Below, in pieces: positions 1-64,000 of a DNA stretch of 64,000 bases. The notes beneath the pieces were generated by a model. That model had not been told where the DNA came from. It was given only the letters and a program-made list of their open reading frames with translations, and did no database searches. Source of the stretch: an uncultured Planctomycetaceae bacterium (GTDB lineage: Bacteria; Planctomycetota; Planctomycetia; Isosphaerales; Isosphaeraceae); the NCBI GenBank assembly GCA_963833985.1, contig CAWIAD010000002.1:160001-224000 (forward strand), in the 5' to 3' direction. The translations under genes and the position numbers were made by a program. Position 1 is the stretch's first letter. Every line of letters begins with the position of its first letter.

Positions 1-1
1 C

Positions 2-2398
2 GGCGCGGCCCGACGCGACTCGGTTGATGGTTACTATCAGCTCACCCATGATTATCTCGTCCACTCGCTGCGCGACTGGCTGACAAGCAAGCAGCGCGAA
101 ACCCGGCGCGGCCGCGCCGAGCTGCTGCTGGAAGAGCGGTCGCTGCTCTGGACTTCCCGGCCAGAGACTCGATTTCTGCCCTCGCTCTGGGAATGGGTCT
201 GCATCCGACTGTTGACGGGCCCCAAGCACTGGACGACTTCCCAGCGCGCCATGGTGAGACGGGCAGGGCGAAAGCACGGTCTGGCCAGTCTGACGGCCGT
301 GGGACTCCTTGCACTGACCACCTGGGGAGTGATCGAAGCCAGCGCCAACCTGGCGGCGGCGGGAATTGTTGATTCGCTGAAGACGAGCCGGACAGCCGAC
401 GTACCTTCCATCATCGACGAGCTTGCTGCATATCGGCGCTGGGCCGACCCGCTGCTCCGCCGCTTGCTCAGGGAATCCGCCCCGAGCAGCCGCGCCCACC
501 TCCACGCCAGCATGGCGCTGCTCGCCGACGATCCCTCCCAGGTCGACTTCCTCACCGACAGGCTGCTCACGGCGGCGACGCCCGATCTCCCCGTTCTCTG
601 CAAGCTTTTGCAACCGCGCGGGTCGACCATCGTTCCAAGGCTCTGGGACGCGCTCGGCGCGGCGAAGCCGGGCGACCTCTCCGCACTACCGGCCGCGGCC
701 GCCCTGGCCCAGTACGCTCCGGAAGACGCGCAGTGGTCCGGGCACGCGAACCAGGTTGCCGAGCGACTGGCGCACTGCAACCCCCTGGATCTCCCTGCCT
801 GGCTCGAGTTGTTCCGGCCTGCTCGGGCCGTACTGCTTGCCCCGCTGGCCGAGGTCCTGCGCGATCGCTCTCCCCGGCGTACCGAAAGTGAACGCGAGAT
901 CGCCGCGACCCTGCTTTCGGATTACGCCGCCGACCAGCCCGCGCTGCTCGCGGATCTGCTCATGCACGCCGACCCCGTGCCATTCGCCGCACTCTTGCGT
1001 GCCGCGGAGAAGCAAGCGAACCGGGTTGCACCGATCTTGCGAGCTGAGACCCGGAGAGCCACGGACCCGGCCGCGAACCCGGCTGACGCGGCGACTGCCG
1101 ACGAGCTCGCCGCGCGGCGAGCCCGGGCCGCGGCCGCCCTGATCCGCATGGACCGGGCGGTCGACGCCTTCTTGCTGCTGCGCAGCGCGCCTGATCCCGG
1201 ACCTCGCTCTCATTTCATCCACGGGCTTCAACCCCTGGGAATTCCTGCCGAGCGCCTTGCCGGCGAGCTCGCGCGACTCAACTCACAGAACAGCGAAGCA
1301 GGCGCCGCCGGCAAGCACACCATGCAGGCGATTTTACAGCACCCGCAGATATCGTCCCGCCGGGCCCTCATCCTGGCGCTGGGTACGTACCCTGCCAGTG
1401 ACCTTGCTCCGGAACTCTTCACCTCCCTCTGTTCCACGCTGCTTGACCTGTACCGCAGCGATCCCGACAGCGGGATCCATGGCGCGGTCGAGTGGACGCT
1501 CAAGGCCTGGGGCCGCGTCGAGGAACTCCGCAGAGTGGACCTGGAGCTGAGCCGCGGCGCGCTGCGCAAGGACCGCCGGTGGTACGTCAACAGCCTGGGT
1601 CAAACCCTCGCCGTGGTCGACGGCCCCGTCGAGTTCCTGATGGGTTCTCCGGATTCGGAGCCCCATCGCGGAGGCGACGAAACTCAGCATCGACGGATCA
1701 TCCCCCGCCGGTTCGCGATCGCCACCAAGGAGGTGAGCCACGCCGAGCTGGAGAAGTTCCTCAAGGAGCATCCCGAGCTGGGCTCGGCGAACCGCCGCGA
1801 GTTCAGCCCCGATCCCGCGTGCCCTGCCAGCAAGCCAAGCTGGTACGCCGCGGCCGCGTTCTGCAACTGGCTGAGCGACCGTGAGCATTGCCCCCGCTGC
1901 TACGATCCCGCTCCCGATGGCCTGTATGGCGACGGAATGCGTGTGCCTGCCGACGCCCTGACCCGGACCGGCTATCGTCTACCCACCGAGGCGGAATGGG
2001 AATTCACCTGCCGTGCCGGGACCCTCGTCAGCCGCTACTGCGGAGCCGGCCCGACGCAGCTCTCGCATTACGGCTATTTCAATATGAACTCGGACGGCCA
2101 CGCCTGGCCCTGCGGCCAGCTCATGCCGAACGACCTGGGGCTCTTCGACATGCTGGGAAATGTCTACGAGTGGTGTCAGGATCGCTGGGAACCCTACCAG
2201 CCGAGCCCCGCCGGTGTGATCCTGGATCTTCTCAGCCAGCCGTTCCCGGTCCTGCAAACCAACCGGTACATTCTCCGAGGCGGGGGTTTCGTCGACGTGC
2301 CGGGCCATCTGAGAGCGGCCCAGAGGAGTTTCAATACCCCCAACAACCAGCTCGGTGTCTATGGGTTTCGGATCGCCCGGACATTGCCTGCGCCGTGA
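2..2398 (+). CDS. C-terminal part of a large protein ending in an FGE-sulfatase (SUMF1) domain, likely a planctomycete kinase/STAND-NTPase-FGE protein; 5'-truncated
   Basis: The frame is open from base 2 (YYQLTHDYLVHSLRDWL...). C-terminal FGE motifs: FLMGSP, YRLPTEAEWE, PNDLGLFDMLGNVYEWC, RGGGF, GFRIAR. Confidence 0.85.
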   Translation, partial: GAARRDSVDGYYQLTHDYLVHSLRDWLTSKQRETRRGRAELLLEERSLLWTSRPETRFLPSLWEWVCIRLLTGPKHWTTSQRAMVRRAGRKHGLASLTAVGLLALTTWGVIEASANLAAAGIVDSLKTSRTADVPSIIDELAAYRRWADPLLRRLLRESAPSSRAHLHASMALLADDPSQVDFLTDRLLTAATPDLPVLCKLLQPRGSTIVPRLWDALGAAKPGDLSALPAAAALAQYAPEDAQWSGHANQVAERLAHCNPLDLPAWLELFRPARAVLLAPLAEVLRDRSPRRTESEREIAATLLSDYAADQPALLADLLMHADPVPFAALLRAAEKQANRVAPILRAETRRATDPAANPADAATADELAARRARAAAALIRMDRAVDAFLLLRSAPDPGPRSHFIHGLQPLGIPAERLAGELARLNSQNSEAGAAGKHTMQAILQHPQISSRRALILALGTYPASDLAPELFTSLCSTLLDLYRSDPDSGIHGAVEWTLKAWGRVEELRRVDLELSRGALRKDRRWYVNSLGQTLAVVDGPVEFLMGSPDSEPHRGGDETQHRRIIPRRFAIATKEVSHAELEKFLKEHPELGSANRREFSPDPACPASKPSWYAAAAFCNWLSDREHCPRCYDPAPDGLYGDGMRVPADALTRTGYRLPTEAEWEFTCRAGTLVSRYCGAGPTQLSHYGYFNMNSDGHAWPCGQLMPNDLGLFDMLGNVYEWCQDRWEPYQPSPAGVILDLLSQPFPVLQTNRYILRGGGFVDVPGHLRAAQRSFNTPNNQLGVYGFRIARTLPAP

Positions 2399-2457
2399 GC
2401 GGCACTCAACCGATCACGGCACCGCCATCGTCACACCGGGCGGATGCCGGGCACTCT

Positions 2458-3036
2458 TCATGGTGCTTCGTCTCCAGGTGGTGGAGGAGGACCGAACCCG
2501 CCCCGGCCGCGCGGACCGCCCGGCCCGCGTCGCCGCATCTGCTCCAGCGTCTTCTTCTGTGGCTCCGTGAGGATCCTCGCCAGCCGGGCGTCCACCTCCT
2601 TCTGAAGCGCGTCGAGCTCTGCTTGCTGATCCGCAGTCAGCTCGAGAGCGCGGCGGAAGAACGGCGGAAGAACCTCACCCGGGCGCGGGGGCCCCATCAT
2701 GGGACCACCGGGACCACCGAAGCCGCCGGGAGGGCCAGAGCCGCCGGGAGGGCCAAAGCCACCCGAATTACCCCGGTAGCTGGCCGCTTCCTTCGTGGCC
2801 AGCGCGCTCAGTTCGGCCCTGGTGACCGTGCCGTCCTTGTCGGCATCGGCCCGGTCGAAGAGCCGGCTCAGACGCTCGTCACCAACCTCGGACTTCGTCA
2901 GCTTGCCGTCACCGTTCTTGTCGTACGCCATCATCCGTTCCACCAGGGAATCGGCGACGGCTGAACTCTGCGCCAGGGCAAAGGACGCGGCGATCAGGCT
3001 GCCGCCGGCCAGTAGCAAGATGTGAAGTTTTCGCAT
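2458..3036 (-). CDS. Secreted EF-hand protein with Gly/Pro-rich linker
   Basis: Signal peptide MRKLHILLLAGG..ALAQ, EF-hand loops DKNGDGKLTKSE and DADKDGTVTRAE, and a GAGGAG RBS before the ATG at 3036. Confidence 0.8.
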   Translation of the reverse strand: MRKLHILLLAGGSLIAASFALAQSSAVADSLVERMMAYDKNGDGKLTKSEVGDERLSRLFDRADADKDGTVTRAELSALATKEAASYRGNSGGFGPPGGSGPPGGFGGPGGPMMGPPRPGEVLPPFFRRALELTADQQAELDALQKEVDARLARILTEPQKKTLEQMRRRGPGGPRGRGGFGPPPPPGDEAP

Positions 3037-3091
3037 GGCTCTCCTCAAGGGCGTTGTCCAGGACCGGTTCATGAACTCAGTCGGGCGCGAT

Positions 3092-3796
3092 TCAGCGCGC
3101 GTTGTTGCGGCCGCGCTGCAAGGTGAGCTCGTCCGGCGTGCGGCCCAGGACGATCTCGAACCGCGCGGCGAGCTCGCCGGTCTTCGTGTTTGGCACGGGC
3201 TTGAAGTCGATCATCAGGAGCTCGCGCTCGAACAATCCTCCGGCCGACTGCGCCACGCCGTCGATGGCGTTGCCCGGGTGCCCGGCGATCATGATCTGCG
3301 TGGTCAGGAGCTCGCGGCCGCCCTTCTTCACCTTGACGTGAATGTGCGGCGCGGGGCGTCCGGGATAGGGAACCGGCTTGATCGTCCGGAAGTAATACTC
3401 TCCCCTGGACCCGGTGGTGAAGCGTCCGAATCCCTGGAAGTTTCGGTCCTGCTGATCCCTCTTGTTCGCACTATCGCCCGTGTGCAGGTAAACCTGGTTG
3501 GCGTCGCACTGCCAGATCTCGACCGTGGCGTCCCGCACCGGGCTGCCGCTGGTGCTGATCACACGGCCGGTCAGATGGGTGATCTCGCCCACGGCCGGCG
3601 TGATGCCGTCGTTCACAATGATCAGATCGTTGTCCGTGTCCAGCGGCAGCTTGTCGGGATAGAACGGCCCCTCGGTCATCTCGGGCGTGCGCGCGAACTC
3701 CTCCGCGAAAAGCCCGCGTGTCGTGAAGAAAGCCCCGCCGGCAGCCAGCGTTCCCAGAAACAGGCGACGACTTGCCCGAGGATTGTTGAGTGACAT
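3092..3796 (-). CDS. Intradiol ring-cleavage dioxygenase (protocatechuate 3,4-dioxygenase-like) with Tat signal
   Basis: Motifs TEGPFYP, VEIWQCDANQVY, GFGR, FRTIKPVPYPGRPAPHIH. N-terminal SRRLFL twin-arginine motif. Confidence 0.85.
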   Translation of the reverse strand: MSLNNPRASRRLFLGTLAAGGAFFTTRGLFAEEFARTPEMTEGPFYPDKLPLDTDNDLIIVNDGITPAVGEITHLTGRVISTSGSPVRDATVEIWQCDANQVYLHTGDSANKRDQQDRNFQGFGRFTTGSRGEYYFRTIKPVPYPGRPAPHIHVKVKKGGRELLTTQIMIAGHPGNAIDGVAQSAGGLFERELLMIDFKPVPNTKTGELAARFEIVLGRTPDELTLQRGRNNAR

Positions 3797-4028
3797 GGAA
3801 CGGCCCTCTGGAAATGGAGTCAGAAGAGTGAGATCACGAAAAAAGGAATCCGTCGACTGGAATCAGAATACTCTACGGATCGACGAGGACGCGCTCCGTA
3901 AAAGTCTGTAAACGGCCCCCACATGCGATCCAGAGACTTCGGTTGACTTGCAGAACCCGCGCAGGTCAGGTATGAAACAGCGAGCCGGAATCGCGTTCGA
4001 CTGCCCTGAGGGAAGGAGAAGCCGTCCC

Positions 4029-4634
4029 ATGTCCGCAGCCCAGCTTCGTGTCGGCCCCGGTGACCGCGGACGCAGGATGTCGCTGGAACAATTCCGCGCA
4101 GCCGACGAAGAAGAAGGCTATCGGTACGAGCTGTCAGAGGGACTACTCGAAGTAACGGAAGTCCCGGGACCGACCCATCGACGTGTCGTGGGGAATCTCT
4201 ATCGAGCCATCGCTCGTTACGATCAGGAGCACCCGGGCTGCATCGAAACTTACGGAGGCGGGTCAGAATTTCGACTCTGGGTTCCCGCGCGATCCTCGGG
4301 CCGAAATCCCGACCTGGGCGTCGTCCTGGAAGAAACGCTCCCCGATGCTCGAGGGCGAACTCAGCCGACCCTGGTCGGCGAGGTGGTTTCAGAAAGCAGC
4401 CGTGTCCGCGACTACGAAACGAAACGCCAGGAATACCTGCTGTATGGCATCGAGGAATACTGGATCGTCGATCCGCGGCTCCGCCAGGTCACCGTGTTGA
4501 TCAGGGAGGACAACGATTGGACCGGACAGGTCGTCCGCGACGAAGAGACGATCCCCAGCCGCCTCCTCCCTGGCCTCAAAACCCCCGTCGCCGAATCATG
4601 GAAGGGCATCGCACCTGAGGACACGGAAGAGTAA
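4029..4634 (+). CDS. Uma2 (DUF820) family endonuclease
   Basis: Motifs RYELSEG, NPDLGVV, EVVSESS..RDYETKRQEY..GIEEYWIVDP. GGAG RBS before the ATG at 4029. Confidence 0.85.
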   Translation: MSAAQLRVGPGDRGRRMSLEQFRAADEEEGYRYELSEGLLEVTEVPGPTHRRVVGNLYRAIARYDQEHPGCIETYGGGSEFRLWVPARSSGRNPDLGVVLEETLPDARGRTQPTLVGEVVSESSRVRDYETKRQEYLLYGIEEYWIVDPRLRQVTVLIREDNDWTGQVVRDEETIPSRLLPGLKTPVAESWKGIAPEDTEE

Positions 4635-4755
4635 GTCACACCGGTTCGCGCCGCCCGAGCAGCAGCACCAGGTCAATCGCGCGGTTTCCAGGGTGGTACT
4701 CCAGTTCGCTCATCTCGTAAATCTGAACCACACCGAGAAAAAACTCGGGCCACCA

Positions 4756-4806
4756 TTGACAACTGTCCGAAACCTGCGAATACTGTATTAGTGACGTAGC
4801 ACAGTA
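4756..4806 (+). promoter_or_regulatory. sigma70-type promoter with overlapping YtrA/GntR-type operator
   Basis: TTGACA (4756)-17 nt-AATACT (4779). Inverted repeat TACTGTATTA-GTGACG-TAGCACAGTA (4781-4806) lies immediately before the gntR RBS. Confidence 0.7.
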
Positions 4807-4813
4807 GGAGGGC

Positions 4814-5230
4814 GTGATGATCCTTCTTGACGTGAACGCGGCGGACAGCCGGCCGATCTACGGCCAGATTGCCGACCGGGTGAAGTTCGCGATCGCCGCG
4901 GGAGTGTTGCGGCCGGGGGACCTGGTGCCTTCGGTACGCGAACTCTCCAGGCAACTGGTGGTGAACCCCAACACGGTGGCCCGGGCGTACAGGGAGCTTC
5001 AGAACGAGGGGCTGGTCGAGCCGGTGCGGGGAACCGGGTTGCAGGTCGCCGAGGACGCTGTGGAGAAATGCCGCCAGGCACGCAGTGAGTTCGTCCGCCA
5101 GCGCATCCGCGTGGCCTTCGACGAGGCGCGGCGGACCGAGCTGAACCTGGCCGAGATCGAGGCGATCCTGCACGAAGAGTGGGCCAAGAGCAACGGCGCC
5201 GCATCCCAGGCGGCGGGGAGGAACATGTGA
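4814..5230 (+). CDS. GntR family (YtrA subfamily) transcriptional regulator
   Basis: PIYGQI..G.LRPGDLVPSVRELSRQLVVNPNTVARAYREL. Short protein directly upstream of an ABC ATPase. Confidence 0.92.
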   Translation: MMILLDVNAADSRPIYGQIADRVKFAIAAGVLRPGDLVPSVRELSRQLVVNPNTVARAYRELQNEGLVEPVRGTGLQVAEDAVEKCRQARSEFVRQRIRVAFDEARRTELNLAEIEAILHEEWAKSNGAASQAAGRNM

Positions 5231-6195
5231 TGATGAGCCAGGCGAAGCCCGCGATCCGGACCGACAACCTGACCAAGCACTATCGCGGTCAGGTCGCTCT
5301 CGACGGGCTGTCTATCGAAGTGCCCGAAGGCTCTGTCTTCGGCCTGCTGGGTGAGAACGGCGCGGGCAAGACCACGACGCTGCAAATGCTCCTGGGATTG
5401 ACCGCACCCGACGCCGGTTCGGCGCAGGTTCTTGGGCTTGATCCGGTGCGCCACGGGATCGACATCCGCCGTCGGGTGGGTTACGTGCCCGAGCAACCGG
5501 CACTCTACGACTGGATGACCGTGAGCGAGATCGGCTGGTTCGCAGCTGGCTTCCATCCCGATGCGCGCACCGGCACGGGCGGATACCAGACCCGCTACAC
5601 GGAGCTGATCGACGGTTATGCGCTTCCCCCCAAACGCAAGATCAAGCAGCTTTCCAAGGGCATGCGGGCCAAGGTCTCGCTCGCCCTGGCCCTGGCGGGC
5701 GACCCGCAATTGCTGGTGCTCGATGAGCCGACGTCGGGCCTCGATGCCATGGTGCGCCGGGAGTTTCTGGAAAGCATGGTCGACCTGGCGAGCAACGGAC
5801 GCACGGTGCTGCTTTCAAGCCATCAGATCGGCGAGGTCGAACGCGTGGCCAGCCACGTCGCGCTCTTGCACCAGGGACGCCTGATCCTGGCCGAGCCGCT
5901 CGACGAGCTGAAGGCCCGGACGTTTCTGCTGGCGATCACGTTCACCAGTCGCGACCACCCCGTGGCGCCGCCCGCGAACCTGCCGGTCGAGCTGATCGAC
6001 GCGGCGGATGCACCAAGGCAGGCGCACTGGCTGGTCCGCGCCCGCGACCGCGCGGCCGCCGAGGCCGTTCGCGGCTTGCCGGGTGTCGAATCGCTGCAAG
6101 TCGAGACACCTAGCCTCGAAGACATTTATATCGGTTACATGCGTGGCCGCCGGCCTCAGCCATCGCCGCCCGCGCCGGCGGCGAACGTGGCCTGA
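5230..6195 (+). CDS. ABC transporter ATP-binding protein
   Basis: Walker A GENGAGKTT, signature LSKGM, Walker B LLVLDEPT, H-loop SSH. Start overlaps the gntR stop. Confidence 0.92.
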   Translation: MMSQAKPAIRTDNLTKHYRGQVALDGLSIEVPEGSVFGLLGENGAGKTTTLQMLLGLTAPDAGSAQVLGLDPVRHGIDIRRRVGYVPEQPALYDWMTVSEIGWFAAGFHPDARTGTGGYQTRYTELIDGYALPPKRKIKQLSKGMRAKVSLALALAGDPQLLVLDEPTSGLDAMVRREFLESMVDLASNGRTVLLSSHQIGEVERVASHVALLHQGRLILAEPLDELKARTFLLAITFTSRDHPVAPPANLPVELIDAADAPRQAHWLVRARDRAAAEAVRGLPGVESLQVETPSLEDIYIGYMRGRRPQPSPPAPAANVA

Positions 6196-6250
6196 CGGTT
6201 GTTATCCCGCACACCTCCGTTCACAGTCACTGGCTTGGAGACCGACTCAA

Positions 6251-9082
6251 ATGCTTGCCCGGTTATGGTGGAAGGACGCCCGCCAGTTCTGGCCGATCTG
6301 GGTGATGCTCGTGGCGTTCGCCTCTGTGGAGCAGTGGCTGGTGCTCCACTACTTCGGTGATCGAGTGCGCCACGGCGAACTTCTCATCGCGGCGCTGGGC
6401 TGGACTTGCCTTTATGGCTTCGCGGTCGCCGCGGCCGCGTTCGCGGGCGAGCGCGAGAGCCGCACGCTGGTCCTGCTCGACGCGCTGCCGGTGGAGCGCT
6501 GGCGGCTCTGGATCAGCAAGGTCTCGTTCGCGTTCGTTTCGACGTTCGCGCTGGGTTTGTTGTTGTTCGTAGTCGCCGTGACGCTCGGCGACAACTGGGT
6601 GGTCACGACCCAGTGGTGGTGGGAATTTGAACCGCCGTGGCAGGGCATCCTGGCGGGGGTCGCGGTCCTGTTCTTGGTGCTTGGCTGTGGGTTGTTCTGG
6701 TCGGTAATCTTCAGCAATGCGATGGTCGCCGCATTATTCGCCGTGTTCAGCGCCCTGGCACTTGTCCCGGTCTTCGACGCCGGATTGCGATTCAACTTCT
6801 GGCTCAATGCTCCTAAGCTGCACGCACCAGCGCTGGGCGTGCTGGGCGTGGTCGCGTCGCTCGTGCTGTTCCTCCGGTCGGGTCCACCGGCGCGGCCACT
6901 GATCGCGCGAAAACCTCAGCGCCCGAGAGTTCGGCCGGCTCCGGCGCTCGCGACCGTGCCGACGGCAGAGCATGGACAACTTCGCTACTGGCCCACGGCT
7001 CTGCGCAGCCTGACCTGGCAGACCCTGCGCGAAGTGCGGTCCATCTGGAAATGGCTGGCCTTGCTCTGCCTGGTTGCGACACCTTGCGTCTACATCGGGA
7101 CACGCACCCCCGCCGAGAGCTGGATGCTCTGCCTTCTGGCCGCGAACATCATTGCGGGAGTGAGCGTCTTCGGGGTCGAAAACCGCGCGCGGACGCAGGT
7201 CTTCCTGGCCAACGAGGGTGTGCAGCCGTTCCTGGTCTGGCTGGTCAAGGTCTTGATCTGGTTCGGGGCCATGCTCGTTCTCTGGATTCTCACATTCCTC
7301 GTTGCTCTCGTACTCGCCGCGATCTGGGGTCCGATGAGTTTCGGACCTGCGCCCGGAATGGCCGATCTCCTCATCCCGCTTGGCGGACTGCTCTCCACCC
7401 TTGCGATCCCGGTCCTGTGCGGCATGGTGGTCAGGCGCGCAATCACGGCGGGAACGGTGGCCGTGCTGGTCCTGCTGCTTGCGCTGCTGCCTCTCGCGGG
7501 GCTCTACGCGCTGAAGATGCTCCCCAGCCTGTTCTGGATCCTCGTTCCGCTCACTTTTCTGCTGGTCAGCCTGGGCTGGAGCCACGAGTGGCTGCTCGAT
7601 CGGACGGGTATCCGGCGATGGGTCAAGCTCGCCTTCCTGATCGTCGGCTGGTTCGGGGCGCTGTTCGCGGCCTACATCACCACCCGTGTACAGGGTGTTC
7701 CCACCCTCGATCCTGCGCTTGAAGCACACATTTTCCCATTCACCTCGCCGCGCATCCCGGCGGCCGAGAACGCCGCGGAACTCTATCGCGAGGCCGCGAA
7801 ATCGCTCTCGCCCATGCCGGAGGGAGTGTTCAAGAGGTTCACCGCGTGGGAGCGTCCCGTGGCTGGAGATAACGAGATCTGGCTTCTCGTGAACACCCGG
7901 TCGCTTCAGTTGATCCGCCGTGCCGCGATGATGCCTGCCTGCCAGTTCACGCCGCTGGAGCAGCTTACGATCTTCTCCCCGGACTACTTCCCAAGTAGCG
8001 GACCTCACGGGACTCTATCACTTTTTCTTCTTCTCACCCGATCGGTCCTCGACCACGAGGCCAGGGGTGACCTGGATAGCGCGTGGAACGATCTTCTGAT
8101 CATGTTCCGGATCGCCCGACACTGGTCCGGCGCGGCGCCGATTCATCACGCCTTCTCAGGTCTGTATGTCGAGCGTATGGCCCTGAACCAGGCCATGCTC
8201 TGGGCGGCTGATCCGAAACAAACCTCCGAGCGGCTGCGTTCCGCGCTCGATGCCTATCGCAGCCTGCCGCCGATGCCCGATGCCGCCGAGGCGATCCGCG
8301 CCGAGGCCCAGATCATCCGGAATACGGAGAAGCTGCCCCGGTCGGAGCTGAGGGGAAAAATCTTCGATCGGAAGGCCCTTGAGGTCAGCGGCCGCTCCGA
8401 CCTTTGGATGTCGAAGCTCTGGGTCGATGTGGTGACCACGCCCTGGGAGCTGACACGAACGAGCAGGGCTCTGAGGTTGGTGCTCGCCTCAAAGATCCTG
8501 GCCGCGGACACTGATCCAGGGTTCGCCGATCCTCGAACCTTCGATCCGGCCAGAGGAGCTCCGCCCGTACTGACCACGGGCTATCCAGGGAAGTTTCTCG
8601 CCTTCGAATTCCTCCACGAGATCGAGGAGAGCACGCCGCTGGTTCGGCTTGCTCTGCCAGCCATCGACGGCTATCTGGACTACGTAGATCACAACACGGT
8701 TCAGCGGCGGGCCCTCGTGCAGATCCTCGCACTACGCCTCTGGCAGGTCCAGCATGATGGCCGTCTGCCCGAGAAGCTCCAGGAACTGGTGACCTCGGGC
8801 TTGCTCGGCGAGCTGCCCGCCGACCCCTACGCGCGAGGACGCCAGTTCCATTACGTGCGTTCGTCCGGCCAGCAACTGCTTGCTCTCGGGGAACCTGGAC
8901 CCATCCAGCAGAGCACCCATATCAATAGGCTTCGATCGACATCCGGCTCATGGCTCCTCTACAGCATCGGGCCCGACAGGCAAGACGACGGCGCTTTCAC
9001 GAACGAGCTGAATACGGGGAAGGGCGACATTGTCTTCCCGCTGCCGGAGAAATTGAACCCGGAGACGAAGCCAAATCCGTGA
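6251..9082 (+). CDS. ABC-2-type permease (two membrane modules) fused to a large soluble C-terminal domain
   Basis: MLARLWWKDARQ start, FAGERESRTLVLLDALPV permease motif, a second module (LTWQTLRE..GVENRART), many TM segments, and C-terminal LPADPY..YSIGPDRQDDG. Confidence 0.75.
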   Translation: MLARLWWKDARQFWPIWVMLVAFASVEQWLVLHYFGDRVRHGELLIAALGWTCLYGFAVAAAAFAGERESRTLVLLDALPVERWRLWISKVSFAFVSTFALGLLLFVVAVTLGDNWVVTTQWWWEFEPPWQGILAGVAVLFLVLGCGLFWSVIFSNAMVAALFAVFSALALVPVFDAGLRFNFWLNAPKLHAPALGVLGVVASLVLFLRSGPPARPLIARKPQRPRVRPAPALATVPTAEHGQLRYWPTALRSLTWQTLREVRSIWKWLALLCLVATPCVYIGTRTPAESWMLCLLAANIIAGVSVFGVENRARTQVFLANEGVQPFLVWLVKVLIWFGAMLVLWILTFLVALVLAAIWGPMSFGPAPGMADLLIPLGGLLSTLAIPVLCGMVVRRAITAGTVAVLVLLLALLPLAGLYALKMLPSLFWILVPLTFLLVSLGWSHEWLLDRTGIRRWVKLAFLIVGWFGALFAAYITTRVQGVPTLDPALEAHIFPFTSPRIPAAENAAELYREAAKSLSPMPEGVFKRFTAWERPVAGDNEIWLLVNTRSLQLIRRAAMMPACQFTPLEQLTIFSPDYFPSSGPHGTLSLFLLLTRSVLDHEARGDLDSAWNDLLIMFRIARHWSGAAPIHHAFSGLYVERMALNQAMLWAADPKQTSERLRSALDAYRSLPPMPDAAEAIRAEAQIIRNTEKLPRSELRGKIFDRKALEVSGRSDLWMSKLWVDVVTTPWELTRTSRALRLVLASKILAADTDPGFADPRTFDPARGAPPVLTTGYPGKFLAFEFLHEIEESTPLVRLALPAIDGYLDYVDHNTVQRRALVQILALRLWQVQHDGRLPEKLQELVTSGLLGELPADPYARGRQFHYVRSSGQQLLALGEPGPIQQSTHINRLRSTSGSWLLYSIGPDRQDDGAFTNELNTGKGDIVFPLPEKLNPETKPNP

Positions 9083-9098
9083 GGCGAGTCGCCGCACG

Positions 9099-11024
9099 TC
9101 ACGCGAGGATCAGAGGCGAGCGCTTCTCGGCCGCCTCGTCCATGAACGACTGGGTCCGGGCCACCAGGTCCTCGGGGTCGGGCATGACGCCCTCGAGGAT
9201 CATGGCGTTGGACCAGAGCTGGAGGCCGCACTGCTTGATGAACGCGTCGTGCTGCGCATTGCCGCTCAGGCGGCAGAGCCGGCGAATGAAGGGCGACTGC
9301 GGGTTGATCTCCAGGATCCGGGCCTGCTCGGGGAAGTCCTTGTTCGCCAGCTTCATGAGGCGCTGCATCTGCGTGCTGAATCCGCCCTCGGCGTTCACCA
9401 GGCAGCACGGGCTGTCGGTGAGCCGGTTCGATTCGCGGACCTCGCGCACCCGGTTGCCGATGGCCTCACGAAAGAGATCCAGCACCCGCGAGAAGCCGCT
9501 CTCCGCGCCTTTCGACTCGGAAGGTTCCTCGGTGACGACCGACTTCACGTCCTTCGCCGATCCAGGCAGCTCAAGGTCGTCGGAGTCGATCGAGGTCAGC
9601 GTCTTGCCGTTGTAGGAGTGCAGGGCGTTCATCACGAACTCATCGATCGGCTCGGTGAGGTAAATGACCTCGAGCCCCCGCCGCCGGAAGATCTCCAGGT
9701 TGGGGCTCTTCTTCATCGAGGCCAGGTCCGGACCGCCCAGGTAATAGATGCGCTTCTGGTCCTCGGGCATGCGGCCGATGTAGTCGTCGAGCGAGACCCT
9801 GGCCTCGGCATCCTCGGACAAGGACGAGGGGAACCGCAAGAGTCTGGCGATCCGCTCGCGGTTGCTGCCGTCTGTGATGGCGCCTTCCTTCAGAAGCTGC
9901 CCGAACTGCGTGGAGAACGTCTTGAAGTCATCGGGCTGCTCGGTGGCAAGCTTGTCCAGCCGGTCCAGCACACCCTTGATCAGCGAGGTGCGGATGCGGC
10001 GGATGACCGTGTTGTCCTGGAGTGTCTCGCGTGAGACGTTCAGCGGCAGGTCCTCGGAATCCACCAGTCCGCGGAGGAACCGCAGGTAATCGGGCAGCAG
10101 CTCGCGGCAATCGCTCTGCACCAGAATGCGCCGGGCACACAGGCTGACGCCGTGCTCCAGCCGGCCGAAGCCATAACGCTCCAGGTTCGTGGGCGGGCAG
10201 AAGAGAACCGCGTGGAACTGGATGGGCGAATCGACCGACAGATGCAGATGCCAGAGCGGCTTCTCTTCGCCATGATGCGTGAGATGCTGGTAAAACTGGG
10301 TATACTGCTCGTCGGTCACCTGGTTTCTGGGCTCGACCCAGATGGCTTTCTGATCGTTCAGGACCTCGCCGGAAGACAGCTTGATCGGGTGTGGGACGAA
10401 GCTGGAATAACGCCTGATGATCTCCTTGATGCGTCCCTGAGTGGCAAGGTCCTTGCAATCCTCTTTCAGGTGCAGGACGATCTCGGTACCGCGGGGCAGG
10501 GGGCCGTCCGCCGGCGCGACCGTGAAGCTGCCCGTGCCGTCGGACTCCCAGACCCAGCCGGTCTCCTCGCGATAGCTGCGGCTCCGCACCTGGACCCGAT
10601 CGGCCACCATGAACGCTGAGTAAAAGCCGACCCCGAACTGTCCGATGAGCGACAGGTCGGCCTGCTTCCGGGCGTCGCCCGCGAGGGTCTTGAGGAACTC
10701 GCCCGAGCCGCTATGAGCGATGGTGCCGAGGTTGGTCACCAGCTCGTCGTGAGTCATGCCGATGCCGGAATCACGGATCCGCAGCTCCCGCTCGGACTCG
10801 CGCGGCTCGATCACAATCTCGAGCGCTCCGGGCTCGCGATACGCCTCCTCGGTGAGTGCGACATAACGCATCTTGTCGAGCGCATCGGACGCATTCGAGA
10901 CGAGCTCGCGGATGGCGATCTCGCGGCTCTGGTAGAGCGAGTGCGAGAGCAGGTGAAGCAGTTGCTTGATCTCTGCCTGGAAGGTGAACTTCTGAGATTC
11001 TGCGGCGGTGGTCGTCATGCTCAT
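9099..11024 (-). CDS. htpG: Molecular chaperone HtpG (Hsp90)
   Basis: Motifs FQAEIKQLL..SLY..RELVSNASDALDK, NLGTIAHSG, IGQFGVGFYS, LPLNVSRE, ILEINP. Confidence 0.97.
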   Translation of the reverse strand: MSMTTTAAESQKFTFQAEIKQLLHLLSHSLYQSREIAIRELVSNASDALDKMRYVALTEEAYREPGALEIVIEPRESERELRIRDSGIGMTHDELVTNLGTIAHSGSGEFLKTLAGDARKQADLSLIGQFGVGFYSAFMVADRVQVRSRSYREETGWVWESDGTGSFTVAPADGPLPRGTEIVLHLKEDCKDLATQGRIKEIIRRYSSFVPHPIKLSSGEVLNDQKAIWVEPRNQVTDEQYTQFYQHLTHHGEEKPLWHLHLSVDSPIQFHAVLFCPPTNLERYGFGRLEHGVSLCARRILVQSDCRELLPDYLRFLRGLVDSEDLPLNVSRETLQDNTVIRRIRTSLIKGVLDRLDKLATEQPDDFKTFSTQFGQLLKEGAITDGSNRERIARLLRFPSSLSEDAEARVSLDDYIGRMPEDQKRIYYLGGPDLASMKKSPNLEIFRRRGLEVIYLTEPIDEFVMNALHSYNGKTLTSIDSDDLELPGSAKDVKSVVTEEPSESKGAESGFSRVLDLFREAIGNRVREVRESNRLTDSPCCLVNAEGGFSTQMQRLMKLANKDFPEQARILEINPQSPFIRRLCRLSGNAQHDAFIKQCGLQLWSNAMILEGVMPDPEDLVARTQSFMDEAAEKRSPLILA

Positions 11025-11104
11025 CGTGACTCTGAGGGTTGCCGGTACGAGCACCGATCTTGAGGTGGCTCATTTCCAAATACTACGGTGATGCGACCAG
11101 CAAG

Positions 11105-11229
11105 TGCAAGCCTTGTACCAACCTGAAGACGAATCACAACGCATTGAGCTCAAGCAGGTTGCGGCATTATCGGACGACTTTTTGGGCTTCTCGAGGTGTC
11201 GGAATTGGCACCGGCCTGACAAATTGGCA
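11105..11229 (-). promoter_or_regulatory. sigma54 (-24/-12) promoter of htpG with upstream activator-like repeats
   Basis: Minus strand TTGGTACAAGGCTTGCA (11121-11105) matches TGGYAC-N5-TTGCA. Repeats TGCCAATTTGTCA (11229-11217) and TGCCAATTCCGACA (11210-11197) lie further upstream. Confidence 0.7.
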
Positions 11230-11562
11230 CAGTGGTTGGCGATCCAGGCCGCGTAGTAGACTCTGGCTTTCAGCTTGCGATGCGAGCCAATCGCGAGCAC
11301 GGGATCGGTTCAGGAAGGCGATGATGCCCAAGACATTTGATGCCGCCACCAAGGAGCTGCTCGAGAGCGATCCACGCGCCTGGCTCCAGTGGCTGCTGGG
11401 TCGTGAGCTTGCTGACGTCCGGACGCTGAACGTGGATCTCTCGACGGTGACCACCGAGGCGGATTCCGTGCTGCTGGTCCAGGACTCCGAGCCCTGGGTG
11501 GTTCATCTCGAGTTTCAATCCGGATACGATCCCGAAATACCCAGACGGCTCTTGCGCTATAA

Positions 11563-13807
11563 CCTACTTTCCGCACATCTCGCCTTGACTATCTCGTAAT
11601 TTCCGTGTGCCCTCTTTCGGCCAGTCAGGCTCAAATCTCGTAGGCTTTGGGTATCCCCAGCAGGCGCAGGATCCTCTTCTGGAGCCGAGTTAACTCTGTG
11701 CTGAACACCTCAAGAGGGCGTTTCCCAGCCTTCAGGGAATGCTCTTGAACGTCCTCGTACAGGTCGATCACTTTTCGAGCCGTCGGGCGTCGGCAGGCCC
11801 GACCTTCGGAATACAGTGGCAGGCTCTCGATTCCCGCTCGTTCCATCGCGCGGCGGAGTTCTCGCTCCAACAGCGCCTCGACCAGCAACACGAAGAAGTA
11901 CACGCAGAGCAAGGCCTGAATCCGACTTACCTCCTTCAGGTACATAGGCGCTACCACGAAGTCAGTCTTCAGGTGCTCGAACCGTCGTTCGATGGCCGGT
12001 TGCTGTTTGTAGGCCAAGAGCAGATCCTGCTCCGTCATCTTCGATTCGTTGCTCACCAGCGGGAAAATGCCATCACAGCGGGCCTCCTCATCCAGTCGCT
12101 CCAACTCAATCCGATGCTTCAACGAGTAACGGAGCTTCTCCTCTCGGACGTACCGCGTGTCCTGTCCAGGCCGGCCGCGTCGCTCCTGGCGGAACTTTTC
12201 GGTGACCTGCTCCTCGATCTCGACCGAGATCCACTCGGTGACCTCACAGTCTCGGAGCAGCTCCTCGACCGCCTCGGCGACCTTGGCTCGACTGCGGTAC
12301 CGGGTTCGGGACGAGGCGAGCTTGGCACGCAGTTCGTCCAGTCGTTTCAACGCCTTCTCCAGCCGGGTCAGCCGTACCTCCGCATCCAACTCGGCCTTGC
12401 GTGTGCTGTGATACCAGATCAGCCGGTAACCCTCGGTGGTCTGGCTCGCAGGTTTGCAGATCGAGAAGCGGTCGGTCAACTGTCCCTTGTCGTCGTACTT
12501 GTCGTGGGTCCATCGCCACTGGATCTCTCCCCGGAGTACGGCGCCGCGGAAGGCACCGTCCTCACTGCGAGTTCGCGGCAGCACGCTGAGGAACCGACCG
12601 CCGCGCTGATGCAGATAGGCCATGTTCTCGGTGGTGGCCAGCTTGCAGTCGGCGATGTAGAGAAAGTCTCGGCGTCCGGTCAGTTGACAGAGCAACTCCC
12701 AGGTCTCCTGGTGAGAGCGGTCGTCGGTGGCGTTGCCGCTCTCGACGCGAAAGTGCACCGGGACGGCACCGTCGCCGGTCACGGTGAGGATGTAGAGTAG
12801 CTGCTTGAGGTCGGGGCGGTGGTCTTTGTTATGACCCCAGGTCACCGCCAACCGCAATTGTCCCCGCAGGGTTCGCTCCGCCTCCGCCGACTCGTAGTCA
12901 CCGTGGAAAGTGATGGTGGTCGAGTCGTTGTGTAACTGGTCGAGGCTGACGTCGAATTCGCGTACGGCATGGGCCGCGACCTTCAGGGCCAACCCCGAGA
13001 GATTGGCGTCGAAGAGACGGTCGAGGGCCCGGCCAACTCGATCGTCGTTCATTGCGGCGACTTGGACATCGGACAACCCGAACAGTTTCGGCTCATGGCG
13101 GGCCACCCACTCACCGACACCATAGAGTGGCTCACGCGAGATCAGCAGGTTGCGCAGCAGGACGAGCAAGGCCGTGGCCGTGGGGACCCGAGTGCGGCCG
13201 TCCTCATGGGGCAGGTGGTCGCAGAGAAACTCGCGAAGGCGGAGCCGACTCAGGAAGTGTTCCAGGATGGGCACGGCGGCAATCCGCCGCGTGTTGAGCG
13301 TGCGCGTGCGTCCCTTCGAGCGGGCCGTCTCGCCGGGTTGGCGCGGTCGTTGAGGTTCGTTCATGCGGATCATCTCCGGAGGGTTTGCAGCGAGTTGGCC
13401 GGTGTCCGCCGCCGGGCCTTCCAGGGCCGTGAGGGGGAGTAGGCCGACCGCCGCAGGGCTTGCCGCAATGATGGCGGAGGAGATCGGGACGTCAAGGACA
13501 AAAAATCTTGTGATTCACTTATGACAATTTGCCTTGACGTAAGTTGTGAGCCGCTCAACTTACGCTCATAGCCCGTGTCACAAGTCGTCGCGGCGAGAAT
13601 CGCGGCGCGCGGCTGGACATTGCCAAGTCATAAGACAAGGCGAAGAATGGCTCGAGTTCAGGAACGGTCCGGTTGGCGAACCATCTGAACCGAACAAGGT
13701 CCCCGTGCCGATCGACTTGTAGATGTTTACCGACCCTGGGGCCGCGTCTGAGAAGATGGCCTCAGGTCGAATTCGGGGAAATCAAAGGGAGATGTGCGGA
13801 AAGTAGG
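11563..13807 (-). mobile_element. Complete IS1634-family insertion sequence (2245 bp)
   Basis: Perfect 19-bp terminal inverted repeats CCTACTTTCCGCACATCTC (11563-11581 / 13789-13807) and a 6-bp target duplication CTATAA (11557-11562, 13808-13813). Confidence 0.95.
11631..13373 (-). CDS. IS1634 family DDE transposase
   Basis: Motifs LHNDSTT, WGHNKDHRPDLKQ, GNATD, YIADCKL, YKQQPAIERRFEHLK. 580 aa. Confidence 0.93.
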   Translation of the reverse strand: MIRMNEPQRPRQPGETARSKGRTRTLNTRRIAAVPILEHFLSRLRLREFLCDHLPHEDGRTRVPTATALLVLLRNLLISREPLYGVGEWVARHEPKLFGLSDVQVAAMNDDRVGRALDRLFDANLSGLALKVAAHAVREFDVSLDQLHNDSTTITFHGDYESAEAERTLRGQLRLAVTWGHNKDHRPDLKQLLYILTVTGDGAVPVHFRVESGNATDDRSHQETWELLCQLTGRRDFLYIADCKLATTENMAYLHQRGGRFLSVLPRTRSEDGAFRGAVLRGEIQWRWTHDKYDDKGQLTDRFSICKPASQTTEGYRLIWYHSTRKAELDAEVRLTRLEKALKRLDELRAKLASSRTRYRSRAKVAEAVEELLRDCEVTEWISVEIEEQVTEKFRQERRGRPGQDTRYVREEKLRYSLKHRIELERLDEEARCDGIFPLVSNESKMTEQDLLLAYKQQPAIERRFEHLKTDFVVAPMYLKEVSRIQALLCVYFFVLLVEALLERELRRAMERAGIESLPLYSEGRACRRPTARKVIDLYEDVQEHSLKAGKRPLEVFSTELTRLQKRILRLLGIPKAYEI

Positions 13808-14201
13808 CTATAACATCCTCGTGAATTATCGTCACCGTTTCCCGGTCCAGAGCATCGCGCTGCTGCTCTGCCCGGATGCCGATGGCCCGGCGATCAGCGG
13901 GTCCTTTCAGCAGCAGCTTCCTGACGGCTTCGTTTACCACGAGTTTCGTTATAATGTGGTGAAAGTCTGGGAGCGCTCGGCCCAGGAGATCCTGGCTGGT
14001 GGCCTGGCAACCTTGCCGCTGGCTCCCCTTGGAGCTGTGAACGAGAGCGAGCTACCCGCCGTCATCCGGGCCATGCAGCAAAGGCTGGAACACGAAGCGA
14101 CCGCGGGTCAGGCACTGACGCTCTGGACGGCCACCTATCTACTCATGGGTCTGACCTACCCGGACCAGTTGATTGATCGCTTGCTCGCAGGAGTCGGCAG
14201 T

Positions 14202-14441
14202 ATGAAAGAGTCAGTGACCTACCAGAAGATTCTCCGCGAGGGACGCGTCGAGGGACGTGTCGAGGGACGCGTCGAGCAAGCAAGGAAAACCCTGCTGCAC
14301 CTGGGACGCAAGCGGTTCGGCAGCCCTGAGCCGCTCGTTGAAGCCGCCATCGAAGCCATCGCCGATCCGGACGAACTGGAGCGGCTCTCGGTCCGCGTTC
14401 TCGATGTCGCGACCTGGGATGAGCTGCTTGCTCTGCCCTGA
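14202..14441 (+). CDS. Putative internally initiated small C-terminal protein (RpnS-like) of copy 1
   Basis: AGGAG (14189-14193) sits 8 nt before the in-frame ATG of MKESVTYQKILREG. Confidence 0.55.
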   Translation: MKESVTYQKILREGRVEGRVEGRVEQARKTLLHLGRKRFGSPEPLVEAAIEAIADPDELERLSVRVLDVATWDELLALP

Positions 14442-14477
14442 TGTACGGACGGGGCGGCCATGCGCATCCAGCCGCGC

Positions 14478-14526
14478 TCAGTACCCGCTGTGCATGCGGC
14501 TTCCCGGAAGCTGGGCAGCAATGATG
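14478..14526 (-). repeat. Duplicated 3' end of miaE (49 bp, 3 mismatches)
   Basis: Encodes IIAAQLPGSRMHSGY*, versus IIAAQPPGSRMHSGF* at 15509-15557. Confidence 0.85.
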
Positions 14527-14590
14527 CCGAACTCGGCTTTCAGCTTGCGATGCGGGCCAATCGCGAGCACGGGATCGGTTCAGGAAGGCG

Positions 14591-15472
14591 ATGATGCCCA
14601 AGACATTTGATGCCGCCACCAAGGAGCTGCTCGAGAGCGATCCACGCGCCTGGCTCCAGTGGCTGCTGGGTCGTGAGCTTGCTGACGTCCGGACGCTGAA
14701 CGTGGATCTCTCGACGGTGACCACCGAGGCGGATTCCGTGCTGCTGGTCCAGGACTCCGAGCCCTGGGTGGTTCATCTCGAGTTTCAATCCGGATACGAT
14801 CCCGAAATACCCAGACGGCTCTTGCGCTACAACATCCTCGTGAATTATCGTCACCGTTTCCCGGTCCAGAGCATCGCGCTGCTGCTCTGCCCGGATGCCG
14901 ATGGCCCGGCGATCAGCGGGTCCTTTCAGCAGCAGCTTCCTGACGGCTTCGTTTACCACGAGTTTCGTTATAATGTGGTGAAAGTCTGGGAGCGCTCGGC
15001 CCAGGAGATCCTGGCTGGTGGCCTGGCAACCTTGCCGCTGGCTCCCCTTGGAGCTGTGAACGAGAGCGAACTGCCCGCCGTCATCCGGGCCATGCAGCAA
15101 AGGCTGGAACACGAAGCGACCGCGGGTCAGGCACTGACGCTCTGGACGGCCACCTATCTACTCATGGGTCTGACCTACCCGGACCAGTTGATTGATCGCT
15201 TGCTCGCAGGAGTCGGCAGCATGAAAGAGTCAGTGACCTACCAGAAGATTCTCCGCGAGGGACGTGTCGAGGGACGTGTCGAAGGACGTGTCGAGGGTCG
15301 CGTCGAGCAAGCAAGGAAAACCCTGCTGCACCTGGGACGCAAGCGGTTCGGCAGCCCTGAGCCGCTCGTTGAAGCCGCCATCGAAGCCATCACCGATCCG
15401 GACGAACTGGAGCGGCTCTCGATCCGCGTTCTCGATGTTGCGACCTGGGATGAGCTGCTTGCTCTGCCCTGA
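14591..15472 (+). CDS. Rpn-family nuclease/putative transposase copy 2 (intact)
   Basis: Motifs FDAATKELL, EADSV..VVHLEFQ, MKESVTYQKILREG(RVEG)n, RKRFG..W.ELL. RBS AGGAAGG. Confidence 0.85.
   Translation: MMPKTFDAATKELLESDPRAWLQWLLGRELADVRTLNVDLSTVTTEADSVLLVQDSEPWVVHLEFQSGYDPEIPRRLLRYNILVNYRHRFPVQSIALLLCPDADGPAISGSFQQQLPDGFVYHEFRYNVVKVWERSAQEILAGGLATLPLAPLGAVNESELPAVIRAMQQRLEHEATAGQALTLWTATYLLMGLTYPDQLIDRLLAGVGSMKESVTYQKILREGRVEGRVEGRVEGRVEQARKTLLHLGRKRFGSPEPLVEAAIEAITDPDELERLSIRVLDVATWDELLALP
15221..15472 (+). CDS. Putative internally initiated small C-terminal protein (RpnS-like) of copy 2
   Basis: AGGAG (15208-15212) sits 8 nt before the in-frame ATG at 15221. Confidence 0.55.
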   Translation: MKESVTYQKILREGRVEGRVEGRVEGRVEQARKTLLHLGRKRFGSPEPLVEAAIEAITDPDELERLSIRVLDVATWDELLALP

Positions 15473-15508
15473 TGCAAGGACGGGGCGGCAACGCGCATCC
15501 GGCCGCTC

Positions 15509-16144
15509 TCAGAACCCGCTGTGCATGCGGCTTCCCGGAGGCTGGGCAGCGATGATGAGAGCCTCGGCCTCCAGCAGCTCGCGCCAGCGGCTGGCGACTT
15601 CGCCCTCGGCGAGCACATGCTCTGACAGATGCACGAACACCCGGTAATGGCCCAGCTCCGAGCCGCTCAGGCGGCCGTAGAACCGGGCGAGCTCGCGGTC
15701 GGGGGCGCAGCGGGCGAGGATCTCGAACCGTTCGCACGAGCGGGCCTCGATGAGTGCCGAAATCAGCAGCCTGTCGACCAGCTCCTTGTTGCCTTCTCCC
15801 TTTCGCACCAGGCCGCGCAGGGCGTTCGCGTACGGGTTGCGGTGCGTACGTTCGAGCCGGCCTCCCCGGCGGTTCAGGATCCGGATCACGTCGCTGAGAT
15901 GGTCCGCCTCGTCCCTGGCGATGGCGGCCAGCGTGCTCACCCAGTCTGCTGGGCAATCCGGCTCGGGCCAGCGGTTGAGCAGCTCGAGCGCATTGGAAGC
16001 CGCTTTCTTTTCCAGGTAGGCGTGGTCATTCAAGAGCACCAGTACGTCCTGGCGCGCCGTTGTTGCCCAGGCATCGGGCGTGTGCCAGAGCAAGGGCAGC
16101 GGGCCGGCCTCGAGGCTCTGTACTGTCCGATCGGAATGCGCCAT
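15509..16144 (-). CDS. miaE: tRNA-(ms2io6A37) hydroxylase MiaE-like
   Basis: Di-iron motifs LNDHAYLEKKAA, EADH, DRLLISALIEARSCERF, SELGHY, and C-terminal RMHS. Confidence 0.88.
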   Translation of the reverse strand: MAHSDRTVQSLEAGPLPLLWHTPDAWATTARQDVLVLLNDHAYLEKKAASNALELLNRWPEPDCPADWVSTLAAIARDEADHLSDVIRILNRRGGRLERTHRNPYANALRGLVRKGEGNKELVDRLLISALIEARSCERFEILARCAPDRELARFYGRLSGSELGHYRVFVHLSEHVLAEGEVASRWRELLEAEALIIAAQPPGSRMHSGF

Positions 16145-16347
16145 GCGAGCGTAACCCCAAGAGGAAGGAAAGCCTCCGCGCGATTCATTCTGACTCCGAG
16201 CGGCCAATTTGCACAGGCTTCGGCTCGGTTGCGCCGTGTGGCCCATCACGCTCGCGACGCGCTCGACGATCGCTGATTTCACCCAGTACGTTGGCTTCGT
16301 TCCATCACGTCTTGCCTGAGGCACCGGCGCGGCGGTGAATCGCGGGT

Positions 16348-19300
16348 TCAACTGAGGGTCATCGCCATGATCCTCACGTTGTTATTGCTGGGCATGGTGA
16401 TGCTGCGGACGCTCTTGGTGCTGTCCAGCGTGAAGCTGTAGCCGTACAGGTCGTAGGTGCCCGTTTGGGTGGTGCCGTTGGCCAGGTTGAGGTACGGCGT
16501 GGACGCCACAACGGTCTCGCCGCTGAAGCCCGACGAGTGGAACCAGTCGCTCATCGATTGCTGGAACGTCTGCGTCGAGCCGTCGCTGTAGGTGACCGTG
16601 AAGTCGACCGTCTGGCTGCCGAAGACACCGCAGCCCAGGAACGTGAGCGTGTTGAACTGGCCAGGCGGCAGGTCGATGACCTGGCCGGGGCGCTGACGAC
16701 ATTCAGCCCATCGGTGGCTCCCGCGGCGCCTGAGTTCTGGTAAATGTAGCTCGGGAGCTTGAGCGCCAGGCTGACGCCGTTGAAGATCACATAGCGGGGG
16801 AGCGACTGCGCCGAGAATGCGTAACCGCTGCCGCCCAGGCCACCGCTGTAGGGCACCCCGTCCGTGACGATGCCGTTACGGTTGAAGTCGGCGCTCAGGT
16901 CCACCGGGATCCCCAGGGAGGGCGGGTTGGTCGTCTCCGGCGAGTAGGTGATGGTGTAGCCGAAGCCGGATGGGAACGTGGTCGAGGTCCCGGAAAGCGT
17001 GCCCGTCGTCTGGCCCGTGCCGGTCCCCGAGGCGAAGTAGGGGATGAGGTTCCGCGGCGAGTAGCCGCTGATGCCCTGGCCCCAGTTGAAGAAGGCGTCG
17101 GCCCAGGTGGCGTAGGCGGGTTGCTGGACGAAGGCGCTGGACGAGAAGGAGTAGGCGTAGGGCGCGGGCTGGGCCGCGTAATACCACCCCCCGTTGAGCG
17201 CCGCGTAGGGCTGGTTGGGGTTCACCGGAGCCAGGTCCGTGCCGACGGCGTCCGTCGGCCCGTTCAGGAGCGGTCCACGCGGCACGCCGAAGAGGTCTTG
17301 CAGCGTGCTCTCCGCGATCGGGTTGTTGTTCGTGTCGAGGAGCTGCCAGCCGGTGATGATCGAGCCCGATTGCTGAGAGGAAAACCCGGACGCGGACTGC
17401 TGCATGAGCGCCGGGGTGACCGAGAGGAAATAGCCGGGAGAGGTGACGTCCAGCGGTGCGGCGTCCGGATAATAGGGCAGGCTGATGAAGCCCAGGTAGT
17501 TGGGCGGGCTGGACGTGGACGGCGTGATGGTGCTCGTGGAATTGATCGGCCCCACGGCGACGTCGTTGCCCCCCTGGAGGTATTCCATGTTGCCCAGCGC
17601 GACCGCGGTGTCCTGGCTGCTGGTCCCCGGCTGGAAGCCCACGAAGTTGCCCACGGCCGAGCCGGAGATGAAGCTCAGGTCGTCGCTCCCCTCGTTGGCG
17701 ACGACGATCTCGCTCATGCCGTTGTTCAGGAAGTTGCCGTCGACGATCCCCCGTGCCCCGACGGCTCCCAGGTCCCCGTTCAGGAGGTAGGAAACCGGCG
17801 CGAAGAACGACCCGGAACCGTCGCCCCGGTTGTACAGCAGCGCGACGCCGCTGTCCGTGCTCTGGCTGTCGTTGGTAACGAAGCTCACCGCCAGGTCGGG
17901 GAAGCCACCGCCATACGGCTCGACGAGCGTGATCTCCTCGGGATTGTCGTTCGAGTCCAGGTCGATATTGTTCACCTGGAAGTTTCCCTTGCCGTCGCCC
18001 AGCAGGATGCTGACCTTCGAGCTGGCGTGGTCGGCGACGGCGATGTCGAGGTTGCCGTCGCCGTTGAAGTCGCCGACGACCAGTCCGTGCGGGTTACCGC
18101 TGCTCGCGTGCAGGGCGATCGTGTACGCCAGCGCGAACTGGCCGTTGCTGCCGAGCTTGAGAATGCCGACCGCGTCGCTCCACTGGTACGAGACGGCCAG
18201 CTCGACCGTGCCGCTGTGGTCGAAGTCGCCGGTCGCGATGCCCCAGGGCCGTAACAGGCCGGTGTTGAGGTTCTGCACCAGCGAGAAGTTCCCCTGGCCG
18301 TCCCCCTTGAGGATGCTCACCAGGTTTGTACCGGGGCTGGTGACGGCCAGGTCCTCGATTCCGTTACTGAAGAAGTCGTCCACGGCGATCTGCTGCGGCG
18401 GGCTGTTCCCCGCCACCCCCAGGTTGATCGCGGGTTTGGGCGTGAACTGACCGTTGCCGTTGTTGATCAGGGCCACGACGTGGCTGTTCGTGGTGACCGC
18501 CAGGTCGTCGATGCCGGTCCCGTTGACAAACTTGCCGACCGCGATGCCTTCCGGATAGTCCGGCCCCCCCAGGCTGGCCGGCGGCCATGTCGACGTGAAG
18601 GTGCCGGCGCCGTTCCCCCTCAGGATGCTGACATCCGAGGTGTCGTAGTTGGCGACCGCCAGATCCAGGTTGGTGTCCCCCTGGAAGAAATGCCCCGTGA
18701 TAACGTCGTACGCCCCGTCCGGCCCGTTCTGGTTCTGGGGGCCGTTGAGACTGACCGACGTGTTCGAGAGCAAGGTCGTCTGGCCGTTGGCCGCGGGCAG
18801 AGTGGACAGCGACGGCGCCTCGCTCCAGTGGAAGACCGCGGGGATCATCGTGCTCCATGACAGCCGCGAGATCAGGTCGGTGGCAGCGTCGTTCGGCGAG
18901 ACGCTCATCGTCGGGTCTGGGTTGCCCGGAGTCGACGACGGAGGAGACAGCTGGCTTCCGCTGATCGCCTGGAGGGCCTCGAGCAGGCCGAAGTTGCTCA
19001 GGTAGGTATCCACGAACGTCGTGTTGCTCAGGGACTGCTGGATGTTCTGCCATTGCGAGGAGACGCTCTTCGTGACGTTGGTGGCGATATCCGACAGCAC
19101 GCTGGCGTTCAGGATGTTGTTCGTGATCGGCGTCACGGGGACCGTCAGATTCTGGTAACCCGGGACGCTGGCCTGATCGATGAAGTCGCTGGCGAGCGTG
19201 GCCCCGGCCCCCACCACCAGCCCGCCAAACGCCGCGCCGACAGGCCCCGAGATGCCCACGAGCGCCTCCAGAAACGCGCCGAGGCCCTCCACCGCTGCCT

Positions 19301-22211
19301 CCCCGAAGAGCTGGATCGCGCTCGGCGGCGAGCTGGGAACCTTCACGTTCACGCTGGTCACCTGCTCGGTCTGCCCGTTGGCGATCTGGACCGAAATGTT
19401 CGTCGCCGTCCCATTCGAGCCGATGGCATTGATGACCGACTGGACCCAGGTCGGGAAGGACCCCGCGCCAGAGCCGTTGAGCACCGACGCGACCTGCTGC
19501 CGCATCTGGTTGGCGATGTAGAAGAAGTAGTAGACCTCTTGCTGCGGCGAGTCGGGCTGGTAGTGGAAGGGCTGGGCGGGCGGCGTCAAGGGAAGGGCGG
19601 GCAAGGCGCCGTAAGCAGACTGGTACGCCCCGTCGAGGGCGCTCTGGAGCTGGGACACGATGGTGTTGTTCGAGAACGACAGGCCAATGATGTTGGCAAA
19701 GCCGGAACTGCCCAGGCTGTTGTTGTTGACCAGCGTCTGGTAGGCGGTGGCCAGCCCGGCGGCCCATGTCGCAGGATTGGTCCCGCTCGGGACGGGGAAG
19801 TACCGCGTGTCGGTCCAGAGCGGCCAGTAGCTCGCCGGGGCGTCGTTCGTCGGCAAGGAACCGGCATTGGGGTTGACGCCCGGCAGGCTCGGGTCCGCGT
19901 AGGCATAGCTGTAGATAACGTTCTGCGTGTCCTCAGTGTTCAGCGAGCCGCCGCTTTGATAGCTGTTCAACATACCCATCAGGCTGTTCAGCGGCCCGGG
20001 GATGTCCGAGAGCGTGACCATCGCGGTCTGCGACCCGTCCGGGGTCCAGGTCAAGGTCACATCCAACGTGCCGGTGCGCTTGGCCTGGAGGTACGTCGTG
20101 CCCCCGCCTGTGATCGAGCTGGAAACCACAACCCCCAGGTCTGACTCGGCCTGGATGGTGAGATTGCCGAGCGACTGGTCGGGGACGCTGATCTCGAGCT
20201 GGTCCCCGGCCGCCAGGCCGACCTTGTAAGTGACGGGGCTGTTGCCGACGCTGACCGCCGGGGCTGCCAGCGGCGTCATGAGCTGGATGCCCCAGGAGCG
20301 GGCCCCGGGCAGCCTCGGCGACGTCGAGAATGGGTCGGTCGAGATCGTCGTCGGAACCTGGACCAGCAGGGTGCCGGCCGTCGGCCCGATCGCGGTGCCC
20401 GTGCCGCCCGGTGCCTGGTTGTACCAGGTCGAGTTCGTGGATGTCTGATCGAAGTTGAAGTCGTCCAGCAGGCCGGCGGCCAGGTCGCTGTCCGCCAGGA
20501 CCGGGGTCGTCATCGCCTCCTGGACCTGTGCCTGAGAGAGCGCCGTGGTCCAGGCCGCGACCTCGTCGATCGTGCCGATGAATCCCTGCGGGTAGTTGAT
20601 CTGGGGGGTAGGCGTCGTGTTCGGCTCTGGAAAGGTCGTCCCGCCGACCGAAAAGCCGAGCGGTGGACCCAGAGTGTCGCTGGTCGCGAGCGTCGGCGTG
20701 AACGAATAGAACGAGCTACTGGACCCCTGGATCTGCCCTTGCAGCAGGCCGTCGAGGTAGAGCGTCTCGGTCTGGCCCTCAACCACGAAGGCCACATGGT
20801 GCCAGGTGTTATCCAGCACCGGCGACTGGCTGACCAGCGGCCGCGCGGCCCCGACCTGGTACGCGACGGTCGCCGGGTCGCCGCCGACCGCGTCGCCCGA
20901 CGGAGTCCAGTTGAAGACGGTCTGGTACGGGTTGGGCGTCACCTTCGTCCCGTCGAACAGGCCCGCCACGAGCTTGTCCTGGCTGTTGATGTAGACCAGC
21001 GGGGCCTGCGTGTTGTAGCCGTCGAGGGCGAGGGTCTCCGAGAGCAGGGCGCCCGGTCCCTTCGCCTGGAACCAGAGCTGAAAGGTTATGCCGGTGCCGA
21101 CGTTCGAGGGCCACGACGTGTCGAGCGCGCTGGGGAGCTGGAGCGTGGGCTGAACTGCCGCGCCGCCCATGATGGTCGCGTAGGGGACCTCCGGGAAGAC
21201 GATGCCATTGCCCCAGGGCGAGCTCATCGGCACGCCGAACGACGCGGCGGTCGCCGTGCTGACTTCGTCGTACGCGGGGGGGTCGGTGATCGAGTCGGGC
21301 ACCAGGCCCTGCTGGCTCACACCGAAATACGAGGGCAGCGTTGGACCGATGGTCAGTGGGTTGCTCAGCGAGGGCGGCGCTGGAAGTTGCGCCAGGCGTA
21401 GGACGTCCTGGCGTGATTGAGGCGTGGCCAGGAACCGCGCCAGGACCAGCCGGAAGCCGTCGGGCTGGCGGAGCTGCCGCGTGGCGGCCTGGATCAGCGT
21501 GGCGGGAAACTGGCCATCCTGAAGCGCCTGCGCGGCGAGGTGTCCGGTCCAGACTCGATCGAAGCGTGGCGACCCGAAGAGCCGCCCGACCAGCCGCAGT
21601 CGCTGCGGGACGCTCTGCACCGGCAATTTCGCCAGCGCCGGCGGCAGGACCTGACTTCCGAGGAACTCACGCGCGAGCGCGGCCTGATAGCTCGCCTCGA
21701 TCCCGCCAGACCGGTCATAATACTCCGTGCTCGCGGCGATCCGTGCCAGGAGCTGGGCCGGGCGGCCCGCCGGCAACCGCGACGATCCCGTGCCGCTCAG
21801 CGCGGAGGACGTCACGCCCTGGCCGAGCAGCATCTGGATATACTGCTGGGTGGTCGCCAGCCGCGCGGGGGGAGTGCCCAGCAACTGGAGCATGGCCGCG
21901 GTGGGCAGCAGACCGCGGGAAAGCCGCCCGGCCGTCTGCGCGACGAATCCGGGGGGGAGCGTCGTGTTCAAGACAATTGCGGCGACGTCGTTGAGCCAGG
22001 TGACGTCGGCTTTCGCCACGGCCGCCCGGGTAAGCGTCGCGGCCAGCCCCGAAGTGGCCGGCGCGAGACGCTGCTCCAGGACCTCCAGCAAGGCGCGGAA
22101 GGCCCGGCGCCGGATCGGACCGGGCCGCGAATCGCCTTTGCCGGATGGGCTTTTCTTCCACGCGAACAGCGGGTGCAGCGTCATCGGGAGAGATCTCCGT
22201 GCGGCCGCCAT
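16348..22211 (-). CDS. Very large secreted multidomain protein (LEXR signal, LamG domain, FG-GAP repeats, C-terminal beta-sandwich); frameshift near 16690
   Basis: N-terminal LEVLEQRLAPA, LamG WHHVAFV..LYLDG..GTIDEV, and FG-GAP GDFNGDGNLDIAV repeats. After a C-run the reading continues in another frame (GQVIDLPPGQFNTL..MSDW..IMAMTLS*). Confidence 0.8.
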
Positions 22212-22563
22212 GGAGGCTCAGGTCGTCGATCGCTGCGAGACTCGGCCCTGGGCTGCCGCGTCCAGAGCGAAGCATTGAGAACCCTAACAATATAAATTCA
22301 CCTGTGCGAGTGAATTCCTGCTGACATTACCTAGATTTCCCAGATACACAGAGAATCCCACCACTCTGGGCCCGTTTCCGCTCGCCGGACGTGCATGACG
22401 CCGCGCTCGACCGGGCGGCGGGGGGGCATCCCTTCAGGCTCGACGACGGTGAGCCGGCCAGAACCTGGCTCATGGCCGGTTCGGCCAGTAGAATCGACCC
22501 TCAATCCATGGCCGCCGTGCAAGGCGCCGCGAAGGTCTCAACTCGTTCCGTGGGGATTTGAAA

Positions 22564-24209
22564 ATGGCGCTCATGAAACCCTGCTTGATGTGGCTGGCAG
22601 CAAGCGTGCTCACGACCGTACTGACCGCGAGTGCGTGCGCTCAGGATCGAGTCTCCACGGCTCTGGGCATTGTGGAAGGAACCACCGGGCCAGACGGAGT
22701 TCGTGCCTTCAAGGGAATTCCATTCGCCGCCCCTCCCGTGGGCGACCTGCGGTGGCAGCCGCCTCAGCCGGTCAAACCCTGGGTGGGCGTGCGCCGGGCC
22801 GACCACTTCGGCCCTCGCGCCATGCAGAGGCCGATCTTCGGTGATATGAACTTCCGGTCTGACGGCGTGAGCGAGGACTGCCTGTACTTGAACGTCTGGA
22901 CGCCCGCTGGGTCCGCTACGAACCGTTTGCCCGTGCTGGGCTATTTCTTCGGCGGCGGTTTCATGGCCGGCGACGGATCAGAGCCGCGTTACGACGGCGC
23001 CAGCATGGCAAGCAAGGGCATCGTGGCCGTGACCGTGAACTACCGCCTGAACGTGTTCGGGTTCATGGCCCATCCCGACCTGACCAGGGAATCGCCGCAC
23101 CACGCCTCGGGCAATTACGGCCTGCTCGACCAGAGTGCAGCGCTGCGCTGGGTCCGGGAGAACATCGCTGCGTTCGGCGGCGATCCCGCGAAGATCACGA
23201 TCGCCGGCGAATCGGCCGGGTCGATCTCGGTCTGTGCCCAGATGGCGTCACCCTTGTCGAAGGACCTGATCGCCGGAGCCATTGGCGAGAGCGGCTCGCC
23301 GATGGGCACGCTCACGCCCGTGGCGCTTGCCGAAGCAGAGCAGATGGGCGTCCGGTTCGCGAACAAGCTGGAAGCGAAGTCACTGGCCGACCTTCGCAAG
23401 CTGCCCGCCAAGCAGGTGCTGGACGCCACCGCCGAGCCAGGTTTCGGGCGTTTTCCCCTGAATGTTGACGGCTACTTTCTGCCACGCGATCCCGTCGAGA
23501 TCTTTGCGGCCGGCGAGCAGGCGCATGTCCCCCTGCTGGCCGGCTGGAATTCCGAGGAGATGACTGGCCGGTCCGTCCTGGGACAGGCGCAGCCGACCGT
23601 GGACAGCTTCCGCAAAGCCGTGGAGCGGCTCTACCACGACCGGGCAGGTCAAATCCTCGAGGTTTACAAGCCGGCCACCGATGCCGACGTGGAGCAGGTG
23701 GCGACCGACCTGGCCGGCGACCGGTTCATTGGCTTCAGCACGTGGAAATGGACCGATCTTCAGGCACGGACCAGCGGTAAGCCGGTGTATCGCTACTATT
23801 ACGCGCACCCGCGCCCGGCGATGCGTCCCGAGATGGGCAACGCGGTCGCCGGCCTGGCCGGCGGCGTGATCAAGGGGACCGAGGCGAAGGCCCAGACCAG
23901 GCGACCACCGGCGCCCGGGGCGCCGTGCATTCCGCCGAGATCGAATACGCGCTGGGCAACCTGGATACGAACCAGGTCTATTCGTGGACGGAAGAGGACC
24001 ACAAGGTTTCGGCCCTCATGCAAGCCTACTTCGCCCAGTTTGTGAAGACGGGCGATCCGAACGCCCCGGGATTACCGCAATGGTCGCCGGCCCGCCAGGA
24101 CGACGCCAGCCGGGTCTTGCGCATCGACGTCGAACCTCGCCTGGAAGCCGACGCGCACCGCCCGCGTTACCTGCTCCTCGACAGCCTCTCGCGGCCGAAG
24201 CCAGACTGA
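22564..24209 (+). CDS. Carboxylesterase type B; frameshift near 23915
   Basis: Motifs FKGIPFAAPPVGDLRW, SEDCLYLNVW, GESAG. The catalytic His (AVHSAEIEY) lies in the second frame. Confidence 0.9.
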
Positions 24210-24291
24210 CCACGAACCGTCGCCCGCCATGAGCTCGCCAGCCCCGCCGAATCCCGTTCCGCCCGGACAGCTCCAACCAAGACGCGTTCAG

Positions 24292-24365
24292 GGTGGCTGA
24301 CGGGATTCGAACCCGCGATATCCAGATCCACAATCTGGTGCCTTAACCGCTAGGCCACAGCCACC
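24292..24365 (-). tRNA. tRNA-His (GTG)
   Basis: GGTGGCTG..CCAGA-TT-GTG-GA-TCTGG..GGTTCGAATCC..CAGCCACC. G-1 and C73 are present; CCA is not encoded. Confidence 0.96.
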
Positions 24366-24718
24366 ATCACTCTCGTACAGTTGACACGATAAACGGGCTT
24401 CCGGGTTCACGTCAAGGCGGAGGCTCTTGCGGGCAGGCGCATGACGTCATGCCCTGAAAAAGCGGCCTGCGAGGCCCTGGGGCACCCGGCCTCGGGCGGC
24501 TGATGCCAGCGCTCGCTTGTGGGTGCAAACTCTTTTCCTGAAAATGAAAAAGACTCTTGACACACTCTCATAGACTCTTGACGTGAGGGAGCCGGGTTGA
24601 TGGGATAAGGCACGGTCCGGGGACGCTGCCGAGCCCGGAACGGAGCCGGCAGGACGGACCACCATCGCCTTGATTTCGAACGGGCTCGGTGCGGGTCGGA
24701 CCGATTACGGGAGGTTCA

Positions 24719-25717
24719 GTGCTCAGGATCGGAATCGCCGGTTGCGGCCGGGCGGCGCGCATTCATCTGGATCGGCTTGGCCGCTTGCCCGAAGTGGCCA
24801 TCGTCGGCTGCGCCGACACCGATCGCGGCTGCGCGGAGGCACTCGCGCAAACCATCCATCGGCCTGACGGGGCGGCAGCCCCACCCGCGGCCGTCTGTAC
24901 CGACCATCAGGAGTTGCTCCGGCTCGGGCTCGACGCCCTCTGCATCTTCACTCCGCACCGCTGGCACTACCGCCTGGCGATGGATGCACTCCAGGCCGGC
25001 TGCCATGTCTTTATCGAGAAGCCGCTCTCGACGAATCTCCAGGAAGCGGCGGACATTGTGGCGCTGGCCCGGGGCCGGGCTCTGAAGGTCGCCGTGGGCC
25101 ACCAGTACCGCCTCTGCCCCAGCCTGGCCGAAGCGCGCAGGCTGCTCCGCGAATCCACCATCGGAACCTGGCGAATGATCACCGCGACACTGGCACGGCC
25201 CTGGCCGGATGCCCACCCGGAAGCTTCGGCGGACTGGCGACGCGACCCCGGTCTCTCGGGCGGGGGCGTTCTGGCCGACGCCGGCGACCACCTGCTGGAC
25301 GCCCTGCTGTGGACGACAGGGCAGTCGGCTCAGGAGGCCTTCGCCATCCAGACCACGCTTGATTCCGGGATCGACTGGATCACGGCGGCCGCCATCCGGC
25401 TCAGCAACGGAACGCCTGCCACGGTCGCGGTTTCCGGCGCTGTGCACGGGCCGTTCTTCGAGCTCAATGTCTTCGGAGACAGTGGACGCATGCGTATCAC
25501 CGAGCAAACTGTGGAACTGGACGGGCCCGGAGAAAGCCAGCGCCAGCTCACCCTGCCCGCCGCCTCGGAATCGATCGACGCGAACTTCGTCGCGGCATTG
25601 ACCCAGGGAACTTCCCTGTGCTGTCCGGCGGAGCAGGCCCTGGAAACGGTCCGCTTGCTCGAGGCCCTCATGCGATCCGCCACAACCGGGCAACGGATCC
25701 GCCTGGGGTCCCGATGA
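24719..25717 (+). CDS. Gfo/Idh/MocA family oxidoreductase
   Basis: Motifs IGIAGCG, HVFIEKP, GGGVLADAGDHLLD. GTG start after GGAGG. Confidence 0.9.
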   Translation: MLRIGIAGCGRAARIHLDRLGRLPEVAIVGCADTDRGCAEALAQTIHRPDGAAAPPAAVCTDHQELLRLGLDALCIFTPHRWHYRLAMDALQAGCHVFIEKPLSTNLQEAADIVALARGRALKVAVGHQYRLCPSLAEARRLLRESTIGTWRMITATLARPWPDAHPEASADWRRDPGLSGGGVLADAGDHLLDALLWTTGQSAQEAFAIQTTLDSGIDWITAAAIRLSNGTPATVAVSGAVHGPFFELNVFGDSGRMRITEQTVELDGPGESQRQLTLPAASESIDANFVAALTQGTSLCCPAEQALETVRLLEALMRSATTGQRIRLGSR

Positions 25718-26099
25718 GTTTCCTTCGGCGCGGCGGTCCGCGGCCGGGCAGCCAACAATCCATCGCGAGCGGGCGAGCGGGCAATTCTCAAGATCCAGAC
25801 AGACTCCGGCAAGACTCTTTTCAAGGCAGCGACGCAAGGATGCCGACCAATCCAGAAAGCAAGCCCATGGGTCGGTGTCCGGTACCTTTCGGGCGCCCGT
25901 ACGGCGACACGGAATGACGTCGCAAACCCCCGGCGACATCCCGGAAATCACGATACTTGACAATGATGCGTCACGTTGACTAGGACTATGGCTCTGCCCT
26001 CGGACCGCCTTGAACTCAACGAGGCGAGGACTGGCCACCGAACTCACTTTTCAATACGGGAATTCACACCGCAAATTCCTTGGCCTGAGGACCGCTTCC

Positions 26100-26456
26100 A
26101 TGCTCGACCGTGCCCTGTTCGCTGTGTCTCCTGGCGATCCCGTTCACCCCGGCCCATTGTGGGCCGACTGGCCGACGTCGCTCTCCACCCTCGATGCACG
26201 CCACCCCGGTGATGAGGAGTTCGAGGAGGAAGAAGTCGAAGGCGAGGAAGAAGAGGAGTTCGACGACTTCGACGACGAGGAAGAGAACATCGACGATGAC
26301 TTCGATGAGGAGGATGATGACGAGATTGACGAAGATATCGATGAGGAGATTGAGGACATCGACGATATCGACGAAGAGGAAGAGGACGAGTTCGACGATG
26401 ATGAGGACGACGAGTTCGATGAGCTCGAGGAAGAAGAGGATGAGGAGATTGGCTGA
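26100..26456 (+). CDS. Small highly acidic (Asp/Glu-rich) protein
   Basis: The C-terminal ~80 codons are almost only D/E with interspersed F/I. Co-oriented with the downstream genes; start uncertain. Confidence 0.6.
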   Translation: MLDRALFAVSPGDPVHPGPLWADWPTSLSTLDARHPGDEEFEEEEVEGEEEEEFDDFDDEEENIDDDFDEEDDDEIDEDIDEEIEDIDDIDEEEEDEFDDDEDDEFDELEEEEDEEIG

Positions 26457-26823
26457 ACTGAATGGCAGCACGGAAGCAAGCTTGCCGGTGACGCGACGCA
26501 ATTGGTAGCGGGCAGTCATGGCTGATGTGGGCCTGCTGCGGACTGTGCCGCTTTGTGATGGACAGCGCGGTCGTTCAGGGCGGTTCGACCCGGACCCTGC
26601 ATTTTCACCTCGCCCGTCAGGGGCCGACTGGTTCCCGCGGGCGTTTTCTATTAGACTGGCAGACTGCAATCAGGAACACCGGCTCTCACGGGCGGCAAGT
26701 CTTCGAGCCGTCCGCCAGGTAAGTCCTCGAGGATTGACGAGTAAGGCCCAGGCATCGCCATCAGACGGTGATGACCGTTCCATGGGAATGACCGGTTTGG
26801 CGATCGACAGGGAGCACGCTTCG

Positions 26824-27264
26824 ATGGGTTCGTCATACGATCGGACAGGGGATTCTGCATCGGAACGTCCGTCTTCAGAGATCACCAGGCGGCGCTCACG
26901 CCAGCAAGCCCAGCGCGACTTCGAGATCGACTTCCTGGAGCGCGTGCTGGAGCGAGACCCCTGCTTCGTGGACGCCCTGAGAGTGCAAGGGAACAACCTG
27001 GCCTCCCGCGGGGAATATGCCCGCACCCTGTTGCTCGACCGCCGGCTGGTGCATCTGGTACCCGGCGACGCCATCGCCTGGTATAACCTGTCCTGCACAT
27101 ATGCCGTTCTCGGCATGACCGATCCGGCCTTCTCCGCCTTGCAGCGCGTGCTGGAGCTGGGCTACCGCTTCGTTGCGCGATTGCGACAGGATCCCGATCT
27201 CAAGACCCTCCGGCGCGACCCGCGCTTTCTCCGCCTGCTGCGGCGGTTCGAATTCATTGTTTGA
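26824..27264 (+). CDS. TPR-containing protein
   Basis: [45 protein letters not shown]. Confidence 0.8.
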
Positions 27265-27398
27265 GCTCGCCCGGCCAGCGCGATGCTCCTTCCTCGCGGC
27301 GCTCGCCCGCAGCGCCGGCGGACGGAAAGACCCAGATGCTTCCGAGCCGCGTGGGCCGGGCTCATCGAGCCGATGGGCGTGGAGAGACAGTAACGATC

Positions 27399-28229
27399 AT
27401 GACGCACCACGAATGGGAGCAAGTGCAAGAGGCGACGCGTGCGGTCCGGTCACACTGGTCGGGCACGCCGAGCGTGGGCATGGTGCTGGGGACGGGGCTG
27501 GGCGCCCTGGCCCGGGAAATCGACTCGGCAGCCTCCATCCCTTACCCCGAGATCCCCTACTTTCCGCGATCCACGGTGGAGAGCCACCGCGGGCAACTGG
27601 TTTGCGGCACTCTGGCGGGGCACTCGGTCGTTGCCATGGAGGGCCGGTTCCATCTTTATGAAGGCTACACTCCGTCGCAGGTCACCTTCCCGATCCGGGT
27701 GATGAAGGAGCTGGGCTGCCGCTTGCTGATCGTCTCGAACGCCGGCGGCGGACTCAATCCTCAGTTCGAGAAGGGCGATCTGATCGTCATCGAAGACCAC
27801 ATCAACCTGCTGGGCTGCAACCCGCTGGTCGGTCCCAACGACGACCGTCTGGGACCGCGGTTTCCGGACATGATCGAGCCTTACGACCGCAGATTGCAGG
27901 ACCTTGCCCTGAAAGTGGCGCTCGAGCAGAACATTGTGGCCCATCGCGGTGTCTACGTGGCGGTCACCGGGCCCAATCTCGAGACCCGTGCCGAGTACCG
28001 GTTTCTCAGGGCCATCGGGGCCGACGTCGTGGGCATGTCCACGATCCCCGAGGTCCTGGTTGCCGTCCATGCGGGGTTGAAGGTGCTGGGCTTCTCGATC
28101 GCCACCGACATGTGCCTTCCCGATGCCCTCGAGCCGGTACGCATCGAGGATATCCTCGCCGTGGCCAGCCAGGCCGAGGCCAAGCTGCGGACGATTGTCC
28201 GGGGCGTGCTCGAGCGGTGGTCCGCCTGA
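27399..28229 (+). CDS. punA: Purine-nucleoside phosphorylase
   Basis: Motifs [29 protein letters not shown]. Confidence 0.93.
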
Positions 28230-28282
28230 GCCCGCAGCCCGCGAGCGCCAAAATGTGATCCGCCTTTTGACGACCCGATCCC

Positions 28283-31135
28283 ATGTCAACCAACGCCAAA
28301 CCCTACAAAGAGACGCTCAACCTCCCCGTCACCCGCTTCGACATGAAGGCGAACCTCACGGTGCGCGAGCCGCTGCTCCAGGCGCGGTGGCGCGAGCTGG
28401 ATCTCTACGGCAAGGTACGCCAGGCGCGCGCCACTGGCAAGCGGAGGGTCCTGCACGACGGACCACCCTATGCCAACGGCGAGATCCACATGGGGACCGC
28501 CCTGAACAAGATGCTCAAGGACTTCGTGGTCCGCTCGCTCACCATGTGCGGCTTCGACAGCCCTTACGTACCGGGCTGGGACTGCCATGGCCTGCCCATC
28601 GAGCACAAGGTGGTCAAGGAGCTGGGCGGCAAGGCAGCGGGGATGAGCCACGCGCAGATCCGGTCGCTCTGCCAGGCCGAGGCCACGAAATGGGTCGACG
28701 TGCAAAGGCAGCAGTTTCGCCGCCTGGGCGTGCTGGGCGACTGGGAAAACCCCTACCTCACGCTCGACCCGCGGTACGAAGCCGGCATCCTCGACGTGCT
28801 GGCCGACCTGCTCGAAGGCGGCTACATCTTCCGCCAGCTCAAGCCGATTCACTGGTGCATGACCGACCGCACCGCGCTGGCCGAGGCGGAGCTGGAGTAC
28901 CAGGAAGAATCGACGCCCAGCATCTACGTCCATTTTCCCATGCTCGCGGGCGTGCCGGAGTCCTGGAAAGAGTCGGACGGGTCCGCCGACGCCGACTGGC
29001 ACCTCATGATCTGGACGACGACGCCCTGGACGCTGCCGGCGAACGTGGCCGTTGCCGTGCATCCCGATATCGTCTACGCGGGCGTTCGCTACGCCGACCC
29101 GGCCTCCGGCCGTACCATCCGCACCATCGTGGCTGCGGACCTGGTGCCGAAAGTGATGGCGCTGACCCGTGTGTCCAAGCCCACCGTGGTGGGCCGATGC
29201 AAGGGTCGGGAGCTAGAGCACGCCGAGTACCGCCATCCGTTTGTCGACCGCGTCGCTCCCATCGTTCTGGCCGCGTACGTGAGCGTGGAGGACGGCACGG
29301 GACTCGTGCACACCGCTCCCGGCCATGGCGCCGAGGACTATCAGACCGGCCGCGCCTACCAGCTCTCGGTGCTCAGCCCGGTGGACGAATCGGGCCGCTT
29401 CACGACCGAAGCCCCGGAGTGGTTGACCGGTCAGCACGTCTTCGCGGCGAACCCCAGGATCGTCGATCATCTCAGGCAGTCCGGGAACCTGTACCACGAA
29501 ATGCCCCTGGTCCACAGCTATCCGCATTGCTGGCGATGCAAGAAGCCGGTGATCTTCCGGGCCACCGAGCAGTGGTTCATCGCCGTCGATCACAACGACC
29601 TCCGCCAGCGCACGCTCAAGTGCATCGACGAGGTGCGCTGGATCCCCTCCTGGGGCCAGTCGCGCATCGAGGCCATGGTGTCGCTTCGGCCGGACTGGTG
29701 CATCAGCCGCCAGCGCTCCTGGGGCGTGCCCATCCCCGCGCTCGGCTGCACAACTTGCCACACCCAGTTGCTGACGGCCCAGACGGTGCGGCATTTTCGG
29801 GACCTGTTCCGCAAGGAAGGCGCCGACGCCTGGTTCACCAGGCCGGTGGAGGAACTCATGCCGCCTCACGCGGCCTGCCCGAACTGCGGGGGCACGACGT
29901 TCCGCAAGGAAGGCGACATCCTGGATGTCTGGTTCGAATCTGGCTCGAGCCACCGCGCCGTGCTGTCGCAGAACTTCGGCCTCGGTTACCCCGCGCTCAT
30001 GTACCTGGAAGGCTCCGATCAGCATCGCGGCTGGTTCCAGTCGTCGATCCTCACGGCCGTTGGCAGCACGGGCACTGCGCCTTTCGAGAACGTCCTCACC
30101 CACGGCTTCGTGGTCGACGACAAGGGCGAGAAGATGTCCAAGTCGATCGGCAACGTCGTGCTGGCGATGAAGGCCACCGAGCAATATGGCGCCGATGTGC
30201 TGCGGCTCATGGTCGCCAGCATGGACTATGCCGATGACATCCGCATCAGTGAGCGCGGCATCAAGGAGTCGTCGGAGTCCTATCGCAAGATACGCAATAC
30301 GTTTCGATACCTGCTGGGTAATCTGGAAGACTACGCGCGGTTCAACCCCGTCCGCTTTGATCCGGCGGAACTGCACGAGATCGACCTCTGGGCGCTCGGA
30401 CAGCTCAACAAGGTGATCCGCGACGCCGTCGCCGCTTACGAGCGTTTCGAGTTCTATCGGGTGCACCAGCGGGTCTACCAGTTCATGTCCGTGGAGTCTT
30501 CGAGCCTCTATCTCGACGTGCTCAAGGACCGGCTCTATGCCGAGGCGGCCGACAGCCCGCCACGCCGCGCGGCGCAGTTCGTGCTGGCTCGGCTGCACGA
30601 CGCCCTGACGCGACTGCTGGCCCCGATTCTGCCACACACCGCGGAAGAACTCTGGGATTACATGCCGGACACAGCGGAAAAGCCTGCAAGCGTCCATCTG
30701 GCCGAGTTCCCGCCCACCGATCCGCGCTGGGACGACCCGGCGCGCGATGCCCGCTGGGAGACCTTGCTCGAGGTCCGCGAAACGGTCCTCAGGGCCCTGG
30801 AGGGCCTGCGCAAGGACAAGACGATCGGCAGCGCCCAGGAGGCAGTCGTCACGGTTTCGGCCACTGCCGCGGATCTGCCCTTTCTCGAGGCCCATCGCGC
30901 GCTGCTGACCACCCTTTGCATCGTCTCCGAGATCCGGATCGGCTCGCCCCTACCACAGGCGGAAGGCCAGCCTCGGTTCGTCGCCAGCGGCGCACGATCG
31001 CCCCACGCCAAGTGCGAGCGCTGCTGGAACTATCGGCCCACCGTGGGCCAGAGCGTGGAGTTCCCGACTCTCTGCGATCGATGCGTGAACGTCATGGCGA
31101 GCCATTCCGCGCAGCTCCCTGATCGAAGCCTGTGA
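28283..31135 (+). CDS. ileS: Isoleucine-tRNA ligase (type 1)
   Basis: Motifs HDGPPYANG.IHMGT, PGWDCHGLP, WCISRQRSWG, EGSDQHRGWF, KMSKS, and a C-terminal CERC..CDRC zinc finger. Confidence 0.97.
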   Translation: MSTNAKPYKETLNLPVTRFDMKANLTVREPLLQARWRELDLYGKVRQARATGKRRVLHDGPPYANGEIHMGTALNKMLKDFVVRSLTMCGFDSPYVPGWDCHGLPIEHKVVKELGGKAAGMSHAQIRSLCQAEATKWVDVQRQQFRRLGVLGDWENPYLTLDPRYEAGILDVLADLLEGGYIFRQLKPIHWCMTDRTALAEAELEYQEESTPSIYVHFPMLAGVPESWKESDGSADADWHLMIWTTTPWTLPANVAVAVHPDIVYAGVRYADPASGRTIRTIVAADLVPKVMALTRVSKPTVVGRCKGRELEHAEYRHPFVDRVAPIVLAAYVSVEDGTGLVHTAPGHGAEDYQTGRAYQLSVLSPVDESGRFTTEAPEWLTGQHVFAANPRIVDHLRQSGNLYHEMPLVHSYPHCWRCKKPVIFRATEQWFIAVDHNDLRQRTLKCIDEVRWIPSWGQSRIEAMVSLRPDWCISRQRSWGVPIPALGCTTCHTQLLTAQTVRHFRDLFRKEGADAWFTRPVEELMPPHAACPNCGGTTFRKEGDILDVWFESGSSHRAVLSQNFGLGYPALMYLEGSDQHRGWFQSSILTAVGSTGTAPFENVLTHGFVVDDKGEKMSKSIGNVVLAMKATEQYGADVLRLMVASMDYADDIRISERGIKESSESYRKIRNTFRYLLGNLEDYARFNPVRFDPAELHEIDLWALGQLNKVIRDAVAAYERFEFYRVHQRVYQFMSVESSSLYLDVLKDRLYAEAADSPPRRAAQFVLARLHDALTRLLAPILPHTAEELWDYMPDTAEKPASVHLAEFPPTDPRWDDPARDARWETLLEVRETVLRALEGLRKDKTIGSAQEAVVTVSATAADLPFLEAHRALLTTLCIVSEIRIGSPLPQAEGQPRFVASGARSPHAKCERCWNYRPTVGQSVEFPTLCDRCVNVMASHSAQLPDRSL

Positions 31136-31394
31136 CGACTTGACTCGCTCCCAGGTCATCCCATGATCGGTTCAGCAACCGAGTCCCATGCGCGTTCCCG
31201 TGGCCGGAAGCGCGTCGAACTGGCCCGGGGATAGGCCACCCGGTAGGGTGGGTCGAGCGTCCCCGCGAGACCCATCGTCCCGTATTCAATCACGTGCCCT
31301 TCCGCTTCCCTTTTCCGCTTCTTCCGGTGCGCCCTGGGGATGGTGCTGAACCATCCATGTCGCACCTGTTCAGTTTTCGGGACGCACTACAGCA

Positions 31395-32099
31395 TCAACC
31401 TGCGTACCCACCACCGCCGTCAAATTCTGGCCGTCGTGCTCCAGTGTCGTAGGTCATGTTGGTTCGCAGGAAGTTCGGTTCCACAACTCTATTTCTTCTT
31501 GATTCATCCTTGTGAGGCAAGAACCAGCTGCCATCGATGAGGACCACATGCCTGCGGCCTGTCGGTGCCCGCAACCAGGACCGAACTCGGATTCTGGTCG
31601 ATGCTTCGAGGCGGGGACAAACGAACTCGATCGGGAGTACCTCTCCGCGGTCGACCTGTTTGTCGAGAATCACGGCAATTCGACCGGGGCTGATGGCAAC
31701 CAGGGTTCCCTGCCATTTCTCATGTCGCCTGAAGTTCTTGAGAGCTTCCCGGAGAATTGCCTCCATGCGCTCCCTTGGAACTCTCTGGTGGATCTCGTCA
31801 TCCACTTCAAATTCGAGTAAATGTGGTTGCTCGGGATGATTGAAGCTCACCCGCACACGCCGCCGTGCATCTTCGTGATACCAGACATGAATTCCGAGCA
31901 AATCTCCATGTTCGATCACGGCTTGTGTTTTATCGATTGCGAAGTTCGGATGCGAGCGGAACCATTGGTCGATGGTCAGCCGGAGCAGCAACTGGATTCT
32001 GTCAGGTTCCGGCCTTGGCTCGGCGATCTTCACATAGATGCAGCCGGGCTTCAACACGATCACCAAAGCGGTCGCATGTCCGTCGTCTGGTGCAGACAT
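31395..32099 (-). CDS. Hypothetical protein (lower-GC island)
   Basis: Long ORF with atypical codon usage and GAGG/GGA upstream of MSAPDDG. No recognised motif. Confidence 0.5.
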   Translation of the reverse strand: MSAPDDGHATALVIVLKPGCIYVKIAEPRPEPDRIQLLLRLTIDQWFRSHPNFAIDKTQAVIEHGDLLGIHVWYHEDARRRVRVSFNHPEQPHLLEFEVDDEIHQRVPRERMEAILREALKNFRRHEKWQGTLVAISPGRIAVILDKQVDRGEVLPIEFVCPRLEASTRIRVRSWLRAPTGRRHVVLIDGSWFLPHKDESRRNRVVEPNFLRTNMTYDTGARRPEFDGGGGYAG

Positions 32100-32342
32100 G
32101 GTATCCATCCTCATCATTTTTGTGGATTGTCGTGAATCGATCCGGCAACGGGCACGTGCGCTGGGGTCCATTCCATCGGCCTCAACCTTCTCTGCTTTAT
32201 CATGTCTGGCTCCCTGCTGCAATTGCCCGGGCGACTTTATCCACGGGCCTCACTCGACACGGCTGGCGGTTTGACAACCTTGAGCCGCTGATTCACAAAG
32301 AGCATGAGTGCCTTGTGAAGCTTGAGGAAGCGTTTTGCGTCA

Positions 32343-33167
32343 TCAGGATCGAGAATCATGGTCTGGTCCCGTCTCGTCCCCAGCTGTGTTAAACACGGAT
32401 GTCACTTTCCCTGGCGCCATCAGCTCGATGTCCATCAAGAGAATCGCATGATCAGAAAGTGCACCCTTGGTTCGCCCGACCGATCCCAGCACTCCCAGGT
32501 CACACACGTATCTGGACTCCAGGACGGTGAAGTGCCGGCTGACGAAGGCATGATCAAGACGGCAGGGCCTGCCCTTCACTGTCCAGAAGCTCGCCTCTTC
32601 CTTCGCGGGTGATGCCATTTGCCACCCGCCGTCCGTGAGCGTCCCGATACAACCTTTGCATAAGGATTCAGGGTCGTCTGGGTCAGTGTTGAAATCCCCG
32701 ATAAGCACAAAGGGGCGGTCTCTCACGGTCGATGCGGTCTCGTTGATCCAGTTCCAGCAGGCACTCTTGGTCTTCGGGTCGTTGCTGTAATCTGGTATTC
32801 GCAGACCAAGAATTTCGCAGCCGTCCTGCCGCAAGATCACATGGAGGAAGTTCGAGGGCATGGACTTCTCAAGAGCGGGAGCTTGAATGTGGCCGAATTC
32901 TACTGGGCCTCGAGATGCGATGAGAACATGATTCTCTCCCAAGGGAGTGACCCGAGAGACCTGCCAGTAAGGGAAACCACGCCTGGCAAGTTGCTCCAGG
33001 AACGGCTGGCGTGAATCTCCATGTACGTATTCATTGAGCACGATCACATCAGGCTGGAGAGAGGCAATTGCATCCACCAGCATCGCGGGAATCGCCCTCG
33101 CTCTCGCCCTGTGATTGAGATTCCAACCCAGAACTCGCAAACCCACTTTTGAAGTCCTTCCGAACAT
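32343..33167 (-). CDS. Endonuclease/exonuclease/phosphatase family protein
   Basis: Motifs LGWN, PDVIVLNE, LIGDFN, RLDHAFVS, LSDH. Confidence 0.85.
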   Translation of the reverse strand: MFGRTSKVGLRVLGWNLNHRARARAIPAMLVDAIASLQPDVIVLNEYVHGDSRQPFLEQLARRGFPYWQVSRVTPLGENHVLIASRGPVEFGHIQAPALEKSMPSNFLHVILRQDGCEILGLRIPDYSNDPKTKSACWNWINETASTVRDRPFVLIGDFNTDPDDPESLCKGCIGTLTDGGWQMASPAKEEASFWTVKGRPCRLDHAFVSRHFTVLESRYVCDLGVLGSVGRTKGALSDHAILLMDIELMAPGKVTSVFNTAGDETGPDHDSRS

Positions 33168-33941
33168 CAGCACCGCATCGAGACGGTTCGGTTTTCCCGC
33201 GTGATCTCATTATCCTCGGAAAACAATAAGAACAAAAAAGGCATGCATGGTCATCTCGTTCTCCTTGCGTCCAGGTGGTTGAGTTCATTCCGGCATTTTT
33301 CCTCGCGCCCGTCTTCGTGTCCGGCTCTGTGCACTGCCTGGCCCGGAATCGCTTTGTTCCCGGTGATGATTGCACGTCGTCGCCCGGCCCCATAGCCCGA
33401 ATTGGGTTCGATTTCACTCGTCAATCCATTGGGAATCCGCACGCAACTCTCTTTTCGCGATGGCTTTACGTCGAGCACAAAATTGGCTTCGATCGATCCA
33501 TTCTTCGAGCGGTGACCACGACCGGCGTGGAAGGATGGCCCAGGATCAACGGACACCCCCAGCCCGCTCTCTGCCCGCACGCCATGGCGCCAGCGTGGCG
33601 GGCCTTGCAGGGGCCTGCCTCCGCTGGCGATGGCACGACAACCGATTCCGAATTGAGAAAGAGCACGATCAGGAAAATGGGGGTCTTCCCGGAACAGCCC
33701 TGGCGAAACTCGTGTGTTCGGCAGGACCCCGGGAAATCGACCATTGCCCCATTCTTAGTATTCACCAGCGCGTGAGCTTTCACGCGCCTTCCGTTATTCC
33801 TGTGGAACCGTGGCCGGATGGTTGTAGCGGTCCTTCACAAACCTGAAACGGCCGGCGAGGAAGGGCTCGCCACGCTCAACCTCCCGCGCGGCGAAATGAA
33901 TGCGCCAGATCGTCCGGATGCGACTCGATCAGGCCGACCAG

Positions 33942-34160
33942 GTGACCACATGAGCGAGCACGTCGTTCGGTTCGGACGCACGGTGATCTCGTTGCCTGCC
34001 TGGTACGGGGTGAGTGACCACGTACGTGAACACATGGCTCGGAGGGGCGATCCGCCAGGCTGATGCGGGTGACCACGTACGTGAGCACGTGGCTCGGATG
34101 GGCGATCCGCCAGGCTGATGCGCGTGACCACGTGCGTGAGCGCGTGGTTCGGACGGGCGC
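33942..34160. repeat. 55-bp tandem repeat (~2.6 copies plus one degenerate copy) with palindromic cores, REP-like, at the 3' side of the RAYT gene
   Basis: GTGACCACGTACGTGAGCACGTGGCTCGGA.GGGCGATCCGCCAGGCTGATGCG starts at 34014, 34069 and 34124, with a degenerate copy at 33942. The core CACGTACGTG is a perfect palindrome. Confidence 0.85.
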
Positions 34161-34227
34161 AGCCTTCAACCTCGGCCGTGAGGCCGACCAGAACCTGGAC
34201 CGACACACAGAGCATCTCGCCGCGGGC

Positions 34228-35262
34228 TCACCGTGCCGGGCAGCCGCCCAAGTTCGCCAGGTGATGCCGGCCGAGCCGCCCGGCCACGTCCCGCAGCCGT
34301 TCCCGGCTGGCGGCGAAGAACCGGCCCAGCAGCCGGCCACCGGCCAGCTTCAGCAGCCGTGCCTGCCAGCTCTCGGCGTTGCTTCCCAGCCGCTCCAATA
34401 TCCCGGCCAGCTCCGCCGAGATCATCGCCTTCCCTTCGCGAAACACCCGCCCAGTGTAATCCACCAGCAGCAGATAGTTCCCCAGCGAGAACCCCTCGAG
34501 CATCCCTTCCCGCGCTGAGTCGAGACCCCGGCGATCCTCGATCGGGCAGAGCCAGAGCTGCTCTTCCAGCCCGCTCGCCGCCTTCGACCCCGCCACACTG
34601 CCGACCTCGGCGGCCTTCAGATCCTCGGCGCGCTCCTGTTCCTGCACATGCTCCACCCGCTGCTTGATGGACGTGTGCGGGCTGGCCTCGGGCACCTCGG
34701 CGATCCCAGCCGCCACCGGGTTCAGATCGATGTAAGCGCAGGTCGCCAGCAATGATTCCTCGTCCAGGATGGCGACGCTCTGGAACCGCCCCTCGAAGAA
34801 CGCCCCGCGAGTGTTCTCCTCGCGGTTGGCCATCCGCGACAGCGGCTCCTTCAGGCACTTCATGAACCAGCTCAGGCTTTGCAGCCGCTGGCGTGCCATT
34901 GCAACCCACCTGGCGTCTTTCAGCCGTTCCGTGACCCACGCCTCCGAGACCGGCAGGGCCTTTCGTGCCTTGTCGCGCGGTGGAAAAAGCCTCCCCCAGC
35001 GCCGCACGACCTCTTCATCCGACCACCCCACCGCGACATCCGGGTCGAGCCGCACCAGCAGATGTAAGTGATTATCGAGGATGGCGAACCCGCCCACGGC
35101 GATCGAGAAGATCTCCGCAAGTTCCTGGACTCGCCGTTCGATCCATTCCTTGCGGTCGACTCCGCCTTCACCCAGCAGAAACGCCCGCCGCACGCACCGC
35201 GTGATGCAGTGATACCAGCGGGTAACCGTCGGATCCACCAGATGCGCCTGCGCGATCGTCAT
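34228..35262 (-). CDS. REP-associated tyrosine transposase (RAYT-like HUH/Y1 transposase)
   Basis: YHCITRCVRRAFLLG, HUH motif DNHLH, FFEGRFQS, catalytic YIDLNP. GAGGAG RBS. Confidence 0.9.
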   Translation of the reverse strand: MTIAQAHLVDPTVTRWYHCITRCVRRAFLLGEGGVDRKEWIERRVQELAEIFSIAVGGFAILDNHLHLLVRLDPDVAVGWSDEEVVRRWGRLFPPRDKARKALPVSEAWVTERLKDARWVAMARQRLQSLSWFMKCLKEPLSRMANREENTRGAFFEGRFQSVAILDEESLLATCAYIDLNPVAAGIAEVPEASPHTSIKQRVEHVQEQERAEDLKAAEVGSVAGSKAASGLEEQLWLCPIEDRRGLDSAREGMLEGFSLGNYLLLVDYTGRVFREGKAMISAELAGILERLGSNAESWQARLLKLAGGRLLGRFFAASRERLRDVAGRLGRHHLANLGGCPAR

Positions 35263-38200
35263 GTCCGGATCTCCTCGCAAGATCCGCACAACCTACCAGA
35301 TCGGCCCGGCCAAGGCAAGACTGCGTTGCATGTCCTTCTGTCCTTCTTACCAGATCGGCCCGGCCAAGGCAAGACTGCGTTGCATGTCCTTTCTGTCCTC
35401 TCCAACCCCAGATCGGCCCGGCCAAGGCAAGACTGCGTTGCATGTCCTTTCTGTCCCTTTTGTCCCTTTTGTCTGTCTGTTTCTGTCTGTCTGTCCTTTC
35501 CTTTCTGTCCTCCTTCTGTCCTTTCCTTTCTGTCCTTTCTGTCCTTTCCCATCTGTCCTGACTTCACCTTCGATTGCGTTCGCAGCTTCTCAAGAATTGC
35601 CACAAATCGTGGATCGCCGCGAAGAGCGTCGATATCGGGATCAGTTTCGAGCTGGTAATGGTCGTCGAAGCCGGACGTGATCGCCAAATTCAGTGCCTCG
35701 AACGATCGATCGATGAGCTTCTTGCGCTCCGTGAGCCGTTCGGGCGACCACGTCTCGACCGGGTGGTCCCGGTCGAGGTTGTCGGCGGCGATGGCCAGCG
35801 CGAAGGCGCTCTGCAACCGATAGTTCGCCGCGGACTCGTACCCGCCGCCCTGTGCCGCCACGTACTTGAGCAGGTTCTCCGCCTTGGTTCGCGCGAGTTC
35901 GGTCTTCCCGCCCCGGGCCAGGGCGAGCATCCAATCGATAGCAACCCCGAGGTCCCTGGTCCTGGCGCGCGTGTTGCTCGCGGATCGCCAGACATTCGTC
36001 GTACAGCTTCTGCGACTCGGATCGGTTGCCCAGCTTCAGGGCGGCCGTGGCCGACTTGTACAGCATCTGGGATAAGGCTCTATTGATGGCCAGCAGATCG
36101 TCGGATGCGCTCAGATCCCGCGCCAGGGCGAGTGATTCGTCGTACGATTTCTTGGCCTCATCGGCCTGACCCAGGAAGTAGTGCACATCGCCCAGGGTTT
36201 CGAGTATCCTCGACAGATCCAGCCTGTAAGACTGGTTGTTCGGCTTGAGGCTGAGGAGCTCGCGTCGCACGCTGGCCGCTCTCTCGAACTGCTCGACGGC
36301 CAGCCGTCCCGCCTTGTCGCGTTGATGGAGGGCCGCCATCCTATAGTGGAGCTGGGCCACATATACGAGGTCCTCCTCATCGCGGCGCGAAGCCATGACT
36401 TCTAGATACAACGCCAGGGAGCGGTTGAGCAACTCGATCGCCTCAGCGGGTCTTCCCAGCTCGTAGGTGTCCCACCCCAAAGCAGAAAGAGACTTCGCGA
36501 CGAAGCCCTTCCGCGCGGCTTCCGTGTAATGCGGCGTGCGCGGAGAGCGGAGCACGCGTTCGGCAATCGCGAGCGACCTCGAATGGCCCTCGAACGCCCT
36601 GGCGTACTGTCGGTTCATGATCTCGAAATCGGCAACCTTCGCGTAAGCCACCGAGAGGTTCATGGCGGCGAGGTCGAAGTCCGTCGTCTCGTTCTTGTCG
36701 ATCTCCTCCGCCAGGGCGATCGCCCGGGCATATTTTTCCCGGACCGTCTCGACATCCGCATCGCCTCGCGAACGCAGGCTGTCCGCCTCGTGAAGCATCA
36801 GTGTCAGCTTCGCCCGCTGGGTCATCCCGTCCGAGTCGGCTCGGGAAATCTTGTCCACGAATTGCAAGACTTGGCGGCCGAACTGGTCCTGGACGGTCTT
36901 CGTGTAGATCGAGCTTTCGAGCGTATGACGTAGATCATGCACGGCGAAGCTGATGGCCGTTCGATAGCGATCGTACTGCTGCTTCTCACCTTCGCGTGCC
37001 CTGGCCTCGGCAAGGCGCGCCGCTTCCGTCTCCTTTCGACGGCTCTCGGCCCGGATCATGCCGTATGTCGTCCCCGCGATGCCGGCCAGCAGGCTCAAGA
37101 GGACCATGCTAGCGGCAATTACCGCGCCTCGATGCTTGCGGATAAACTTCCTCATCCGGTAGGTGCGGGAGGGCGGCGCGGCCACCACCGGCTCGTGGGC
37201 CAGGTGCCGCTGGATGTCGGCCGCGAAGCCGTTGGCCGTCTCGTAACGACGCGACCGGTCCTTCTCCAGCGCCATCATCACGATCCAGTCGAGGTCCCCC
37301 TGCAACGCCCGCTTCAGGTGCGCCGGCTCGACGTCGCGGCTGGCTGCGATGTTGGGTAGCGCATCGGACGTGCTCACCTTGGTGCTCGGCCTGGGCGGGT
37401 CGACCTCCCGCACCATCCGCAGCATCTCCAGGATCGCACCCCGCTTGAACTGCTTGGCATCGAGCGGCGGCGAACCCGCCAGCAGCTCGTAGAGGATCAC
37501 GCCCAGCGCATAGACGTCGGTCCTCGTGTCGATGTCCATCGACGACGGGTCGGCCTGCTCGGGCGACATGTAGGTCGGTGTGCCCACGATTGCCCCGGTG
37601 TCGCCGAGGCTCTGGTCGGTGAGGTCGAATTCCGTTGCCTTGGCGACACCGAAATCGATAACCTTGGGCGTCGGCCGGCCGTCGACCTCGGTGACCATCA
37701 CATTGCTGGGCTTCAGGTCGCGGTGGATGATCCCTTTTTGGTGCGCGTGCTGCACGGCCTGGCAAACCTGGACGAACAATTCCAGGCGTGCCTGGACCCC
37801 CAGCCGCTTGCCGTCGCAATACTCGGTGATCGGCTCGCCTGGGACGAGCTCCATCACGAAGAACGGTTGGCCGGCCTCGGTGGTGCCGCCGTCGAACACG
37901 CGGGCGATGTTGGGGTGGTCCATCAACGCGAGTGCCTGCCGCTCGGCGTCGAAGCGAGCGAGGACCGCGCGCGAGTCCATGCCGATCTTGATCAGCTTGA
38001 GCGCGACCTGGCGTTTGACTGGTGCCGTTTGGCTTGCCCGATAAACGGTGCCCATGCCCCCCTCGCCGAGGACTTCGAGCAGCGAGTACCGGCCAGCGAT
38101 GACCTGGCCCACTCCGGATCCGCCGGGCCGGCCGCCGCGCGGGGCGACCGCCAATGCGAACTCCGCGCCGTCGGATCGAAGCTCCCCGGTCGCCAGTGCG

Positions 38201-38457
38201 GATAGCGGAAGCGTTGCCGCGTCCGGTGCCGGGGTCTGGTCGAGAGTTTCGTGTGAGGTCGATTCGTGCATTCCCGTGCCGTCTGCTTCCACGGGTCGTC
38301 CGGCCGCGTCGTGAGTGGTGAGCAGTGCTTCCACCTGCGAGCGGAAATCGGCATCATCTCCGCAGACGGTGTCGAGGTAAGTGGCCCGCGCGGCTGGATC
38401 GGTCCGTTTCAGGGCTTCGGCGACGATGGTCATGACCTTCGGGTCATTCGCGGGCAT
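35259..38457 (-). CDS. Serine/threonine protein kinase with TPR C-terminus; frameshift near 35960; the C-terminal frame runs through the repeat array
   Basis: Motifs GEGGMG, VALK, HRDLKPSN, DFG, YMSPEQ. The tail GFDDHYQLETDPDIDALRGDPRF is in the 35259-35930 frame. Confidence 0.88.
35290..35318 (-). promoter_or_regulatory. Probable sigma70 promoter of the RAYT gene
   Basis: TTGCCT (35318-35313)-17 nt-TAGGTT (35295-35290). The -35 box and spacer lie inside repeat copy 1. Confidence 0.6.
35296..35560. repeat. Three identical 42-bp repeats followed by a ~110-bp TGTCC(T)n stutter tract
   Basis: CCAGATCGGCCCGGCCAAGGCAAGACTGCGTTGCATGTCCTT at 35296, 35350 and 35408. The linkers (12 and 16 nt) and the tail are built from fragments of TCTGTCCTTT. 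Confidence 0.92.
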
Positions 38458-38541
38458 CAGTTCATCTCCTAGCCGAGGGGCTCATTCCCCATGCCTCATC
38501 GGGCGCGGCGGTGCGCCTGGGGATCCCGAAAGGAGTTTAGA

Positions 38542-38640
38542 TTACCTGACGGCCGACGCGTCGGCGAGCCGGGACCGGGCGAACGCCCAGCGGCGGTCGG
38601 CGGTCCGGCGGCAGATGCCCCGGGAGTAGGCCGTGAGCGG
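38542..38640 (-). pseudogene. 3' remnant of a planctomycete ECF sigma factor
   Basis: GICRRTADRRWAFARSRL resembles the region-4 end (GIS.RTA.R.W..ARAWL) of ECFs that precede kinases. No upstream coding part is present. Confidence 0.6.
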
Positions 38641-38739
38641 CAACGCGTCAGATGACTGGACTGCGCCGAATCGGGCATGGACGCACCCCGTTAGCAAATC
38701 GAGCCTTGATTTCTGGGCCGCTTTGCCCGCGATGTCGGA

Positions 38740-38890
38740 AAAGCAAGGAAACCAAGGAAAGGACATGCACATGCAAGTAAGAAAGTAAGGAAAAGTAAGG
38801 AAAGGACACGCAATGCAGTCTTGACTCGAGAAGAAGAGGAGAAGAAGAAGAAAGAAGAGGAGGACAGGCAATGCAGCCTGCCCTGGAGCT
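38740..38890. repeat. Inverted, degenerate array of the RAYT end motif with purine stutter tracts
   Basis: AAGGACATGCA (~38759), AAGGACACGCAATGCAGTCTTG (~38802) and AGGACAGGCAATGCAGCCTGCCCTGG (~38861) match the reverse complement AAGGACATGCAACGCAGTCTTGCCTTGG of the 42-bp repeat. Confidence 0.8.
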
Positions 38891-39579
38891 ACCGGCCCAG
38901 CGTCGGTCAGAACCCGCAGGTCCGGACGCTCTGTGATCGCTGTGCCAGTGTGCTGAGCGGTGGTCCCGCAATCGCTTGAGTCCGACCATTTCTCCGTTCG
39001 CCCACGAGGTTGGCGCCCATCGCCGGCAACGCAAGTGTCCGATTCACCGCGCCTTGACAGGCACGCCGGATGCCGCGCGGACCGCTGTCGATCCGTGTGG
39101 CTCACGCTGGGTGGCGTGAGGCCCCTTGCGTACGTATGAGATCGCAGGCCATGCCGCATGACCCCGGCAATGGCCGCGAGCATAGGGCAACCGTTCGCCG
39201 ATCCAGCGCACGGGTGGGTGCTGACGCGATCGAGCATGTCTCTCAGGTAGGGTCGAGTACTTCGGGCACGATTTCAATCGTGTCATTCTCCTTCCTTTAG
39301 CCCCAATGCCTTTTAACGAAGCACAACTACGGTCTGCTTAATGAGTCTCGCCTGACAACCCGCCGAGAATTCGTTGGGGATTCGTCGTGTCCGGGTGCGT
39401 TTTGGCAATCTCCTGGAAGAAGCGAAACCCCGACGGGGCGGATGATGTGATCGCCCGATTGGTTTTCGCAGGATCTCGAGAAACTCAATCAGGGCCGCGG
39501 AAACGGCGTGCAATCGGTGAGTCTCGCAGAGGCTCCGCGCTCGCCGTTCGGCCTGTCACTCCCAGCGAGGGGGGGAATC

Positions 39580-41943
39580 ATGACATCGTTCTTTTCAGGC
39601 AGAGTCCGCGATGATCGCATGAACCGACGTCAAGTGCGCCGGAAGCGTCTCACCATTGAGCCACTTGAAGACCGCCAAATGCTAACGACCTTCCTCGTCA
39701 CGAGTACCGCCGACAGCGGGGCCGGCAGCTTGCGGCAGGCGCTCATCAGCTCGAATTCCGTCAAGGGGCCGAACACGATCAACTTCAACATCGCCGGTAC
39801 TGGTGGGCACACGATCACCCTGAACTCACCGCTGGCCGTGATCACTCAACCCGTGGTGATCGACGGCACGTCCGAGCCCCATAGCGGGGGCCTGCCGCTC
39901 ATCCAGATCGATGGCACGAGCGCGGGATCCTCGGCGATCGGGCTGAGCGTTGGCTCGACCGCTTCGGCGAGCGTCATCAAGGGCCTGTCCATCACGGATT
40001 TCAAAGGTGGCGGCCTGCTCGTCAACGGGGCCTCCAACGTCACCATCTCCAACGATCTGTTCGGGATGACGAGCCCTTCACTGGGCCCGATCACGCTGCG
40101 GGCCAACGGCGGTTTCGGCATCGAGCTCGAGAATGGCGGCAGCCATAATACCGTGAGCGGCGTGGACATCGTGGGCGGATCTCAGACCCAGGGCGTCCTG
40201 ATCACCGGCACCAACACGAGCAACAACACCGTCCAGAACTCCGAGTTCGGGTCCGATCCCAGTGGAACGATCTTCGTCGCCAGCAACTTTCCCACGCTGG
40301 AGTCGAACACGGCAATTGCGATCACGAAAGGAGCCGCGAATAACCTGGTCACCGGGAACCTGCTCGCGACTTACTTCAGTTATGGTGTCTACCTGGCGGA
40401 CACTGGCACGGCGAGCAACGTGCTCACGGGCAACAAGCTCGGCACGGATGTCACGGGCACGCACCTGGCGGGCGGCAACCCGGCCTTCGGAATCTATTTC
40501 GCTGGTGGAGCGACGAGGAATACCGTCGGCGGCACGACCTCAGCCAGTCGCAACCTGATCGACGGCAACCAAGCCTGCGGCATCTTCTTCGCGCCAGGCT
40601 CGTCGAACAACCTCGTGGAAGGTAACAACATCGGCACGAACGCCGCGGGCACCGGTGCTCTGCCCAACGTGACCGGCGTGGTGCTCGAGGCCGAGTCCCG
40701 CTACAACACGATCGGTGGAACCACCACAGGCGCTCTCAACCTGATCTCGGGAAACTCGTTTGCCGGGGTTGACCTGGTCGGGGCGTCAAACACTCTGATC
40801 GAGGGGAATGACATCGGAACGGATGTCACGGGCACCAAGCCGCTCCCCAACGGCGGCAACGGCGTGTTGGTGCAGAATGGGTCAGGCTGTAACACGATCG
40901 GCGGGACCACCGCAGGCGCCCGCAACGTCATCTCGGGGAATGGCACCAACGGCGTCCTCATCACCGACGCCTGCACCTCGCTGAACCTGATCGAGGGGAA
41001 CTACATCGGCACCAATGCCGCGGGGACGGGCCCGGTCGCCAATGGCAACGACGGCGTGTTGGTCCAGTCCGGGGCCACCTCGAACACGATCGGAGGAACC
41101 ACCACCGGCGGCCTCAATGTCATCTCGGGCAACCAGGTCTGCGGCGTCTATCTTCTCGGTGCCGGTACCTCACTCAACGTGGTTGAGGGCAATGAGATCG
41201 GAACGACCGCCGCGGGCACCGGTGCTCTGCCCAATCTTATCAACGGCGTGGACATCGTCTCCGGGGCAACCAACAACACCATTGGCGGCACGACTCCCGG
41301 CACTCGCAACATCGTCTCGGGAAACACCTACAACGGCGTGGTCATCGCCTTTGCCGGCGCCTCGAACAACATCGTCGAAGGCAATGATATTGGAACCACG
41401 GCCAACGGCGTGGGAGCCCTCCCCAACGGTGCCGACGGTGTCGATGTGATCGGCGGAGCGACGGGCAACACGATCGGCGGCTTATCGCCTTCCCAGGGCA
41501 ACGTCATTGCCGGGAACCGGAACAACGGCATCACCATCACAGGCGCCGGCACCAACGCCAACCTCATCCTCAGCAATCATATCGGCACGGATCTCACGGG
41601 GACGGTGCCACTCGGAAACCTGGGTAACGGCGTGCAGTTCGACAGCGGGGCGTCCAACAACCTGCTAGGCGGTTCGACCGGCAGCGGCCTGAACTACATC
41701 GCGTTCAACCAGGGCAATGGAGTTCTCATAACGGGCGCAGGCACGACCGGTAACGTGGTCCAGTACGATTTCATTGTCCAGAATGGCCAGAACGGCATCT
41801 CCGTCTCTCAGGCGGCCGGAAATACGATCCAGGATTGCACGATCGAGATCAACGCGTGGTGGGGCATCGCCCTCACACAGAGCGATCCCACCTACCTCAT
41901 CAACAACATCCTTGCCGGCAACGGCTACGGGGGTATCTCGTGA
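39580..41943 (+). CDS. Secreted right-handed parallel beta-helix repeat protein
   Basis: IEPLEDRQML planctomycete signal, DSGAGSLRQA, and repeated NTIGGTT..RNVISGN..N.IEGN.IGT units. Confidence 0.88.
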   Translation: MTSFFSGRVRDDRMNRRQVRRKRLTIEPLEDRQMLTTFLVTSTADSGAGSLRQALISSNSVKGPNTINFNIAGTGGHTITLNSPLAVITQPVVIDGTSEPHSGGLPLIQIDGTSAGSSAIGLSVGSTASASVIKGLSITDFKGGGLLVNGASNVTISNDLFGMTSPSLGPITLRANGGFGIELENGGSHNTVSGVDIVGGSQTQGVLITGTNTSNNTVQNSEFGSDPSGTIFVASNFPTLESNTAIAITKGAANNLVTGNLLATYFSYGVYLADTGTASNVLTGNKLGTDVTGTHLAGGNPAFGIYFAGGATRNTVGGTTSASRNLIDGNQACGIFFAPGSSNNLVEGNNIGTNAAGTGALPNVTGVVLEAESRYNTIGGTTTGALNLISGNSFAGVDLVGASNTLIEGNDIGTDVTGTKPLPNGGNGVLVQNGSGCNTIGGTTAGARNVISGNGTNGVLITDACTSLNLIEGNYIGTNAAGTGPVANGNDGVLVQSGATSNTIGGTTTGGLNVISGNQVCGVYLLGAGTSLNVVEGNEIGTTAAGTGALPNLINGVDIVSGATNNTIGGTTPGTRNIVSGNTYNGVVIAFAGASNNIVEGNDIGTTANGVGALPNGADGVDVIGGATGNTIGGLSPSQGNVIAGNRNNGITITGAGTNANLILSNHIGTDLTGTVPLGNLGNGVQFDSGASNNLLGGSTGSGLNYIAFNQGNGVLITGAGTTGNVVQYDFIVQNGQNGISVSQAAGNTIQDCTIEINAWWGIALTQSDPTYLINNILAGNGYGGIS

Positions 41944-42049
41944 CGGGAGCTGGTCCCGGGGCAGAAAATGAGAGGCGGCGGGGTGGACGCACACGTGGCC
42001 ATCTGCCCCGAACGCCGGGACGTGCGGACCCGCGACGATACGATGTGCG

Positions 42050-42130
42050 GGTCGGGCTGACGTTCGAGGTTGGCGGCTGCGCCCGTGAAAACCACGTGCT
42101 GACGCACGTGGCCATCCACCCCCGACTCCA
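42050..42130. repeat. Solo inverted copy of the RAYT 3'-flank element
   Basis: GTCGGGCTGACGTTCGAGGTTGGCGGCTGCGCCCGTGAAAACCACGTGCTGACGCACGTGG aligns with the reverse complement of 34124-34190. Confidence 0.7.
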
Positions 42131-42252
42131 GGCGCTCGCGCATGTGGGTATCCACCGTCCAGACGCTTGTGCGAAGATACGACTGACTCGACGCTGGTCG
42201 GCGCCCGGAGTTCCGCACCGGGGCCGATCCGTCCTGGACGACGTCGTGCCCG

Positions 42253-45200
42253 ATGGAGTTCCCCATGTCCCCGGACACCAACCGATGCCCGACTTGCGGC
42301 GCCCTGCGACCCGCGGACGCCCCGGAGGGCCTTTGCCACGCCTGCCTGACACTCCAGACTCTGGGTCATGACGCTTCCGTGCCGGCCGGAGCCGCCACCA
42401 CAGCGGGTGCGGACGCCACTGGCTCCGGTGACTCGCCCGAGCCCGAGCCGGTGCATCCCGAGGCGATCCACGAACAGACTCTCACGTCAGCCACGAGGAT
42501 CGTACCGTCCCCGGCCGAAGCCACAAGTGCCGGGCCAACTGACCACAACCAGGCGACCCACACTCCCGACGGCGACGGGGCGACAAACGACCTGCCGCGC
42601 GGCGCCACGGTGCGTTATTTCGGCGACTACGAGGTCCAGACGCTGCTGGGACGCGGGGGCATGGGCGTTGTGTACAGGGCCCGCCAGGTCAGCCTCAATC
42701 GGCCCGTCGCCCTGAAGATGATCAAAGCTGGCGTCCTGGCCGACGACGCCGAACTGCGCCGGTTCCAGAACGAGGCCGAGGCGGTCGCGCTGCTCGATCA
42801 CGCGGGCATCGTTCCGGTGTACGAGGTCGGCGAATACGACGGCCAGCGCTACTTCAGCATGAAGCTCATCGAGGGCGGCAACGTCGCCGAGAAGCTCGAC
42901 GCGTTCGCGGACGATCCCCGGGCGGCGGCGATCCTGCTGGCCGAGGCGGCGGAGGCGGTCCACCACGCCGCACATGCGCGGCATCCTTCACCGCGACCTG
43001 AAGCCGGCGAACATCCTGATCGACGCCCAAGGCCACCCGCACGTCACCGACTTCGGCCTGGCCAAGCGGGTCCAGGCGGATCTGGAGATGACCGCCAGTG
43101 GGGCGATCCTCGGCACGCCAGCCTACATGAGCCCCGAACAGGCAGCCGGACATCGCGGCACGATCACAACGGCGACCGACGTTTACGGCCTGGGCACAAT
43201 TCTCTATGCCCTGTTGACCGGGCAGGCTCCGTTCGGCGGCGATGGCGTGATCGAGACGCTCGATTTGGTACGCTCGCGGCCGCCGGAGCCGCCAAGGCGG
43301 ATCAACGCCCGTACCCCGCGTGATCTGGAGACGATCTGCCTGAAGTGTCTGGAGAAGGACCCGCGGCGCCGCTATGCCTCGGCGCAGGCGCTGGCCGACG
43401 ACCTGCACGCCTGGCTCGAGAGCCGGCCGATCACCGCCCGGCCCGTTCCATCGATCGAGCGCGCCGTACTCTGGTGCCGGCGGCGTCCGGCGATTGCGGC
43501 GCTGGCCGCCACGGTGGTGCTGGCGGTCCTCACCGGCACGGCGTCAGTCATCCTCGTGCAGGCCCGGGCCAACCAGGAGCTGGAGGCCAAGAACCGCGAG
43601 CTGGCCCGGGCGAACGCCGAGCTGGCCGAGGAGAAGGGCCGCGTGCAGCGCCGGTTCGAGCTGGCGCAGGAGGCGATCCGGACCTTCCACACCGGCGTCA
43701 GCGAGGACGTCCTGCTCCGCGAGAAGCAGTTTGACGCGCTACGGACCAAGCTGTTGCAGGGCGCCCGCGAGTTTTACCGCAAGCTCGAGGGCCTGCTCCA
43801 GGGGCAGCCCGACCGCGCCTCGCGCAAGGCGATGGGGAAGACCTACCTCGAGCTGTCGCTCCTCGCCGGCAAGATCGAGGGCCTCGACACGTCGACCCGG
43901 ATCGCCCGCGATGCCCTGGCGGTGTTCGAGTCGCTGTACCGCGAGGACCCGACGGACCACGAGGCGCGCCGCGAGCTGGGCCTGGCATGGAACTTTTTCG
44001 CCGTCCGGCGGTACTCGCAGAACGGAGGCCTTCCCGAAGCGATGGAGGCGTTCCGGCACGCCTACGAGATCCTGGACCCGCTGGCCCAGGGCGAACCGCC
44101 CGATGTCGAGGCGCGGTTGGAGCTGGCTTCGGCCTGCAACCTTCTGAGCTTCTTGGTGAGCGGCCTGGGAGGACGCGAAAGTCGCAACGAGGTGATCGCA
44201 CTTCAAGACCGCGCCGGACGCTCGTGGAAGGCCTCGCCCGGCTCGAAACCCTCGACGAAACGCTTCGGTTTCGCGTGGCGACGTTCTCGGACATCCAGGC
44301 CTTGGTCCTGGGGGGGAGCTCGAGCGGCAAGACGAGGCCAACGAAGCGTTCGCCCGCGCCCGCGCGATCCTTGACGACCTGGTCCGTGCCCATCCAACCA
44401 ACTCGGAATATGCGTCCGCACTGACTCGGGCCTACGGCAACTCCATGGTCAGCATCGACGAGCGAGACGGCCGCCGCGATGCGGATCGCCTCGCACTGGG
44501 CCGGCGGGTCCGGGAGGTCTGCGATGAAATGGCCGTGCAATACCCGACCATCACCGCCTTTCGAGGCAACAAAGCCTGGATTGATCTCATGATGGCGACG
44601 ACCCTGATCGAGATCGACCGGGATGCCGAGGCCCTGCCGTTGCTCGAGGAAGCCCGGTCGATCCGGGCGGACATGACCCGGGCGGACCCGAACGACACCC
44701 GTTACCATGAGCAGCTCGCGGCAACTCTGCTCGACCTCCGCGCCCTGCACGCCCGCGCGGGGCGGTTCGCCGAGGCGCGGGCGGCGCGAGTCGAGGCGGT
44801 GGCGATCCTGGCTCGCGTCGCACGGTGGAATCACGAGGATGCCACGCTCCTCGACGACCAGGCGAGCAACCTCACCGACTGCTCGGACCTGATCCTCCGC
44901 AGCGCTCGGACCGCCGACCCCGCCCTCATGGCCGAGGAGGCGGGCGCCGGTTACCGCGAGGCCGTCGCGATCCGCGAGCGGCTCGTCGTCGCGCACCCGA
45001 AGGCCCTGCGCTTCCGCAATCATCTGGCCTATAAGTTTGCGCCGGCTGGCGCTGGTCGAGCGCGACCTCGGCGACGTCGCCGGTGCGGTTGCAAGGACGA
45101 CCCGGGCCACTCTACTCTTTGAAGGGCTGCCGCCGGAGGAGGCCCGAAGCTGGACTGCGTTCGAGCTAGCCTGCTGTCGCGCCGCGCTGGCTGGCCTGGT

Positions 45201-45399
45201 CGGTCCGGGGTCCTCGCTCGGCGAAGCCCCCGCGCTGGCCGACCGCGCCATGCAACTCCTGCGCGATGCCTACGCACTCGGCTACCGCAATCTGGTCGCC
45301 TACCGCAGCGACCCCGGCCTCGACCCGCTCCGCGACCGCCCCGACTTCCGGCTACTCATGCTCGATCTGGCTTTCCCGGCCCAGCCATTCGCGCGGTGA
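42253..45399 (+). CDS. Serine/threonine protein kinase with TPR C-terminus; four frameshifts (~42970, ~44215, ~44312, ~45035); pseudogene or sequencing errors
   Basis: GRGGMG/VALK are in the first ORF and HRDLKPAN/DFG/YMSPEQ in the next. The terminal GYRN..DPGLDPLRDRPDF..DLAFPAQPFAR is in the last ORF. Confidence 0.85.
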
Positions 45400-45601
45400 C
45401 CGCGAGCCGGTGCGAACGGTTCCCCTGGAAGAAAAGAAGGTCGGACATTGCCGTCTCCCTCCGCGGGCGCTGGCCGCCTGGCTTGACTCCGGCGCGTTCG
45501 CGTCCTACGAGACCTGTATCCGTTCCTCGGGATCAAGCCCTCCACGGCGGTCGCCACCTGTCTTCCGGCTGACGCGGGCCGAACCAGGCCGTGAGGTCAC
45601 G

Positions 45602-47488
45602 TTGTCAATTATCAGCCGCCTCGCGTGGAGTCCAGGACTTGCCGGTCGGGCCGGCACGGATGGTTCCAGCACGCCCGACAAGCGGGACGAGCGGTTGCCT
45701 TACGACCTGACAATTCGCCTCGCTCTGCTGGCATTCACCGCGCTCTTGCCGACGATCGCCATCAAGTTTGTCGGCGGGGACGACAGTGTCAACTTCCTCG
45801 AGAATCAGGAATTCCGCGGACTGGGCTGGGAACAGCTCAGGTGGGCCTGGGGAAGCACGCTCGTCGGTGTTTACCAGCCGGTCGCCTGGATGCTGCTTGA
45901 GGCTCAGTATGCACTCTGGGGGCTGAACCCCCGGGGTTATCATGTCGTGAGCCTTACACTCCACGCCCTGGATACCGTGGTGCTGTTCACGCTCACGGTC
46001 ACGCTCATCCAGCGGTGCCGGCCCGACCTCTGCGCCGCGGAGCGACGCCTCATGTACCAGACGACTGCCATCGCCGTGGCACTCTACTCGGTCCACCCAT
46101 GGCGGGCTGAGGTCACATCGTGGGCCTCATGCCAGCCGTACTTGCCCTGCGCACTGTTCTCGATGCTTTCGGTGCTGGCCTACTTGCACGCCCAGGACGG
46201 AGCCCGGTCGCGCCGGTCGTCGTGGGCGTGGGTCGGAGTGTCGTTCGTACTTTACATCACGGCGGTCATGTGCAAGGCGCCGGCGGTCTGTCTGCCGGCG
46301 ATCCTGCTGATTCTCGACGTTTACCCGCTCCGCCGGCTTGGCGGCCGGTCAAACCTGAGAGCTGGCTGGTTAAGCCGTGAGGCGATCGCCGTCTGGGCGG
46401 AGAAGGTTCCGTTCGCGGCGGTGGCGCTGACGATGATGATCGTCGCCGTCGTCGCCCGGGAGTCGCTGTCGGCGAGCATTGTGCATCCTTTGAGTTTCCG
46501 GATCGCACAGGCGTGTTACGCCGCTGTCTTGTACCTGTTCAAGACGATTGTACCGGTGGGGATCACCGCGTTTTACCCGTTCCCCACCCATCCCTCGTGG
46601 ACGCAACCCCGGTTCGTCTTGAGCATCGCTTTCGTCGCGGTCGCGAGCATCGCCCTGTTCCGGCTCAGGCACCGCCTGCCGGGACTACTGGCGGCCTGGG
46701 CGGCTTACCTGGTGATCCTGGCCCCGACGTCGGGGCTCGTGCCGATGGGGCGGGCGATGGTGGCCGATCGGTACACGTACCTCGCAATGATGGTCTGGGT
46801 TGCTCCGACTGCCGCCGGTCTGACTCTGCTGATCCGCCGGGCCGATCGAGCCTGGAGGGTCGTCAGCTTTGCGGCAGCGGTTCCTGTCGTACTGGGGCTA
46901 TCGGTGGCGAGCTGGTTTCAGTGCGCAACCTGGTCGAGCGCTGAGGCAATATGGACCAACGCGCTGGAGCACGGAGGTCAGGACTCTTCCGATGTCCACA
47001 ACGGTCTGGCGCTGGCCTACGCCCAGTCTGGGATGTTCTCGGACGCGGAAGTCCATTTCAAGAAAGCCGTTGCGATCAACCCGGACCAGGCTTCGGTTCA
47101 GAACAACCTGGGGCTGTTGCTGTGCGACCTGGGGAAGCTGAACGAGGCGGTCCCGCATCTGCTCGAGGCGATTCGCCTGAAACCGAACTTTGCCCCTGCA
47201 TACAACAATCTGGGGATCGTCTTCTCCCGCAAGGGCAAATCGAAGGACTCGGAATTCTTCTACCGTACGGCCCTCGTCATGAAGCCGAGGAGTCCCGAAT
47301 TCCGCGGCAACCTGGGGGTCGCGTTGCTGGACCAGGGACGGTTCGCCGAGGCTGCAATCGAGTTCCAGGCCGCCCTGAAGCTAAGGCCCCAGGACAAGAG
47401 GGCCCAGAGCGGTTTGCAAAGAGCCCGCGCCGGCACGGACGACAGCCATATCGCTCCAAACGCTTCCCACAAGCCAACGGCCCTCTGA
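45602..47488 (+). CDS. TMTC-like membrane glycosyltransferase (GT-C fold) with TPR repeats
   Basis: Motifs DD..N, YQPVAW, GYHVVSLTLH, VHPWRAEVTSW, ADRYTY, and C-terminal TPRs (NNLG). Start uncertain. Confidence 0.8.
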   Translation: MSIISRLAWSPGLAGRAGTDGSSTPDKRDERLPYDLTIRLALLAFTALLPTIAIKFVGGDDSVNFLENQEFRGLGWEQLRWAWGSTLVGVYQPVAWMLLEAQYALWGLNPRGYHVVSLTLHALDTVVLFTLTVTLIQRCRPDLCAAERRLMYQTTAIAVALYSVHPWRAEVTSWASCQPYLPCALFSMLSVLAYLHAQDGARSRRSSWAWVGVSFVLYITAVMCKAPAVCLPAILLILDVYPLRRLGGRSNLRAGWLSREAIAVWAEKVPFAAVALTMMIVAVVARESLSASIVHPLSFRIAQACYAAVLYLFKTIVPVGITAFYPFPTHPSWTQPRFVLSIAFVAVASIALFRLRHRLPGLLAAWAAYLVILAPTSGLVPMGRAMVADRYTYLAMMVWVAPTAAGLTLLIRRADRAWRVVSFAAAVPVVLGLSVASWFQCATWSSAEAIWTNALEHGGQDSSDVHNGLALAYAQSGMFSDAEVHFKKAVAINPDQASVQNNLGLLLCDLGKLNEAVPHLLEAIRLKPNFAPAYNNLGIVFSRKGKSKDSEFFYRTALVMKPRSPEFRGNLGVALLDQGRFAEAAIEFQAALKLRPQDKRAQSGLQRARAGTDDSHIAPNASHKPTAL

Positions 47489-47591
47489 GTCCACCAAGAA
47501 CAGACGCGCCCAGCGGCCGAAGTTGCATTCCCTTCCCGCGCGGTCATAATGAATCAGGCCCATATCGCTTGCGCCTGGAAGGTCTGGTCCC

Positions 47592-48248
47592 ATGGATTTC
47601 GCACCCCGCACGCCGCCGATCTTTGACCCGCCGATCCGGCTGGCGGTGTGTGTTTCGGGCGGTGGCACGACGCTTCAAAACCTGATCGACCTGATCCGGG
47701 CCCGGCGGCTGAACGCACAGATCGTTCAGGTCGTGGCCAGCCGGCCGCGGATCGGAGCCATCGCCCGGGCCGAGGCGGTGAGCATCCCGCTCTCGCTGGC
47801 CAGCCAGACGGCCCATTCCTCGGCCGAGTTCAGTGCATCGGTCTTCGACCCCATCCGCCACAGCCGGGCCGACCTGGTGGTCCTGGGCGGCTTCCTGGCG
47901 CTGGTCAAGATCCCGCGCGACTACAAGGGGCGGGTGATCAACGTCCATCCCTCGCTCATCCCCGCGTTCTGCGGCAAGGGCTACTACGGCGCGAAGGTCC
48001 ACCAGGCGGTGATCGAATCGGGAGCCAGGGTGAGCGGCTGCACCGTGCACTTCGCCGACGAGGTCTATGACAGCGGCCCGATCATCTCGCAACGCACCGT
48101 CCCGGTGCACGACGACGACACGACCGAATCGCTGGCAGCCCGCGTTTTCGTCGAGGAGTGCAAGGCCCTCCCCGAGGCCATCGAGCACTACGCCGCGGGC
48201 CGGCTACGGGTCGAGGGACGCCGGGTTTTCGTGCTGCCGCCCGTGTGA
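47592..48248 (+). CDS. purN: Phosphoribosylglycinamide formyltransferase
   Basis: Motifs VSGGGTTLQNL, INVHPSLIPAFCGKG, SGCTVHF, YDSGPII. Confidence 0.95.
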   Translation: MDFAPRTPPIFDPPIRLAVCVSGGGTTLQNLIDLIRARRLNAQIVQVVASRPRIGAIARAEAVSIPLSLASQTAHSSAEFSASVFDPIRHSRADLVVLGGFLALVKIPRDYKGRVINVHPSLIPAFCGKGYYGAKVHQAVIESGARVSGCTVHFADEVYDSGPIISQRTVPVHDDDTTESLAARVFVEECKALPEAIEHYAAGRLRVEGRRVFVLPPV

Positions 48249-48312
48249 ACGGCTGGCATCGCATGAGAGGCGGATCGGGGCGTTCCTCAACCCCGAGGAC
48301 CGGCCATGTTGC

Positions 48313-49005
48313 TTAAAACATGAGATCAGCCAGCCCGCTGAGCCCCACCGGTTCGCGGCTGGCGAACGGCTCGGCGTGGCGTACGCCGGCCAGGTGGCCC
48401 CAGAACCGCGTCCGATCATGGACGGACTCGATCACGCCCGGCTTTCCCTCCGGCTGGTTGTCCACGAGCTGCGAACGGTAGCAGCGCAGCGCCTGGTCCT
48501 TGGCCGCAAGCTGGTCCGAGATGTCGACCACGAAACTGGGCCGCTCGACGATCCGCAGGTGCACGCTGAAGTAATAGAGGATCCGCGCCGGATGGAAGGG
48601 TTCGCCCGGAATGTCCGACTTCGAGAGCTTGCTCCAGAACCGGGCGTCCTCCACCAGCTTGGTCCCCGCCGTGTGGTCGGGGTGAGCATCTTCCCAGTAC
48701 GGCGCGAAGAGCAGGCGCAGGCGCGCCTGGCGGAACACGGCCGCCAGGGTGCGGCGGTGCAGCAGGGTGGGCTCCAGGCTGCGGTTAGGCAATCCCAGGT
48801 TTTGCCTCCAGGGGTTGCCCAGCGCCTGGTTGGCCGCGGCAGTCTCGGCAGCTCGCCGCTCGGGTGATCCAAGCGGGGTTGGCTCGCCGCTGGTCAGGTC
48901 GAGAATCCCGATCTTCCATCCCTGCCCGATCAGTCGGACAATGGTCCCTCCCATGCCCAGCTCGGCATCGTCCGGATGAGGCGCTACCACCAGGGCGTCA
49001 AGCAT
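48313..49005 (-). CDS. bshB1: PIG-L family deacetylase, BshB1-like
   Basis: Motifs APHPDDAELGMGG, DLTSGE, HPDH, AEPF. Confidence 0.8.
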   Translation of the reverse strand: MLDALVVAPHPDDAELGMGGTIVRLIGQGWKIGILDLTSGEPTPLGSPERRAAETAAANQALGNPWRQNLGLPNRSLEPTLLHRRTLAAVFRQARLRLLFAPYWEDAHPDHTAGTKLVEDARFWSKLSKSDIPGEPFHPARILYYFSVHLRIVERPSFVVDISDQLAAKDQALRCYRSQLVDNQPEGKPGVIESVHDRTRFWGHLAGVRHAEPFASREPVGLSGLADLMF

Positions 49006-49117
49006 GCGCTGCGCTCGTTTCTGGTAAGATCGCTCGGGTTCACGAGCCCTGAATTATGAAATGCCCGAACAGCGTTGGCAACCGGACCGACCAGGGCCGA
49101 AGGGAGAGGTGGGTGGC

Positions 49118-50205
49118 ATGACCGCGGGCGAGACTTCCCAGGACGGGGCTGCTCCGGCCGCGGCCGATCGCCAGCTCGCCTACTCGTGCACCGACAACTT
49201 CGTCGAGATCCTCGACCGGATCGGCGGGTCCTTGCTCGTCTCGACCTACCAGGCGGGCCGGGTGATCGTCGTGGGACGAAGCAAGGAGGGCCTCACGCTT
49301 TCCCTGCACAGCTTCGACCAGGCCATGGGCCTGGCCGTCGCCGCCGACCGGATCGCCGTTGGCTCGGCCTCGCAGATCTGGCTCTTGCAGGGTCAACCGG
49401 CGCTTGCCGGCAGGCTCGAGCCCCTCGGCCAGCACGATGGCTGCTTCGTCACCCGGGTCTCGCACGTGACCGGTGAAATCCGGGTGCATGAGCTGGCCTG
49501 GGGCGGACGCGAGCTCTGGTTCGTGAACACGCTCTTCTCGTGCCTCTGCGTGCTCGACCCGGCTCACAGCTTCCTGCCGCGCTGGCGTCCGGCGTTCATC
49601 AGCCGCACGGCCGCCGAGGATCGCTGCCATCTGAACGGACTGGCCATGGACAACGGTGTGCCGCGGTACGCCACGGCGCTGGGCGAGACCGACACCCCCG
49701 AGGGCTGGCGGGAAAAGAAGTCCGGCGGCGGCTGCCTGATCGACGTGACGGCCAATGCAACCGTGGCACGTGGTTTTGCCCTGCCGCACTCACCGCGCGT
49801 CCACCAGGGAACCATCTGGCTGCTCGATTCCGGTCGGGGCCGGCTGGTGACGGTTGACCTGCGCACCGGCAAGCACGAAAACGTCGCCGAGCTACCCGGC
49901 TATCCTCGTGGGCTGGCCTTCGCTGGGCCGTACGCCCTGGTTGGCCTGTCACGCACGCGCCCGGGCGCGGGTTCGATGGGATGCCGCTGGCGGATCGCCG
50001 TGACGCGCTCACGGCCGGGGTGGCCGTCGTGGAGCTGGCCAGCGGTCGCACGATCGGCTTGCTGGAATTCACCGCGGGCGTGCACGAGACCTTCGACGTC
50101 CAGATCTTGCCAGGCATGCGCCTCCCGGCCATCTGCGGCCCGTTCCCCTCCCGCGACGCCACGCAGCCGATCTGGATTGTGCCTGAGGCATGGCTGCCGC
50201 GTTAG
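49118..50205 (+). CDS. TIGR03032 (DUF4915) family protein; frameshift near 49968
   Basis: Motifs STYQAG, VNTLFSCL, AEDRCHLNGLA, PHSPR, PGYPRGL. The C-terminus (GVHETFDVQILPG) is in the next frame. Confidence 0.85.
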
Positions 50206-50348
50206 CGCCCGAACTCGATGGCGGGCGATCCGCCACGCGATGAGGCAGTGTCCCAAACTCCATGAAATCCTCATTGGACATGGACGCTCCCTTCTTTCAC
50301 GATGAACTCTTTCTTTGAGGATTCTCCACGAGCTCCTGGAATGAAACC

Positions 50349-52859
50349 ATGCTGAAACGAACCGGCCTGATCGCACTCGTGACCGTATTCCTTACGCCGC
50401 TGGGTGCCTTGAACGCCCAGGAGCCGCCCCGGTACGCCGGCGCCACGAAGGCCGGCTTCTTGCTGCCCAACGGCTGGACGGTCTCGCCGGCGGGTGCCCA
50501 GGTTCCGGTCGCCGACCTGCCGCTCAATATCCTCCCCTCGCCAGATGGCCGCCACGCCCTCATCGCCACCAGCGGCTACAACGCGCACGAGCTGTCGCTG
50601 GTCGACCTGGAGCGGAAGGCAGTCGTCGATCACCAGACCGTGCACGAGAGCTGGTTCGGGCTGGCGGCCACCCGCACATTCGACCGGGTCTGGTGGTCGG
50701 GCGGGGGCACGAATTCCATTCACGCCTTCCAGCTCGACGGGCCGAAGCTGGCGCGCCAGGGCGCGGAGGCCCCGAGCGAGGGCAGGTCAGGCGCCCAGCG
50801 GGGCAAGAGCCACTTCCAGAGCGGCCTGACCTTCGACGCCAGGCGCAACAGGCTGTACGCGCTGGATATCGATTTCGGAACCATCAAGGCACTGGATCCC
50901 ACCACCGGGCAGGAGATCCTCTCGGCACAGATCGGCGGCCGGCCTTATGATGTGGCCCTAGACCGCGACGGTCACCTGCTCCATGTCTCCGACTGGGCCG
51001 GCCGCGCCGTCGCTGTGGTGGACCCGGCCGACCTGCACACCACGGCGCGGATCGCCGTCGGCGAGCATCCCAATCAACTTGCCCTGCATCCCCAGGATCA
51101 CCGGCTGTTCGTGGCCTGTGCGTCAAGCAACCTGGTGAGCGTGATCGACACGCGCCGGGGCATCGTCACGGAGACGATCCACACCGCACTCTTCCCCCGC
51201 GCTCCGGAGGGCTCGACGCCCGACGCTCTGGCCATCGCGCCCGACGGCAAGACGCTGTACGTCGCCAACGCCGACAACAACTGCGTGGCCGTCATCGACA
51301 TCGCCACTCCGCAGCACAGCGCCGTCAAGGGCTTCATCCCCACCGGCTGGTACCCCACGGCCGTCGCGGTCTCGGCCAACGGTAAGAACCTGCTGGTCGG
51401 CGTCGGCAAGGGGAACCAGACGAAGCCCAACCCCATCAGTACGGATCCGGCCAATCACAAGTCGCAGGGCGATCCCGACGCCCGGCGGAGGACTCTGCCC
51501 TTCCCGTACATCGGCAGCACGCTCTCCGGAGCGCTTTCCATCGTGCCCGTACCTGACGACAAAACCCTGGCCGGCTACACCGAGACGGTCTACAGGAACT
51601 GCCCCTATTCCGACAAGCTGCTCTCCGAGAGCCCTTACCCCGAGAAGACCGCCATCCCCACGCGTGTGGGCGACCCATCGCCAATCAAGCATATTCTCTA
51701 CATCATCAAGGAGAACCGGACCTACGACCAGGTGCTCGGCGACCTGACGCGGGGCAACGGCGACCCCGCGCTCGTGATGTTCGGCCGCGACGTCACGCCC
51801 AACCACCACAGGCTGGCCGAGGAGTTCGTGCTGCTGGACAACCTCTATTGCAACGGGCACGTCTCGGCCGACGGCCATCCCTGGTCGACCATGGCCTACA
51901 ACACGGACTACATCGCCCGCAACTGGGCGCTCACGTACTCCTCGCGGGCGGGCGTGGACGATGACGAGCACGGGGACCTCTCGAACGCTCCTTCGGGCTA
52001 CCTCTGGGATGCCTGCGCCCACGCAGGGCTATCGTACCGCAGCTATGGCGAGTACGGCCGGCGGGTGAGCCAGCCCGACGGCACCTTGCGCGTGGAGGGC
52101 TCGGTTCCCGGCCTGGTCGGCCACATGTGCCCGACCTACGGCATCTCCCGGACGCCGGGCCGGCGCAGCCGCGACACCGACAACGCCGAGACGTTCATCA
52201 AGGAGTTCCAGGACTTCGAGAAGAGTGGCGCCGTGCCGCGGTTCATGGTGATGAGCCTGGGAGAGGACCACACCACCGGAACCCGTCCCGGCACGTTCAC
52301 ACCGCAGGCGTGCGTGGCCAGCAACGACGTCGCCCTGGGGCGGATCGTCGAGGCCGTGACGCACAGCAAGCTGTGGCCCGAGACGGCGATCTTCGTGATC
52401 GAGGACGACGCACAGAACGGCCCGGACCACGTCGATGCCCACCGCACCGTGGGCCTGGTGATCAGCCCCTACACGAAGCGCAAGCACCTGGACAGCACGC
52501 AGTACACCACCGTGAGCATGATCCACACCATGGAGCTGATCCTTGGTCTCTCCCCTCTCAGCCAGTACGACGCCGCGGCGCGGCCGATGTTCGCGTGCTT
52601 CACCGACCGGCCTGATCTGACGGCCTACGTTTCTGAGCCGGCCCGGATCGACCTGGAAGCCGTCAACACCCCGCTGGCCTACGGCGCCGAGCGGTCGATG
52701 AAGATGGACTTCGACGAGTACGACCGAGTCGACGACTTCGCGCTCAACGAGATCCTCTGGCGGGCCATCAAGGGGAAGGACGCGCCCGTGCCTCCCGCCG
52801 TCCGCCGGGCCATCGCGTACCGATCGCTGCCAACCGCGGGAAGCGATCGAATGCGATGA
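50349..52859 (+). CDS. Secreted YncE-type beta-propeller / phosphoesterase (alkaline phosphatase superfamily) protein
   Basis: Signal peptide, LYVANADNN, GFIPTGWYP, IIKENRTYDQVLGD, EDDAQNGPDHVDAHR. Confidence 0.88.
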   Translation: MLKRTGLIALVTVFLTPLGALNAQEPPRYAGATKAGFLLPNGWTVSPAGAQVPVADLPLNILPSPDGRHALIATSGYNAHELSLVDLERKAVVDHQTVHESWFGLAATRTFDRVWWSGGGTNSIHAFQLDGPKLARQGAEAPSEGRSGAQRGKSHFQSGLTFDARRNRLYALDIDFGTIKALDPTTGQEILSAQIGGRPYDVALDRDGHLLHVSDWAGRAVAVVDPADLHTTARIAVGEHPNQLALHPQDHRLFVACASSNLVSVIDTRRGIVTETIHTALFPRAPEGSTPDALAIAPDGKTLYVANADNNCVAVIDIATPQHSAVKGFIPTGWYPTAVAVSANGKNLLVGVGKGNQTKPNPISTDPANHKSQGDPDARRRTLPFPYIGSTLSGALSIVPVPDDKTLAGYTETVYRNCPYSDKLLSESPYPEKTAIPTRVGDPSPIKHILYIIKENRTYDQVLGDLTRGNGDPALVMFGRDVTPNHHRLAEEFVLLDNLYCNGHVSADGHPWSTMAYNTDYIARNWALTYSSRAGVDDDEHGDLSNAPSGYLWDACAHAGLSYRSYGEYGRRVSQPDGTLRVEGSVPGLVGHMCPTYGISRTPGRRSRDTDNAETFIKEFQDFEKSGAVPRFMVMSLGEDHTTGTRPGTFTPQACVASNDVALGRIVEAVTHSKLWPETAIFVIEDDAQNGPDHVDAHRTVGLVISPYTKRKHLDSTQYTTVSMIHTMELILGLSPLSQYDAAARPMFACFTDRPDLTAYVSEPARIDLEAVNTPLAYGAERSMKMDFDEYDRVDDFALNEILWRAIKGKDAPVPPAVRRAIAYRSLPTAGSDRMR

Positions 52860-52913
52860 GCCGCCCAGCGCGCATCATCAGCCGCTTCTGGATCCGAAGG
52901 AGTCTCGCCCCCT

Positions 52914-53951
52914 ATGCACTCGCGAAAAGGCAAGCCCGGCTTCACGCTCATCGAGTTGCTCGTCGTGCTCGGGGTGGTCTCGCTGTTGCTGGCGATGCTG
53001 CTCCCCGCGGTGCAATCGGCGCGTGAGGCAGCGCGTCGCGCTCAATGCCAGAGCAACCTGCACCAGATAGGCCTGGCCCTGCACGCCTACGAGGCAGATT
53101 ACCAGTGCTTCCCCATCCTCAACACGAACGTGACGATTCGTACGAACGACCCGGAGGTACAGCTTCATCCTTACTCCGGCGAGTATTCCGCTCATTCCCG
53201 CCTGCTCCCGTATCTGGAACTTCGACCCCTCTACGATTCGGTTAATTTCCGCGCAGGAACAATTCCCACAGACATCTACGCGGCGTCCCTACCTGAGGCT
53301 GCCAATCTCTACGAGATCAACGCCACGGTGATCACCTCGCGAGTGACGACTTTTCTCTGTCCATCCGACCGAGGATCTCTTACTGCTTCGGGCACAAACT
53401 ACCGTTGCAACGTCGGCCTGGGTCCCGCGAACGACACGACCGCTGAATTCCGCGACAGCGACAACGGGCCCTTCATTCAGTGCGCTTGGAACGGGCTCGC
53501 GCGCCCCGCGACGGTCGTTGACGGACTGAGCCACACGGTGGCCGTCTCTGAGCGGCTGGTCGGGTCCGGGCAGGTCGGATATCCGCAACCGTCACGCGAC
53601 GTCTGGCCCATGACTCCAGGGCCGGTCTCGGCCGACCAGAACCTGCAAGCCTGTCTTACGGCGGCCCGCCCGAACGTGTCGCCGACGTTTGTCCTCACCG
53701 GGAAATGGTGGTTCTGGGACGGAAGGGAGTGGACCGAATACACCCATGCGCAGGCACCAAACGGACGGGTGCCGGATTGCCTTCAGCCGGCGATGCTCGG
53801 CTGCTTCGGGATGATCACGGCGCGAAGCTGGCACCACGGCGGTGTCCACGCCCTGATGGCGGACGGCTCGGTCAGGTTCGTCAGCGAGACGATCCAGTTG
53901 TCCGTCTGGCGCGCCCTGGGAACCCGCAATGGCGGTGAGGTCGTGGACTGA
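52914..53951 (+). CDS. DUF1559 prepilin-type N-terminal cleavage/methylation protein
   Basis: GFTLIELLVV..LLPAVQSAREAARRAQCQSNLHQIGLALH, FLCPSD, HHGGVHALMADGSVRF. Confidence 0.93.
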   Translation: MHSRKGKPGFTLIELLVVLGVVSLLLAMLLPAVQSAREAARRAQCQSNLHQIGLALHAYEADYQCFPILNTNVTIRTNDPEVQLHPYSGEYSAHSRLLPYLELRPLYDSVNFRAGTIPTDIYAASLPEAANLYEINATVITSRVTTFLCPSDRGSLTASGTNYRCNVGLGPANDTTAEFRDSDNGPFIQCAWNGLARPATVVDGLSHTVAVSERLVGSGQVGYPQPSRDVWPMTPGPVSADQNLQACLTAARPNVSPTFVLTGKWWFWDGREWTEYTHAQAPNGRVPDCLQPAMLGCFGMITARSWHHGGVHALMADGSVRFVSETIQLSVWRALGTRNGGEVVD

Positions 53952-54042
53952 CAGGTGGAGGGCTCGCTTTCTCACTCACCGTCGTCCATACTCCCTCGGT
54001 CGGGCTTGCGAGCAGCCTTCGTTCCGTCGTGGGGTGACTGCC

Positions 54043-55182
54043 ATGGTTCGTACCGTGATCTTCCTGGCTGTCTTCTCTCTTGGGGCGGATGCGCCGCCGA
54101 TCGACGGGCGGGCCCTCTTCGCACTCTTCGAGCGGCACCACGCGGCATTTCGCGACGTCTCACTCCGGTACGAATCGTCGCTGGCCTGGCTTCCGGCGGC
54201 TGGTGAAATGGCTGGGGAAGTTCGCCGGCTTCAGGGACTCTACGTGTACCGATTCGACGGCGCGACCCTGCGTGACGAGTTCGGGATTGGTGGGGCGGGG
54301 CGCCCCACTGCGCGGACCATCTCGACCGTTCTCAAGAATCGCCTGCACATCCTTGACGCGTCGCCCGACCTGACACCTGCCGTGAAGGACCGCGAGCCCG
54401 AGACCGGCCCTGGAGGTCCGGGCGTGCTCTCCGGCCCGAACAGTCCGGAACGGCTCATGCTCGACTATTACTATCCTACACTGGGCGATCCCGCAGAGCA
54501 TGACCTGAAGATCCTGGGGTGGGAAGATGTGGCTGGCCATCGCTGCCTGAAGGTTCACATGCTCCGCCAGCCGCGGCCGCTCCTGAAGGGCTGGGTGGGA
54601 CCGCTTCGCTACATCAAGCTCTGGGTCGACGTCGAGCGCGACGGCGTCCCTCTGCGATACGAGCTCTTGAGCGGAGACGACATCGAGGTTCGCGCCGAGG
54701 TTACCAAACTGGAGGCAGTCCGCCTTCCCTCGGGCCGCGCACTGTGGATGCCCGTCGCGGGGAAAGTATGGACCTTCTACAAGCAAACGGGTGCCCGGAT
54801 GTCCCTCATCAAGGAGCCGACGACCCTTGAGGAGATCGGCTTCCTGGTCGCGACAATCAAGTTCGACCAGAAGCTTCCTGACGGGTTCTTCTCGGTGAAG
54901 AAGCAGGCGCTGGTGAGCAGCGATGAGACGCTGCGGAAGCTCCAGCGCCAGCTCGACAGTGTGCCAAAACCGGTAGTGAAACGGCAGCCGGCCGACCCGC
55001 AGAGCAGGCAGAAGCGGCTTGATGATGCACTGGCCGATGCTGAGAGGCAGTCGAGCCGACTGGAAGCGTCCTCCGCCGCCCGTGCCGGCAGCGGATGGTT
55101 CGAGGTGCTCTACGGCAGCCTTGGGTTGGCCGGCATCGCTCTGGTTGCGGGAGCGGCCTTTTACCGGTGGAGATCGGGATGA
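54043..55182 (+). CDS. Exported hypothetical protein (possibly LolA-like fold) with C-terminal membrane anchor
   Basis: Signal-like N-terminus, GWEDVAGHRCLKV..KLWVDVERDG.P, and a C-terminal hydrophobic helix followed by basic residues. Confidence 0.65.
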   Translation: MVRTVIFLAVFSLGADAPPIDGRALFALFERHHAAFRDVSLRYESSLAWLPAAGEMAGEVRRLQGLYVYRFDGATLRDEFGIGGAGRPTARTISTVLKNRLHILDASPDLTPAVKDREPETGPGGPGVLSGPNSPERLMLDYYYPTLGDPAEHDLKILGWEDVAGHRCLKVHMLRQPRPLLKGWVGPLRYIKLWVDVERDGVPLRYELLSGDDIEVRAEVTKLEAVRLPSGRALWMPVAGKVWTFYKQTGARMSLIKEPTTLEEIGFLVATIKFDQKLPDGFFSVKKQALVSSDETLRKLQRQLDSVPKPVVKRQPADPQSRQKRLDDALADAERQSSRLEASSAARAGSGWFEVLYGSLGLAGIALVAGAAFYRWRSG

Positions 55183-55778
55183 CCGTCACCCTCCTCGTGG
55201 CTTGCCTTCTCGCCATCACACGTACCAGCGCAGACGAAGGCCACGACAGCAGTTCGCAACCGCCAACCTTCATCGATTGCGGAACTTCCGCTCTTTACCA
55301 CCTTCTCCGCGTCGAGGGCGTCACGGCGGATCTTGATCGACTGGAGAGCGTCCTGGGTCCGGCCACGTCGTCAGGCCACTCCCTCGTCGAGCTACGCACC
55401 GCAGCGTACCGACTGGGTCTCACGCTTGACGCAGCGCTTATCTCGAAAGCCCATGGATCCATCGACCGCCCGCTCATTGCTTTCGTCAATCGCGGCTCCG
55501 AAGGTCACTACATTCTTGTGAGGCCCGTCGGCCACACAGGACAACTGGTACAAGTACTTGAAGGCGAAAGCGAGCCCAGAGTCATTGATGAGGATCAGCT
55601 GCTGGCACTCCCCGGCTGGACCGGGATTGCACTTGCCCCTCGCAGGCGCGGCGTCTTGCGTCTGCTCGCTACGCTTGGAGGCATCTGTCTGTCGTGCGCG
55701 GCGCTGTTGCGGCTAGCGTTGGTCACCAAGACTCGGCGGAAGGCGAAGCGCGACGCTCAGTCGACCCACACCGTTTAA
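55179..55778 (+). CDS. Peptidase C39-like domain protein
   Basis: Catalytic Cys in DCGTSALY, GHSLVEL, His in GHYILV, and a C-terminal TM helix. ATGA overlap with the upstream gene. Confidence 0.75.
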   Translation: MTVTLLVACLLAITRTSADEGHDSSSQPPTFIDCGTSALYHLLRVEGVTADLDRLESVLGPATSSGHSLVELRTAAYRLGLTLDAALISKAHGSIDRPLIAFVNRGSEGHYILVRPVGHTGQLVQVLEGESEPRVIDEDQLLALPGWTGIALAPRRRGVLRLLATLGGICLSCAALLRLALVTKTRRKAKRDAQSTHTV

Positions 55779-55910
55779 GTGCCGGGCCTGACTACACCGT
55801 CCGGGCGCGAGCTCGCGCGATCCTCCGGCACTGCGTCAGGAGCGAGCAACGAGGCGTTGGGCATCGGTATCTCCGGCTGCCGATTCGTATCGGTTACCGG
55901 AGCCTTATCT

Positions 55911-56079
55911 TCGATGAAGATAAACTTCGACGAGTACGACCGGGTGGACGACTTCGAGCTCAACGAGATCCTCTGGCGCGCCATCAAGGGTAGGGACGCC
56001 CCCGTCCCTCCCGCCGTGCGCCGGGCCATCGCGTACCGGTCGCTGCCTCCCGCGGGAAGCGATGGAATGCGATGAGCCG
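55911..56079 (+). repeat. 169-bp direct repeat of the phosphoesterase 3' end (52695-52863)
   Basis: 15 mismatches by my count. Encodes MK.(D/N)FDEYDRVDDF.LNEILWRAIKG.DAPVPPAVRRAIAYRSLP.AGSD.MR*. Confidence 0.92.
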
Positions 56080-56117
56080 TTCTCCGCGGCAACCCCACGT
56101 CTGGCGTCGATCATGAG

Positions 56118-56381
56118 ATGACTGCCATGGTTCAAGTCGCGATCCTGCTGGCCATGTCTTCCCTTCGCGCGGAGGATCCACCGATCGACGGACGGGCTTT
56201 CTTCGCTGGCAGCGAGCGACGAGACGATGCGGACGCTCCAGCGCCAGCTCGACAGCCTCCTCAGGCGAAACTGAAGCAACAGCCGACCGACCGACGGAGC
56301 AGGCCGAAGCGTCTTGACGCGCAGCGTGCCAAGGCGGCATCATCCGACCCACCGCCTGGACGATCCGGCGGCAATGGGTGA
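56118..56381 (+). pseudogene. Internally deleted paralog of the 54043-55182 gene
   Basis: MVQVAILLAMSSLRAEDPPIDGRAFFA matches MVRTVIFLAVFSLGADAPPIDGRALFA, and is then joined directly to sequence matching ~54915-55025. Confidence 0.75.
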
Positions 56382-56394
56382 TGGGAAGGTGTAA

Positions 56395-57316
56395 GAGGGA
56401 GTTCGGAAACTTGGGTGGGCTGGACAGATTTTCTGAATTGAGCAGAATCTTCTCAGGGGAAGGGTAGTCATCGAACAAGGGCGGAGCCCGATCATGGACG
56501 AGCGCACGGCGCGGAAGGCGTATGAGAGCGATCTTACTGACGAAGAGTGGAGGATTGTCGAACCGCTCCTTCCTGCAGGGAAGTTCGGCGGCCGGCCGCG
56601 CACTACAAACATCCGCGAGGTGCTCAATGCGGTCTTCTACTTGTTGCGAACCGGATGCGCCTGGCGACTCTTGCCCCACGACTTTCCACCGGCGGGCACA
56701 GTCTACGATTACTTTCGAGCGTGGTCCCGTGACGGAACTCTCCAACGAGTTCACGACATTCTTCGTCGACGGGTTCGTGTTGCAGCGGGCCGAAACGAGG
56801 AGCCCAGCGCGGCGTGCATTGACAGCCAATCGGCAAAGACAAACGAGCAAGGGGGGATCGATGGATACGATGCCGGGAAGAAGATCATGGGGCGCAAGCG
56901 TCACATCCTGGTGGACACCATGGGGCTGATTCTGGCTGTGGTCGTTCATTCGGCAGGTATCCAGGATCGGGACGGGGCGAAGGCAGTTTTCGATGCGATC
57001 AGGAACGACCTGCCACGGCTGCAGTTGGTCTGGGCCGACGGCGGCTACGCAGGCAAATTGGTGGAGTGGGTCAAGAGCGAGTGTGGTTGGGTCCTGGAGA
57101 TCGTGAAACGAACGGACGACGTCAAGGGTTTTAAGCTCCTGCCCCACCGCTGGGTCGTGGAGCGAACCTTCGCCTGGTTGGGACGGTTTCGCCGAATGAG
57201 CAAGGATTATGAGTTCCATCCAGAAACGTCAGCGTCAATGATTCATCTTGCTATGATCAACATTATGGTGCGTCGGCTTGCTGCTGCCTAAACCGCGCAA
57301 CTTTCCAAACTCCCTC
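56395..57316 (+). mobile_element. Complete IS5-family (IS1031-like) element (922 bp)
   Basis: Terminal IRs GAGGGAGTTCGGAAA / TTTCCAAACTCCCTC (1 mismatch) and a TAA target duplication at 56392-56394 and 57317-57319. Confidence 0.93.
56494..57291 (+). CDS. IS5 family transposase
   Basis: Motifs [44 protein letters not shown]. Confidence 0.95.
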
Positions 57317-57409
57317 TAAGGCGTCGGGTGTTTCCGACACCTCATCCCCGGACCTGCTGCGCCTCTTGATGTCCGTCCAGCAATCCCAAGGCCAGGAAGC
57401 GCAAGGATC

Positions 57410-57961
57410 ATGACCACGACAGAGCACGGGATCCGGGCACGACTGGCGGCCGAAATGAGGACCATGCTCGTGGTCTTCGCGTACCTGGCCACATTTCTGG
57501 GGGCCCTCACGCTCTATCGCCGGCTGGTTCTCGACGCCTACCAGATCAATTACTTCCACTATGGTTACAGCCTCGTCGAGGCGCTCATCCTCGCCAAGGT
57601 CATCGTCTTCGGGAGTGCTCTCGGGATCGGGGAGCGGTTCCGTGGCCGCCCGCTCATCATCCCGACGCTCTACAAGACGGTCTGTTTCAGTCTGCTGGTG
57701 CTGGCGTTCTCGATCCTGGAGCACCTCATCGAGGGCTGGATCCATGGGAAAACCACCCGCACCGCCTGGGACGCCCTGCTCGACCAGGGAGTCTGGGAGA
57801 TCCTGGCCCGCGCCCTCGTGATCCTCCTGGCGTTCGTGCCCATGTTCGCCGTCTGGGAAACTGGCCGCGCGCTGGGCGACGGCGTGCTGCTCGAACTGTT
57901 CTTCAGGCGAGGAACAGGAAAGCAACCCCAGCCACGCACCCAGGTGGAATCAAGGGAATAA
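57410..57961 (+). CDS. Hypothetical integral membrane protein
   Basis: Four hydrophobic segments, ALILAKVI motif, AAGGA RBS. Confidence 0.7.
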   Translation: MTTTEHGIRARLAAEMRTMLVVFAYLATFLGALTLYRRLVLDAYQINYFHYGYSLVEALILAKVIVFGSALGIGERFRGRPLIIPTLYKTVCFSLLVLAFSILEHLIEGWIHGKTTRTAWDALLDQGVWEILARALVILLAFVPMFAVWETGRALGDGVLLELFFRRGTGKQPQPRTQVESRE

Positions 57962-58098
57962 GGTCTCGTGACTGGAAGTCTCGTGAATTCCCCGAAGATC
58001 GGCCATACTCGGTTCCTGGTAACTTATTGACTTCCACTTCGCTGTTCATTCGCGGCTGGCGGTTTGCCGTTCTTCCTCCGTTTGAAATGAGGTTCGTG

Positions 58099-59411
58099 AT
58101 GCGACGATGGTCTACCTTTCTGCTGGCGTTGATAGCGTTCGTGAGGGGACAGGTCTTCTGCCATGGCGAGGAACCGAAGCCGACGACCACGGCGCTCAGG
58201 GCTGCCCGGCTGTTTGATGGCAAGTCAGACCAGCTCGTACAAAACGGCGTCGTCATCGTGCAGGGGAAGAAGATCGTCGCGGCCGGCGCTGGGGTTCCGA
58301 TCCCGGAGGGGGCACGAGTGATTGATCTGGGCGATGCCACGCTCTTGCCGGGCTTCATCGACGCCCACACGCACCTCACCGGCGAGTACAACGACGACTG
58401 GAATCAGGCATTCGTGAACGGATTTCGCCGCGAGGTCGCCGAGCGGGCCATCGGCGCCGCGGTCAACGCCCGGGCGGTGGTCGAAGCAGGTTTCACCACG
58501 GTGCGCGACGTGGGTTCCGAGGATTATCTCGACGTCGGCCTGCGCAACAGCATCAACCGCGGGCTCGTTCCCGGCCCGCGAATGCTCGTGGCCGTGCACG
58601 CCCTGGGCTCGCCGGGGGACATGCCGACCAGAGTGGCATTCGCCATGATCTGCTCAAAGAAAATGGCCCGGCCGAGGGGATCGCTCATGGGCCCGAGGGC
58701 TTCCGCGAGGCGGTCCGCTTCCAGGTCAAGTACGGGGCCGACGTGATCAAGTTCTGCGCATCGGGCGGAGTGCTGTCGCTGGCCGACAAGGTGGACACGC
58801 CGCAACTGACCCTCGAGGAGATGACCGCACTGGTCGACGAGGCCCACCGGCTGCGGAAGAAGGTCGCCGCGCATTGCCATGGCAACCACGCCGCACAGGA
58901 GGCCATTCGGGCCGGGGTCGACTCCATCGAGCACGGCTCGTTCCTCACCGAGGAGACCCTCCTGATGATGAAGGAGCGTGGGACCCATCTCGTGCCGACG
59001 CTGCTCGCGGGGAACTGGGCCGGGAAACGCCTCGACAAGTTCCCTCCCGAGATCGCGGCCAAGGGGAAAGCGGCGCTTGCGGCATCCACTCAGATGTTCA
59101 GAAATGCCGTGCGCCTGGGGGTGAAGATCGGCTTCGGCACCGACTCGGCCGTCTCTCCCCACGGTGTCAACGCCAGGGAGTTCACCCTCATGACGGGCCT
59201 GGGCATGGCACCGATCGCGGCGCTCAGGGCGGCAACCTCGGTCGATGCGGAGCTTCTCGGCATCGCGGCGAAGGCCGGTACGCTCGAGCCCGGCAAGCTC
59301 GCCGACGTCGTGGCGGTTCCCGGTGACCCGACCGTCGACATCGCCGCAACCGAACGCGTCTGTTTTGTCATGAAGGAAGGCAAGATCCTCAAGGAGACGA
59401 AGAAACCGTGA
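58099..59411 (+). CDS. Metal-dependent amidohydrolase (Xaa-Pro dipeptidase-like); frameshift near 58612
   Basis: TLLPGFIDAHTH and GFTTVRDVG in the first frame; IKFCASGG, AAHCHG, SIEHG, GTDS and GKLADVV in the second. Confidence 0.88.
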
Positions 59412-59448
59412 GTGAATGGCGTTCACGGCCCCACATCCGAGTGCTTGT

Positions 59449-60462
59449 TTAAAGTACCCGGTCCACCGCCTCGGCGATCCGGCGGCACTGGGTCATGAGC
59501 TGGGCGAAGGCGGCCGGGGTGATCGACTGGGCACCGTCGCTGACGGCGTGCTCGGGGTCGTCGTGCACCTCGAGAATCAGGGCGTCGGCGCCGGCAGCGA
59601 TCGCCGCGCACGACATCGGGATCACCAGCTTTGATTTGCCGGTGCCGTGCGATGGATCGACGACCACGGGCAGGTGGCTCTTGTCGTGCAGGAACGGCAC
59701 GGTGGCCAGCGGCAGCGTGAACCGCGTGTGGTCCTCGAAGGTGCGCACCCCGCGCTCGCAGAGCATCACGTGGGGGTTGCCCCGGTCCAGGATGTACTCG
59801 GCGGCCAGCAAGAACTCCTCCAGGGTCGCGCTCATGCCGCGTTTCAGCATGGCCGGCTTGCCGGAATCGCCCACGGCCTGGAGCAGTTGATAGTTCTGCA
59901 TGTTGCGGGCACCAATCTGGAGCACGTCGGCGTACTCCGCCACCATGGGCACGTGCTCCGGCGCCATGACTTCGGTGACGATCGCCAGGCCGGTCTCGCT
60001 CCGCGCGGTGGCCAGCATCTTCAGGCCCTGCTCCTTGTGGCCCTGGAAGCTGTACGGGCTGGTGCGCGGCTTGAAGGCACCCCCGCGCAGCCCGGTCGCC
60101 CCCAGTTCCTTGAGCCTGCGTGCCAGCGCCACGATCTGCTCCTCGCTCTCCACCGAGCAAGGGCCGGCGATGACCGCGATCCGTGTCCCACCCACCTCCA
60201 GCCCGTGCGATTTGACGACGGTGCGATCACGCTTCAGCTCGGAGGATGCGCGCTTGTAGGGAGCCATGATCGGCAAGACCTTCTCGACTCCCTCGCCCGG
60301 CTCGAGCGCCTCGATGAGCCCGCTGCGCTCCTCGCCGAGCGCGGCGATGACCGTCTGGTGCTTGCCGTGGATGACCTGCGGCGTCAGCCCGAGCATCGTG
60401 ATATGCTGCGCCATGTGATCTATCTGATCCATCGTCGCGTCTGGTTTCATGACAACGATCAC
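59449..60462 (-). CDS. aroF: 3-deoxy-7-phosphoheptulonate (DAHP) synthase, class I-beta with N-terminal regulatory domain
   Basis: Motifs [44 protein letters not shown] start after AAGGGGGG. Confidence 0.95.
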
Positions 60463-60487
60463 GGTGGTCCGCCCCCCCTTTCGAATG

Positions 60488-60525
60488 AAAAAAAGCCCCG
60501 GGACCTGATCGGCAGGTTCCGGGGC
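60488..60525 (-). terminator. Intrinsic terminator (attenuator) in the aroF leader
   Basis: GCCCCGGAACCTG-CCGAT-CAGGTCCCGGGGC-T7, ending about 25 nt before the aroF start. Confidence 0.9.
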
Positions 60526-60557
60526 CTGAGTTGTCTGCTTGCGAAGTCTTGCGTCGG

Positions 60558-60677
60558 TCAGGTAGACGCTCCGCCTTTTGCCCGGAATCGAGTTGTGAAC
60601 CTGGTAAACGCCCAGGACCGCCACCAGCCGCGGCGGGTACTCGAGGACCAGGAATACGCGGGAGCCGAACGAGACAC
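60558..60677 (-). CDS. Aromatic-amino-acid-rich leader peptide (39 aa)
   Basis: AGAGG RBS + GTG. Peptide [39 protein letters not shown] has 4 W including WW, 3 F and 1 Y. Confidence 0.8.
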
Positions 60678-61080
60678 CGGGAACCTCTGATGCACGACCA
60701 ATCGGATGAGAAACACACGAGTCTCGTTGAAACGGCCGGGCCTGGAGCAAGAACGCAACAGGCCCGGTCGAACCAAACCGTAAGGTATGGTCAAGAGTGC
60801 GGCTGCCCGACGGGCAACCCGTCGGCTGCCGTTAGGCGAGCCGCCCCTGGTTATCACTACACACGCGATCACCTCCTTTCGTTCTAGCCACCCCGATCCC
60901 GCGGGAGTCCAGCCTCGGGCAGTCTCGGGCTCTAGTCCGTCGTGCCACGGTAGCACGACCCGAAAGTCGACCGAGCGTGTGTGGAGCTCGGAACGACACT
61001 TTTACTTTATCCGCCCATCCCTCGGCGATCAACGGTCTAGTGCCGCAACGCCCTGGCGAACTGGACAGACGAGCCGGGAA

Positions 61081-61692
61081 TCAGGAACTGCTTGAACGGC
61101 TGTCCCCGTCTCCCTCGATTTCCAGGAGTGCCAGACGGCATTGTCCCGCCAGCCGAAGCAGGCGATCGTCTGCCGGTTCTCCCGCACAGCAGGCGATTGC
61201 GGCCCGGTAATACCAGAGAACCTGCTCGCGATCGGCGTGAAACTCGGACCAGACGGGCTGGCCGGCGCGGAGGTCGGCCGCAATCGAGATCAGGTTGTGC
61301 AGCTTGTCGGCGAGGATCACGGCATGTGCTTCCCGAGGAGCGTTTTTCAGGGCCGCGAGATGGTCGCGCTTGCGGTCCAGCCAGGGACGCTTCCGGCCCG
61401 CGGCATCGGTCTTGACCTCCGAGCAGAAGGCGACGATGCCGGACACGAGGCTCCCAAACTGCGCGTCGATCTCGGCGAGGGTGACCCCCGTGTCTTCCAC
61501 CAGATCATGGAAGAGGCCGGCGATGACCACGTCTTCCTCGTAACCGGAGCGCTCCAGGATCCAGCCCACGGCGACGACGTGCTGCACGTAGGGCACACCG
61601 CTGGTGCGCCGGAGTTGCCCTTGATGGCCAACCGCGGCCAGGCGGAGCGCCCGCTCGAACCGATCGCTGAGCAGGGGCTGCGACGCGTGCAA
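61081..61692 (-). CDS. HD-domain protein, small alarmone hydrolase (SpoT/Mesh1-like)
   Basis: H.GQLRRTSGVPYVQH, AGLFHDLVEDT, LADKLHN. TTG start inferred. Confidence 0.82.
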   Translation of the reverse strand: MHASQPLLSDRFERALRLAAVGHQGQLRRTSGVPYVQHVVAVGWILERSGYEEDVVIAGLFHDLVEDTGVTLAEIDAQFGSLVSGIVAFCSEVKTDAAGRKRPWLDRKRDHLAALKNAPREAHAVILADKLHNLISIAADLRAGQPVWSEFHADREQVLWYYRAAIACCAGEPADDRLLRLAGQCRLALLEIEGDGDSRSSSS

Positions 61693-61876
61693 TGGGCAAC
61701 ACCTACGTGAAGCCGCATGCCCTGTTACCCGGGCAGGCTGGAACGAAAGTGGAGGCCAGAAAAGGAGCTCCCCTCCGCTGGGCCGAATCAGACGGAGGGG
61801 AGACATCCTGAGGATGATTCAAGGGCAGTGGAGTGAATCGGCCTTCGCCGCGATTGCCGGGCTCACCACGGGGTAT

Positions 61877-62715
61877 TCAGACGGCGGCACTCACCGATTG
61901 CAGGTGCCGGCGGACCTGGCGGACCACATCGGCGGTATGGGTAAGGAAGGCGATATGCCCGGCACCGTCGAGCACGTTGAGCTGCGCGCCGGGATCGACC
62001 CGGCCAGCTTCTTCTGCCGGGCCGCCGGGATGATGGCATCTCTGGAACCGGCAAGCACGAGCGTCGGCACATCGATCTGCCAGAGCCGATCCGTGATGTC
62101 AAAGGCCTCGAGCTGGGCCAATCGATTTGCCATCACGCGCTGGCTGGTTTCCCAGATTCGTTCCACCACGAAATCGACCAGGGGCCCCGGCTCGGGCCTG
62201 GCCCCGTGCAGCAAGTTGAAGAACTGGTTCAAGAACCGGTTGTCCGCCGGCAAGGGAAAGCGTTCCAGCACGCGCCGCGCGATGGACGACCCGATGGTGC
62301 TGCCGAAGCTTGCATCGGCTCCCTGCACGATCAGGGACCCCAGGCTGGCGGGATGATCGACCGCGAGCTGGAGAGCCACGGCACCGCCAAATGAGACTCC
62401 GAACACCGCGGGCCTTTCCAGCCCCAGGCATTCAATCAACGAGGCAAGGTCGCTGGCATGGCCGGCAAGACTCCAGACCTCGCTCTTCTCAACGACCGGG
62501 CTGGATCCCAGAATGCCGTCGCCGCGAAGACCGAACGTGATCACCTCGAAGCGACGCGCCAGACGCCGCGCCAGCGGCATCAACAGCCGCCAGCCACCCG
62601 CCAGACCCGGAACCAGCACCAAGGGCTGGCCCTTGCCAAGACGAACCACATCGATGAGCTCATCGCCGATCCGTGCGCGCGAGAACCTGCCGCCGTCGAA
62701 AAATGGGAGCGTCAT
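61877..62715 (-). CDS. Alpha/beta hydrolase; frameshift near 61990
   Basis: VLVPGLAG, nucleophile GVSFGG, GSRDAII. The catalytic His (DGAGHIAF) is in the shifted frame ending at 61877. Confidence 0.85.
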
Positions 62716-63450
62716 CGACCATGGATTCCGCCACTTCGCTGCTAACCTCATGTTGTTTCCTCGGAGCGAGCATCCGTCCCGGATTATCCTGGTGCTTTTC
62801 CATCGCAGCTTCCGAAAACTGCCCGACCAAAGCCTGCGATCGGCAGTTAAGAGACAGGATGAGAGAGCAGTTCACATGCCGATCATGAAAGTAGCCTAAG
62901 CCCTCGTTTTCATGCGCCACGCCGATCCCACGACCCGTGTGGCGTTGTGGCGACACCCGAGGGCGGCGCACGATTCTGAGCGCCGAAAGCTCGACAATTC
63001 GTTGCACCCGCTGAGATGACAGCCTGTATTATTCCTGTGAATTGCCCATTTTGTAGCATTGGTTCCGTAAAATGGGGGATATAAGTCAATTCGGTCGATT
63101 CGAGGAAGGAAATGAGGAGGCACGGTATGTTTCGGCCATAACCGTCACCATATCTTGTCGAAACGGCGGCCCGGCCTTCTCGCTAGCGAGACTTCGTCAG
63201 CGAGGGCTTGCCTTTCGGCGCCGATTCGTTAACCTGGGAAAGTCGGACAGCAAGGCAAAGCGCCTGAAACCGCGACGAACCGCGTTTCGGGCTTGCTCGC
63301 TCCTTGATGGGCCGTGGAAGAGCGCCAATCACCTTGGAACAGCACCCTCCAACCAACGTGGACCCGAAGGCTTTGCCCTGGCGAGGCCGCCTGGCCAGGC
63401 TTGCGCCCTCGTCCGGGTCGCTGCTTGGCGAAGGGAGGCTGCACGCCACC

Positions 63451-64000
63451 TTGGGGAAGACCTGGGGGTGGGCCTGGCTGCGCACGCTCTGCCTAGCCTG
63501 TTCGGGTTTGGTTCTGTTGTACTCGGTCATCGTTCTGACGCAGGTTGCCTGGATGGGCACCATTGGTGTTCGATGCCTGTTCGGCACCGATCTGGAGGAA
63601 GAGGTTCCCGCGGATTACGTCTGGCTCCCCGTGCCGGAACGGGGTGAGGCGTCCCGCCAACCCGATCCGTCCTCCGCCGCGCAGGCGGGGCCGCGACCCC
63701 GGATCGGTGATGAACTGCTCACGATTGGCTCGGTCACGCTCCGCCAGGGTTCGTATTCCGATTACATTCAGGCCTTGCGGAGCCTGAGTGATCAGGTTGG
63801 CCGTCCCGTGCTTGTCTCGTGGCGAGACCTGCGTTCCCAGGAAGTTCATCAGGCGCTTGCCGTGGTTCGCTATTTTCCAACCCGCGCCTACGTCCTTTCG
63901 TGCGTCTGGTTCTTGCAAGAGCTGCTCATTTTCGGCGTGGGGGCGAGGGTCTTCTGGAAGCGGCCCGGCGATGTTTCGGCCCGGCTCTTCTTCTTGCTCT
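63451..64000 (+). CDS. Membrane protein with PDZ-like segment, 3'-truncated (possibly the N-terminus of a membrane-bound regulator)
   Basis: AGGGAGG RBS + TTG; the frame is open to the window end. TM helix, PRIGDELLTIG, and WFLQELLIFGVGARVFWKRP. Confidence 0.65.
   Translation, partial: MGKTWGWAWLRTLCLACSGLVLLYSVIVLTQVAWMGTIGVRCLFGTDLEEEVPADYVWLPVPERGEASRQPDPSSAAQAGPRPRIGDELLTIGSVTLRQGSYSDYIQALRSLSDQVGRPVLVSWRDLRSQEVHQALAVVRYFPTRAYVLSCVWFLQELLIFGVGARVFWKRPGDVSARLFFLL

What the first reader, a model, noticed from the sequence alone, without database searches (positions are those of the whole stretch)
33942..42250. RAYT-like HUH transposase whose end motif is amplified into stutter arrays that bracket a cargo gene: candidate gene-capture or rearrangement system
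Seen: the 5' flank of the RAYT gene has three identical 42-bp units followed by an irregular TGTCC(T)n tract. 3.2 kb away (38740-38890), three degenerate copies of the same motif occur in inverted orientation, each preceded by its own purine stutter. Both stutter tracts face the enclosed segment, which holds a kinase and an ECF remnant. Both cargo ends look cut at the arrays: the kinase has no stop before the tract, and the ECF lacks its 5' part. Known: RAYTs are HUH single-strand nick/ligate enzymes acting on flanking repeats. Inference: repeated cleavage and rejoining at the AAGGACA terminus builds the arrays and captures, inverts or exchanges DNA between two such ends. I know of no classic IS, REPIN or integron description that fits this layout.
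Basis: partly seen in the sequence, partly recalled or inferred. Interest (0 to 1): 0.85.

Follow-up and report, generated by a model that had tools for sequence, protein, structure and literature searches.

The report
Stuttering-end transposon that carried a kinase
A little-studied single-strand-cutting transposon leaves stacks of partial copies outside both of its ends, and here it appears to have picked up a neighbouring kinase gene as a DNA circle and inserted with it into the end of an essential tRNA-synthetase gene.

Summary
The arrays are real, but this is not a REP-type RAYT. The gene encodes a TnpA-Y1 HUH enzyme of subclass 2.3 type (13 near-full copies in this genome) bounded by terminal inverted repeats with a GGACA core (TIRtron-like). 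Nested partial copies of the terminus pile up outside each end: 42 of 113 ends in other genomes against about 1% of control sites, in short-read assemblies too. Copies restart 8-12 nt outside the core, with no fixed dinucleotide and no need for microhomology, which fits nick, extend and reseal (inferred). The two arrays are the left and right ends of one element, joined back-to-back through the kinase segment (35561-38739). Relatives without arrays show that the kinase lost only its stop codon and that the ECF was already a remnant. A linear sister element carries an ileS-like 3' piece inside its right end. The window holds that element circularly permuted, with a reciprocal crossover in ileS. 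Best reading: element plus 3.2 kb of flank formed a circle and integrated at the ileS 3' end. Capture is supported at this locus; recurrence is shown only weakly, and no biochemistry or source reads were available.

The parts
28283..31135 (+). ileS; its last ~75 nt match the element-borne copy (left junction of the integrated unit)
   Evidence: Pfam tRNA-synt_1 and zf-FPG_IleRS; three-way alignment
31024..31274 (+). Right-hand part of the element: ileS-like 3' piece plus one 89-bp repeat; crossover at about 31059-31074
   Evidence: 88% over 251 bp to sister element C2:2549454-2549704
31275..33801 (.). Nested 2.5-kb insert (56% GC) in the 89-bp repeat: ORF of no known family, EEP nuclease gene, degenerate end-like motif with A-rich stutter at about 33218-33250
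33802..34194 (-). Element body downstream of the gene: start of the 89-bp repeat, 55-bp tandem repeats, and a 70-bp palindrome-like repeat (127 copies genome-wide)
34228..35262 (-). TnpA-Y1 HUH transposase, 344 aa, NHLH (64-67), Y177 in YIDLNP, TS (197-198); subclass 2.3 type
35263..35335 (-). Left end of the element; GGACA core at 35335-35331
   Evidence: 12 of 13 near-full copies have it about 73 nt upstream
35336..35560 (-). Left-end stutter: two more 42-bp nested copies (35350, 35408), then short unit+GGACA copies
35561..38739 (-). Captured 3179-bp segment: Ser/Thr kinase-TPR gene (38457 to 35561, stop codon split by the junction, frameshift near 35964) and an older ECF remnant (about 38540-38633)
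   Evidence: empty sites L126/L127; G060 ortholog 35593-38739 at 84.8%
38740..38861 (+). Second stutter array, with cores at 38761 and 38804 (the latter a truncated left-end-type copy with its own unit)
38862..38882 (+). Right-end core of the element
   Evidence: 38841-38942 is 80% identical to the right end of sister C2:2549645-2549742
38883..38979 (+). Second copy of the ileS 3' end (right junction; crossover at about 38918-38933)
   Evidence: zf-FPG_IleRS E 2.4e-4; reciprocal mosaic
39508..41943 (+). Beta-helix extracellular protein gene; bystander outside the unit
42045..42114 (+). Another copy of the 70-bp repeat; no link to the unit shown

Best explanation
A mobile, TIR-bounded HUH/Y1 element (subclass 2.3, TIRtron-like). 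Shown: architecture, multicopy spread, polar nested duplications, junction positions, circular permutation. Inferred step 1: the enzyme binds the GGACA core and nicks the inward-reading strand about 10 nt outside it. A host polymerase extends the free 3'-OH a variable distance into the element, and the tyrosine-linked 5' end is resealed to the new 3'-OH. Each cycle adds one more partial copy of the end. Inferred step 2: the left end landed in the kinase stop codon; the right end (or a second copy) was then joined 3.2 kb away beyond the kinase promoter region, releasing a circle of one element plus the kinase. Inferred step 3: that circle integrated by a single crossover between the ileS-like piece inside the element's right end and the resident ileS 3' end, keeping ileS intact.
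For: Left motif at 66 of 76 and an inverted right motif at 47 of 68 testable loci. Exact tandems start outside 63 of 135 ends, inside 11 of 135, and in 22 of 600 random draws. Restarts overlap -14..-7 in 125 of 166 events, 70 of 166 have zero microhomology, and no dinucleotide dominates. Truncated copies run from 5 to 545 nt. Near-identical copies sharing one terminal unit have different stutters (L059-L069). L126 and L127 end the kinase with a stop exactly at the junction. G060 homology stops at 38739, the array edge, and neither native flank is found in G000. The sister element matches the 38883 copy at 7 of 7 informative sites over nt 17-34 and ileS at 16 of 16 over nt 51-80. purN lies within 1.4 kb of ileS in 19 of 24 relatives but 16.5 kb away here. 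No integrase family was hit among the ORFs scanned in 31135-47592. A nick-primed model is published for BIMEs (PMC3333891).
Against: No biochemistry and no reads from the source sample. Some arrays mix different units and inner sequences (window 38761/38804/38862; C2 802308/802369), and two copies with 99.2% identical genes have different units and terminal 20 bp; pure in-cis copying does not explain that. The crossover is not clean: three informative sites (nt 5, 9, 41) go against the simple pattern, and the parents share only about 77% there. The relatives are 85-93% identical, so their flanks may differ for unrelated reasons; G060 already diverges 32 bp before the 3' junction. Back-to-back ends occur at only 7 of 55 left ends, and the partner is the element's own right end in 2. 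In G000, 4 back-to-back pairs alone are not clearly above chance (P(>=4 pairs) 0.07). 21 of 68 loci lack a detectable right end.
Confidence: 0.6

Rival explanations
1. The arrays are built in trans: ends of other copies are repeatedly and abortively inserted or copied into an existing end (target-primed copying with template switching), rather than by in-cis nick-extend-reseal.
For: Mixed units and a left-end-type copy stacked outside the right end at 38740-38861; end swapping between 99.2% identical copies; short end cores fused to unrelated DNA (ileS, internal tnp pieces).
Against: Most arrays repeat one locus-specific unit, and some copies include locus-specific bases or earlier junctions (L064, L069); no remainder of an interrupted element was noticed on the far side (by eye, not tested systematically).
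Confidence: 0.25
2. The kinase never travelled with the element. It sat in an older island at the ileS hotspot; ends landed on both sides and deleted the neighbours, and the sister element was later derived from this locus.
For: ileS-purN is interrupted by other genes in many relatives; end arrays cluster in G000 (15 neighbour pairs under 8 kb vs 1.6 expected); three sisters carry different lengths (251, 164, 131 bp) of ileS-side DNA.
Against: It needs two separate recombinations to give the reciprocal mosaic, and a right end landing exactly where the ileS duplication begins; no integrase was found among the ORFs scanned.
Confidence: 0.25
3. The stutter comes from host repair or slippage (for example end-joining polymerases) at breaks left by the transposase; the HUH reseal step is not involved.
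For: Units are A/G-rich and low in complexity; 96 of 166 events have at least 1 nt of slack.
Against: Fixed restart distance from the core, 70 of 166 junctions with no microhomology, copies up to 545 nt, and strict outward polarity.
Confidence: 0.12
4. Long-read assembly artefact.
For: The window has probable indel errors (kinase frameshifts); source reads were not found.
Against: The same footprint at 18 of 56 ends in assemblies whose contig names suggest short reads and 24 of 57 in the others (the split is my inference from names), and in complete isolate records NZ_CP074588.1 and NZ_CP026605.1 (2 of 5 viewed clearly show it).
Confidence: 0.03

Closest known systems
TnpA-Y1 subclass 2.3 (Quentin et al. 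2018, PMC6006769)
   Same: NHxH and YxDLNP motifs, TS motif, ~340 aa, several diverged copies per genome, Alteromonadales relatives at 35-37%
   Different: The paper reports no flanking DNA structure for 2.3; here TIRs, MITE-like derivatives, stutter and flank capture are seen, in Planctomycetota
TIRYT / TIRtron (Di Nocera et al. 2013, PMC3733652)
   Same: Y1 gene framed by inverted repeats; dimeric TIR derivatives (45-52 bp inward pairs in G000)
   Different: Core is (A)GGACA[TG]GCA, not GGGGWSAS; assigned mainly to subclass 2.1 in PMC6006769; the passages read mention no nested end duplications or mobility
REPtron / TnpA-REP with the BIME amplification model (Ton-Hoang et al. 2012, PMC3333891)
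   Same: Same fold (4er8 top hit, Z 8.9); nick-primed copying and re-joining gives tandem copies
   Different: No GTAG hairpin at the end, no C|T preference, the inner break needs no second cut site, and the whole element is multicopy
IS26 translocatable unit (PMC4196232, PMC4894685; abstract starts only)
   Same: Circle of one element plus adjacent DNA that re-integrates
   Different: DDE enzyme, inserts at another IS26; here an HUH enzyme, with integration through an ileS fragment carried by the element
IS91/ISCR and Helitron one-ended capture (recalled; PMC13181058 and PMC4778049 seen as listings only)
   Same: HUH enzyme, variable far end, capture of neighbouring gene pieces
   Different: Those use Y2 or Rep-helicase enzymes with ori/ter ends; this is a Y1 enzyme with two like ends

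Membership tests
TnpA-Y1 class 2 | HUH motif plus Y---NP | tested here: met
   N64-H65-L66-H67 and Y177-IDLNP, with H65, H67, Y177, N181 and P182 invariant in 21 of 21 aligned proteins; fold hits 4er8 and IS608 TnpA
TnpA-Y1 subclass 2.3 | YVDLNP-type motif, TS extension, long core and length about 325 aa | tested here: met
   YIDLNP, T197-S198, 344 aa, about 110 aa from HUH to Y
TnpA-Y1 subclass 2.3 | Several diverged copies per genome | tested here: met
   13 near-full copies, 85.7-99.2% nt identity
TnpA-Y1 subclass 2.3 | Placement by the authors' HMMs or tree | not tested
   Profiles and supplements not fetched; assignment rests on motifs and on 35-37% hits in Alteromonadales and relatives
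TIRtron (TIRYT) | Y1 gene flanked by inverted repeats unrelated to REPs | tested here: met
   Left 66 of 76, inverted right 47 of 68
TIRtron (TIRYT) | GGGGWSAS motif (in some TIRs only) | tested here: not met
   Position -1 is A in 84% and -2 is A in 64% of 135 ends; only GGACA is shared
RAYT / REPtron | Flanking GTAG-tagged REP hairpins | tested here: not met
   Left end folds no better than shuffles (z -0.06 and 0.78); no GTAG in the end profile. A 70-bp repeat with two small hairpins (z -0.6) lies downstream in G000
RAYT / REPtron | C|T (or C|A) cleavage rule | tested here: inconclusive
   Genomic restarts only: C|T 3 and C|A 12 of 70 clean junctions, eight or more other types; cleavage itself not assayed
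RAYT / REPtron | Single copy, does not move as a unit; NF047646 above cut-off | tested here: not met
   13 copies; 38.5 bits vs cut-off 80
IS200/IS605 | Y---Q motif, about 150 aa, subterminal hairpins | tested here: not met
Classical TIR insertion sequence | Fixed target-site duplication | tested here: inconclusive
   No shared flank longer than controls (13 nt) in 47 of 55 pairs; L132 has a long duplication; duplications under about 8 nt could not be seen
Integron or integrase island | Tyrosine or serine recombinase with att sites | tested here: not met
   No recombinase family among the ORFs scanned between ileS and purN; not every ORF was scanned

The most novel reading that the evidence does not exclude
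Subclass 2.3 Y1 elements are a distinct, self-mobile kind of HUH transposon: they cut at a fixed distance from a short terminal core, create new ends inside host genes, routinely mobilise flanking genes as circles, and in this lineage use a captured ileS 3' fragment as a gene-restoring homology arm in place of an integrase.
Probability: 0.3. Interest if true: 0.82.

Novelty: new variant of a known kind. Interest (0 to 1): 0.63.

Why it matters
How TIR-associated Y1 enzymes act is an open question: an enzyme family known for single-strand hairpin chemistry sits between inverted ends on opposite strands, and subclass 2.3 had no described DNA partner in the papers read. The footprint gives a precise prediction (nick 8-12 nt outside GGACA on the inward-reading strand, no dinucleotide rule) that an oligonucleotide assay can test. 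The locus also suggests a route by which planctomycetes move their many kinase modules, and a way to reach a conserved integration site without an integrase. The stutter itself has been noted at related elements by three earlier unchecked notes of this scan, so the new parts are the subclass, the measurements, the empty sites and the permuted circle.

Tried and rejected
(1) I first took the degenerate motif at about 33240 as the element's right end; rejected after one search showed the permutation. (2) Terminal unit as a target duplication: rejected, since the two ends of small inward pairs carry different units in inverted orientation, and units are shared among sister copies in L059-L069. 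(3) Fixed target duplication: not found. (4) Left end to beta-helix gene to 70-mer as a cargo element: no support; 80 of 127 70-mers lie more than 3 kb from any transposase hit. (5) Source reads: no listed run holds half of the stretch, no RNA holder listed; four runs laid were contigs of relatives only, so array heterogeneity, inversion and circles were not testable. (6) PDB sequence search gave nothing significant; the atlas gave only unnamed clusters under 0.9 for residues 230-344; the C-terminal part was not folded alone, so its fold is open. (7) The ileS-like piece was not found in any of 80 element loci from other genomes, so it is so far a G000 trait. (8) Literature searches listed no paper on nested end duplications or flank capture by TIRYT/subclass 2.3, nor on ileS islands; most subscription papers are not searched, and figures and supplements of PMC6006769 and PMC3733652 were not seen and may bear on this.
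Full report
Observation. The 42-bp unit occurs at 35296, 35350 and 35408 and nowhere else in the 10.16-Mb, two-contig genome. A TGTCC/T-rich tract runs to 35560, and three inverted cores lie at 38761, 38804 and 38862 behind purine stutters. The host is a planctomycete: close homologues are in Isosphaeraceae and Pirellula records.

The protein. It is a 344-aa Y1 HUH protein (PF01797) with NHLH, YIDLNP and TS motifs conserved in 21 aligned relatives (21 of 26 rows tried). The model (pLDDT 73) is closest to E. coli TnpA-REP 4er8 (Foldseek E 0.004; Z 8.9, rmsd 3.9 over 158 residues). It scores far below the RAYT cut-off. Motifs, length, copy number and 35-37% relatives in Alteromonadales match subclass 2.3 of Quentin et al. 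(PMC6006769; abstract, section 11 and the first part of section 15 read), for which no flanking structure was reported.

The element. G000 has 13 near-full copies at 85.7-99.2% nucleotide identity and many fragments; 12 of the 13 have the GGACA end about 73 nt upstream. In 80 loci from other genomes the left motif is present at 66 of 76 testable loci and an inverted copy downstream at 47 of 68 (several loci share a genome, so these are not independent). G000 also has four 45-52-bp inward pairs, MITE-like. This is the TIRtron layout of Di Nocera et al. (PMC3733652, passages read), with a different core. The end is not a hairpin, and no fixed target duplication was found.

The stutter. It is a family trait, not a quirk of this locus: 42 of 113 ends against about 1% of control sites, 18 of 56 in assemblies I judged short-read from contig names and 24 of 57 in the rest. 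Distant relatives with other cores do the same: G021 and G004, the latter with arrays over 900 bp, and 2 of 5 complete gammaproteobacterial records viewed. Among 135 distinct ends, exact tandems start outside 63, inside 11, and in 22 of 600 random draws. Of 166 events, 125 can restart at -14..-7 from the core, peaking at -10; 70 have no microhomology; no dinucleotide dominates either junction. Copies extend 5 to 545 nt inward. Sister copies with the same terminal unit carry different stutters, so arrays form at or after insertion. The simplest chemistry is nick, extend, reseal; Ton-Hoang et al. propose a related model for BIMEs that needs a second cut (PMC3333891, passages and Figure 7 legend). 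Against a pure in-cis model, some arrays mix units, including 38740-38861, and two 99.2% identical copies differ in their last 20 bp and unit.

The enclosed segment. Two metagenome contigs (L126, 93% over 672 nt; L127, 90% over 285 nt) carry the same kinase without arrays; it ends in a stop codon whose first base is window 35561. Contigs in runs X1 and X4 also begin matching at 35561. So only the stop was lost. G060 holds an orthologue of 35593-38739 at 84.8%, with the same ECF remnant and the same 105 bp beyond it, and homology ends at the array edge. The ECF was therefore broken earlier. Neither native flank is found in G000, and no match in the 13 same-genus genomes reaches beyond the kinase domain.

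The circle. The DNA just inside the second array encodes a second ileS C-terminus (zf-FPG_IleRS). A linear sister at C2:2547629-2549750 reads left end, gene, 70-mer, 89-bp repeats, ileS-like 250 bp, right end. The window holds the same parts permuted: 31024-31274, then 33802-35337, the kinase, then 38841-38942. At sites where ileS and the 38883 copy differ, the sister follows the 38883 copy at 7 of 7 over nt 17-34 and ileS at 16 of 16 over nt 51-80; nt 5, 9 and 41 go to ileS, 45 to the 38883 copy, and 37 to neither (my note of 17 of 17 was a miscount). One crossover between a circle (element plus kinase) and resident ileS explains this. Relatives' ileS ends lean the same way by only 1-3 nt in most cases. 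purN lies within 1.4 kb of ileS in 19 of 24 relatives (L194-L217) and 16.5 kb away here, and no integrase was hit among the ORFs scanned. A 2.5-kb, 56% GC insert splits the 89-bp repeat. The product resembles an IS26 translocatable unit (abstract starts only). The order of events is inferred; the sister could instead derive from this locus.

Recurrence. A back-to-back end lies upstream of 7 of 55 left ends; in L060 and L071 it is the element's own right end, around a 0.75-kb and a 1.4-kb gene. One inward pair in G000 encloses what I read as a PIN/HTH pair (by eye). The ileS piece was not found in 80 loci from other genomes. Capture is thus well supported once and weakly as a habit.

Novelty. 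Seven literature searches listed nothing on this behaviour for TIRYT or subclass 2.3. A preprint links subclass 2.1 genes to lanthipeptide diversification but withdraws the causal claim (10.1101/2020.03.09.984088, first half read). PMC5581495 and PMC8266576 were seen as passages. Three earlier notes of this scan report the same stutter at related elements; they are leads, not support, and they lower the novelty of the stutter alone. Verdict: a new variant of a known kind, interest 0.63.

Noticed in passing
G000 genome-wide; window 34125-34194 and 42045-42114: A 70-bp palindrome-like repeat with 127 copies, often in 130-137-bp arrays in both orientations; 47 lie within 3 kb of a transposase hit. 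Not seen by eye behind the gene in other genomes. Its driver is unknown.
   Followed up: partly
G000:C2:3037728-3039230: Inward-facing end pair enclosing 1.5 kb with a PIN-like and an excisionase/HTH-like ORF: a possible non-autonomous cargo element (read by eye).
   Followed up: no
L132 (G021:C1): About 110 bp of target duplicated on both sides of an element that landed in the end of another Y1 family; L080 has an 18-bp duplication.
   Followed up: partly
L133, L137, L129 (G004): Stutter arrays of 600 to over 900 bp at both ends of a 34%-identical homologue with a GGGGCCACCCA core.
   Followed up: partly
G000:C2 near 3199900, 1452900, 504900; L076: Other end-like motifs (GTGTCAGTTCGTTT, GGGGCCACCCA, GGGGTCAGG) show the same one-sided nested duplications.
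   Followed up: no
window 31135-47592: The ileS 3' end looks like an insertion hotspot across Isosphaeraceae: purN follows within 100 bp in 8 of 24 relatives, after 0.3-1.3 kb in 11, and not within reach in 5.
   Followed up: partly
window 42253-45399: Second kinase-TPR gene in several frames, probably assembly indels.
   Followed up: no
window 56394-57320: 927-bp element 99.8% identical to one inserted right behind the transposase copy at C1:2894925; probably an unrelated IS.
   Followed up: no
window 35259-35262: The frame that runs from the kinase through the stutter stops in an ATGA overlap with the transposase start codon; probably chance.
   Followed up: no
G000:C1 297084, C2 5714558 and others: A small family sharing the GGACAGGCA start followed by a short palindrome, inside GGCAGT-rich repeats; left out of the end census.
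   Followed up: no
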